From contig OZ241830.1 of assembly GCA_965202585.1 (NCBI GenBank), positions 28,706,001-28,770,000 on the forward strand: DNA of 64,000 nucleotides. The letters are read 5' to 3'. Both the position numbers and the translations under genes were made by a program. The DNA is from Thalia democratica (taxonomy: Eukaryota). Shown piece by piece: positions 1 through 64,000 of this stretch (within the stretch, counting starts at the first letter, position 1; each line of letters begins with the position of its first letter). The notes below the pieces were generated by a model. It made no database searches, was not told the DNA's origin, and worked only from the letters and a program-made list of their open reading frames with translations.

Positions 1-1341
1 TTTAATATTATCCGATGCAGAATTTTACTTTTGTAGTGAAAAAATTAGTTTTATTAATTGAAGTACAATAATTTAAGTTTAAATCGAAATTAATTATTTA
101 TTTATAGTTTTTTCAATAACGAACTGAGTTGAGTGTAAATTTATGCATTTACAACTTATAAAAACTTATATACTTCTAAAGATATATCTGTTTTACTGAT
201 ATACAATCTTTAAAAAGTGTTTAATTTCATTTTAACTAATTTTTTATCTAAACACAAGTTTCTTAATATTTAAAAGTGTTGGGATTCAAATAAACTGCGT
301 TTTTCTAGTAATTTATAAATTCTTTATGGCGTTTTTAAATGATTTTGATGAAGCTCCTCAGTATTTTTTAATTATCTGATTAAGACTAGTTCGATTGTTC
401 AAATGATTGAATTAAACTACTTTTAACTCTTATCTATTTGGATAAACTGTACTTAATAAATTAGGATTTTTTCATTAAATCTAATTTGTTAAACTTAAAA
501 AAAACCTTTTTGGTGTTATTAATCATTTATAAAAAAAATATAAAGTGCTAAAATATTAATTCTTAGAGGATGTTGATAAACGAAGATTTTTATTAAGTTC
601 ATTTAGTTTATAAAGAATTCTAAAAAAATTAAAAATTAACTAAAAAAGAGGAAAAAAATTTGAAGTTAGAATAAGTTAAACTAAAATGATTGTTGTAAAA
701 TGTATTGTAATAAAAATTATAGAAACAATAACTTTTAACTAAGACAAAATAAAATATATTGTAACATTTGGTTATCTTCAAAAAAAAAAACAATTGAAAT
801 AAATAAAAAAAAAATAGGTTTTTAATAGTTGTTTTAAAAAAGATTGGGTTAGAGTGATAAGGTTGATATGATCGGGTAAAAAATGATTGGGTTAGATATA
901 ATTAGTTTAGAAGTTTACGGGTTTTAAAGTAATGGGGTTAGATATGATCGGGTTAGAAATGATAGTAAATTGTTTTTACAGGAGAGATGTGCAAATAATG
1001 AAGTTTGTTTTAATTTACTAATCAATATGATTTAATTTTTATTCTATTTTTACAAAAATTGTTTTTTCAAATATGAAGAGTTTTTTGTATATTTTTCTTT
1101 TAAGATTTTAAAGAATATGTACTGTCTTTGTTTTTTCCAGTTGTTTTGAGTTAAAATTTTTAGAATGATTTGTATCATATAAACTTATAAAACTATTATA
1201 TATTTATAAAATATATAAGTGTAATTTTCTGATAAACTTTTGTTTCCTGGTTGTGTTTAAGGTAGTAAAATGAATTTCATATATTTCTTCGCATAGTGAA
1301 AAGAAAAGTGTTTTCAATAAGATTGTTGATTTCGAAAAAGT

Positions 1342-1690
1342 GGTTACATGACAATACAAATTCGGACAATTTAAATTCCGACAACTAAAGTTCTTAAAAA
1401 AATTTCAAGAGACCATATTTCAAAAAGCTATATATTTTCGAAAAAAATAAATAGTAACTTTGAAGGTTTATTGAAAACAACTGGCTTTTTTTTTTGCAAA
1501 ATTTTTAATATATCTTAAGATATTTAAAAACTACTAAAATTTACTATATTTTTAAGCTTTATTTAGCTATACCTAAAAAAACTTTAAATTTTTCACTAAT
1601 AGAAAAAATGGCCTATACTTATTAACAATATCTACATAGAAGTATATTATTTAAAAAAAAGTATATCACTTTTATATTGATTTAATTTAT
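1342..1690 (+). mobile_element. Partial copy of the MULE-type MITE seen intact at 17945-18352 (second copy at ~9442-9790)
   Basis: Begins GGTTACATGACAATACAAATTCGGACAATT, the same terminus as 17945. The interior aligns by eye, but no right TIR is found. Confidence 0.7.
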
Positions 1691-2249
1691 TTTGAAAAGT
1701 TAAGTTTTGTTTTTAATATTAAAAAAAGTTATGATGGTTCAGGACAGTTAAAGGTCACTCAAGGCAGTTTTTTTAAGACTAAAACAAGGCAGCCTTTTGA
1801 GCTCGATGATATTTTTTGCTGTTTACTTAAGTTTGTTGCAAAAGAAAAATCTTTTTGAGTAAGTTTTTACCAGAAAGCTGTTGCAAGTTTTTAAGTATAA
1901 TTATATTTTTTATCCTTTCTTTACAAAAATAATGTTTGAAATGTAAAAAGTTTTTTGTATTTTTTTTTCAAAGATTGTCTTTTGTCTTAGTTGTTTTCAG
2001 TTGTTTTAATTAAAAATTTTTAGAGTGGTTTATTTCATGAAAACTTATAAAATATATCATATAATTATAAGATATATAAGTATAATTTTATGATAAATGT
2101 TTTTTTTTACAAGTAAAGTTAAGGTTGAAAAATTGATTTTGTATATTTCCTTAAATAATAAAGTTACAAGAAAAATTTTATGCATTTTATCTAAACAAAT
2201 ATAATTTTATGCGAACAGGTATAAATTGTACAAAGAAAAAATTGCTTGA

Positions 2250-2735
2250 GGTTACTAAGTTGCACGAGAAAAAATTTGCACGAGTGCAAAAAATTCCATA
2301 AGGGGATAAAATTGCATAAATAAAAAATTGCACGAAGACACTAATGTGCACAAGGGGACATAATGCATCAAGACTATTTGGCAACAAGGGACCATTTTGC
2401 ACGACTACATTTTTGTACAAAAAAAAAAGATAGAAAAAATTAAAGTAAGAAAAAAACTGAAAAAATAATTGATTAAAAAAAAGTCACTGACCGAAAATAA
2501 GGATAAGGGGTAACAGTGATAGAAAAAAAATATTAAGTAAGAAATTTTATTATATAAAACTAAAACTAAAAAAAATAATAATTAAAAATAAAAAAGTTAT
2601 CGACCGAGAGTAATGGTTAAGAGTAAAATTCAGTGTAAAAACAAAACTAATATGAAAATGAATGAAAAATTACACATGCAAAATTATCTTCGTGCAAAAC
2701 TGTCTGCTCGTACAAAAGTGAGACTTCGTTTTCCA
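2250..2735. mobile_element. Degenerate copy of the TTGCACGA-subrepeat foldback family (second copy at ~10360-10845)
   Basis: AAATTGCACGA-type subrepeats at 2250-2420, an A-rich spacer, then inverted TCGTGCAAA subrepeats at 2675-2735. Confidence 0.65.
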
Positions 2736-3384
2736 TGTAAAACTTATTTTTAAATATATATGTTATGCTTTGAAAGTTAAAAAGAAACAATTTAAAATAT
2801 TTTTCAAAGTATTTCAACGTTATTATTTATTTATAATTTCAAAAGGTGTTTTTTTTTAATTTTTAAAATAGAACATGTTACAAGTTAGTTTTAGCTAAAA
2901 AATTTTTTGGTTCTCTTTTGCATTGAAAAATTATATGCAACAAAGCGAGAAGAAATATTTTTCATATTATTTTGAATACATTAAAATAATGGTACATCTA
3001 AAACAAAAATAGATTTGATGAAAATGTAAAGATTCAAAAAGTTTTAAATTTAAGAATTTTGTTTAATTTGTTCAACTATATTACTGTTTATCTCTTTTGT
3101 TTTTTATTAAAATCCTACTTGTGTTTTATCTGATAAAAGCAAAAACTTTTTACAAATAAGTTCTGAGCTGCGGAACTTTTTTTTCATTAAAAACTTAAAA
3201 CCGATCAATACTATTTTTAGAATTAAATTGTGATTTTCTTATTTTTCTTTTGAATGAAAGGTTTTATGGGTTTACAAAATTGGCAACACATAAAAAAATC
3301 TTAGTAGGCCAAAAGCAACAGAAATCATTTTTCATTAATATTCATTAACAACATTCAATTTAATTTTGAAGTTTTAATATAACC

Positions 3385-3771
3385 AAGGGATGCCAAAAAA
3401 CTAAAAAATCAGGAGTTTTATAACTTAAGCTGAAAAACCAGAAAAAACCTGGAATTTGAGAAACTAAAAGCGAAACTTGAAAAACCTGGAATTTTGAACA
3501 ACTTTTACATGTTATGTAGAAAGGTTTTAATTTGATACAAAAAGTCTACCATATAGGTAACAAGTTTTCGTCATCATCAATTTTTATTTAGTTAAAGTGG
3601 CCCTTGAAATAGGTTTACAGTATCTTTTCAATGTATTTATACTATTTATCACAGTTTTTCACCTTAAACTTAACTTTAAACTGAAATGGGCCTATAGATA
3701 TGTACTTTTAAAAATCTTGAGGAATCTTTAAAAACCTTGAGAAAATTTTCCTAAAATATTTTGAAATCCTG
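3385..3771. mobile_element. CAGGG-TIR MITE, diverged copy (duplicate at 11492-11877)
   Basis: Ends are AAGGGATGCCA...GAAATCCTG with flanks ATAACC/ACAACC (5/6 match). Internal AAAAACCTGGAA repeats and body are shared with 19140-19490. Confidence 0.7.
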
Positions 3772-3911
3772 ACAACCGCATACTTTAATTTAAACTACCT
3801 CTAATAAAATATTATTACTAAATTGTTTAAATTGCCCTGTTCCCGGTCGGCTGCAGTTGTAAGTTGTAATATTATGCAAACTTATGCAAATTAAACTAAT
3901 TGATTTTACAA

Positions 3912-6900
3912 ACTAACAGAAAGACCACGTGACGACACCGCGAATAACTGATGCGATAAGTGACCAAAACTAAAACCTAAACTTTGTCAGATATAACTGA
4001 GGGTTTAAAAAAAATTTTTAAGTTTTAACTGTAGGTTTTTATTGAGCGTTTTGCAACGACTCTTCAAAATTAAATATTTTGGTGTATCAAATTAATGAAA
4101 ATACTGGTAGACTGATAGATTTTTTTCTAGAAATCAGTTTTGTAATGCAGAGCTTGAGTGTATTTTAATACCGACACCATTAAATCGAATATGTACTTTT
4201 TTCTATTCTGCAACGAGATATTAAAAACTATCATATAATTTAATACCTGTTTGTTTTCAAATCAATTACTTACTAAGCAATATTAAAAAGTATTTTACCA
4301 AATTGCATTAAAAAGATATTTGTTAACAGATTAAATTTTTATACTTAGCTTTTAAAAACTCAACTTTTATAGTACTTTATTGAGGTCTAATTAGTTCTTG
4401 TATTGCAAGACTTTATTTATAACTTTTAGCGTAGTAATTTTTAAAAGAAACTATTTATAAATCAAGCTGAATGCTATTTAACGGTTTATTTAATGATGGT
4501 ACATACAGTTACAAATGATTTTATAAATATATGCAAATTTTTCTATTTTATCTATACTTTAACTATAAAAATTATTAAAGCTTTCTTTTCTTAAAGTTAG
4601 GTTTTTTTTCTAATATAACAATTATGATTTCAATAAAAAATTTCAAACTAGTGTTTTTTTTTTAACTTGACAATGTCAGTCTACAGCTACATCTAACAAA
4701 AAGACTTAGCAACAACACTGAAAGTAATTTATGCAGTAAGTATCTAAAACCTCAACTTTGTTAGATATTATTTAAGGGTTTTATAAAATTTCTTGAAAGT
4801 TTAAACTGTAAGTTTTATTCAGTGTTTGCAACTGCTCATCAAAATTAGATATTTTTGTGTATAAAATAAATGAGAGTTAATGTAAGCTGATAGGTTTTTT
4901 GTATGAATCAGTTTTATACTGCTGAGCTTGTGTGCATTTCAGTGCCGTCACTAATAAATAGAAATTGTACTTCTATTGAATCCTGCAAAGAGATTTTTGA
5001 AAACTGTTAACTTCTTAAACTCTTGTTTTTTTTTCATCAATTACTTATTAAGCAATCATAATAGTTATTTTACCAAATTGCATAGAAAAGATAATTGTTA
5101 TCAGATTAAATTTTTATATTGCGCTATAAAAAACTCAAAACTTTTAGTACTTTATTTACGTCTAAATAGTTCTTCTATTACAAAACTTTAAGCGTATTAA
5201 TTCATAAAAAGTACTACCTATAAATCAAGCAGAATGCTATTTAACGGCTTATTTAATAATTAAGTATTAAGATACAAGAAAATGCATTCATATATATGTA
5301 TATTTTTCAATTTATCTATATTTTAATTATAAAAATTATTGGAGCTTTCTTATTTCAAAAATGAGTCTTTTTCGTAATAATACCATTATTTTAAGCTAGT
5401 GGTTTTTTCAACTTGACAATGTCAATCTGCACAACCTACTAACAGAAAGACCACGTGACAACACCTCGAATAACTAATGCAATAAGTGAATAAAACTAAA
5501 ACCTAAACTTTGTTAGATATAACTTAAGGGTCTCGTATTGCAAAACTTTAAGCGTAATAATTTATAAATAGTACTAATTATAAATTAAGCTGAATGCTAT
5601 ATAACGGTTTATCTAATGATGATGTATACAGGTAAAAAATATTTTATACACATATACCTAATTTTTTAATTAATCTATATTTTAGTTTATAAAAATAATT
5701 ACAGCTTTCTTTTCTCAATAGTAACCTTTTCCTAATACAACTATTATGATGATATTTAAAAATTTTAAACTAGTTGTTTATTTAATTTGACAACGTCAAT
5801 CTGCACCAACCTCTAGCAAAAAGACAACTTGACAACACTGCTAATAACTAATGCAATAAGTGACTAAAACTAATACTTCAACTTTACTAGATATAACTTA
5901 AGGGTTTTATTCAGTTTCTTGAACGTTTTAACTGTAAGTTTTTATTGAGCGTTTTGCAACGACTCTTTAAAATTAGATATTCTGGTGTATCAAATTAATA
6001 AGAATTAATGTACGCGAATGGCATTTAATTCTAAATCAGTTTTGTAATGTAGAGCTTGTGTGCTTCTAATGACGTCACTAAAAAATAGAATATGTTTATT
6101 TTTTTAATCCTGCAACGAGATTTTTGAAATGTGTAATCTCCTTTAAGACTTGTTTTTCAATCGTTTACTTACTAAGTAATCATAACAATTATCATACCAA
6201 GTTATAAAATAATTAATTGTCAATAGATAGAATTTTTAAACTGAGCTATCAAAAAAACAATACTTCTAGTAATTTATTGAAATCTAATTAGTTCTTCTAT
6301 TACAAAGCGTTAAGCGTAAGATTTATAAAAAATACTACCTAATAATCAAGCCGAATGCTAATTAACGGTTCATTTAATGATGATGTATCAAAGTAAAAGA
6401 TATTATATAATATATAAATATTTTTTTTTAGTTTTATATATAAAAATAATCAAAGCTTTCCTTTTCGAAAAATGAGTTTTTTCGTTAGAATAACACTATT
6501 GTTTTAATTAAAAATTTTAAACTAGTGTTTTTTTTAACTTGACAATGTCAATTTCTACCACCTACTAACATAAAACCACGTGACAACACCGCGAATAATT
6601 AATGCAATAAGTGAATAAAACTAAAACCTAAACTTAATTAGATATAACTAAGGGTTTTTTTAAATTTATTTAAAGTTTTCATTGTAAGTTTTTATTGAGC
6701 GTTTTGTAAGACTCTTATAAATTATATTTTTTGGTGTATCAAATTAATGAGAATAAATGTAAGCTGATAGGTTTTTTTTGTGAATCAGTTTTATAATGCA
6801 GAGCTTTTGTGCATTTTACTGCCGTAACCAATAAATAGAAAAAGTACTTTTTTACTATCCTGCAACGAAATTTTTAAAAACTAGTATATAGTTTAATACT

Positions 6901-8096
6901 TGATTGTTTTTAAATCATCTACTTACTAAGCAATCCTAAAAAGGATTTTACCAAGTTGCATAAAAAAATATTTGTTAACAGATTAAATTTTTAAACTGAG
7001 CTATCAAAAACTCAAGTGTTTTAGTACTTTACTATGGTCTAACTAGTTCTTGTATTGCAAAACTTAAATAAATTTTTGGTAAAAAATAGACCCTTGTCGA
7101 ATAATTCGACAAGGGTCAAAAAAAATAATGAAAAAAAAAAAAAATTGGAAAAAAAAAGGGACGAAGAAAGGACGAAAAATTGCGCCAAGTGTAATAATTT
7201 ATAAATAGAACTAATTATAAATCAAGCTGAATGCTATTTAACAGTTTATTTAGTGATGATGTATACAGGTACAAAATTATTTATACACATATACATATTT
7301 TTTAATTAATCTCTATTTTAATTTATAAAAATAATTACAGCTTTCTTTTCCCAATAATTACATTTTTTCCTAATACAACTATTATGATGATATTTAAAAA
7401 TTTTAAACTAGTGGTTTATTTAACTTGACAATGTCAATCTTCACCATCCTCTAACAAAAAGACCACGTGACAACACTGCTAATAACTAATGCAATAAGTG
7501 ACTAAAACTAAAACCTCAACTTTACTAGATATAACTTAGGGTTTTATTCAGTTTCTTGAAAGTTTAAACTTTAAGTTTTTATTGAGCGTTTTGCAACGAC
7601 TCTTCAAAATTAGATATTCTGGTGTATCAAATTAATGAGAATTAATGTACGCTGATAGCATTTAACTGTAAATCAGTTTTGTAATGTAGAGCTTGTGTGC
7701 TTCTAATGACGTCACTAAAAAATAGAAATTGTCTATTTTATTAATCCTGCAAAGAGATTTTTGAAAACTGTTAACTTTTTTAAGACTTGTTTTGAAATCA
7801 ATTATTTACTAGGCAATCAGAAAAATTACTTACCAATTTGCACAAAAATATATTTGTGCAAATATACTGTTCAAAATAAGCTATCAAAAACTCAAAACTT
7901 TTAGTACTTTGTAGAGATCTAATTAGTTCTAGTATTACAAAACTTTAAGCTTAGATTTTCATAAAAAGTTATAAATCAAGCTGGATGCTATTTTATGATG
8001 TATTTAATGATGATGTATACAGGTACAAGATATTTTTTTCATATATTTATTTATTTAGTTCGATCTATATTTTGTAACAAAAAATAATAAAAGCAC
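3912..8096. repeat. Tandem array of ~750-bp units (about 5.5-6 diverged copies)
   Basis: The anchor CTAACA(G/A)AAAGACCACGTGACAACAC, or a variant, occurs at 3913, 4693, 5439, 5813, 6565 and 7451 (spacings 780, 746, 374, 752, 886). One unit is half-deleted and one carries a ~120-bp insertion. Confidence 0.9.
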
Positions 8097-11000
8097 TTTA
8101 ATATTATCCGATGCAGAATTTTACTTTTGTATTGAAAAAATTAGTTTTATTAATTGAAGTACAATAATTTAAGTTTAAATCGATATTAATTATTTATTTA
8201 TAGTTTTTTCAATAACGAACTGAGTTTAGTGTAAATTTATGCATTTACAACTTATAAAAACTTATATACTTCTAAAGATATATCTGTTTTACTGATATAC
8301 AGTTTTTAAAAAGTGTTTAATTGCATTCTAACTAATTTTTTATTTAAACACAAGTTTCTTAATATTTAAAAGTGTTGGGATTCAAATAAACTGCGTTTTT
8401 CTAGTAATTTATAAATTCTTTATGGCGTTTATTAATGATTTTGATGAAGTTCCTCAGTATTTCTTAATTATTCTGATTAAGACTAGTTCGATTGTTCAAA
8501 TGATTGAATTAAACTACTTTTAACTCTTATCTATTTGGATAAACTGTACTTAATAAATTAGGATTTTTTCATTAAATCTAATTCTTTAAACTTAAAAAAA
8601 AACCTTCTTGGTGTTATTAATCATTTATAAAAAAATTATAAAGTGCTAAAATATTAATTCTTAGATGATGTTGATAAACGAAGATTTTTATTAAGTTCAT
8701 TTAATTTATAAAGAATTCTAAAAAAATTAAAAATTAACTAAAAAAGAGGAAAAGAATTTGAAGTTTGAATAAGTTAAACGAAAATGATTGTTGTTAAATG
8801 TATTGTAATAAAAAATTATAGAAACAATAACTTTTAACTAAGACAAAATAAATTATATTGTAACATTTGGTTAGCTTCAAAAAAAAAAACAATTGAAATA
8901 AAAAAAAAAAAAAACGGATTTTTAATTGTTGTTTTAAAAAAGATTGGGTTAGAGTGATAAGGTTGATATGATCGGGTAAAAAATGATTGGGTTAGATATA
9001 ATTAGTTTAGAAGTTTACGGGTTTTAAAGTAATGGGGTTAGATATGATCGGGTTAGAAATGATAGTAAATTGTTTTTACAGGAGAGATGTGCAAATAATG
9101 AAGTTTGTTTTAATTTACTAATCAATATGATTTAATTTTTATTCTATTTTTACAAAAATTGTTTTTTCAAATATGAAGAGTTTTTTGTAGTTTTTTCTTT
9201 TAAGACTTCAAAGAATATGTATTGTTTTTGTTTTTTCCAGTTGTTTTAAGTTAAAATTTTTAGAATGATTTGTATCATATAAACTTATAAAACTATTATA
9301 TATTTATAAGATATATAAGTGTAATTTTCTGATAAACTTTTGTTTCCTGGTTGTGTTTAAGGTAGTAAAATGTATTTCATATATTTCTTCGCATAGTGAA
9401 AAGAAAAGTGTTTTCAATAAGATTGTTGATTTCGAAAAAGTGGTTACATGACAGTACAAATTCGGACAATTTAAATTCCGACAACTAAAGTTCTTAAAAA
9501 AAAATTCAAGAGACCATATTTCAAAAAGCTATATTTTTTCGAAAAAAAATAAAAAGTAACTTTGAAGGTCTTATTAAAAACAACTGGCTGTTTTTTTTTT
9601 TGCAAAATTTTTAATATTTCTTAAGATATTTAAAAACTACTAAAATTTACTACATTTTTAAGCTTGATTTAGCTATACCTAAAATAAATTTAAATGTTTC
9701 ACTAATAGAAAAAATTGCCTATACTTATTAACAATATCTACATACAAGTATTTTATTTAAAAAAAAGTATATTACTTTTATATTGATTTAATTTATTTTG
9801 AAAAGTTAAGTTTTGTTTTTAATATTAAAAAAAAAATTATGATGGTTCAGAACAGTTAAAGGTCACTCAAGGTAATTTTTTTAAGACTAAAACAAGGCAG
9901 CCCTTTGAGCTCGATGATATTTTTTGCTGTTTACTTAAGTTTGTTGCAAAAGAAAAATCTTTTTGAGTAAGTTTTTACCAGAAAGCTGTTGCAAGTTTTC
10001 AAGTATAATTATATTTTTTATCCTTTCTTTACTAACATAATGTTTCAAATGTAAGAAGTTTTTTGTATTTTTTTTCAAAGATTGTCTTTTGTCTTAATTG
10101 TTTTCAGTTGTTTTAATTAAAAATTTTTAGAGTGGTTTATTTCATAAAAACTTATAAAATATATCATATAATTATAAGATATATAAGTATAATTTTATGA
10201 TAAATGTTTTTTTTTACAGGTAAAGTTAAGGTTGAAAAATTGATTTTGTATATTTCCTTAAATAATAAAGTTACAAGAAAAATTTTATGCATTTTATCTA
10301 AACAAATATAATTTTATGCGAACAGGTATAAATTGTACAAAGAAAAAATTGCTTGAGGTTACTAAGTTGCACGAGAAAAAATTTGCACGAGTGCAAAAAA
10401 TTGCACAAGGGGATAAAATTGCATAAATAAAAAATTGCACCAAGACACTAAATTGCACAAGGGGACATAATGCATCAAGACTATTTCGCCACAAGGGACC
10501 ATTTTGCACGACTACATTTTTGTACGAGAAAAAAACATAGAAAAAACTAAAATAAGAAAAAAACTTAAAAAATAATTGATTAAAAAAAAGTCACTGACCG
10601 AAAGTAAGGATAAGGGGTAACAGTAATAGAAAAAAAAATTAAGTAAGAAATGTTATTATATAAAACTAAAACTAAAAAAAATAATAATTAAAAATAAAAG
10701 AGTTATCGACCGAGAGTAATGGTTAAGGGTAAAATTAGGTGTAAAAAAAAAACTAATATGAAAATGAATGAAAAAACTACACATGCAAAATTATCTCCGT
10801 GCAAAATTGTCTGCTCGTACAAAAGTGAGACTTCGTTTTACATGTAAAACTTATTTTTAAATATATATGTTATGCTTTGAAAGTTAAAAAGAAATAATTT
10901 AAAAATATTTTCAAAATATTTCAACCTTATTTTTTATTTATAATTCCAAAAGGTGTTTTTTTTTATTTTTAACATAGAACATGTTACAAGTTAGTTTTAG

Positions 11001-12016
11001 CTAAAAAAATGTTTGGTTCTCTTTTGCATTGAAAAATTATATGCAACAAAGCGAGAAAAAATACTTTTCATATTATTTTGAATACATGAAAATAATGGTA
11101 CATCTAAAACAAAAATAGATTTAATGAAAATGTAAAGATTCAAAACGTTTTAATTTAAAGAAATTTGTTTAATTTGTTCAACTATATTACTGTTTATCTC
11201 TTTTGTTTTTTATTAAAATCCTACTTGTGTTTTATCTGATAAAAGCAAAAACTTTTTACAAATAAATTCTGAGTTGTGGAACTTTTCTTTTCATTAAAAA
11301 CTTAAAACCGATCAATACTATTTTTAGAATTAAATTGTGATTTTCTTATTTTTCTTTTGAATGAAAGTTTTTATTGGTTTACAAAATTGGCAACACATAG
11401 AAAAACCTTAGTAGGCCAAGAGCAACAGAAATTACTTTTAATTATTACTCATTAACAACATTCAAATTAATTTTAAAGTTTTAATATAACCAAGGGATGC
11501 CAAAAAACTAAAAAAATCAGGAGTTTTATAACTTGAGCTGAAAAACCAGAAAAAACCTTTATTTGAGAAACTAAAAGCAAAACTTGAAAAATCTGGAATT
11601 TTCAACAACTTTTACATGTTATGTAGAAAGGTTTTAATTTGATACAAAAAGACTATCATATAGGTAACAAGTTTTCGTCATCATCAATTTTTTATTATTA
11701 AAAGTAGCCCAGAAATAGCTTTACAGTATCTTTTCAATGTATTTATACTATTTATCACAGTTTTTCACCTTAAACTTAACTTTAAACTGAAATGGGTTTA
11801 TAGATATGTACTTTTAAAAATCTTGAGGAATCTTTAAAAACCTTGAGAAAATTTTCCTAAAATATTTTGAAATCCTGACAACCGCATACTTTAATTTAAA
11901 CTACCTCTAATAAAATATTATTACTAAATTGTTTAAATTGCCTTGTTCCCGGTCGGCTGCAGTTGTAAGTTGTAATATTATGCAAACTTATGCAAATAAA
12001 ACTAATTGATTTTACA
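8097..12016. repeat. Copy 2 of the ~3.9-kb direct duplication
   Basis: Matches 1-3911 with scattered substitutions and indels. The offset is ~8.1 kb, and both copies carry the same embedded MITEs. Confidence 0.95.
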
Positions 12017-14749
12017 CCATAATGGTAAAAACACACAAACCCTTATCCCTAACCAACCTTACCCAAATGTTTTATCTACACCTTTATCCTTAACCACTTT
12101 AGTAGAAATTTAAAAGATAAACCAAAAAAATGTTTAGTTTTTAAAACTAAAATTAAAAATAAATATTACCCAATTAGAATTGACCTTAGAACTGCTGCCG
12201 ATGCGTTTGTTTCCAATATGACGTCATTCTTGATGTTTTTTTCTTGCATATTTGTAAATATTTTGAGCTAGCTACGTCCCTGAAATACACTTAAACTTTT
12301 ATAAAATATTTTACTACATATTTAGGAAAATTAATTAATTGGTTAGTACAAGCATTATAAAAACAATGTATATCCAACATTAAATATTCCTAATAATATC
12401 AAATATAAAAAAAAAATTCATAAAACATCAATATAGTTTAACCTGCATAAAATATTAAACATCAGTGTCCAGCGGAAATAGTCATTTAAGTGAAGACTAT
12501 GTATCTACTAGTATATAAATTTTTTCAAGCTTAACCGACCTGAAAATACAAAGTCGAGTTTTCATGGCTACCAATGCTCACATAACTTCATTTTCTGCTG
12601 CAATAAATTATAATCGTAATTTAGCCTGAAATTCAAACTTATGTATTACAAAGTGTCACGAAACAGGCTGGTGTTTAAAATTAGTACTGTCAGTTTTTAG
12701 AATTTTTATTGTTATCATATGGTCAGTTCAGAGAATATTTTTAAACTATACAAGAGATAAATTGTTTTAACATATTAGAAAAACTTTATGTAATTTAATT
12801 TAACTATGCTTTGTTATTAATTTCACAATTGGTATTAAAAAAGAACTATAATTCTACTAAAAAAATAAAAAATGTGTGTTAATGAAGTGTTACTACTATA
12901 ATGTTGCACATAATGTTGTACATTTAAATTTTAAATATAAGTTAGTCAACATTTTTATAAAACTATTTTCTACTAGCGATATACATGCATTTCTTTATAT
13001 TAAAATTTTACATAAACTTGTTTTTAGGTAAACATAACTATTACAACTTAAGAATACTTTGAACATTGTTTTCGTCTGCAATACAAAATGTCAATTAATA
13101 CAAATTTTTAGCGTTACGTTTTGCATTAAAAATTTGAGTAATAATATGTTAAAATAAATGGTTTATACTATTTTTAGCTTTTTTATTATTTTTAACTCTA
13201 CAATGTGCACAATTTGCAACCGCATAATATTACCAGTCCGAATAAAACAACTAAAGCGAAATATTGTTTATTTTATTTAAAAATTAAACCTTATTAATAG
13301 TATTTTATTCTTTATATATAAATCTCTTGATATGTTGAAGTTTTGGCATTCAAATAATTTGCGTTATTTGATTTATAAATTCTACATGGCGTTTTTAAAT
13401 TATTCTGATAAAGGCTAGTTCGTTTATTAAAACTACTTAAATTAAAGTATGAAAAACTTGAAATTATTAAGATAAACTCTATTTAATAAATTGAAATATT
13501 TTTATGAAATGTGGCTGGTAAAATTTGAACACTTGAACTTCTTGGTAATCAACTATATACTAATAATATAATAATTTTAATCGTTTATATAGATTGTAAC
13601 TTTCGTATTAAACAGGACCAAAATCTTTAATAAAAAATAAATGCTCTGGGCGTGTTCTTAAACGAAGTTTTTTATTTAACTCATTCTGGTTAAACATAAT
13701 TAGTTGTTTATCTTATAAACTTGGTTAAAATAGTTTTAAAATGTGTGTTTTAACATTCAGTACTGCATAAACTTTTGTTTTAGTTAATTTTTAATCTGCT
13801 AAAAATTTTATACAAAACTAGGAAAATAGCTTAGTAGTAAAAATACATCTGTCTCAAACTTGTCTTTTTGAAACAATAAACATTTTTAAGACTAAGTAAG
13901 TGCGTTTCATTATGTGTTAATTTACCTTCCCAATTAACATTTAACTCCTTAAACTAAGAAGCTTTTGATGAAACGTTGTTTAGCGAAGAGCCAAGAAATT
14001 AACATAAAAAGATCATGGATAATTACTAAGTATGTGCGGCATTATTAAACTGTTTAAAACTGAAAAAAAAAGTTTCACAAAACTAGATGTCTGTTAATTT
14101 AATGTAGGTAAAAAGAGTAGCATTGTGAAAATTTGTTCAAAAATATAGTTCAAAACATGCTTAAAATATATTTATCCAAAAAAATCGTTATTAAATCGTT
14201 ACTTCCAAACACTTTATATGATTCCTAAAACAGGTAATATTTTTTTGCACATTAAATAAGTAAAAAAGGATTTTCTTAGAAAAAGTTGGCTTAACAATCA
14301 GTAAATACAAAATATTATTGAAACTTAAACTAAGCTGTGATACAAACAATTACTGTAATTAACAATTTACATATTGATAAAAAACTTTTTTTTTGTTTTA
14401 TTACCATCTATTTTTATTATCTTTATAAATTGTTATACTATATCATTATAATTTTATTAGTTATTTATAAAATAAAAATGTTATGAAATCGTTTATTATA
14501 AACATTATAGCAATCTGATTTTACTCAAAAGTTTTATAGTTAAAAATAACTTATAATGATAAAAATCAACTAAACACAATGAAACTTTCAGAGGTAACGA
14601 ATTTTTTATCACTACACGTACAAAATGTTTACAAAGGTAAAAACTTTAAAAAACTATATGCCTAAATATTTTGTTAGGAAGTTCTTGTTGATTTAGAGAC
14701 ATTTTCAAACAACTGGAAATATGTACTCGTGGCAAGCAGTGCTAAGTTG

Positions 14750-17700
14750 CTACCTTACGTTTATGCCCTCACTACAAATCATCGTAACTGTACTGTTTAG
14801 CAAGTTCTTCATGACGTTGATATTATCAACAACAATGTCACTCTATTTAAAAAATTATGTTGTTGGTAAATCTCTTCTCAGAATTCAACTTTCTTACATT
14901 TTAGACCTAGCAATAACACTATAGCTTTTATATGCAAAGTTATGATGCTTTTGTTATTCAACCTTAAAAACAACTATTTTAATTATAAAATGTACACTAA
15001 CTACAAAAGCTTAATCGTATTATTCCTTTTTCTGAAATTATTTTTTTTTTGCTTAGTCGTGAGGAACTGTTATATTAATTAAGCCCAACAGAACTAATCA
15101 CTCTGCACTGGTCACAGCCGTAAAATTGCAACTGAGTTTCACAATTCAACGTCTGATTTAGTGTCAATTTTAATAAGTACCTACTGAAAACACTTCTTAC
15201 AACTGCTAATACATAATATAATACATAATAATATTATAGTTAAAAAACTATAACTTTTAAGTACATTTTAATATGTTAGGTAAATCTGAAAAATTTTGAA
15301 AAAAAACGTACCCTTGATACCCTCATGCATTGGCGTTGGGCATATTTATAGTAGACAAAGTTCATGCATTGACGTTTATTACATGTTGCCAAAAACAGTA
15401 AACCACACATGCGTTTAATTACAGGCATCAACTCATTCTTCGTGTAAGTGCTGTAATATTCCAACGCCGGATTCTGTGTAATTTCAAAAACATTATATGA
15501 ATGAAAATTAAGTTTAAGTTATAATACTTTCTAAACTTCTTTCTACAATATCCACCTACTGCTAACTTTTTTGATAAAATCTCTGTTTTTTGCTAACTAT
15601 TAAATATTAACTACAAATTTGCTTTCAGTTTTCATGATTATTACAATGATTAAAGAGAGAACTGTAGTTTATAAAATAACATACTAAAAGAATGCATGGC
15701 TTTGAATTCTAAATTAGTAAACAAGACTGAATAAACTTAACTGAGGAATGTGTCTATATTTAGATAGCTGTTCATATTGTAACTAATCACGATACTTATA
15801 AGTTAAGTATTACAAGTTAGGCGAATTTCATTTGATGTTTTGTTTTTTCAAGCAAACTTAAATATCTACTATAAGAATAGTTTTCTCAATACAGATAATC
15901 AAGTTGTTTTTAATTCGTTTTATTACATTAAGAAATTGAAAAAGAATAATTATGTTACAAATCTAATTTTAAATAACATTGATAGCCATAAATAAAATAC
16001 TAAACGCAAAAGAGCCCTAAAAATATCACATGGATATGCATGATTAACAAATAATACTTTCACTTACCCAAGAATCATCTCCGCGACTTAAATAAAGTGT
16101 GAAGCAAAGTGCAGCGGCCCCGACCTTCGACGGCAATATATGGGTTAACCTGTAGTCCAACAATGCCAACTCCATCAAGTATTTCGCTAAGTAGTGATGT
16201 TTTGGTTCGACCTGTTATTTAAAAGTTATTAAGTTATAACTTTATAGTATGGTGTTTTCTTCAATGTACGATATTTACCGATTTTTATTTTTACAGTACT
16301 TTCAACAAACAATTACAAAACAGTTTTAATCATCACCAGTAAAAGATTTACTACACACTATTTATTTACAATATTTAAATATTTGACTTACGTTACCAGC
16401 TAATGAGTACCGTCTTAGGAAGTTGAGGCAATTTGGCCTGTTGAGCTTGAACCTGATAACCTTGAATATTCTCTATTCCATCCGATTATCTTCATCTCTA
16501 GTAACTTCAATGCTGCTAATATGATTGAAATCTGAAACCTGCAAAAATTATAACATTTAGTTAAATTTATTATAATGCTTTGTTAAGTAGTATGGACAGT
16601 TTTTACACTCTATTTAAAAAGCTCTTTGTACAAATCGTGCTTTTGTAGTACCACCTTACGGTTCTTGAACATATATAATAATTCAAATTTGTAAATTTTA
16701 CTTCTTGAATAAAAACCATAGTCTTGACGTCTAAATTTATTCCTTAAATTAAAAAAAACGCATGCGTAATAACAAGTTTTTACAACAGTTTATAAAACTA
16801 CAAAGCTAGTCCGGAATAGATCCGTATATATTTTTACCGGCCAAAAGATACAAAACTATAAAATATTTTTATTTGTGTTATCTTTTTAATTAATTTCAGC
16901 AAAATCTAACCTCAAGAACATATATTTCTTTAAATTTAGAAGCAATATGCATTGCAGTCACTGCAACAAGCTGTAAATCAGCTATTGTTACAATATTACC
17001 TTCTACCTGTTGGTTAACTAATAATTTGAAACGATATATTTAAATAAAAGTTATAGTAAAAGGCATGTTTAAAATTTTAAAGGAATTTACTAAACAAAAT
17101 ATATGAATCTAAATAACTAACAGCTATACATCTTTCTACAATACCCACGTCCTGCTAACTTTTTTGAACTAACTTTTTTTAGTTAGTAACAAAAAAACGA
17201 ATAGCTAACAGCATAAGTGTTTTAACCAATCAACAACCACTTACCGCAAGATATCGGTCAAAAATATCCACCGTAGCGTACTGTATCTCCTGCATCAAAC
17301 CGAACATGTCACAAACTTTGATGATCCAGTCAATTAAAGATACACTGTATCTGTAATCCAGGTCTTTATCTGTTCGAATAACGAACTGGATTTTAGTTTC
17401 ACTTCTGAGCACAAATGTTAAAAGAAACTGACAGTTGATTTTATTTAGTCGGATATTCTTTACGTTTATACCACAACTTTCTTAAAATATTATTCTAACT
17501 ATGTAATCAGTTATTTATCCCAATCAACCATGTTAACCTTGAAGGTAATTCTTAGGCACGCTGAGCTGAGTTTCCCTGTAGAGCATCTGCTGGTATATCT
17601 CATCAACGTATTCCGGTTCGTAGTCTGACTCTGGCGGTTGGTTGATGTCAGGCACTTCTCTCTGTGATTGGTTGTAAGATTAAAACTTAATGTTTTAATT

Positions 17701-18517
17701 GTTTAATGATTTTTATTATTTCAATTTAGTTTATTCGCGTAAAAATATACATTTAGGCAAAAGAAGCGACTTTATACCAATTTAAGGTAAATTGTTTTAA
17801 TAGATTCTAATACATTTTCAGATAACCATGTAAGACTTAAAAAATTATAACCATTGTAGTCTTTACAATCATTGTTTTCTAATTATTTCATAATGCAAAT
17901 CTAATTATCTGACAGTAACACTTTGCAATGTTTATCAAATTTTCAGTTACATGACAATTCAAATTCGGACAATTCAAATTCCGACAACTCAAATTCTTAA
18001 AAAAATAATTAGAAGACTATATCTCAAAAAATAATTGAAATTTGAGAAAAATGAAAAATGTTTATGTAGACTTTATTAATATCTACAAGCCACTTTTTAT
18101 TTTTTGCAAAATTTTAAATACTTTTTAAGATATTTTGAAACTACTAAAAATAACTATGTTTTTTACTTTATTTAAACCATATACCAAAAAGTATTCATTG
18201 TTTTGCAAAAAGAAAAAAATTGCTTGAAGATATTAATAGGACTTACATATGTATTTTTTATATTTGACAAATATACAATACTTTTTTAGTTGTGGCCCTT
18301 TCAATTTTTTTTTAAGAATTTGAATTGTCCGAATTTGAATAGTCGTGCACCCCAAATTTTCAACAATTTAGCTTTTACTCAATATGACAATCTAATTTAT
18401 ATACATTTTTTTTTTAATAAAACTAACAGGTCGTATGCCGAAGATTGCAGTAGTTTCATCAGTCTCCAAGGACTTCTCATTTTCACTTTTCAATTTTTCC
18501 TCATTTGGAAAAAACAT
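14750..18517 (-). pseudogene. G2/M cyclin B-like gene, 8 exons, one premature TAG (recent pseudogene, null allele or base error)
   Basis: GT-AG exons with consistent phases: 18517-18428, 17661-17538, 17369-17245, 17006-16911, 16538-16392, 16211-16068, 15473-15312, 14842-14750. Translation shows cyclin B hallmarks: VPDIN..EYVDEIY..NYL, LIDW, TVDIFDRYL, LQLVAVTAMHIASKFKEIY, RPNCLNFLRRYS, HYLAKYLMELALLDY, PSKVGAAAL, LEYYSTY, VYYKY. In-frame TAG at 16475-16473 (ME*RIF). The first and last exons are less certain. Confidence 0.85.
17945..18352. mobile_element. MULE/Mutator-type MITE (408 bp) in cyclin intron 1
   Basis: ~35-40-bp imperfect TIR (AGTTACATGACAATTCAAATTCGGACAATTCAAATTC vs reverse complement GGGTGCACGACTATTCAAATTCGGACAATTCAAATTC). 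Perfect 9-bp TSD CAAATTTTC at 17936-17944 and 18353-18361. Confidence 0.85.
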
Positions 18518-19139
18518 GTAAGCATGCTTAGCTTCTTCTTCTCGGAGGGCGATTATCTTTGGAATATTTATTGGTTGTAAGATGAAAATTAAATGTTTTT
18601 ATTGAATAGTGATGGTTGTTTGTAATTCAAAGCTTGATATATTTATATACAAGTTTACTTTTTGCAAACGAAATTTAACTTAGTTGTTATGTCTTACCTT
18701 GTTTTAACAACTTCAAAACATTTACAAGCTAGCCAAGCAATTGGTATAAAAAATTATTTTCAATGATCTAAATTTAAAATATTTTTTTATAAATTACTTT
18801 AATTTTTATTCATACTAACAACAAAATTTTATTACCCTATATATTATTGCATGTTTTAAATAAGTATAGAAAATAATTTTTGGTTAATGTTTTTCTTGAA
18901 AAAACTTTAAGTTAGTCAAAATTTAATATTTTCTGTGACCTAACTCAAAACTTCAAATGTGAATAATAAAGTTCTAAATTTCAATAGTTGTGCACAAAAA
19001 AAATATAAGTTTAGGATTTATAATTATGTATTAATTTTAAGTATTAGTCAAAATACTATAATAAACATATTTTACTTATTTTTTTAATCGTGTAAGCGTT
19101 TAATTTTAAATTCTAATAAAACACGACACGTCGTTTTAT

Positions 19140-19490
19140 CAGGGTTGCCACTTTACCTGGAATCCTGGAAAAACATGTAATTTGGGAGATTTCAAAAAAT
19201 TCTGCAATTTTGAACAACAATCATATGTTCACTAGTAAAATTTCGATTTGACACAAAAATTATATCATATAAATAAATAAAATTTTTCATCACCAAATTT
19301 TATTATCATTAAAAAACATATTTAAAGAATCTTTACAGTATCTTTTCAATGTTTTTTTAATATTTAACACAGTTTCTTAACTTAAACTTAACTTTAAACT
19401 AAAAATAGACCCAAAAATGTGTACTTTAAAAAACATAGAAGAAATTTGGAAAACCTGGAAAAAATTTTGAAAAAACGAGTGGCAACCCTG
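19140..19490. mobile_element. hAT-like MITE (351 bp) with 6-bp TSD
   Basis: Perfect 13-bp TIR CAGGGTTGCCACT/AGTGGCAACCCTG flanked on both sides by TTTTAT. Confidence 0.85.
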
Positions 19491-20659
19491 TTTTATTATA
19501 AATCTGCTTGTTATAATGTTTTTACTTAGTGCTTAATTAAATTGAACAATTACGTTTAGTAATATGTATTAAATTTTTACACTAGTAATAGATTAGATAT
19601 AACACTTATTTTAAAACTTATCACTGAATTTGTTATGTTAAGGGCATAAGGGAGGTCAATCACCTTTTTCACAATTTAGTCTTATTTTATTGAGTTGTAA
19701 CTAAGCTATTAGTTGCTTTCTGCAGATTTTAAAAGCTTGAAATATTTTTTAAGATAAAGCTGGTTGAAGTCAGAGACTACAATAATACTAATCAAGTACC
19801 CCCAATACCTAAAACGACTTCTAAAGAGGATTTTCCTTACTTTGAAAAAATGTCAGGCTAAATTGGTCTCAGTCAGGCTAAATAAAAAAAAATTCGCGCA
19901 CGAACCCTAAACTAAGTCTTTTAATAGAGAGTTGGTGGAATTCATGTTGAAATGATTTAAAAATGTAACAAACGTTATAGATTATAGCTTAAGATTAAAG
20001 GTTATACGGTAGGAGCGCTTTATAACTATTCTGTTCATAATACAGAAGAAGTCTCGCATAAGTCTAGACTTGTTGAAAAGGTCCTTGCGGGACGCATAAT
20101 TTTGTAAAAATATATAACAAAAGTATTTATACTTAAATAACCTTTAAAATACACTGCTGTGTGTAAAAAGTATTATTTAGGACATGTGGATATTAATAAT
20201 TTCAAAATATTTGTTGCAGGGAAGCTCAAAATGTATTGTAAAACCTGTATTTATGGTAATAAATATGTATCTTACCAGAGATTTATGCTTGGTAGTTACC
20301 TATTGTAAGTGGACAAATTAGAGATCAGTTTTAATATTCAGAAGTTTCTTATTATTTTACTTAAAAATCAAGTTATGCCTTTGAAAGTTCATAAGAATCA
20401 AAATCTAGGTCCGGTAGTAAGAATTTGGGCTACTGTTGAAATATTTAAGTTTTGTGCTACATAACACTTAAATGTAATTTTATTTTATATCACACGTCAA
20501 ATTAACTACACTACTGAATTTTAGCAGCCTTTGTTTGTACTTTAATACTATAAATCAGGTACATTTCTGCAAATCCTGCAAATCTATAGAAACGTAAAGA
20601 TTTGTGCGAAAAAAATCGCTTTTGTTTCGTTTATTCAGCTTTTAAGACCTTGTTTCTTT

Positions 20660-22849
20660 GGGTAGCTGTCTAAATTGCGCGAGCGTACAAAATTGCACGA
20701 GGGGACAAAATTGCACGAAAACACAAAATTGCACGAAGATACTTTTGCACGAAGACTGATTTGCACGAGAGCACACAATTGCACGAAGATAAAATTGCAC
20801 GTAGACAAAATTGCACGAAGGTTCACTTTTGCACGAAGACACTTTTGCACGAGGGTACATTTTTGCACGAGCAGACAAAGATGCACGCAGACACTTATGC
20901 ACGAAGGGTCAATTTTGCATGAGTGACAATTTAGCACGGAGGGTCAATTTTGCACGAGTTTCGTTTCCTACCCAGGGACGGGTCAAAATTGCGCGTAGAC
21001 ATTTTTGCACGAGGGGACAAAATTGCACGAGAGAACTCTTTTGCACGAAATATAATATATATGTGTATAATATACTTAAAAAAAATTAAAAAAAATAATA
21101 ACTAAATAATAGAAAAATACGACAAAAAACTATATAATATTAAAAAAATAAGTAAAAAATATTAAGTAAAAGTTAAAAAAAAACAATTAAAAATAAAAAA
21201 GTAAATAAATATTTAGTAAAAAAAATAAATTAATAAAAGAAAATATTAGTTACTAGAAAAATAAAAAAAAATGATAGTTTTAAATTTAAAAAAGTTATTT
21301 TTAAGAAAAAAATAAGTATCAAATGTTAAATAGATTTTAGTAAATAATAAAGAAGTCAGAATTTAAAAAATCAAATAACTAAATAATAAATAAATTTTGA
21401 AAAAATCAAAAAATAAAATAGATTTATAAAAATTAATAAATTAAATAATAAATACATAAAATAAAAGTCAAAAACAAAAGTTAATAAAATTATTAAAAAA
21501 AGTTAAAATAAATGAAATAAGTAATTAGAAAAGTTTAAAAGAAATACTAATAATTAAAAAATTCAAAATGAACAAATTAAATAATAAACAAAAATCAATC
21601 AAAAAAAAGTTTATAAAAATAAAAATAAAACTAGATTATAAAATTAGATTCTAACCGTTATTAAAATATAACTACCAAAAAGAGTTTTATTTATACTAAT
21701 AATTTTTTTTGTTAAAATTAGAAATTAAGTAATTCTAGCTGTTGTACTATTATGTTTGTTTTGATTTAGTCAAAAGCTTGTATCTCCTTTTTATTCTAAA
21801 AAAGTAAGAAGAAAATTGCTTCTGTCAGTGCTTTTGCGCAAGTCTGGGTTAGATAAAGAGATAAAACAGAGCAGGAGAAACTTAAGATATAATTAGAGTA
21901 AAACGCGTGGTAATGAAACTAAGATAAAGTTTAGACAAATAGAAAATAATGATATTTAAATTATGTTTAAAATTTTTATAAAAAAAAACAATTTTAAGTA
22001 TAATTTATGGAAGTACACAGCCATAACAGAACTTTCTACACAATGCACAATAAAAATTTCATCAGACGGATTTTCTCCTTTCTAAATTTATTTAATTGAT
22101 TCACTGTTTTGCATGCTCGTTTTTTTTTTTCCAAAAATATCTTCGTGCAATTTTGTCCCCTCGTGCAATTTTGTACGCTCGTGCAATTTTAACACCTACC
22201 CATGTAAATATTATTTATTTTTTATTATTTTTTAATCTTGTTTTATTTTATATTAAAGTTTAGTATGATTTTAATTTAATTAAAGTTTACATCAATACAT
22301 GTTTTTTCTTTAATAAGGGATATTTTTATTAAAATAAAACCCTATTTTTATTTTTATTAAATTTTTTTTTAAATTTTTTATTAGTTTTTAAACACAATAA
22401 TTTAGTTTCAATTTAAAAAAAGCTAAATAAATTAAAAAATGAATAAAATTAATATAAACCTAAATAACTTAAAATTAACTACACTAATACATGCTTATTT
22501 TATTTTTTTTTATAAAATATAAAGGTTTTAATATATTTTTTATTTAGTTATTTTAAGTTAGTACTATTTTGTGCAAAATTGACCCTCCGTGCAAAACTGT
22601 TTGTCGTGCAAAATTGACCTTCCGTGCAAAATTGTAACTCGTGCAAAATTGAGCTTCCGTGCAAATTAGTCTTCGTGCAATTTTGTCCCCTTGTGCAATT
22701 TTGTGCCTGCGTGCAAACTAGTCCTCGTGCAAAAGTATCTTTGTGCAATTTTGTACACTCGTGCAATTTTGTTCTCGTGCAATTTAGTCCCCACGTGCAA
22801 TTTAGTAACCTCGTGCAATTTTGTCTTCGCGCAATTTAGACCCGTTCCC
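20660..22849. mobile_element. Foldback-like non-autonomous DNA transposon (2190 bp) with modular TIRs and 9-bp TSD
   Basis: GGG termini. Arrays of ~17-19-bp (A/T)TTGCACGA subrepeats at 20660-21050, inverted at 22140-22200 and 22570-22849, around an AT-rich core. TGTTTCTTT lies at 20651-20659 and 22850-22858. Confidence 0.85.
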
Positions 22850-23169
22850 TGTTTCTTTAGCTTTCAGTATTTATCTATACTTAGTTTTGCACTCCTGATA
22901 GATATTTTTTATTTATTTACGGTACTATTAGCACTTTTAGTGTCGTAAATATTGAACAAATAGAATACATCTTTGTTGGTTGGTGTAGATTTCTGTTATC
23001 AAATAGCAAACTATTGTAAAAAAGTCCATTTGAAAGCTTAATTCGGTTTAAATGATGTTAGAAAATAAAAAAAGTAAGTGTGAAAGAGGATCTTGTACTA
23101 TTGAAATGTTTGTGGTGAGTCGAAGAAAACTTAAAACTTTTTGAAATTTACATTTTTTTGTGTTACAAA

Positions 23170-23890
23170 AGAGCAAATGACAATAGAAGACATAAACAAG
23201 ATGAATTTTAAAGTAGATGAACCTCAAAGTAAACTAACATGAAGAAATAACATTTGTTTTAAATCAAATTGACTCTTTGAGTTGAATGTTTTAAGATTAA
23301 ATCCCTGTGTTTGACAAATAAACAAAAATAAAAAACTTTTTAAGCAATGTGATAATATCATTTCTGAAGTTTTATCAAGGAGATTAGAATCTATTAAATC
23401 AGAAAAAACAATACAAAATTACAAATACCTTGCAACAAAAAGACAAACTGAAAAACTCAATAATATAAACATTTTTTAAGAACAATTTAAACAAGTTATA
23501 GTTTTTTTTTTATATTTTAGAAATTTATTTTATAATTAAAACTTGTTTTAAAGATTTTATTAATGCTAGGTTAGTTAAAGTTTTTTTTTTCTCAAGATTT
23601 ATAAAAACAAATTATAGTTTTATTATTGTATTTTAGAACTTTATTTTTTAATAAAAACTTGCTTTAAAGATTTTATAAATGCTAACCTTAGTTAATATTT
23701 TTATTGCATTTTTTAGCAAAGTTAAAAGATTTAAATAGAACATTGTTAAATGCTTTATGAGTACTTACTATGGAAAAGTCTTTGGTTAATGAAAAGGTTC
23801 TAGCAGGAAAGGAAAGTTTTCAGGAAAAAGTTTTAGAACATTTTATTAGGCAAAAAAATAGGAAAATGAACATTTTTACGAATGAAAAAA
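23170..23890 (+). mobile_element. Decayed hAT transposase remnant (C-terminal dimerisation region)
   Basis: Broken frames give KVDEPQ, KQCDNIISEVLSRRLESIK, FSKVKRFK, LNAL*VLTMEKSLVNEK and FQEKVLEHFIRQKNRKM. These resemble the hAT C-terminal consensus (FS.LKRIK...RLNALA.L.IE...VI..F..K.RR). Confidence 0.55.
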
Positions 23891-25538
23891 TACTGTCTTG
23901 TATTTTATTTTTATGATTTTATTTATTTTTATTCTTCTCATCTAAGTGCTAGTTTTTATGTTAAGAAAATTCAAGAAAAAAAACCTTGGAATTGGTGTTG
24001 GTCATAGAGTAGAACTGTTCATAATACCTATTTTACTTCTATTTTAATATTATTTGTTTACAATGTTTTCTATGCATAGTTTTTATTATATGAAGTTTTT
24101 TTCAAAGTTTTTGGTTTTATTCCTAACTTTAAAAGATTTTTCATTATCTCTGTTTTTTTCATCTTTATATTAACAAGTTTTAAGTAGTTTACAAAATTAT
24201 AAAAAAATAAATTAGTACATTTGTATTTTCTAGTAAGCTTTACATTTTGAAAACTAGTTTTTGAGTTTTATTTGTATTACTACTGTAAACTTGGTACACT
24301 ATGTGTGGATTTCAATAAGTTTAGTTGTTTTACAGATTTTTAAAACTAAGTTTAAAAGTCAAGTTTTTAAGGTTAAAATTATGCAAATATAGTTTGAAAG
24401 TAGAACCACCCAGTACCATTGACATGCAAAGCTATTATTAAAGTCAATCAATCTGAAGTTCAGTTTGTTACAAAGAGTTCCAGATAAGTACTTCAAGAAA
24501 AAACTCTTTAAATGATGTTTTCAGACAACTATGTAAAATATTAAGTTTATTTTAACTTGTGTTTAAATATTATTGTAAATTTTATTTTTCTACAAGCATT
24601 GTTGTTTACAATTTAAAAATTTTTGTATTTTATCTTTTCTTTAAACGTATCAAGAATATGTATTGTATCTGTTGTTTTAAAATAAGTTTAATATAACCTT
24701 TTTAATCTAAGATTTAAAAGAAAAAGCTAATACTATTTATTTTAACAATTTTATAGTTGTTATTATTATAATAGTATTATTAATTCATAACAAGTTAAAA
24801 TATTTTTTTAAATATATTTTATGTTTAAAAATATTTATATTTAAATTTATTTTCATGTTTTACAATGTATTTGAAAACTATTGATGTTTAATATTCAAAG
24901 TTTGTGGTTATTTAACTAAGTCGTTATAATAACAAGCTTGTTTTGTAAAAAAAAAAGTTTGATTCTTTTTTACAGTTTATACTTAACAAATTTTCTTTTA
25001 GTAAGAAAATGTTTTATTCTTTTTTACAGCTTAAATCTTTATGCTACCAAAGCAAGTAATAACATTTACAAAGACATGTACTCTTACTTTCTTTATTAAT
25101 TATTTTTGACAAAATAAAGTAATTGTATATTAGAATTTTACTTAATGTTGTGAACTTTTTTATTTTATATCTCTTTTGTTTTTTATTAAACTCCTAATAT
25201 TTATGATTGTTATCTAATAAAAGCAAAAATTTTTGCAAATGTTTTCTGAATTGGGTAAACTGTTTTCAAGCTCATTTATTTTAGGTCTATCAGTAATACT
25301 ACTAAAGTTAAATTGATAATTAATATTTTTATTTTAAATGAAAGGTTTTATAGGTTCATAAAAGCTTCAACACATAAATAATTATAGGGGGTCAAGAGCA
25401 GTACAAATTGCCTTGTATTCAGTTGTTTAATATACTTCAACATTCAATTTATTTTTAAACTTTTAACAAAACTACACGTTTTCATATAAAATTAAAGGTA
25501 ATTAAAACTACTCCATTCCCGTTATGACGTCATCACAC

Positions 25539-25731
25539 GTTATTCTTGATTATTTTTTTTTGCAGATTCGTAACTTTTTTGAGCTAGCTACGTCTTTGGT
25601 GTATAATATACCTTTTTATGATTGTTTTATTTGTTTAAATCTGAATAATTAGTTTTAAGAGAAGTATAATCCAGGGACGTAGCTAGCTCAAAAAAGTTAC
25701 GAATCTGCAAAAAAAAATAATCAAGAATAAC
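25539..25731. repeat. Perfect 56-bp inverted repeat with 81-bp spacer
   Basis: 25539-25594 (GTTATTCTTGATT...GAGCTAGCTACGTC) is the exact reverse complement of 25676-25731. Confidence 0.95.
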
Positions 25732-26638
25732 TAAAAAATATATCTAAAGTACCGCTCGTGCAAAAGAGTCGCCGTGCACAAGTGTTCCCTAGTGCAAAAG
25801 TGACCTGTTCCCAATTTAAATACATCACAGCACTTATTTGTTATGCCTAGTTTATATAAAGTAGTCCTGATTGTCATTCATAATTGTTAGTAATATTCAG
25901 TTTCAAATCTAGTTATGGTTTTTAGTATGGAAGTGAAGTATACAATTGTAATGGAATGCATATTTCACATGCTCTTCCTTGTTTTAATGTTAATTGTTTA
26001 AATATTGAATATTGAGTTTTACAAAGTAAGCTCAACCAATGAAGCGTGTAGTTGCACAAAGACATTACAAATATACAGATTTGTGTTATTATCAGATATA
26101 GAGCTTGTACTGAGATATTGCTAAAAGCTATTATTAGTCCTTTTTTTGAGATGCATGTTATTTTTTAGTATGTTTGTTAATTAAGTTAAAATAGTTAATT
26201 CTTTTAGAGTTCATTAAATATTTTATAGTTCACACTGTTTAAAATTTTTAAGTATTTTCAACTTAAACTTGAATTGTTATTTAAGTTTTATTTGTTCCAA
26301 GTTATTTACAAAAGCAACTTATATTTTTGAAACAGTGTTGTTTTAATAGTGTTTTGTGGTTCTTTTTTATAATAGATACATTACCCAATTTGTGTGGTCT
26401 GATTTATATAAAGTAAACTAAAAAACCATCTAGTATTTATAATATTGTAATACATAAGGTAGGATTTAATTATGAAGAGTAGTACCAATAAATTAAAAGT
26501 ACCACAATCCATATCCTAAACAATAACCAACTAATTTATAAATTTATGCAATGCTTACTTTTCTTGGTAGATAACAATTTAAAAACATTTAATCTTGAAT
26601 AGGTTTTAATGATGCTACAAACTAGAAGTTAACTATTT

Positions 26639-27616
26639 CAGGGTTTCCACTTGGTCAGGAAAAGTCAGGAAATCAGGAAAAGTCAGAAAAAATTAAAAAA
26701 AATGACAAAAGTCAGGAAAAAATGGGTGGTTTTGGAAAAAAGTCAGGAAAAGTCAGGAAATTTGATAAAATTAAAATAAAAATTCAGATTTTGTCAGTTT
26801 AAGTTTACAAAATTCCTTGTTTTCCAAAAAGGTAAAAATTAATTAAAAGTCCTTTAAAGTCAGAAAAAAATTCCAAAATTTTCCTAGAAATTTACAAAAA
26901 TATTTAATTTTATTTCCAATGCCTTCACCTGGTATAAATTAGTAAAATATCCTTTATAAAACTGCAAAACCTTTCTATTAACATATTAAACAAATACCCT
27001 ACTTAAACTAGCAGATTTTGTAAGCTTTTTAGTATTGATGATCTGTAGCAAGGACACTTCAATAGTGAAACTGTGATATATACACAAAAGTTTATCTAGC
27101 ATAATTTTAGAATCAAAGTTTTTTTTGTTTAAAAAATTGAGTTCTTTATAACTAAGCAGTTAGTTTAGTATTTTATGTAACAAGTTAAAGTGTATACTTT
27201 ACCTCTTTATAATTTTTTCAAAGTTGTTTAAATTATAAATTAACTTATAAGAGAGGTATATGCCAAGATTAAGTTTACTTATTATTTGTATTTTTTGTAG
27301 AGTAACTTAAGTTTTGAAAGTAAATAAGAGTATATTTATTTGTTACAAATTTTATACTAAATGATAAGAGAAAATATTTTATACAACATCTATATAGTTT
27401 TCTTTTTTATGTCTTTTTTTTTACAGTTACTTAAGTATATTCTTTTTTAATTTAAGGATTTTATATTAAATAGTTCGGGTAGTATTTTATTAAACTAAGT
27501 AAACAATTTAAAGAAGTAAAACTGATTTAGAAAAGTCAGGAAAATTTTGGTAAAAAGTCAGGAAAAAGTCAGGAAAAGTCAGGAAATTTTTCTTATCTTG
27601 ATCAGTGGCAACCATG
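26639..27616. mobile_element. CAGGG-TIR non-autonomous element (978 bp) with 6-bp TSD
   Basis: Ends are CAGGGTTTCCACT...AGTGGCAACCATG, with subterminal AAAAGTCAGGAA repeats at both ends. CTATTT lies at 26633-26638 and 27617-27622. Confidence 0.85.
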
Positions 27617-27737
27617 CTATTTAAATATAGATGTATATAAGTTTTATTCTTGTACTGTGATATACAAATCTTTTACATAAAATAAATTTTACAGTATTTT
27701 AAATTTGATTCTGACATTGTTTAATATTTTGTATATA

Positions 27738-28148
27738 GAGGGTAGCAAAAAAACCTGGGATTTAAATAATTAGGCTACAAAAACCAGGAAAAACTTTGAA
27801 TTTGAGAAATTAAAAAAAAACCTGGAATTTTAAACAAAAATCAATAGAAAACCTGGAATTTTAAACAACTTTTACATACTAATTAGTAAAACTTTGTTTT
27901 GACACAAAAAATCTATCCTAAAGATATTTTTTTTTGTGTACATCAAAAACTTTACTTATTAAAAAAAAAATTTAATAAACATTAAATATAGTTTAAAATA
28001 TCTTTTCAAATGTCGTTATACTATTTAACACAGTTTTTTTACTTCAAACTTAATTTATAACTAAAAGTAGACCCTAAAGCGTATCTTAAAAACTTAGAAA
28101 AAAATTGAAAACCTTGAGATAATTTGCCAAAAACATTTAGTAACTTTG
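27738..28148. mobile_element. Degenerate member of the CAGGG/AAAACCTGGAA MITE family
   Basis: Body aligns by eye with 3385-3771 and 19140-19490. Ends are eroded and no TSD is visible. Confidence 0.6.
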
Positions 28149-28741
28149 TTTGTTCAATATTTTTTATTTATATATTTAAAATATTAATATATTTTTATTT
28201 TGTATCATAATATATTATTTTGCCTTTTATCAAAAACTTCCATAACTTTATTTTTCATTGATGTTTAGTCATATTTTAATTTATCTTTAATCAAGCATTA
28301 AGTCATTATTCAAAATATAAAAATATTTTTTTAATCTTTTAAATAAATTAATTTAGTTTTTTTGAAATTTTATGGGGGACAGGGTATTAAAAATTTGCTA
28401 AGAAAATATTAAGTTTTACTACAGATAAATTGCTTTTAAAAACTGTTTTACGAATGATTTTGTATAAAATTGATGTATGTCTAAATTTTGTTTAACTAAT
28501 TTATTAACTACCATTTATGTGTCCAATATTAACTTTCTTAATAAGATTTGAATGTTTGTTAATTTTCTTTTATGTCGTTAATGTCTTAGTAAAAAACAAA
28601 CAATTAACGTTATTATTTTAACTAAAGTAAACACTATTTTATGTTTAACGTATTCAAAATCAAAATTTTATACAGCAAGTTTTAATTTTTATTAAACCCA
28701 ACTATTTTAGGCTGTGTAAAATTTACTAAAACAAATTTAAT

Positions 28742-30701
28742 ATGGATGGAGATTTGAGTAAGAAATCAGAAAAAACCTCAATCAAACAATGTGTGAGTGA
28801 TGATCGTATTTCCGTGAGAATACACACTAAAAAGGTTTCTGATAAGGAAGAATTGAATTGTAAGTCACACAACTTAATACTAAAAGTTACCTATTAACTT
28901 TATTCTTATGAAGGTTTTAATCAGCAGTAAAATATTAAACATAACTAATATGCTTTAAAAATATTATAATTAAATAAACCATTTTAAAGTATTTACTTGC
29001 TTTTAGTATTTATATTAAGAATTATTCTTATTAACCTTAACAGTCTCTTGACCATAATGTTTACTACTTTCCTATATTTTATTTGTTACTTATTTAAGCT
29101 ATCTATACATTATTTAGGAAAACATTCTTTTAAAGATCAAAGTAAAAGAAATTCAAAAAATTATACTATTTGTCTATAAAAGACGTAAATTTAACGTAAA
29201 ATAGTTTCTTACTTAGTTAAATGAAACATAAAGTATTTGTAATTTTTAATAATTAAATATTCTATTAGTTTTAAAATAAATTTTAAATCTTTAGTTTAAA
29301 AGTTTTTTTTTCAGCTACCAACAACCAAAAGCCAAAATTAGCATCAAATACACCTCCAGTAGTTACTCCAAACTCATCTCAAGCAGTTGCTCCAAATACA
29401 TCTCAAGCAGTTGCTCCAAATACATCTCAAGTAGTTGCTCCTAATACATTTCAAGTAGTTGATCCAAGTACATCTCAAGCAGTTGCTCTATACACACCTC
29501 CAATATTAGCTCAAAATAAACATTCAGTAGCTGATTCAAATATAGCTCCAGTACTTGATCCAAAAACAACTCCAGTATTAGCTCCAAGTAAAGCTTTAGT
29601 ATTAGCTCCAAATACGTCTCAAGTAATTGCTTTATGTACAACTCCAGCAGTTAATTCGAAAAAAGTTATTACAGAGTTGCTTCAAGTGATAAAACAAAAG
29701 AAGTCTGTCCAGTACTTTTATCGAGAACTTCATAAACGTAATTATTTTATTTCTTTTTTTATTATAAAATTTCTAAATTCTAGTAAAAAGTAAAATTTTA
29801 ATTTTAACTAGTAGCTATTTAGGTGTTCCAAAATTTAGGACTCTCGGAAATTTTTTTGTTTAAAGAGTCTAGCGACGATTTAAAAAAATGTCATCAAATA
29901 TTATCAAGACGTTTAAACAGACGCACCGGGTTCGATCGAGTCTTGTGTGATTAAAAACCGTCAAAAAAGATACGAGCTGAAACAACGCGACGTGCCGATG
30001 ACCTGGGAGTTCGCTGAGAGCTGCTTCTTCGCCGGAGAGATGCACGGATACAGATCTGAAGAGTCGGAGTGGCGGTACGAGGAGGCGAGGGAGAAGAACA
30101 AAGAAGTGTGGCGCGAAATCGAGTCTCAGATCAAGCACGAGGTGTTCGGCATGCCCGCCGAGAAGGAACGGAACACTGGCAAGCTTTTTGTTCCCCAGCC
30201 TATTGAAAGTATGTTTTCGAACATTTTGAACATACTGTAGGATAAGTTGAGTCTGTTAAGGGCCATAAGAGTAATTTAAAAAAAACTATTGGTACGAGTT
30301 ACTGTTATTAATTTACACGGTCAAAAATTATATATTATACCACTAAAACCTCTAGTACAAATTTCTACAAGACTTAGCATTATACAAAAATGTTTACAAC
30401 AGAAGATGCGCGGGTCTTAATGAAGAGTGCTTGGCCCTACCACTACGAAGATGGCATTACAAATTGGGTTTTGTGGTTCGGTAATGTGAATGCAAGCGCC
30501 GAAGAAATCAAAGGATGGATAGAACAATACGCTGAACTGGAAGATTTCGATTTGATTGTTTATGAGAACATAAAATATGTTAAAACAGTTCCAGGCATCA
30601 AGCATTTGCAAATACTGGCAAGAAATACTGTACAACCGCAAAGAGAAATTTACTTTCATTGCGACAGTAGTCAAAACTGCTACATTCAGCAAAGATTCTA
30701 A
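28742..30701 (+). CDS. 4-exon gene (375 aa): low-complexity repeat N-terminus plus a DUF3605 (GIG1/Htc1-like, HIT-superfamily) domain
   Basis: Exons 28742-28859, 29315-29737, 29921-30208, 30403-30701, all joined by phase-1 GT-AG introns (1128 nt, no internal stop). Motifs MTWE..RSEESEWRY..W, SAWPYHYEDGITNWVLW and ENIKYVKTVPGIKHLQIL match my recollection of the DUF3605 pattern (W.E..R....Y; NDWPY...HLVVW; N...KSV....H.H). Confidence 0.75.
29360..29640 (+). repeat. 24-bp coding repeat encoding an APNTSQ(A/V)V-type octapeptide in exon 2
   Basis: GTTGCTCCAAATACATCTCAAGCA-type units are in frame, about 5 clear copies followed by degenerate ones. Confidence 0.8.
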
Positions 30702-31306
30702 AAAAACTCAAAAATAAAAAAAATATTTTGTAGATTTTTAATATTTTGATTGAGCTTTAAGAATGTCTATGTGAAACGTATACAAACTATGTTATTTAAA
30801 GCTTTCGAAGTTTATTAAGATATTTTAAATGAAAAACCACTATAAATAAAAACCAAACATTTACAACAAAATTTTTAATACTAATAAAAAGCTAATTACT
30901 AAATTAAATTTAAAACAGCTTTTATCACACTAAATAAATAACATTCTTAATTAATATAAACATTTAAAACAAATAAAGGTATTATTTATAAAATTAAATC
31001 TAAAAAAAGATTTGTAAACATTATAAACAGCTAAACTGCATAGAAAAAAAGACATATTTTATTACAACCGGGTTATCATTAAAAATATGTTAATAAATGA
31101 CGAAAGCTTTGAATATTAAAGTTTGTAATTTTTGACTCAGACACTGACTTTCAAAGTTGTAGAGCATCTTTAAAAACTTAATTATCATCTACAACTGTCT
31201 GAAATATTTGAAATTTGAATTTGTTTTTTCATCTCGTATTTTAAGGCTACTTTGAAACTAAATTTATTTTAATTGCGTTTTACTCGAATAAAAATACATT
31301 CATTAC

Positions 31307-31421
31307 CAGACTTGGTAAAAAGCACTGTATTTAGTGTTAAAATTTACCGGCAGTAGGATTTAAGCTATCTTATCTATCAAAGCCGTGTATTTTTTAACAC
31401 TAGTGCTTTTTACCAAGTCTG
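31307..31421. mobile_element. 115-bp MITE-like element
   Basis: Perfect 20-bp TIR CAGACTTGGTAAAAAGCACT/AGTGCTTTTTACCAAGTCTG. No TSD recognisable. Confidence 0.6.
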
Positions 31422-34400
31422 CTATAAATAGTAGAAAAATAAAATTGTGTTATAGATTTTACTTTTATCGAATTTTATTTAATATTGTTGTACAAAAATA
31501 GCTTCTTTGATAAGTTTTTACTCTTACTTTCTTTCATTCGCAGTATATTTTTCAACAATTGCAATAACGACATCTTTTTGGTAATTTCGGGAATAATTTT
31601 GGCAATAACTAGTAAGGGAGCGAAATTGTAAACTGTTAGTATAACTAGTAAAGAGGCAATGTCTAATAAAGAGTGCGATTATTTTGAAGTTTGTGCCAAG
31701 TGGGCAGTTAAAATAAATAAAGTTTTAAAACGCTGATCTTCAATGTACTTCATCTTTTGTTGTAATAATTCGTTCGGACAAAATGTAATTAAACTCAAAC
31801 GTTGTTTAAGCATATCCATTTTGTTTTAAAAATTGCTTTGAGAATATTAAAAAAATATCATTAGCTCTAAATAAATTGCTTTTGAAGTCAAATAATAAAG
31901 TTTAAATCTGTTTTTGTCATAAATATTTTACTAAAAAATAAGTATTAGAAAAATATAATCATTATAGAAAACTAGAAAACGCTGATCTTCACTTTCTCAT
32001 TTAATGTAATAATTCTTTCGGAACAAGTTTATCAAACGGTTTTTTGTATATCAATAATATAAAGAAATTTTTTTTAGACCATTTGAACAAAATTAACAGT
32101 TCTGATCAAATTTGTTTTATTAAATATAATTTTACCGTAAGGTTACATTTATAATTCAGCATTTAAACAGTAATCTTATATTTTTTAGCATTAAAATATT
32201 ACATAACAGAAAAAATATTCAAATCTCTTTTGCTTGAGATAAAATGATTTTAATAATACTTAAAGTGACTAGGTTTAACAGCAACATGTGAAACGAAGTT
32301 TAAAATAAAATATATAGAATAAGTTTTTTAACAATACAATAAAGTTTGTAACAACAAATGTTACTATTGTGAAAGAGCTGCCTTATTTATTTAAAATATA
32401 AAAATTATAAAACTAATAAGAACCAAATATTAAAGGTAGTACTTGGGTTAAAAAATAGACGTAAATAAGCAAAATTGCCAGAATTTCTGTTTTTCTTCAT
32501 CTAGCTAATATGAATGCATTAACTTTCTTTTGTAAACCAATATGCGTCTAGTCTTGACCAATAAAATTACTTAAGCTTAAGAGGCTTGCTAAATGATGAG
32601 TGTGGTTGAAAAGTTTTGAAACTACTTGTATTTTATAGAACCGCAGACACAACCAACTTTTTATTTCTTTAGTCTTTAATCGTATATTTAAGCAACGCTT
32701 TCAAATAAGACTAAATAGTTTTAAAATCAAAATAAGTACTGACAAACTTTACATAGCACACGAACAAACTAAACATTACAAAATAATATCATTTAAAAAC
32801 TTTTAATTTTTGAAAAAAAAAAGTATACAAACTAGAACTAAACAGAGAGTTTAAAAGAAAGAAGCTGCTAGTAGAAAAATAATATGTGTAATAAAGAAGC
32901 ATGAAAATTAGTTCCAAACTCAGAACTAAATCTCTATTTAAATTCATTGTTACTTTTATGCAGGCGTAGTTGTTTGTGTGATAAACTTTTAGGAGACATG
33001 GTCAATGAAAAAAACATGTTTGATTTTTATCCGCAAGCTGTCGTTGCTGGATACATTAAATCCTCGTTTTAAAATAACTTTTGAAATAAATAAAAACAGT
33101 TTTAAATTGATATGAAACCGGAGAATTAATCATTTAGAAATACCTGTTTTTATATATTTTATATTGTTTTTATGGGTAACATTTTGAATGTCAGGTTCAT
33201 TTCTAAAGTTTGCCTTTGTTTTTACCAGTCTACACATGTCTTTATTTCTTTTAGCTCATAGTTTTATAAATAACAATATGTAACATAAAAACAATAGTAT
33301 AAAGTTGAAATAAACAAAACGGAGTATTGTTTTTTGTAAAACTGGAATAAAAACTTTAGTTAAACGAGTAAACAAAGACAATGGATGTTTCCCTTATTTA
33401 AATATTCTTTTCTTATTTTAGTTTACTATATAATTTATTAAACAGTTGTTAGGAAAATTTATATATGAGTCGAGTAATTTAGATGTCTGTATGATTAAAA
33501 AACTTTGCGCTGGTTGTAAAATTTTTAGTTAGAGCTAAAAATACTCAGAATATTTTTTTTCAAGTGAAATGTTAATTTAAACTTTCCTTATAATCATTTA
33601 TGAAGCTTTACTGTTGATTTTATTACTGTTGTGGCACTTTTCAAACACCTTTTAAAGTTGGTATACTGCAAAACCATTACACAATATATTCTCTTGTATT
33701 TTTAAAATTTGTTATATTTTACTGAACTTAAAAAATTTAACGATTATTATAGTTATTGCTGTTCAAAATTAAGGTTTTATAACTTTTCTCGGATTTCACC
33801 CAGTTTATACACATAATCTAAAATTCTGAAAACAAATTTAGAAACTTTTTATAAAGATCTATCGAAATTTAAATTAAGGGTTAATGATTTGCCTTTTTGA
33901 AGTTATACTTTAAATTTTGGAAAATAAACAATTAAATAATATACGTACGATTTTTTGTTGTGTCTTCAAAAATTTTTTTGTTTTAGTTTGAACTCATAAA
34001 ATGTTAAGAACTGTTTTTTTTATAGTTTCTACACAAAAATTTGTTAGACCTTAATAAATAATATTAAACCATTATAAATAGTTGTTTAAAAATGATTTAC
34101 AGTGTTTCATTTTAGTTGTATTGCTACTTTGAGGAATTTTGAAAGTTTATAAACCTAAAAAATTAATTAAAAGTTTAAGATATTAAAAACTGTTTTTAAA
34201 GCATAAAATCAAAGAACAAGTCGTCTTTTATAGGAAAATAACACTTTGCCCTGTTTCTCATACAACATTTCGAATAACTGTTGATAACGTTGTACAACAG
34301 GAAATCACATATTTCAAAAAAATATATACAAAACACGCGCTAACATTTATGAATGGTTTAAAATAGTTTGGTATTAAAACAATATTTTTCAAATATAAAA

Positions 34401-36589
34401 AATTTAAACTAATTTAACAGTTTGCCTTAAAAAAACATTTTTAAGAAAATATTATAAGTACATTTGAAAAACTACATAGTTTTTATAAAAACATTTACTT
34501 GCACAAGATACTAGCACTAGCATTTATAAGCGATTACAAGTTCATTAACTATTCGAGCAGTAATCTGTTGATTCTACATCAGCTGTTTGTTCAAAGTTCA
34601 TTTTATTTTATAAAGAATCGTTTGTTGCGGTTTGCTTCATATAATTACTTAAATATTATTTTCTCCTGTGAATTAAACTCTTTTTAGTTTGTTGTTTATT
34701 TATATTGTTATTGATTTAAATAATAAACTTAAAGGTTTTGCATTTTAGTTTTTTTTTGTGCAAATGAAGTTATTTGATTCAAAGGTGGTTGTTTTATAAT
34801 TATAGAATAATGTTTTAGTTCATCATTATAGAATCATTTTTATTACAAAAATAAGCAAAAGTACAGTAGTATGTTGTTTTCAAAACTAGTATTTAAATAA
34901 AAACTGTTTTATTAACAATGTCACAGTACTAATTTTGTTAAAGACAATCTTTTTATTTACATTATAGAAAGCTAAAGTGCTTCAAGTTTTATTACATCAT
35001 CGCACAATAAAAAAAGGGCAGTTATAAAAGATTATTTTCCAAGTTATAACATTTTAACAGCTGTGTGTTTTAAACTTTTGTTTTGTTTACATTCAACGGT
35101 CAAAATGTGTTATAAGGTCAACTTACTTTTGATGATGGACAAAATAAAGTATCAGCTTATGTTTCTTTATATTTAGAAATATCAATATTTAACAGTAAAA
35201 TTAAATAAAAACAAGAATGACAATGCTGTAGTATTTCGAATAAATACAATAAGTATTAGTTACTTTCAAATTTTTGGTTATGAAATTTAAGACATTGATA
35301 TAGCAATCGAATTTTATTGTTTTATGTTAAAGTATTAACTTAAAGTGGTTTTCAAAACATGTTTTGTGTAAAACAAAAATAAGAGCAACTAAAATCTGTT
35401 AAAAAACGAGAAACAAGCAAAAATATAAATGTTGGTACAAGTGTTTATTTAAGTTAAGTTAACTTTGTGCTTAAAGTTTCTAAAAACGAAAAGAAGAAAA
35501 AGAAATTCGCATTTCCTTCAGTTTTTATCTTAACACAATTCAAAATTGTTTGCACCTTTTTTGTGTTAAAGTTTAATAAAAATTGTTTTCTAAAAATTCT
35601 TTAGATTTGACCTTACAAAGCTTCTATAAGCAATACTGCTAAAAACCAGCAACCGTATATATCCAGTTGAATTTTGATAACATATGTGTATTGATTTATA
35701 TACCAAGTGTTTACAAAATAAGCAGTTTCTATTTAAGCTATGAAAATTTAAAGTAATGCTCAGTCTTAAAGTTAGATAAAGTAATTAAAACAATTTATTA
35801 GACTATACTTGTTAAACTAAAACTGAAAATACATAAAGTGTTAAATACTTATAAATTCATTTTTTCAATACACCCAACATGCTGAGTAAAGATCGCCATG
35901 CAAATACCACTCGAGTCCGTATTGCTTCCTGTATACAGCTGCGTCTCACCAGTTGAGCCCACATATTGTCGCCTCAACTGCCATTGTTAAGCTCAATTTA
36001 ATTGCAGGTGGGCTTCTCTCTCATTCTATTCGCGGAATTAAGCGCAAAGGTTACTGGAGACTTTTCCCACATTCAATTTTTTTTTAGTATTTCAAGTATT
36101 TATCACCGAATTTATGATTATATATGTAGTACGGTAGGAGTTATGTTGTTTTTAGTACAAGCAAACAGTATTTTAGTTTTTAAGTGTGTTATTTTTTTAG
36201 TTAGAATAATATTAGTTTTATTAATTTAAATTGTTTATTTTAAGTTTAAGTATAGTTAATTATGAGTTTCATAAACTTTTTTGAGTACAAAATTGTTTAT
36301 TTTAGTTTAAATACTTTTTTTTTTGAAATCTTTTACTTTTTTTTGACAAACGTTAAAACATTTAAACAAAATATTAAACAATAAAAAGACTCACAGTTTG
36401 TTTACGTTCTGCATAGCCATAAACCTTAAAAATAGAAACATTAACGTCAGAAAACAAAAAACAAACAAAAATTTTGAAAATCACCACAAAATTTTTGCAA
36501 TTAAGAAAATACGCAATTGTTTTTTATATTAATATTTACGTTCAACTTTAGGATTACAAATTTACTTTTGAAACAGACAGAAAACAAAT

Positions 36590-37790
36590 ACGGGTACTGA
36601 AAGTTTGTCGAAAACATTTTTTATACATAAGGGAGATGTTAACAACTGTGTCTGAAAATCAAAAATATTACTACACAACAAGCAAATTTTGTATTATCAG
36701 TAAACATTTAAAAGTAAAACATTTTCGCCAAAACAAACAAAGTTTTTAAAAATAATCACAATTTTGTCGCAAATACTTATTAAACGGGTTAAATGTTTAC
36801 AATTATGTCTAACAATTAAAAACATAACTGCACAACAGCTCAACTTTACAATTCAGTAAACATTCAAACATACAACATTTTCGCCAGACAAAAAACAAAC
36901 AAAACTTATACAAATCATCACAAAATTGTCGCAAATAGTTAATAAACAGGTTAAATGTTTATAGTTATGTCTAAAAATCAAAAATATCAATACAAGCCAG
37001 TTAAACCTCATATTTTCAGTAAAACATTAAAAGTAGAATATTTTTTCCAGACAAAAAACAAACAAAATTTGTACAAATCATCATAATTTTGTCGCAAATA
37101 GTTAATAAACAGGTTAAATGTTTATAGTTATGTCTAAAAATCAAAAATATCAATACAAGCCAGTTAAACCTCATATTTTCAGTAAAACATTAAAAGTACA
37201 ATATTTTTCCAGACAAAAAACAAACAAAATTTGTACAAATCATCACAATTTTGTCGCAAATAGTTAATAAACAGGTTAAATGTTTATAGTTATGTCTAAA
37301 AATCAAAAATATCAATACAAGCCAGTTAAACCTCATATTTTCAGTAAAACATTAAAAGTACAATATTTTTTCCAGACAAAAAACAAACAAAATTTGTACA
37401 AATCATCACAATTTTGTCGCAAATAGTTAATAAACAGGTGAAGCGTTCACAATCATAAATAATAACCTAAGGTAGCTACAAAAAAGCTATACCTCATGTT
37501 TCAGTAAACATCAAAACTGTACAACATTATCGCCGAAACGGACATGGAACAAACACTTGTGTTAACAAATCATTAAAAGTTTGTGGAAAGTTGTTAATAA
37601 ACATAGGCTAAGTGTTCACAATCAAAAAATAATCTGAGGTAGCTACAAAAAAGCTATACCTCATATTTTCAGTAAACATCAAAACTGCACAACATTATCG
37701 GCAAAACGGACATTGTGCAAACACTTGTGTTAACAAATCACCGCGAATTTGTCTGAAGTCACCACAAAACAAACAAATCTTGAGAATTGC
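36590..37790. repeat. ~162-bp tandem array (about 7 units)
   Basis: The anchor GTCGCAAATA lies at 36766, 36928, 37091, 37253 and 37416 (spacings 162-163). Diverged units flank these, and a second subtype (GGTAGCTACAAAAAAGCTATACCTCAT) occurs twice at the 3' end. Confidence 0.9.
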
Positions 37791-37899
37791 AAACTGTTTA
37801 CGTTTTGCTCTTGTACGGAAGATAAGCGTGTGTTTGCGCTAGATAGCAAGATAAAACCCATAAGTTGAAAAAAAACCTTAACATTCAAACCGATTCATA

Positions 37900-38480
37900 T
37901 ACTGAATTGGTTCATTGAAGGCAGTTAGGGATAATATAAATGTAGTGTGAAAGCCGTTTGATCCCATTCAGGGAGGGATTTCTGATAAAAGCGTAGAAAT
38001 TTTGTTGAACTTAGTTTGTACTTGAATAGATGATACTGATTTTGTAGATGGTTAAAATGGTTTTTATATGCCTTTTTTGATAGAACACAATCACATTGTC
38101 ATAAATGCATACATTTATATGCAGTTGCTTGTATACTTTTATAGTTTGAACCAGTCTTTGATTCGGTTCATTTAATTTATAGAAAGAGCTTATAACATGG
38201 CAGCCGGTGAAAATTGTGTGAAAATTGATATTTTGTTTTGATACCTCGGGACAGTCACAGTTGAACGATTTCACGTTTGTTTACATAGTGTTAGAATGTC
38301 AAAGCGATTTCTCGCGTACAACTAGCGTTTAATTCAAATCTTTATGGGTGTTTTGTATTTCAGTGTGGTGTTTTTCGGTGTCGAAGTTTGAATGTGAATA
38401 TTTTTTTTCGAGTTTGTTTTTATTTTCTCTCGTTTTTCGAAAGGGCACGGATAAATGATTGCTTGCGGATAGTCTGGTCA
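37900..38480 (-). pseudogene. Decayed coding relic, possibly a non-LTR retrotransposon C-terminal region
   Basis: One frame reads ~190 codons with scattered stops and includes CDCPEVSKQNINFHTIFTGCH, a loose C..C..H..C knuckle pattern like L1/Tx1 ORF2 ends. Confidence 0.3.
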
Positions 38481-39268
38481 GAAATTTTGGTTTATGGTGG
38501 TTTCAGTACATTGTTATTTGTTAAACAGTTGAAACTAGTTTTTGATTTGTATTCCTAAAAATTTTATTTTTTATCCTTTCAAGGTTTAGAGTTGTAAGAG
38601 TTTATTACTTGTAATGTTTTATTTTGACCTCACTTGAAACAATTTTTGTTGGTAAATAAATTTAAGCACTTTTTTTTAGTTCAAGTACTGTAATAAGTTT
38701 ATATACACATTTTATATCAAGCCTAGAGTTGTAAGAGTTCACTACATCGAATGCCAATCATAAACAACATCGTTTATTAATTAAAGTTAGTTAAAGCGAG
38801 TGAAATTCGTACATTAATTAGCAGCTTTGATAGTCTTCCAAGTTGACAACACTAGTTATAAGTGTTCTAAAATTGGTTTACAAAAATAAAATGCTTGTTT
38901 TTTTTAACAGAATTAGTTTAAACTTTTTTAAAGTTTGTCTGTTTTAACTTAAACAAGATTTAAGATTAGTTTAGATTTAGAAATAGACAATAACAAACAA
39001 TTTGAGTTTACTATTATACGTAAGATTTTGTTCAATTAGTATACTTTTATACTTTTTGTACAAAATTAATGAAAATATTAAATAAAAGACTAAAAATTTG
39101 TACAAAAACAGTTTTAAAACTTTATCAAAAAACAAAAAAGCCCAATGAAAGTTTTTATTGGTTTTAAAACGTTTAAAAACTATTTATAACTATATACTTA
39201 ATTTGAAAAGATAGACAGCTTTCAAAATATTTACAATTGCAGAACCATTTTATTTGAAAACATATGCA

Positions 39269-42200
39269 ATGCACATTACGACGAGTCTGTTGGTGATTGC
39301 AGCGACAATTTCCATTTGCGCGAATTGTCAACAATTATATATCCCTGGTGAGTCATGTTGATATATATACATCTAATAATAAGTAAAAAAAAACGATAAA
39401 TCAACTAATTGATTACTAATTAACCTTCGATTGAAATTTAACGCTAGAATGATTTTTTGCTTAATTATTTAAAACTGCCTTTGTTTAAAGCTTGAATAGT
39501 TTTATTGTTTCTTATAATTTGACAAAATCAGCTAGCCTCTCCGAAAACGATTGTTTTTGAAAAACTTCAAATTTACATTTTAGTAAATCTTACTTGTACG
39601 TAAAAGTGTACTAAAAATAGTGAGTATCGTCATATTTATTATCATTATTAATTACAAAATTAATACGTTTATGTACATATGTACAAGTCTAATAACGACT
39701 GTAGTGAGTTCAATTGATATACACATATAAATACAATGATCAAAGTTTTGTTGATAATTAGATTAAAACGGAAGCCACAACATAGTTACATGTGAGTCAC
39801 AATTCAACGTAGAGATAATTGCATGTTTGTGCAAAGATAATAGAGTAGTGACATATTCTGCTTGTTTATGCAGAGATAATAGAATCAGTAGACAATTTTA
39901 TTTGAGTTTTCACATCAGATAAGTTTTGAGTGATGTTTGTACTAAAAATAGAAGTCTGTAAACTTTCTTCTACCATATCATAATTCATTTATTATTGTTG
40001 TTTTTTAAACTAATGTTTCTAAGTTGTAAACAGTGGTTTTTGAACTATTAAAAGAATGTTTTCAAGTAACTTAACTTTGAATATTTTTTTATAATAAAAT
40101 AGTTTTAAGAAAATTTGTGCTTAAAAGTAATTATCTGCTTTATTTAATTATTTATTTAGCAAGATTCTATTCAAGCCTTTTTTATAAGCATTTATTGTTT
40201 GTAAAAAATATACATGAACATTTAAGCGTTGAATTAAATTTTTAAATGTCAAATTACGTTTTTTTGTTTGTTACTAAACTAATTGTGCTACTTTATAAAT
40301 TTTTTTTAATAATTTAAGCTAAAAATTAAAGCTAGAAAAAATACAACAACAGTTGTAAATCAAGATAAAACTAACAAAAAGTATTTTTATGATTCATCTT
40401 TTAGTTTAAACGAAATATCGTTTAAGTTTAGATAAACAAACACTACGTGCGTTTGACTGGGGATTTCAGTTTTTAGTGACGTAATTTTACTCTTTTTGTG
40501 ACGTCATTTCTCGATTGATTCGCTTCGAACGTGCTTGATGTTGCATCGTTACTGACTTGCTGCTGTTTGCTTAGTAAAAATGCTCGTTATTGGACTATTT
40601 TGCTTAAGTTTTATTGAAAACGGTTTTAAAAGTTTTAACACAAAATATTTTATGCAATACAGTTATGAATACACTGTTTAGCCGATAAAAATAACTTACA
40701 TATAGGTAAAAGCCAAAGTTTATTGACTCTTGTATTAGTTCCATTGAAAACATAACTGAGAGTTTAAGTCCATAAAAAAGGTTTTTTAAAATTTGCATGC
40801 AAAATGAAATATTTTTACAACTGTTTATATATTGATTTGTAGGTTTTAAAATTAGCATAACAATAAAGGTCTAATTAATTTAGAATGTAAAAGGGCGGAC
40901 AACTTATAAACAGAAGTTCTATCAGTGAGTGCAAAAAAGATAATAAATTATGATTAAATAAACATCATAAATACCTATATTACGTTATAAGCATACTAAT
41001 GATAAAAACAAATATTTGCTTTCAAAGTTTTCTCATTTAATTGAGTTAAAAAAAACAAAATTATAAATCATAATCATAAAAACCTTAATTTGATTCGGAC
41101 TTTAAAGCTATGTTATAAATAAGGTTTGATCGTGCCAATCCGGTCATCAATTTGATTTTTTTTAGTTTTAAAAGTACAAATCAAAACAAAGACTACCAAA
41201 TATGATCGATGTTAATTGAAAAATTGATTTCAAGCATTTAATTGAATAGTAAATTAAAAATTTAGTATGGAAGTCTCAGTTAGTACTTTTTAACCAACAA
41301 ATTAGGAATTCACTTCAAAGTAACATGTTTGTTCCCAACGTTACTGCAAAAAAAACTTTACAGAAAATGTGATTTTATATTGTATATTATTAACTTCTTT
41401 TCTGTGATTACCGTGCTTATACACGTGAAACAGCTTGTCAAAAAAAAAAAATTCAGCTTAAAATTTTTTCGCAACTCAAAACCAAACTTTGCAGATGAAT
41501 ACGAAATATGTTTTGTGTTGGGCGATATTCTCATGCTGATGTTAAATTATGTATAAAGCAAAAAAAAAATTAAAATGGAAATCTTTTCAAGTACTTAAAA
41601 TAATACATTTAGAACCAACTTTAAAATAATATGTTGATTCTAAGCGGATTAAACTTCACAGGCGGATACGAAATATGCTCGCAGTTGCACAAAGGGTTAG
41701 AGTACACGGAGTTCTTGACGACCATCGAACACACTGGGGGCCATTCCGGCCACCACCACAAATTCCCCTCCACCACTAGGTGCGAGTGGCGATACGAAGT
41801 GAAGTTAATAAAAAATTGTTGGAAAAAATTAAACTTGAACAGATTCATTTACATTATTTTTATATTTTATTTTATAGTTATATTTATCATATTTTATATT
41901 ATATTTTACATTTTTTTTATATTTTATACTAAATAGTATATTATATTATTTTACTGTTAACTTTTAATAAATTTATAACGCTTAGTAAGAGATACGAAGC
42001 CGCCAGCATACCGACGAAGTTATTAATCCACATACCCCAACTCACCTACGCCGCAAAATTTCTTGAGGTTTGGTTTGTTATTAATATTCGAATTCAGTTA
42101 AATTTTTATATTTTTACATTTGTTTATTATCATCAATATACCCACGTGTTTGGTCATTAAAATACCCAGACTAGAATACGAATCACTTACGCAAAATAAG

Positions 42201-45200
42201 TTTTTCAGGTTTTTTCTAATTAGTATACCTACATTTTTGTTAACTTTATTTTCATTAATACAATTTTCTTGAGGTTTTGTTTAAAATAATAACGTTATAG
42301 TACATTTAATAATTTTATTATCATTGTCACCATGATTTTTATTTGTTTCATACTTTATATAAATTTATTACTATCAACACACCCACGATATTGATCATCC
42401 AAATACCCAAACTCACCCAAACCACCAACTTTCTTTAGGTTTTGTCTGCAGTAATAATAAAAATTATAATTTTTAAATTTCCCGCTATGCTAAATCTTTG
42501 TGTTTTTGTTCTTTGTGTTTTTGTTGTATTTGTAATTTACTTAAAGTATAAAAGCTATGTCGTTTTTCAATAGCTTAGTAACGAATAAATTGAAAATACT
42601 TCAATCAAGTTGTGGGTTAAAATAAAAGCTTTGTAGATTATGGTATCTTTAAGTTTTAATGAACGTTCGTTGTATAAATTTCTCATTTGAATATTTTTAA
42701 CTATATCACAAGTCACTTACGTCGTAGGTTTTTTTTTAAATTCTATCTTGCCATTTAGTGTGAGGATGAATTTAGGATACCTCCAACCTAAATGAGAGCA
42801 CTCATTCTACAAGGTGCACTGTGGTTAAACTGTTTAAAGTTTTGAAAATGACTAAAACAAAACAAAAACTTCTCAGTATAAAAACAATGATGCATAGTTT
42901 TAATGCACAAAAGGTAAAATTCAACACAAAAATTCAACTTCAAACAACTTTATTATACTAAAAAGCAATTAAAAGATTTGTTGCGGCGATTTTCTTTGAA
43001 GTTCGCGTTTCGAGTTGAGTCACGGTAGTAATTGGACTTTCATGCGCCGACAGTTTCGCGATTTATGACGAGACAATCGCTTATGTGACGTCATCAATAA
43101 TTTTGATGTGAAGTATCTCTTCAGTCACGTTGACTGTTTAGAAAAATTGACCTTACTTGACAAATAAAAAAACAAGAGTTCGATTTTTTTTTGTAAAACA
43201 CTGTCAAGTTTATATATTTATCTAAAAAGACGTATAATTACCAGCGAGTAAAAACAATCACTATCGAAACGCCAACATTAAACAAAATAAATAAACATTT
43301 TAAATAAAAAGTTAAAACATTTTAAAATAATTTTTAAATAATAAATTTCTATACTGCAAACCAGCAAAGTACAAACATTTTGTTAATAAACATGTTGTTA
43401 CTAATCGTTCAACCCTTCCATACTTGTTTACAACTTCAAATCATTAAAAACTAAATCATTCAAACTTCGTATCACATTTTACCGAGTTATCAAAGCAAAC
43501 GCCATCACATGTCAAGGCAAAGTGCACAAGACGAGCTTAAAAAAAAGTTAATTATCGGTGTTGAATTGAACTAAATTTTGCAGATAATCAACTTCGACGC
43601 AAACACTACGCTGTTCAAAGGTCGAGAACACGACGGTCCGGAAAATGACGTCACAGTTGAAAGTGAGGGCAGAAAAGTGGCGGTCCGCTTCGACATACCG
43701 AACGAGCAACTTTCCAACGCAAACCTGACCAGCGTCGAAATCTGGATACTCACTGGTCAGCACTTTTTGTTGTTTTGTCAGTTGTTTTGGCTTGAGAGTT
43801 TTTCAAGTTCTACCTTGGTTCGGTTTTTGAATAAGTTGGTGAAATTTCAGTTTAAAACGTTTAAAAAAGTGTACTGTTGTACGAAAAAGTTCGTAAATTA
43901 TGTTTACTTTTGTTTAAGTTTAAACACTGTTGTTGTTTGAGGGTTTTCTTAACTCATTTTCAAAAACTCCCCCAGATATTAATTGTAATCGGCCCAATTT
44001 GCTAAAAATCGCTCCGTTACTTGTTAATTACATCTTTTATTTTTCGGTGCCAAAATTATCAGTACCCCCTGGTAGCCTTAACCGTTTCTAAATAGGCGAT
44101 ATTTCCTACTTGGGAAAACCGTGTTTATAAAATTAACAATTATAAAACAGTGTTTTTAAAAATTTAACATTTAAAATTTTATTAACAAATTAAAAAAGTT
44201 TAAAGCTTTTGAGACCAATTGTTTGATTTTTTATGCAACGTTTTGCTGGTTTTGTAGAATAGAAACAACACAAAAAAAAATTACAACAACTTTCATTAGT
44301 TATAAGGCAAAAACTTTTGGTGTTATGTTAGTTTTGTGTAAGTGTTGTTTACTTATACATGTTTTTCTAAAGCTGTATAAAAACAAACACACTTACTTGG
44401 AAGTAGGCAGTTATAATAAAGTATTTTTTATCCATGCATTAAGTGTAGACTACAATTAAGTAGCCAAACATTTTTTTTGCCTAAATGCACATTTAAAGGT
44501 AGAAATTTTTACTAAAACTTTTTAACTGTTGTTGCATCCTATAAAACTAAATTAGATTTTAGAATTTAGCTTTTGTTTTTACAAAAAAATTACTTTTCAT
44601 TCATTTCTTTTTTTCGGATTTGTATAATAACTGTAAAATATCAAATGAACACGGGAATAAAAATAAAATTTTCGTTCATGCTTATAAAAAGTACATAATC
44701 AAACTTCTAACTTTATAATAAAAAAACTTACTGATGCCATAAACTTTAAGACTAAATAGAATTTGTCAGAAGCTCATAATCATCAATATTTACTCCCTGC
44801 AAATCCGTTTTGGCAGACGTTTGTTTTTCAAACGTTTTTCAAAGTGCTTCGGTTTTATCGTTGCTGACATGCTTATCTATAAAACTGACAGGCGGCACAA
44901 AAAAATAAGAGATTTTAAATTATTGTTTCCAATAAAAAGTTTTTGCTTGTAACTCTAAAATTGTTATTTTATTTTTGTTAAAACTGAAAAGTTATTTTGC
45001 TCCGTTCATATGTGCGAACAAGTATTTTATTTAAGCCGACTAAAACAAAGAGTGACAATAATAACTGATTGTTAAAAAGGCTGAACTACTTATTATTGCC
45101 TGACAATAAACTAAAACAGAAAGGTTCAAACACAAACTTGTGATCTAAAAACATTTACAACAATTTTAAATATGCAGCCTGTTTGGTTATAACAGCCAAG

Positions 45201-48200
45201 TCATTTGTTACCGCCTAAAAAGCTAAAAGAAAGTTATAAGTATATTCTGTAACGTAAGTTTAAATATAAGTTTAAAAGTCTCAACCATCGTTACGCTCGT
45301 TTTTCTTTTGCAGTGTGCGCCGAGCTGGTTGTCTTGGAAGAGGGAAAGTCCCTAACTTACAACACCGACCTTTTATTAAATTGCCCGAAGCTGACCGTGG
45401 TCACTGGTCCGGGCTGGCGTGTCAGGGCTGTTTTCAACACAAAAAATAATCATTTCTTCGAGGTGGTTTAATTTTTTTAGTTTTATAGTTTTTTTTACAT
45501 AAAATCAATTAAATTAGTTATTTAAAATCAGTTTAGTTATAACTATTAAGAAAAATGAATTAATTTTTTAAGACAAACCTTTTGATACATTCGGGTTATT
45601 TTATTGTGTTAGTATTTTATTTGATATTTATTTGCTTATATTTTATATTTTTATAAATTTAGTCGGATCATTTTAAAGAAGTTTTATTACTATTATTATT
45701 TGTTAAAGACTTTTAAAGGCAAGCTACAACTCCATAAGTTTAAATGTAATTCACAAAACAAATACAAAGATATTTTTTTAGAAAAGTTTTTATTTACGCA
45801 CTAAAAAAAAGTAAACTAAAGTATGTTGTTAGTAAAACAGACAAACCGTACTTTTAATTGATTTTAAGCTTGAAAGTGTTGCTGAAAATACATTTTTGAA
45901 AAAACCTTTAATAAACAGGTTTGTTATACGAAATCAAACGAATCATCCAGTAACAGAATCGGGTATTTCCCCAACGCAGAAACCAACGAATTGACGTCAC
46001 CTTCGCACTACATAACCGTTACGTCATCGAGTAACAGACTTGACTATGACATGAACGTAATCTACTCGTCTGTTATTGGTTAGTACTTTAAAAAGGTTAT
46101 TTTAGGTAAATGTTTTAATATTTATGAAAGTGGTACATGTCTTTATTAAATAAGTTTTGTAGAATTAAAATGTTTTCAAGATAAAAAAAATCATCAAAAA
46201 AGAAAGCTGAAGTTTTGAGAAATGGCTTTTTGAAGAAACACTTGCTATTTTGTATATAAAACGATCCTTTAAAACATTTTAAAGTTTTAAAAGAACTTAA
46301 ATGAGAACTAGTAACTTAATTTGTAGATTTATTTCAGTTAGTTTTAAATTGTTATAGCTTTACAGCTAATATATAAATAATTGGATAGGTCTTAGTTTTA
46401 CCTACTACTTAAGTTTACAGATATTCTTACTAGATTCAAACTAATAATTTGTTTAATATTATATATAAATTTATGAGTTGTCTATTTTATATTATATTGA
46501 GTATCAAAAGTGTGATTTTAAAAACTCGCTTTGTTAAATTTTTGTGTAGTATACTATACATGTAAAAGTTAACACTTTAAATACTAGTAAAAAGTTTCAA
46601 ATAATTTTAATAAAAAAATTATTATAGATGTTAAGGACGATATCAAGCAAAAAGAAGCTCGTAATAAAAGAATTAAAGGTTTGTAAAATATTGTAAAGAA
46701 TGACTTTGTATAAAAATGGAAATTATTTTTAATATTTTAGCTGAATTTAAATTTTGTGCGGGTATAATAAAAAGCTAATCATATTTATTTTCAACTAAAA
46801 TTTAAAATGGCAATCACACATAAATTTTTGTTTACAACTTATTTGCTTAAAATGGTTAAATTATGGTTTTGTGTTTGTTAAAAATGAGAAATACTTTCAT
46901 AATTAGAATTTTCGTGTCTAAAAGTAATTAAAGTTAAGACATAACAGTTTTAGCATTTAAATTTTTTTAATCTGAGTTTTATTAAAATATTTCAAAACAG
47001 TTACGTTTTACATCAATTTTCGCAAAATAACTGAAACCAAACTTAAAGTACGCAAACAAAACTCCTTTAACTAATTTGTAAAAGTATTCAAAATTTACAT
47101 ACACGATATATAATCTAATTATAATCCATAACAAAAACGAAGTAGTATTCATTCACGCTTTTTAAAAGTCTACGAAAAAATATATAAATATACAGTGATA
47201 AACGAGGTGAAACTTTCTGCTGCCTCGAACTTCACCTTCTTGTACTCACCGTCGGATGAACGGGGCAGATATCCGGATAACCAGAACGTTTGGTGGATGA
47301 TCGAGGCCCCGTGGAACCGACACATTCAGCTGCAGCTGTTCCGCTTCCAAACCGAAGACTGCTGCGACTACTTAAAGGTATTATTTTGAATTAAACTATA
47401 TTTAAAAAAAACTTTTTTTAACTTTTGCACATTTATTTTGCTCGGTATTTAAAAAAAAAAGCTTAAGAATTAAGACTGCTGCAAATATTTGAAAGTTTGA
47501 TCATATATCATAAAAAATATTTGATGAACTTGTTTTTTTGAAATATTTGAAATAATTTTTAGTTTTATTTTAAATATTTTACCTTTTTTTCAGCGACTAG
47601 TAAAAAGTTTGATTTTTTTTAATAAACAAATTCAAAGATATGTTCCAAGGTGTTTTCTTGTTTTTGGAAAAAAATAAACAAAATTAAAAATTAGTGTTTT
47701 GCTTTTACGTTATAATTTTGTAAAAAATATAATCAACTTCATAAAAAAAAATATATACCTTTAAATTTACATTCTATTGAAATTTTATTTTTTCACAGAT
47801 ATACTTGTAGTGGCAGCTTGTATAAATACATTTTCAAGAATACTTTTTATGTTGCTCTTTGTTGTTTTTACAATTTTTTTTTTGTACCAAACTCACAGAT
47901 ATACTCGGAGGGGGAGTTTGGTATCCTGCAGGAGGAGAACCTGGTTGCGGAATACAGGGGCCACTACAAACCTGACAACCTGAAAGCGCACCTGATACCT
48001 TCCAGGAGGATATACCTGAATTTCGTTTCGGATAACAAGAAGAACGGGCAAGGATTCATGCTCAGCTATAAGTCAACTGGTAAGAATATGTTGTTTGTTT
48101 TTGTATTTGTTTAGTTTTATTTTCTTTTACGTGTTGTGTTTTATGTCATTGTAGTTTTTTGTGTCGTGTTAATAATTCGTTTGTCTAAACATTAAATAAT

Positions 48201-51200
48201 ATTATTTAATTATAAGACATCAACTTATTTTAGCTTTTCTTGTCTTATAATTCCCAGCTAGCAGTCCCCAGTAAATAGTGTTATTTATTTATTTATTTAT
48301 TTTTAAACCACCTCAATTTTAGTTGTAACCACAGAAGGACAGCAGTGCGGCGGAAACTATTTCATTCATCCGCAAGACAGCGCTACGGAGCTAACGAGCC
48401 TGAATTTCCCGCGCATTTACAACAACGAAGACGACTGCTGGTGGCAGATAGCGACTTCAAGCGGATATAATATCAGGATGGAGGTGAACTTCTTCAACAC
48501 GGAAGACTGCTGCGATAAACTATTTGTTTGTTTTTGTTTTATCTAAAGGTTATTTACGTAACTAATTTTGTAAAGTTTTAGTAAATCTTTGAATTAAATA
48601 AACCTTTTTTATTCTTACCTAGCTAGGTTTCTTGAAGTGTTCTCAAGTGTTTGACTTATTGCTAAATTAACACATTAATTTTGGCTATATTTGATTGTAA
48701 GATGTATTTTTGCATTATTAAAAGAGTCTTTTCAAATATACGATACAACAGAAACCACAACTTTTTTTTACATAAACAAAATAATTAGTATTTTATCCAT
48801 AACTTAAATTAAATTTATACAAAAAAATATTCGACAAAATATACATTAAAGATATACGACACATTGGAGCCGGAGCTCGCCACTTCTCAAAACTTGAACA
48901 GCGTGTTCAGCGGAAACGTGTTCAAACCTTTCCTTGTGACGTCACAACCCTACGTTCTGCTTCACTTCACATCTGACGACTACAATTCGTACCAGGGTTT
49001 CAACATAAGCGTGAGAGCAGGTTAAAAAAAAAAACATTATTAAGTTATTTTTTAATAAAAAGGTACGAATATTTGAAGTATTATTAGATTGGTTGGAGTG
49101 AAAATAAATCTCGTCTCAAGTTTAAATGCTTTTATACATTAGCAATAACGGTTTTTAAAAGAATTCCAATTTTTTTCTTCGTAAAAATATTACTAACAAA
49201 TTCTTAGTTCCTGCCGAGCCGGATGAGGATCATTTTCAAGATCTTCATTACACGGACATAGGAGAGGATTATTATGACAATGAGTTAGGAGAAGCTGTTG
49301 ATGAGAAAGAATTATCAGAAGGAACCAGTGAGTTTCTTATTTGTTTATTTTAATTGCAAGATTTTTACCAAATAAGAAGTTTAAACTGGCTTACACGTTA
49401 AAAACAAACAAAAACGCGTGTGACTTTAATTTGATTTTTGATTTTAAAAGATAATAACTTATTTTTAGTTTCTTTGGTATGGTTCTCATAAAAAAATAGT
49501 TTTTTCTTTAATCTTTAAAACTTATTGTTATAACTAAACACAATAGTTTGTTTAAAACAAGTTTTAAATTAATATATGGTTTTATTCTACCTAAGTTTCT
49601 GAACTTATATTAATAAACTTTCGAATTACAATACTAAATTTCAGAAACAGTTTCCAGTTAACTTATTTAAATGAAACTTTTTAGCTGAAATAAATGTAAT
49701 TTATTGTAGATTGATTCGTTTAAAAACTTGTATACAGCTACTTATCGTAATTTTGTGACATAATAAACTAGTATGTTTTTTGTTCTGTTTATGTATTTTT
49801 ACAATTAGCTTAAAAGTTTAAATTTTTAGTTTCAGCCATTATAGGATAAAACTCAAATCGTAGTTTAATACTTTCTTTTTATAACAAAGTTATTAATGAA
49901 AGAAAAAAAAAAGAAAAAATATAATTGCAATTTTGAAGTAAACAAGAAATGTTTTATAATGTATTAAAATTACTAATATTCAAAGGTACGGACGTATGCG
50001 GACCAATGCAACTCGCAGCCAATCACAAGCAACAAGGAGTGCTGACGTCACCCGGCCACAATGATGACGTCAATTACCCGCCAAATCTGGACTGCAGGTA
50101 ATATACTGAGTTTCGCTAAGACTTTCCTCAACAATTGCTTTACTTATTTTATCATTATAAAAAAACAAATAAAGAACGACTCAATTACTTTCGTAGCTAT
50201 CTATCAGCTACGCTTTAATTTAAAAAATACTACCTGATGACGTAAATAACCTGCCATTTCAGGTGGACCATAACCGCGCCTGAAAACATGAAGGTTCTCA
50301 TCAGGGTGTACGCAAATTTCGAAACCGAAGAGTGCTGCGATAAGTTGAAGGTTGGGTTTTGTTTTGTGTTATTTTGTTTACCTTATATGGTTAGAATCAA
50401 GCTAATTGATGTTTTGTTATCGTTTCTTTTATGGATTCTTCATTACTACTATGAATAGTTTTTTAACTTTAATAAATTTAACTTTTGTTAATTAAGTTAA
50501 CTAATTTAAATAAGTTATAGCAATTAAGATCAAATTATGTTAATTAAGTTAATTAATTTAAATAAGTTATAGCAATTAAGATCAACGTAAAAATATGTAG
50601 ATCTACTTAAAAAACAAATGTTGTTGTAATTTAACTAAACAAGTGTACAACGACTACAAAACAAAGGCTTGTTAAACTGAGGACATACTAAACTATTTTT
50701 TTTCTACATACCAAAATTTTCCTTAATGTGTATATCTTTTGAAGTGAAAAGTAAAAGATAAAAAATAACATAAGTGCAAAATAATAAATACAAACTGTTT
50801 TCTCTGTTTTTTATAACTATCTTATTGTTTATGTAAAACTATAAAACTTGTAAACTCATGTTTAAAAAAATTTATCCAGATATACAACGTTATGGACGTG
50901 AACGACTACAAAAACACGGACAACCCCATGGTGGTCTCAGGTTTCAGGCGGGAGTCCATCCTGTACATGTCCGGGTTCAACTACGTCGACCTCTCGTTCA
51001 CCACCGACGCCAGGGGGCAGCACAGGGGGTGGCTGCTGACGTACGAGGCCGTGAACCCGCTCGATTACGAAGGAGAACTGGTGGATGTAGAAGGTTCGTT
51101 TGTTTTAATTCTTTTTTTATTATGTTTTTAACAAGGTCGGATTCGTACATTTTTCACACTTGAGTTAGCTTTCAAGCCAACGAAATTTTGTTTTGAACAG

Positions 51201-54200
51201 CGGCAACGCGTAATGACGTCATAAGGTTTGGGAAGCTATGTAAGTATTGGTGATTGCTCAATTCTTTTTGCTTTTTAATACTTGCAATATGCATACTTTA
51301 AAATATAGTACAATAATGTCTGGAGCAAACTTATTATTAAATTTAATTATCAATGATGTTACCAAGAATCAGCACCAGTTGTAAGTTCAATAACTTCAAA
51401 GAATCTTCAACTAGTTGTTTAACTATGCTACATATGTCCTGTGAACCGGGAAATATTTCCCCAATGAACACTGCACTGTTTAAAAGTTGTAGTACATACG
51501 TAATAGATACTAAAAAAGTCAGACGTCTCAGATAATTAACTAAGTTTACCCATTAACATGCTAACTGTTAAGATAAGTACGCACAAACCAATTAAGGTTT
51601 GAATAGTGTGCTGTAGTAACAGTATAACTTGAGAGACTAAATAAACAAATAAATAAATAAATATATATATACCTGATAAGTTTTTAATTACCTATCATGG
51701 TTTGCAAAACACAACAATTAACTCGCAAGGTAAATAAACATCCTAAGTGTTTTAGTTCAACTAAATATACATATTTGTTTTACCCATTAAAGTTATTGTG
51801 TTTTTGGGGTCGTAGTTTTTTTATTTTAATTTTTCATTATTACAAACAATAACAACATGCAGAGTATAAAAGGTACGATATCACTGACCTGGTGGCAACC
51901 GATCATCCGAACAACCTGACCACCCCCGGTTTTCCGTACGGACCCAAGATCAACATCGAGTGCTGGTGGGTTATCCAGACTCACACCAACAAGTCGGTGC
52001 ATCTCAACTTCCACGATTTCGAAACTTGGGGTAACGAGCTTGAGGTTTGTTGATGAAACTTGTAGTGATAATGAGCTTTGTTTACTTTTATTGAAGAACT
52101 TGGAGTTTGTTAACACTTTTTATGTATGAAAGTTTTTCAGCCTATTTTACCTTTTAACGAAATAGAAGTTTGTTGAGTTTACACTTGTAATAATATAATT
52201 TATATAAAAGAAAGTTGGTAGGCAGTTATTTACTAAGGACTTGCTGATTTTAACTCAATATAGTTTTTAATTATTGTTTGCTGATTACTAAATGCATGAA
52301 TTACGGAATTTTTTTTTTTTTCACGAAACAAGAGGTAACGTGTTAGAGGCTAGTTGGGTTTTTCGCTGGTAATGATTAGAAAAATATAAACGAAGCTAAG
52401 GGTAAGGAGCTTATTTAGTATTATTAAACAGGTAACAAATTGATAATATTTCAATTTGCAAAAATGTATTCGCTTTTTAAAAATTTTAACTCACTTTTAT
52501 TACGAAGCTTAAAATTTAGTTTATACTTTATTTACATATATGTGTAATTTTGTTGTGTGTTTTACTTGCTTCACTAGTAAACTTAAAATTTGCTAATTTT
52601 AACTAAGTATTTTATTAACTATTATAATTTTTTTTTCTCTATACATTTGCGTTTTGTTTTCTAGCTTAGTTACATTGACTAGCTCCAATTTAAACATGTT
52701 TTCTTTGTTTGCATTAACAATTTTAAGTAGTTTTTAACTACTTTTCATAGAAAAGTTTTCAAGAGTTGCAAATAAAGTAAAATATTTTGTTTGTTTTTAT
52801 TCGTCTAGAGAAATTATAAACTTTATTTTTAGGTTGCAAATATTTTTTACACTTTTAAAAAATTTCACGACCAGATATAAAAACTACAAATTTTATCATT
52901 AGTGAATGTCAATATTTACTAATTTTAACACTTAATGTACTTAAATATACTGTCTTTAAAAAATTCAACAAAATAATTTTTTTATAAGGTAAACTTAGCT
53001 AAAAGCGGGTAAAGTCAGTAAAAAGGTAGCGTTTCAAAAACTTGTTGCTTTATATGGTTTTCATGTTTCCTTTAAAAGGCTAACAAAAACCTAAAATCTG
53101 AAACAGTTTTAGTTATCACCTGGTCTTTTATTTAAATTTGGCCTAATTTGAGTTTTAAACCTTATGTCGGAAACATACGAAAATAACTGACACTACATAG
53201 AACAAATGCTCAAAGTTTTCAACTACCTTTTTATTTTCAGACACACAAAGTTCTAAAACGCAAAAGTTGTGTGTAAATTCTTTATTATATTGTTACAGTT
53301 ACATGAAAGTAGTTTACCTTGATAAGTTTACTGATAAAGAGACTAAATGTCTTACAATAATTAAAAGCTTGTACAATAAAAACAGAATAAACTCTACTTA
53401 TTTCACTCAAACAAAAAGTACGTTTGTTTGCATACTATAATACTAATTACCTTGTTCACAGTTTTACGCATAACTGTCTATAATAGAGCCATGCTAAAAT
53501 TACTTATTTTGTTAAATCTTAAAAACTTACACTTTTCAAAGCATGTGTAGCACAAACATAAATAAAGTGTTTTACAGTTTTACGCATCGCGAACGATAGA
53601 GGGCGCAAGTGAGCAGAACCTCGTTTTATCGCTGCAGGAATCACAGGTGCGACCCGGGTTCAATCTATTAAGCAGGGACTCCTTCATTACCATGCACTTC
53701 AAGTCGCGTGACAACTACGGACAGAGGGTGGCGTTCTGGATCACGTACACGGCTAAAGGTGACGTCATAGTAGTAAAATTTTCTTTAAAAAAAGTATATG
53801 TAATACGTATATTTTTTATATTTACTGTAAAACAAAAGCAACATGTTGCATATGTCTTACACCTAAAATTTGAAACTTTAGGTAGTTTGCAAAATTATGT
53901 TTATTTATAAAACTGAACCAAAGTTTACTGTTTGTACAAAAAAACTTGTTATACTTTTAACCAAGTAAAAAAATTAACTGCACTGTACAATTACGAGATT
54001 TGATAAAAGTTATTGAAACAAAGCAATATCGACAAGGAGAAGTGACGTCATAGTCAAGTTTTCCAGCAGTATCATAATTAAACGTTGTTTGCAAAATATT
54101 TTCAAAGTTTTTCTCAACAACTAATAAACTACTACTAGTTTTAAACAGAATGTGTAATACAAAGTTAAATTACTTCTCTACTTCTAAATTTTTTATAGTA

Positions 54201-57200
54201 GTTTAAACAAAACAAATATAAATAACAGTAGTTACAGTTTTTAAATACCACTTTAACCACGAAAGCTTTCTTAAAACTCGCTTTATTTTTTATTAAACTA
54301 ATTTATTAATTTAGAAATAATTTTATTCTCAGATCTTCCGGAAGATTTCGATGAAAGTCAAAATGCTCCTTTCACTGAAAGACCATTCACTACTACAACT
54401 ATTCTGCGTGAGTTTGTAAAATGAATTTACATAAAGTATAAATAGTCTACTAGAAAATACTGTTAAACCAAAAAGTTCTAAGTATTCGTTAATGTTTACT
54501 ACTTGTCTACCATAAAAGACTGTAAAAGTTTTAAAAGTATCAACTAAGCTGCATTAATTAGATTTTATAAGTACAAATTTGGTTAATAAAAAAGGCAACT
54601 AATAAATTTGTGTGATTTCCAATTTATTTGCTATATTTAAAGTAATTTTCAATTTAAAATAAATTTACACAGTAGTTTTTTAGTTGGAAATAATAGTTTA
54701 ATAGTATGCATGTTTATACTATTCAATTCCAATGTAAAACTTCGTTTTAAACCAGTTGGTTTATTACTAGTTATGTAATATACAAATAAAAATGAAGTCT
54801 GAGTGTTATACAAGTAACAATTGTATTTTGATACGCAGACTACATAAAAATATATTATTTATCAACTATACCTACCTCAGTTAACAAACAAAGGTTCTCA
54901 AAACAAAACTGACAGCAAAAATGTTACAACAGCTTTAGATTCATTAAAACACCCCAACTACAAAAGCTAATATTTTTGCTTAAATTTTGTTTATATTGAT
55001 ATTCAAGCATAGAAATGTTACTAACAGCAACAACGACGCCATCTAGCGTGCACAACACCTCGTGCGGCGGAAACCTGAACCCCGGTAACGAGCCAATCAT
55101 GTTCCACTCTCCGGAATTCCCCTCCGCCTACCCGCCACTTTTGAAATGCGAGTGGGTTATAGCGCCGCTTGGTGGTGAGAGCGTTCAGCTGACGATAGGC
55201 GACGTCGACGTAGAACCATGCTGCGATTCCGTCGAGGTTTGTGACGTCATAAAGTTAAATGTGTGACGTCATGAAACTTTAGTTGTTCTGTGTTTGTTTT
55301 TGTGACAGCAAAAACTATATGAGTTTCGTTGAATAGAGACATCTTTGTGTGAGGTCATAAGTGATCATAAAAATGATAAAATATTGGTATTTCTAAAAAC
55401 GTTTGACAAGACTTCTTCGAAAAGCTTCGGTTGATTTTCGACATAATTTTTAAAGGTGTACGCGGACGGTGTACTGGTTACCGATCAACCGAAAAATTCA
55501 GACAAGTATTTCTACTACCTGTTTGACCCGATGCAGACTGCAAAAGTTGTTTTCACTTCTGATGCTCAGATGGCTGGAAGGGGATTCAGGGGAATCACTA
55601 GATCAGGTTGGCATAATTAAATAGTTGATTTTATTTTTCATGGTTATCGTTGAATGAGATAACTAAAAAAACGCCAAATGTCATACTAAAATAAATATGA
55701 GACCAAAAACAAAGTTTGAGCTTAACATAAGAATTTTTCAACGGTGTTTGAAAGTATTCTACTACACATAGAAAAATACAGGTTTAAAAGTTAATCTTTT
55801 TTTTTTCAACGTTAAGCAATATAATATAAACTAAATTCAATCGTTAGATCAGTTCATTTTGATTTAGTACTTTATATCAAGAACAACAAATCAAGTTTAA
55901 TTATCATTTAGTCCAAAAATATTTTACGCTATTAGCACGGTTAATACACTTTTAAATCAGTTATAATTTTACATTTACTTAAATTTGTTTGACATAAGAC
56001 TTAAAAACTATACTAATACAAGCAGTTGTTTTATATATGCTGCTTTTTGAAATATTTTTTATCTGAAGTTGTCAGTAATACTTTTTATTTTTTTAGTTTA
56101 CACATTTGATGAAAAGCCAACACCTTTGGAGCTACTTAGTGAGATTAAAAAATAAAACTGTTTATTGAAAAGTAACTTCATTTGTTTGAATTTTTTTCTA
56201 ATTTTAGCAACTGTCTAAATATTTTACTGTTGATAGTTATTCTTAATTCAAATAATAGTTTTATTATTAACTTACAAGACTCTTGACTTTCCTGCAAAAT
56301 ATGATAAAATTTGTCAAATTAAGTTTAAAGTATTAGAAGTTTATAAAAATATTTAAGATAAAAAAAACTAGTTTATAGATTACAACAAAGTAAACAAAAT
56401 TCTTTATTCGATACTGTATAATTTGAAGCACAGTAAAAGAACAAATTACTTTAGTATAAAAAATATTGTTCTGTTTTAGTTTATTTTAAATTAAAGGTGT
56501 TTGCGGTTTCGACAAGACAGCAAGTGAAGATCCTCAGTTTTTCGAAACTCCAGGATACCCGTCTAAATACCCGCGCGCGATTGAATGCATTTACGTGATG
56601 CGAGCGCCAACTAGCGACGAAAACGTTGAACTTTTCATCGATCAGGGAGAAACTGAAGACTGTTGTGACAAGTTGTATGTTAGTTGAAGAAAAATTAATA
56701 TTATTTTTTATTTTTATTAGTTGAAGAAAAATACTTTATTCTAAATATTTTTTTTTGTTACACGAAATACGTATAACTGTTACTAAAATTGTATCAATGT
56801 GAAATTTTTAGAACATTTTTCAGACTTTGAAATCGTCCAATAACGTAAAAAAGTAAAATTTCTTAGCACGAAACAGTTAAACTTAATTAGATGTTTGTTT
56901 TAAGTTTTAGAAAATAAAACTATATTTAGTAAACATAGCCAAAAAAATTACACATAAGATTAAAGCATGCAGATTAAAAAGATTAGTTTAAAATTTATTA
57001 CAAAGCATTATTAACATATATTCGTACATACATTTTTTCAACAAAGACTTTCTACGATATTCAGATATACGAAGGCAGTACACTGATAGGAGAAGTTTCA
57101 GGGTTCATCAACTCTCCACGAAGATTCGTGTCTTCGGGATCCGAATTAACCATGATCTTCAGATCCGACAACTCAGAAGAATCCAAAGGAGCAAGAGGAC

Positions 57201-60200
57201 ATTTCAACACTTGTTAGTGAAATTTTATATTCAAAAATACGAATTGTATATAGAATAAAATTTTAAGCAAATATTAAGTAAGCTATTTTAGTACTTTCAA
57301 CGTTTATTAAGTTACAAATTTTGTCAGTATGATTAAATGTTTTTGTTATATTTACTTAAGATTTTTAAACTCAAGCAAGAACAAAGTTAGTTGTTTTTAC
57401 TTGGCTTAAGTGTTATAATATTCTAGTCTGTTGTTTGCAACAACCTTATCAAGATAAAATTTCATATAGGCTTTAAAAGGCTGGATTAATCAATAATATT
57501 TTATTTTACAAAGAGTAGTTTAATATACGTTACGCTAGCAAAAGTACTAAACTATTTATAACTATAGAAAATATAGTTCGAATAACTTTCAAATAAACTT
57601 AAACAAACTTTTCAGTTAGAAGAACTACAACCCCTGTGACAACTACTCAAGCAATTGCGTGTTAGTTATTAGCGTATTGAATATAAAATGAAAAATTTTT
57701 ATAACTGTATCTTATCGAGAAATTATTATAATGGATGAGATTATAGGACTTTAAAAATTGAAAATAATTAATTAAAAACGTATAATTGTTTTCTACTTAA
57801 TTTTTAACTTTAGCACCAAAATCATAAAAACTAGTTTGACAACAAATATTTTTCAACACTAAAATGCTATTTGCGTGATAAAAACTTCATAAAAACTAAT
57901 GTCGGTATTAACTTTTAAACTATACTTGTATTTTAATATATGTACTACTAATAAAATATAAAGTTTAAGTTTAAACTTTTACCTGACAACAGACGGTTGC
58001 GGAGAGGACCTGGTCGCCAGGGAAATTCCCCAGACAGTGACGTCACCTCGTCACCCTGGCAACTACCCCCCGCAATCAAGGTGTCAGTGGGTTATAAGGG
58101 CGCCACCAAGTGATAGTGGTGATAATTTTGTGCACTTCAGCATCGATCAGCTGCAAACTGAACAGTGCTGCGATCATTTGGAGGTTTGAAGTGTTTTTTT
58201 CATAAAAATTATATTTTGTACTATTTTTTCTTTAATATTATAAATCACTAATCGTTGTACTTATATTTATAGGTTTAAAATTATATTTTGGTTATAGGTT
58301 TGTGAAAAAGAAACTTTTTAAATCTAATGATTAGATAAAGCATACTGAAATTGACTAAATTGTTAGTTGTCTCTGTCTAAATTTGGAGTTGTTTCAAAAG
58401 TTAATTACTTAGTTTTACTAATCTTAAAAGTTTTTATTAACAACTTTAATACTTTTAATTATAAAACTTTCTACTGCTCGTTTACAAATTTTACTTTAAC
58501 ACAGTAGTTTGTAAGACTTTAAATAATTGAATTAACTTTCTGTTTTACATTAAAAGTAGCAAGTTTTGATAAACTTAAACGTTGCAGATATTTGACGGAA
58601 ATGAAAAGATGATGCAAATATCAGGAGACTTTATTCAGGAAACTCACTACAGGACCAACAGTGACACCCTGATCATAAAGTTTAAATCTGACAGTTCGGT
58701 GGAACAATCAGGATTTCTCATCAGATACGTCGTAGGTTTGTGACGTATTCGAACGTTAAAGTTGTTTATATAATAAATATAAACAACTTTAACATTTTTA
58801 ACTGAAGTTTTAGACGTCATACACTTCAACTTAAAACATTAAACTTTGATACCAAAATATTTGGAAACTATTGTCTCTTTATATTAAAACTATGTGGTAA
58901 TCTACTTCAGCTATAAAGTAAAAAACAAACAAAAGCAAACCAAAATGTAATAAAACAACATAATATCTATGTGTGTAGCGTATATAATTACAACAAATTA
59001 ATTTATACGTTTTTAAGGTCAAAATGATCAAACAAATCCCTTGCTCAAGACAACACCAGCACCGGAAGCTCCCGACATTGGTCAGTTTTTACAATACCAA
59101 ACTTGTTTTATGTTTTACAAACATAACTTTTAATACGTATACTATTTCCAAATAGTTGTCTACTTAGATATTTATTTTCCATAGTTGTTTTTTTGGCAAA
59201 CAAGTTTACCTTTTTGTATATAATATTTATTTCAATTAATTTTGCCGAGGTACTAATTTTGATGATCAAAAAAAAAACATTAAATTTAGTGTTGTACAAC
59301 CACATTTTAAATTTTACTTAATTACTTATTAGCTTTTGAAAAAAGTTTTTATAGAGTTACGACACTGAGAGCACACTCAGATATTTTTTTTAAACACTTT
59401 ATAGTTTATTAGTTCAAATCTTCGGATGATAAATACTTAAAATAGACCTATTTCGAAAGTAGTACATCACTTTATGTTAGAAAGTTATACTGAAAATAAG
59501 AAAACATTTTTGTAAACATTTGGGTTATAACTTGATTATTCCAGCATGCAAGTATGAAATAAACGCCACCGAATCGAAGCAGTTCATAACATCTCCTGAC
59601 TACCCTGACAACTACCCACTGAATGCTAACTGCACCTGGAAGATAAATATTCCTCATAATCACGTGTTAACACTGTTCATGGAGGAACTTGTTGTGGAGA
59701 AGTGCTGTGATAAGCTCATGGTTGGTGTTGTGTACACAGACTTGTACAAGTATGAATAAACAGGTTAAATTTAACTTTGTTGTACGGGGCGGGGTTTCCT
59801 AAACTTATTTTTATAAAAACGCTGAAATTTAAAAACTGTCTCTACCTATAAGACATCGCCGCATTACTAACTGGTGCCCCCTTGTAGCCAAAATTAAAAA
59901 CTTTCTCTTTATGTGAATCCCTTGTCTAAAGTAAAGATAAAATAAACTGTTTAAAACATTTGTGAAAGACTTTGCGTTGGTCATAATAAGCTTAGATTTA
60001 ACTTAACATGTAAACTAAATAAACACAATTGGTTAAAGTATTACCACTATTCTTTTCAACATATAACAGTAACTTTAATGTGTTAAGTGTTTATATAGAT
60101 ACTTTTAAAACATTTGATTTTTTTATCAAAAACTAGTATTTACATAAAATACAAAATTCTGGTCAAACTTTACAAAATACCACTTTTCAGTTAAAAACCG

Positions 60201-63200
60201 ACAACGGAAGGTGGGCGCAGGTTGGATCCGAAATAACCAGGAAGTCGATCAGGACACCGAGGAAGAACACTTACGAGATTTTCGACACCGAATTCGCCTT
60301 GTTGAGGTTCACAAGCGATTCCGGATACTCCAAGAAGGGGTTCCTGGCTTCTGTTGCAGCGTGTGAGTAAATATTTAGATATAATTTCTGCTTAATTACG
60401 CACTTCATAAGTACGCTCTTATGGTTAAGCACGTACATTTGAATCAAAAAAAAAGAGTACAAAAAAAAAATTTCGCATTTTGTTTAATATGCCCTCACGG
60501 TTAAGTACACTCTTTAGTGTTGCGTTAAGAATGCCTACTAAAGTAAAAAGTTACTGAATATAGATTTTTTTATAATAACTTTCAAAAATGACATTGCTTT
60601 CACATTTGATTTTTGTTTGATAAAGTTTTTTGTTAATAATAATAAAAAAAAAAACTTTTTTATCTTAGATTTTATTTATCAAAATGTTGCCTATTTAAGT
60701 TATTTTATTTGTCTTTTACTACTACATTCAAAATCACAAACATTCAACTAGTTTTCCCAAAACACCATATTCATGTACAAAATGATTTAATTTAAATATT
60801 AAAAACAATATAAGCAACCTATTTCGCAATATATATTTATTGTTTTTTTTTATTATAAAATATCTTAACCGTGTTGTTATTTTAAATATTCGTAAACTGT
60901 TTTGTGAAACTCTTAAATCGTTTCTGTACAAATGCTGAATGAACAAACGAAAATTTTTCAGACAAGGTCACTACAACAACCAACAAACCAAAAACTGTCA
61001 GGTTAACAACAAAGAACAAAACAACAACAAAACCAAGAATAACAACAACAAAATCTACAACAAATCCTAAAATATCATCAACAAAAGCAACTACAACAAT
61101 GAAAACTACGCATTTTGTTACACACGACTGGTTCACGGAAGAACCAACGACAACAATGAAAACTACCACGGCTAAAAGTTAGTTCAAATCATTTTACTGC
61201 AAGCATTAAGTGGGCGAAAACACAAGCTTAAATGCACTAATATCTAAAAAATAAAAGTTGACAGTGAATTGAAACTGCTGTAAGTTTTATATGAGTTTTG
61301 CACTTTGTACACGGTTTAACAATTTGCAAAAACAAACGCGCAGTAAATTAAGTGTTATTAAAAAAATATTTTATCAGAGCTGTATTGATGTTTTTTAGCC
61401 AACTACCTGGTGTCTGCAGAAATTTTGCTGATGATATTTTAAACTTTGTAAAAATTAATAAAATTTTTCATCTTATTATTTCTCGTTTATCTGTTTGTTG
61501 TCAAATGTAAAGCATACTTATAACTGAAATAAGCTATACCTTAGCAATTCACTAACTTTATCAAAAAAGTCCAAGTTACGTCAGTCTATTAATTTGTAAA
61601 TTTTATCAAGACTTTTTTATACATTTAACAAACAATACCAGCGCTTTAGAACCAATTTTGAGCAAACTAGTTCGAACTATTAGTTTCTGGTATATAAATT
61701 TCTATCTAGTTCGTATTTTAGAAATAAGTAGCAGTACTAACTAATATCTAGTTTTTTTTATATTCTTAGTTCATATAAAATTAAATCTAGACTTTTGCTT
61801 TAGAAACAACAAGGATGCCGGATTTGACGACAAAGTATGAAGAAAAAACCTCACCGAAAACATTAAAGAAAACTACGACCAAAAGTAAAATTATTTCCAT
61901 ATGATTTAAGATTTTTTAAAGTAAGAATACATTTAAGTTAAGCAGACTCTACTTCGAAAAAAACTTTTATAGAAAAGGCCGAGTATGTTTTAATGAAATT
62001 TGTAGATATATAAAATATAAAGTTGTAGGTTTTTAAGTAAACATCTAACTTATGAGTAAAACTATGCTTTTTAATTTCTTTTTAAATTATAGATCAAATA
62101 AAGACTACACAGTTTATTACTCATGATTGGTTTACTGAGGCGCATACTACGACTAGTGAGCAGTCAAATACTCAGAGTGTACAGGCAACCACTCAGAATA
62201 ATCAGAAAACCACTCAAAATGAACAGACAACTACTCAAAATGAACAGACAACTACTCAAAATGAACAGACAACTGCTCAAAATGAACAGACAACTACTCA
62301 AAATGAACAGGCAACTACTCAAAATGAACAGACAACAACTCAAAATGAACAGGCAACTACTCAAAATGAACAGGCAACTACTCAAAATGAACAGGCAACT
62401 ACTCAAAATGAACAGACAACTACTCAAAATGAACAGACAACTACTCAAAGTAAACAGGAAACTACTCAAAATGGACAGACAACTACTCAAAATGAACAGG
62501 CAACTACTCAAAGTGAACAGACAACTACTCAAAATAATCAGGAAACCTCTCAAAGTGAACAGGCAACTACTCAAAATGAACAGACAACAACTCAAAATGA
62601 ACAGACAACTACTCAAAGTGAACAGACAACTACTCAAAATAATCAGGAAACCTCTCAAAGTGAAGAGGCAACTACTCCAAATGCTGAGACAACAACTCAG
62701 AGTAAGACTTTTTATAGATACAAAATATATTGAACATAATCTTTAGCTTAGTAATTATAAAAAAACAGTTTGGAAAATTTTTAAACTTAGATTTTTTCCT
62801 TATGAACTGTACCACTAGTTATGCATACTAAAAGTATATTATAAAAAGTAAAGCTTGATTTACAGTTCAAAAGTAGTTCATTTAAAAAGAAGGTTCATTA
62901 AAATTGTTTTTGCAGAATTTACTACAAGGGTTCCAACAACTAAAAAGTTTTCGACCCTTCATTCCCTTCTACCAGGTAGATTTTATTTAATAACTTTCTA
63001 AATTAAAGTAAATTTATATATGTTGTATATATTTGTATCATGTATATTGTTATTTTGCAGAAAACATCACTGCAACTACAACTGGCACTGACAGGACTAC
63101 TGGTAAATTTGTTATTTACTTCTAGTTAACTATCTTTGGAAAATTTAATACAGACATTTTTAGACATTATTAGAAATAAGATACAAGTTCAAAGATCATC

Positions 63201-64000
63201 ATTTAAGACTTATAACTTTTTCACCACAGAGCAGCCAATTTTACCGGGTCCAACCTGCATGATCGGCACAGTTGTGTGGGTGAACAACGTTGCGACTACG
63301 AGGAAGGAAATCGTCGAAACGACGTGTCCTGCTGGGCAAAAGTGCATTACGACCCAATCAAGCTACTTACCTCTCAGCAACGAAATGACTAGTTTGTATT
63401 TCGTTTAAATTCATCTAAAAACAGTTTTACCCTTTAAGTTTCAATCAGCAGCAGTACACCATTCACTATACAGTGACGACACAATGACTAGTTTGTAACA
63501 CTTAAGTTGGTCATAAAATTTTATTAATTATGAAAAATATATTCTTTTTAAGGCTTGTAAATTCTAAAGGAATACAAATGTTCAGTTTTTGAATTGTATT
63601 TAAAATAAAAAATTTCATGTTCTCTAATTATCATTTCACAAATCGTTTTAACAAACTTTTACATAAATCCTTTTTAAAAATTGTTTATGATTTTTTTTAC
63701 TGTTTCTAGTATCACTGACGGAAGGAAGATGTTACAACGACTGCAGTTACAACTGCGATTTGTTAAAGAAACAGAACAACTTGAACATGAGGTATACAAT
63801 CATTATATATATATATATATATATTAGTTTAAAAACAATAACAGTTTTAAAATCAGGATGCTTGAGTGCACATCTACTTGTTGTGACAATGAGACCTGTG
63901 TGGAGCAAAACCTTGGGCTTGAAAGTCACGAAGTTGATACACAACTCACTAGTGCGAACGTTAAGATGACCACTGCAAGAACAAATCTTGAGAGATCAAC
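39269..64000 (+). CDS. Large secreted or cell-surface multi-CUB protein: signal peptide, 10 CUB domains, Thr-rich mucin stalk, Ly6/uPAR-like domain; 3' end outside the window
   Basis: 35 phase-consistent GT-AG exons, ~1790 codons, no internal stop: 39269-39347, 41662-41798, 41990-42067, 43584-43755, 45314-45462, 45919-46078, 47196-47377, 47899-48079, 48323-48525, 48852-49020, 49208-49327, 49986-50097, 50263-50350, 50880-51093, 51863-52044, 53578-53758, 54333-54407, 55028-55236, 55456-55606, 56497-56678, 57065-57212, 57616-57660, 57993-58183, 58588-58735, 59018-59080, 59545-59720, 60191-60362, 60962-61177, 61804-61884, 62093-62701, 62916-62975, 63061-63102, 63230-63391, 63710-63791, 63857-64000+. 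Starts MHITTSLLVIAATISICANC. CUB motifs CG..SP.(Y/F)P..Y..C.W.I..TE.CCD.L..F.SD..GF recur. Confidence 0.88.
41662..60362 (+). other. Ten tandem CUB domains, mostly split by a phase-0 intron after the CCDxLx motif
   Basis: CUB4, 5 and 7-10 are near canonical (e.g. CKYEINATESKQFITSPDYPDNYPLNANCTWKI...EKCCDKLM). CUB1-3 and 6 are divergent and lack some cysteines. Confidence 0.85.
42980..43140. promoter_or_regulatory. CpG-rich intronic patch with AP-1 (TGAGTCA) and CRE (TGACGTCA) sites; candidate enhancer
   Basis: TGAGTCA at ~43017 and TGACGTCA at ~43086 lie in a locally CpG-dense stretch. A similar patch with a CRE is at 40440-40600. Confidence 0.3.
62093..62701 (+). repeat. Mucin-like exon with a 21-bp repeat encoding NEQ(T/A)TTQ (~23-24 units)
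   Basis: AATGAACAGACAACTACTCAA units at ~62190-62700. The correct frame is set by the phase-1 acceptor at 62092 and donor at 62702. Confidence 0.9.
63230..63905 (+). other. Ly6/uPAR (three-finger)-like domain over three exons
   Basis: Spliced sequence carries exactly 10 Cys: TCMIG..TCPAGQKCIT..GRCYNDCSYNCDLL..LECTSTCCDNETCV, ending in a CC-x4-C motif like the LU CCxxDxCN. Confidence 0.65.

Follow-up and report, generated by a model that had tools for sequence, protein, structure and literature searches.

Introduction

Proteins with a 'histidine triad with channel' (HTC, Pfam DUF3605) form a family with more than 900 members, which occur in eukaryotes and in giant viruses. What has been described of the family consists of one crystal structure, with the channel reported for PDB 5KCI, and two yeast phenotypes. 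The data on Saccharomyces cerevisiae HTC1 are confined to anti-amyloid effects in vitro, and those on Candida albicans GIG1 to its induction and a drug-sensitivity phenotype. The term 'DUF3605' was not found in our literature search.

Here, we have analysed a window of 64,000 nucleotides from Thalia democratica (contig OZ241830.1). As judged from the sequence, the window holds a real gene of a marine planktonic animal, intact and with four exons, encoding a 375-residue protein of the HTC/DUF3605 family. A preliminary description had interpreted this gene as a domesticated foreign gene, and that interpretation is partly supported: an HTC/DUF3605 gene is present, whereas a recent foreign acquisition does not fit the evidence. 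We consider it probable that the locus is best explained as an intact gene of a duplicated family that has long resided in this lineage, with an HTC domain whose triad is reduced.

Results

The four phase-consistent exons and the 375-residue product that had been proposed were reproduced exactly, and the introns, which had been called host-type, are three in number, all GT...AG and of phase 1. The features of the gene are as follows.

28742-28859, forward strand: exon 1, with the ATG start, 39 codons plus one base; charged N-terminus without a signal-peptide-like segment
28860-29314, forward strand: intron 1, GT...AG, phase 1, with 11-17 stops per frame; spanned by DNA contigs of independent runs
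29315-29737, forward strand: exon 2, low-complexity and rich in P/A/V/T/S/N; open in 6/6 near-copies
29345-29631, forward strand: tandem array inside exon 2, about 12 copies of a 24-nt unit (8 residues, APNTSQxV-like)
29738-29920, forward strand: intron 2, GT...AG, phase 1; splice sites kept in 6/6 near-copies
29921-30208, forward strand: exon 3, basic linker followed by the first half of the HTC/DUF3605 domain, with conserved W209 and R225
30209-30402, forward strand: intron 3, GT...AG, phase 1, within the HTC domain
30403-30701, forward strand: exon 4, second half of the HTC domain, followed by the C-terminal tail and the stop
30713-30718, forward strand: AATAAA, 12 nt past the stop; a possible poly(A) signal, which is weak evidence in a genome of 26% GC

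Since all three introns are of phase 1, the exons join in frame. The start and GT donor of exon 1 are kept in all six near-copies, and an in-frame TAA lies 15 nt 5' of the start; the stop codon is the TAA at 30699-30701. Exons 1 and 2 are free of stops over 180 codons in the coding frame, whereas their other two frames contain 17 and 14; the introns have 7-11 stops per 100 codons. Past the in-frame stop, no acceptor other than that of intron 2 leads into the open frame of the domain. Independent DNA runs of two studies span the exons as well as the introns, so that the locus belongs to the genome and does not stem from faulty assembly. The matching sequencing runs (n=3) are all represented by DNA contigs, in which introns are included and exon-exon joints are absent.

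The first ~190 residues are fast-evolving and probably disordered, with a charged head, ~12 repeat units of eight residues (P/A/V/T/S/N) and a basic linker. Tandem Repeats Finder gives the array of exon 2 a period of 24, 12.0 copies and 73% matches. A separate repeat search of the window also recovers this array (family D1). Among the near-copies, exon 2 has a dN/dS of 0.8-1.9 and differs in length solely in steps of 24 nt. This variable region would tune the localisation or the partners of the protein, which is probably intracellular.

Profile matches and the predicted structure of a relative indicate that the last ~165 residues are an HTC domain of HIT-like alpha+beta fold. The order of motifs that had been noticed is borne out, with TWEF...YRS...Y in exon 3, and WPY...WVLW and YEN..KTVPGIKHLQ in exon 4. 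The DUF3605/HIT-like identity is confirmed by an independent profile (a local HMM of 11 PF12239-carrying proteins outside the window clade), against which the spliced model reaches 76.7 bits (E 2e-22) over positions 6-154 of 154, well outside chance, as 2000 shuffled controls reach at most 8.3 bits. Exon 3 aligns to profile positions 5-83 in the own-genome search, and exon 4 alone scores 64.8 bits against a canonical DUF3605 profile. Single exons fared less well with the DUF3605 HMM of Pfam itself, where exon 4 is recognised at 16.7 bits (E 0.009), below the cut-off of 23.6, and exon 3 has no match; the relatives P0036 (32.2 bits) and, just, P0026 (24.0 bits) are over this cut-off. In the ESM Atlas, 34 top clusters are DUF3605, and exon 4 is 59% identical to the marine sequences P0002 and P0003. 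We rejected as spurious the protein ranked first when sequences were searched exhaustively (P0001 of Aphanomyces, 2356 residues, E 6e-29): it is a coiled-coil tandem repeat whose 22 units score ~5.8 bits apiece, and it contains no domain recognised by the canonical DUF3605 profile.

The comparison with the HTC1 structure that had been suggested found the HTC1-type fold, a HIT-like core with an N-terminal helical part, in the predicted structure of a 55%-identical relative standing in for the window protein; this relative and HTC1 have a sequence identity of only 17-19%. Searching solved structures with exon 4 by sequence gave nothing meaningful. Alignment with HTC1 matches the following residues to its triad and to its anion site.

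30462-30464, forward strand: Asn297, in place of the triad residue His104 of yeast HTC1
30567-30569, forward strand: Asn332 of the F/Y-E-N motif, aligned with HTC1 residue 154 beside the bound anion
30603-30611, forward strand: His344-Leu-Gln346, at the positions of HTC1 His166-x-His168

The dispersed triad of HTC1, which spans about 60 residues, is thus incomplete, and its middle histidine alone is kept. His344 is invariant in the 35 rows of the family alignment, and the columns of Asn332 and of Lys337 (K-[ST]-[IV]) have Asn and Lys, respectively, in 33 of the 35 rows each; both the Asn (F-E-N) and the Lys of the anion pocket are present in the window protein. The combination N..H.Q is fixed in 9/9 copies of its clade in the same genome and in P0026, P0034, P0035 and P0037. 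The HTC copies across the genome have the states H..H.H, N..H.H, H..H.Q and N..H.Q, with the full triad in a paralogue on chromosome 6 (61.58 Mb). The canonical HIT motif H-phi-H-phi-H-phi-phi is absent: the window protein reads I-K-H-L-Q-I-L, and the flanking histidines are missing. We infer that His344 maps to the nucleophilic histidine of HIT enzymes (HINT1 H112, ecHinT H101, FHIT H96), a mapping that is end-anchored on structural alignments and assumes an ungapped last strand.

There are about 60 HTC loci in this genome according to the profile search, and they fall into at least four old clades with identities of 25-46%. The window gene is part of a young sub-cluster, with at least six near-copies, that arose when a unit of 5.7-20 kb was duplicated both segmentally and in tandem. 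Five near-copies have 90-94% DNA identity with all exons open, and the dN/dS of the HTC domain among the near-copies is 0.10-0.38. The unit was delimited by blastn of the window against the copies together with an own-genome DNA search.

25746-32460, no strand assigned: duplication unit carrying the gene

The unit is 90-92% identical to four copies on the same chromosome (64.8-65.5 Mb) and is split in the window by an insertion of ~980 bp at 26638-27617. On another chromosome, one copy has about 20 kb in common with the window. As the 5.7-kb unit has neither terminal direct or inverted repeats at its bounds nor a further ORF of at least 75 residues, we rejected its carriage by a transposon. 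Otherwise, the window gene is an ordinary member of a lineage-specific expansion.

Discussion

How much of the gene is translated, and what its domain does, can be read in other ways. In one reading, the true gene consists of exons 3 and 4 only, starting at Met207 and encoding ~169 residues, while exons 1 and 2 are untranslated or a separate repeat ORF, or the copy is silent. An ATG lies immediately 5' of the domain (MTWEF), the runs matching the stretch are DNA and none is RNA, and the likeness of YFYRELHK at the end of exon 2 to YHYRPEL of the relatives, which we had tried as a sign of upstream homology, is at chance level (357 of 1000 shuffles equal YFYR versus YHYR, and 516 of 1000 in the other comparison). 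Since the dN/dS of exons 1 and 2 is about 1, conservation of the frame is the one argument for their coding role; yet 180 codons are open in DNA of 36% GC, the frame is kept in 6/6 copies with conserved splice sites and with indels only of multiples of 24 nt, the phase-1 introns join all exons in frame, and transcripts of relatives have long low-complexity N-termini in the same ORF as the domain (P0025, 438 residues; P0034, 225 residues). We therefore regard the shorter gene as unlikely. For the full-length protein, because two of the three triad histidines are gone, catalysis may be lost; because the invariant His344 and the Asn and Lys of the anion pocket are kept, a phosphate-bearing, nucleotide-type ligand would be expected in the channel. 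We put the chance that the domain is catalytic, as modelled here, at a little under even. If so, a phosphoryl or nucleotidyl group would be bound covalently to the His as an intermediate, and the Gln would donate a hydrogen bond; if not, the domain would bind a ligand or the end of a peptide. A wholly non-catalytic protein, with a channel that holds a ligand or an unfolded peptide end and a repeat region serving as spacer or scaffold, is possible though doubtful. It would agree with the suppression of amyloid formation by HTC1 in vitro and the proposal that protein termini bind in its channel, and a binding role can be reconciled with the purifying selection on the domain; against it, the sole histidine kept is the nucleophile equivalent and does not vary across the family, replacement of His by Gln or Asn retains hydrogen-bonding to phosphate, and the chaperone idea for HTC1 is based on in-vitro assays and docking only. 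The preliminary description had taken the H-x-Q sequence as a hint of the GalT branch, that is, of a nucleotidyl transferase acting on nucleotide sugars (e.g. UDP-GlcNAc) in extracellular polysaccharide metabolism. Gln346 does follow His344 by two residues, mimicking the His166-x-Gln168 arrangement of GalT at the nucleophile position, and fungal GIG1 is co-regulated with GlcNAc catabolism. However, an assignment to the GalT branch by H-x-H-x-Q, tandem half-domains and GalT as the closest structure failed, and we find such an enzyme very doubtful.

The origin of the family raises two questions of different age. A recent import from a fungus, protist or virus, with host-type introns gained later and the GC of exon 3 as a remnant of the donor, is highly improbable and largely refuted. 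Exon 3 is indeed GC-rich as described (GC 0.535, GC3 0.69, in a window of 26% GC), the atlas clusters of the family are mostly fungal, protist and viral, and Swiss-Prot has no reviewed animal protein with the HTC fold in our structure search. On the other hand, CUB-domain exons nearby are equally GC-rich, their 200-bp peaks of 0.58 at 50894-51093 and 55038-55237 being the same as that of exon 3, and the transcript of a relative shows the same pattern, with a domain GC3 of 0.82 inside an AT-rich mRNA; we thus rejected composition as a signal of transfer. The number of loci and the depth of the clades, which are older than the split from the marine relatives, also argue against a recent arrival, as does the shared intron. 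All loci are interrupted by an intron, the two halves of the domain matching separately wherever both were recovered, and the codon split by intron 3 lies 10 residues before the [W/F]PY motif in the window, in the chromosome-8 cluster and in the marine relative, where genomic L037 has the intron and transcript L009 is spliced; codon and phase are identical wherever checked. Among 1.84 billion representatives, the best outside matches are 59% identical and contain introns themselves, and no near-identical non-animal sequence was found. No close relatives were seen when IMG/VR viral contigs were scanned with P0026 and exon 4; a word-indexed protein search gave no matches with region 262-438 of P0025 and 21 matches with alignment A1. 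These sequence comparisons suggest that the HTC family is a long-term resident of this lineage, old rather than a recent import. Its ultimate origin may be either vertical inheritance, with loss from most animal lineages, or a transfer in the distant past. That the gene entered an ancestor from a giant virus (Nucleocytoviricota) or protist, gained introns and radiated to the present loci is conceivable, at less than even odds. Among ESM Atlas structures, the best neighbour is a DUF3605 cluster made up largely of Nucleocytoviricota (TM 0.74/0.85), and the same cluster comes first in the feature matches of exon 4; in a small tree, P0010, P0045, P0046 and P0014 form a group with the animal-type clade (91/98); the contigs of P0010 and P0045 are gene-dense, apparently intron-free and giant-virus-like, with AAA ATPase, patatin and Arf/Ras genes; and model animals lack the HTC fold among reviewed proteins. 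Nevertheless, this tree is midpoint-rooted, with long branches and unlabelled taxa, and its 35 rows, picked by shared words, include 17 of the about 60 loci. The giant-virus identity of the contigs is deduced from gene density only, and as viruses often take host genes, the tree does not fix the direction of any transfer. The AFDB cluster matches include many cellular eukaryotes, and the top ones, which by accession prefix alone we take to come from a rotifer and a choanoflagellate, would be consistent with vertical descent within the holozoans. In a more specific scenario, to which we give a small chance, capture of the HTC gene from a giant virus (or its loss to one) was followed by introns and by expansion into genes pairing a fast-evolving repeat N-terminus with an N..H.Q pocket, which would sense or degrade nucleotide-type signals, e.g. 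in antiviral defence; the tandem clusters, the change in copy number and the N-terminal dN/dS near or above 1 might suggest a role of this type.

We would like to point out that, to our knowledge, no biochemical activity is known for any HTC/DUF3605 member. The ~60 copies in this animal are a natural mutational series over the states of the triad, under purifying selection and with one invariant histidine; such a series pinpoints the residue to test and provides material for finding the ligand of the family. Moreover, GC-rich exons in this genome of 26% GC are a trait of conserved native exons and not a mark of foreign DNA, which affects composition-based claims of transfer for this genome.

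The closest described protein is the founding HTC member, HTC1 (YPL067C) of S. cerevisiae. HTC1 has the full dispersed triad His104/His166/His168, where the window protein has Asn/His/Gln, and it is a single-domain protein of 198 residues, presumably single-copy, whereas the window gene has about 190 additional residues of repeat-rich N-terminus, three introns and ~60 related loci. GIG1 of C. albicans (N-acetylglucosamine-induced protein 1; Swiss-Prot Q59VM7, Foldseek E 5.6e-5) shares family and fold, but it is defined in fungi by induction with GlcNAc and by nikkomycin Z sensitivity, and the animal gene has no GlcNAc link. Compared with canonical HIT enzymes (HINT1/2, ecHinT, FHIT, DcpS, aprataxin, Ap4A phosphorylase), which carry the H-phi-H-phi-H-phi-phi motif, the HTC triad is dispersed, with one histidine left in the window protein, and an extra N-terminal helical half, encoded by exon 3, would form a side of the channel. 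What is shared with the GalT branch is the Gln two residues past the putative nucleophilic histidine. The Nucleocytoviricota DUF3605 proteins are the best neighbours by predicted structure, over 143 residues, and provide the nearest outgroup rows in the small tree; the viral-type sequences P0010 and P0045 have a full H...H-x-H triad without introns or N-terminal repeat, in contrast to the N..H.Q of the window protein, and are at most 33% identical to its exon 4.

A triad-reduced HTC gene with a repeat N-terminus

Joining the following four segments in one reading frame gives a predicted spliced frame of 1128 nt (375 codons plus TAA), reproducing the exons, phase consistency and 375-aa product proposed in the preliminary description.

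28742-28859, + strand: exon 1
29315-29737, + strand: exon 2
29921-30208, + strand: exon 3
30403-30701, + strand: exon 4

All three introns are of the GT...AG type and lie in phase 1, and AATAAA is found 12 nt past the stop codon. Exon 2 carries a 24-nt unit, encoding an APNTSQxV-like octapeptide, in about 12 copies. The motifs first read as those of DUF3605 were found in exons 3 and 4. The 180 in-frame codons of exons 1-2 contain no stop, compared with 17 and 14 when read in the two alternative frames. Contigs from three public DNA runs (two studies) span the exons and introns equally; since these independent samples cover both, the intron-bearing locus is genomic.

In Pfam, exon 4 alone matched DUF3605 at 16.7 bits (E 0.009), under the cut-off of 23.6, and exon 3 alone gave no match. 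A local profile, built from 11 PF12239-carrying proteins from outside the clade of the window gene, scored 76.7 bits (E 2e-22) on the spliced protein and aligned residues 208-352 with profile positions 6-154; the maximum among 2000 shuffled controls was 8.3 bits. The assignment to DUF3605 is thus upheld. An exhaustive phmmer search with exon 4 against 1.84 billion representatives returned only 14 matches. The top one, an Aphanomyces protein (P0001), was rejected as a spurious coiled-coil repeat, and the best true matches (P0002 and P0003) are 59% identical to exon 4. Contiguous proteins from the clusters of these two (P0025, of 438 aa, P0026, P0034 and P0035) match residues ∼193-365 at 51-55% identity (E 1e-62), with the joint between exons 3 and 4 ungapped. 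In the ESM Atlas, P0026 and exon 4 both fall with DUF3605 clusters (Mucoromycota, Oomycota, diatoms, Nucleocytoviricota), and the closest outside sequences derive from Tara Oceans marine metagenomes. The gene is real, and is a triad-reduced member of the DUF3605/HTC family with a repeat N-terminus.

Near-copies and selection

Searching the 801.8 Mb of the animal's own genome, where the window lies on the sixth contig at 28.7 Mb, we found five further full-length copies of the 2.3-kb gene stretch, one on another chromosome with 94% DNA identity and four with 90-91% at 64.8-65.5 Mb of the chromosome that carries the window, besides partial and more diverged copies. The start codon, all splice sites and the open four-exon frame are kept in six of six copies, and exon 2 differs in length only by multiples of 24 nt. 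Among the near-copies, dN/dS is 0.10-0.38 in the domain exons and 0.8-1.9 in exons 1-2, where 83 or more substitution events produced no new stop against 3.5 expected (P ∼0.03). Over 29921-30701, domain-exon dS against the five near-copies (0.09-0.22) exceeds intron divergence (0.03-0.10), which may reflect faster mutation of the CpG-rich exon 3 or gene conversion of the introns.

The duplicated unit of ∼5.7 kb corresponds to 25746-32460 minus a 980-bp insertion, and the copy on the other chromosome has ∼20 kb in common with the window. Neither terminal repeats nor transposon ORFs were found in the unit. The insertion (26638-27617) is absent from the paralogous copies and carries short repeats of the GTCAGGAAAA type close to each end. 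A hairpin at 25539-25731, with 67-nt arms that are 94% complementary and 59 nt apart, sits just upstream of the left edge of the unit (25746) and may be a MITE-like element.

An old expansion in an animal genome

The gene had been suggested to be a domesticated foreign one, horizontally acquired or else patchily retained, with GC-rich codons in exon 3. The GC content of exons 1-4 is 0.33, 0.36, 0.535 and 0.39, and the GC3 is 0.31, 0.11, 0.69 and 0.40. CUB-domain exons lie downstream of the gene within the window, and those of this neighbouring native gene are equally GC-rich (200-bp peaks of 0.58 at 50894 and 55038; GC3 0.62-0.72). In a marine relative, similarly, the mRNA has a domain of GC3 0.82 between AT-rich untranslated regions. 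The composition of exon 3 is therefore no foreign mark. The CUB gene itself is multi-exon (47800-60400, + strand; CUB exons e.g. 55015-55266 and 59520-59759), with several exons of GC 0.51-0.58 and GC3 up to 0.72 in a window of 26% GC.

A profile search of the own genome gave 103 matches, comprising ∼60 loci with the C-terminal half and ∼40 detectable N-terminal halves, clustered on several chromosomes. The two halves are separate matches wherever both were found, so those loci are split by an intron. In the chromosome-8 cluster, whose exon 4 is 43-46% identical to that of the window gene, this intron is in phase 1 and splits a codon exactly 10 residues before [W/F]PY, as in the window gene. 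The same intron occurs in a marine relative represented by a transcript-type contig (L009, JGI sample) and a genomic contig (L037, ENA), whose source organisms are identical or very closely related. Their alignment shows that a GT...AG intron of 591 bp has been spliced out between CCT ATT GAG A and AG GAC ATG. It matches intron 3 of the window gene (CCT ATT GAA A / AA GAT GCG) in both codon and phase. The relative has an extra intron inside its exon-3 equivalent, in GYR codons (L037 264, L009 984-985), which is absent from the window gene. Its ORF also has a long, unrelated low-complexity Arg/Ser-rich N-terminus, so that the two have in common the architecture of a variable repeat N-terminus before the domain. 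Another relative, P0036, runs uninterrupted across the intron 3 position; its contig comes from a Tara project that we take to be of DNA samples, and its source may lack this intron.

A maximum-likelihood tree was built from 17 own loci together with 18 outside sequences. In it the own loci form at least four clades, all inside one 26-row clade (support 80/75), and each adjoins marine environmental sequences, P0043 for example being a near relative of a chromosome-5 locus. The HTC radiation is therefore older than the split from those relatives. In IMG/VR no close relative was found. Taken together, the composition, copy number, shared intron, old clades and lack of a close donor exclude a recent transfer for practical purposes, and the HTC genes of this animal form a large and old expansion specific to its lineage.

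The family may ultimately have arrived by ancient transfer, or may have come by vertical descent with loss. P0010 and P0045, the rows that follow outward in the tree, sit on gene-dense, apparently intron-free contigs with AAA, patatin and Arf/Ras genes, which are probably of giant viruses, and in the Atlas the closest structural neighbour is a cluster dominated by Nucleocytoviricota, both of which favour an ancient transfer; against it, AFDB cluster matches span many cellular eukaryotes, and the tree is small, midpoint-rooted and without taxon labels. The contigs L038 (11.6 kb) and L040 (6.9 kb), probably from giant viruses, are gene-dense and apparently intron-free and carry canonical full-triad DUF3605 genes; their neighbours include AAA ATPase, patatin, glutamine amidotransferase and Arf/Ras GTPase genes and many ORFs without a Pfam match.

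Other features were noted in the window and genome. At 62123-62746, tandem MNRQLLK-type heptads make up a 207-aa ORF, and the opposite strand has an ORF of 164 aa; this is a coding-looking minisatellite. The GC-richer patch at 20600-21100 (GC 0.345), where four ORFs of 83-100 aa overlap on both strands and are built of short FVQ/CTRA-type repeats, is probably no gene but a tandem repeat. Together with the CUB-domain exons, the many Wnt exons in the own genome mark it as that of an animal, and dense runs of Wnt-domain exon matches at C6:75.06-75.21 Mb and C4:79.46-79.65 Mb suggest tandem Wnt gene arrays.

Fold, active site and possible function

The predicted fold of P0026, ∼55% identical to the window protein and aligned with 25 relatives, has a mean pLDDT of 92.5 and a pTM of 0.87. 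Its single significant Foldseek match in the PDB is yeast HTC1 (5KCI; E 1.7e-5, TM 0.63), and its only Swiss-Prot structure matches are HTC1 (YPL067C) and Candida GIG1, so that well-reviewed model animals show no protein of this fold. The structural alignments end at model residue 156 for HINT1 (120) and ecHinT (109) and at 157 for FHIT (105). With these ends as anchors, His344 falls on the nucleophiles HINT1 His112, ecHinT His101 and FHIT His96, and we infer, assuming an ungapped last strand, that it would be the equivalent of the HIT nucleophile.

To our knowledge, no enzymatic activity is known for the HTC/DUF3605 family. HTC1 is an in-vitro suppressor of amyloid formation whose null mutant worsens polyQ toxicity, and GIG1 is induced by GlcNAc and alters nikkomycin Z sensitivity. 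We read the domain as a pocket that would bind a phosphate-bearing ligand, on the basis of the selection on it and of the His, Asn and Lys that stay invariant around the anion site of HTC1. His344 may still serve as nucleophile, hydrogen bonds being donated by Gln346 and Asn297; alternatively, the domain could bind without catalysis. The charged N-terminus shows no hydrophobic signal-like segment by inspection, and we expect the protein to be intracellular. The suggested tie to extracellular polysaccharide metabolism is unsupported.

In HTC1 the triad is dispersed over ∼60 residues (VVH(104)LVLW and FH(166)AH(168)V in the sequence alignment), and an anion lies beside His166, His168 and residue 154. 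The window protein has ITN(297)WVLW and KH(344)LQ(346)IL instead, with Asn332 within a conserved YEN. The middle His is invariant in 35 of 35 family rows; Asn replaces the distal His in the window and chromosome-8 clades, and the third His has become Gln in the window clade and at least two further times in other clades. The H-x-Q reading of the preliminary description is borne out by His344-x-Gln346, and its analogy to GalT is formally apt to that extent, but the full H-x-H-x-Q is absent. The two folds are alike only in the common HIT core and the His-to-Gln change recurs within the HTC family, and a GalT-like reading is thus unsupported.
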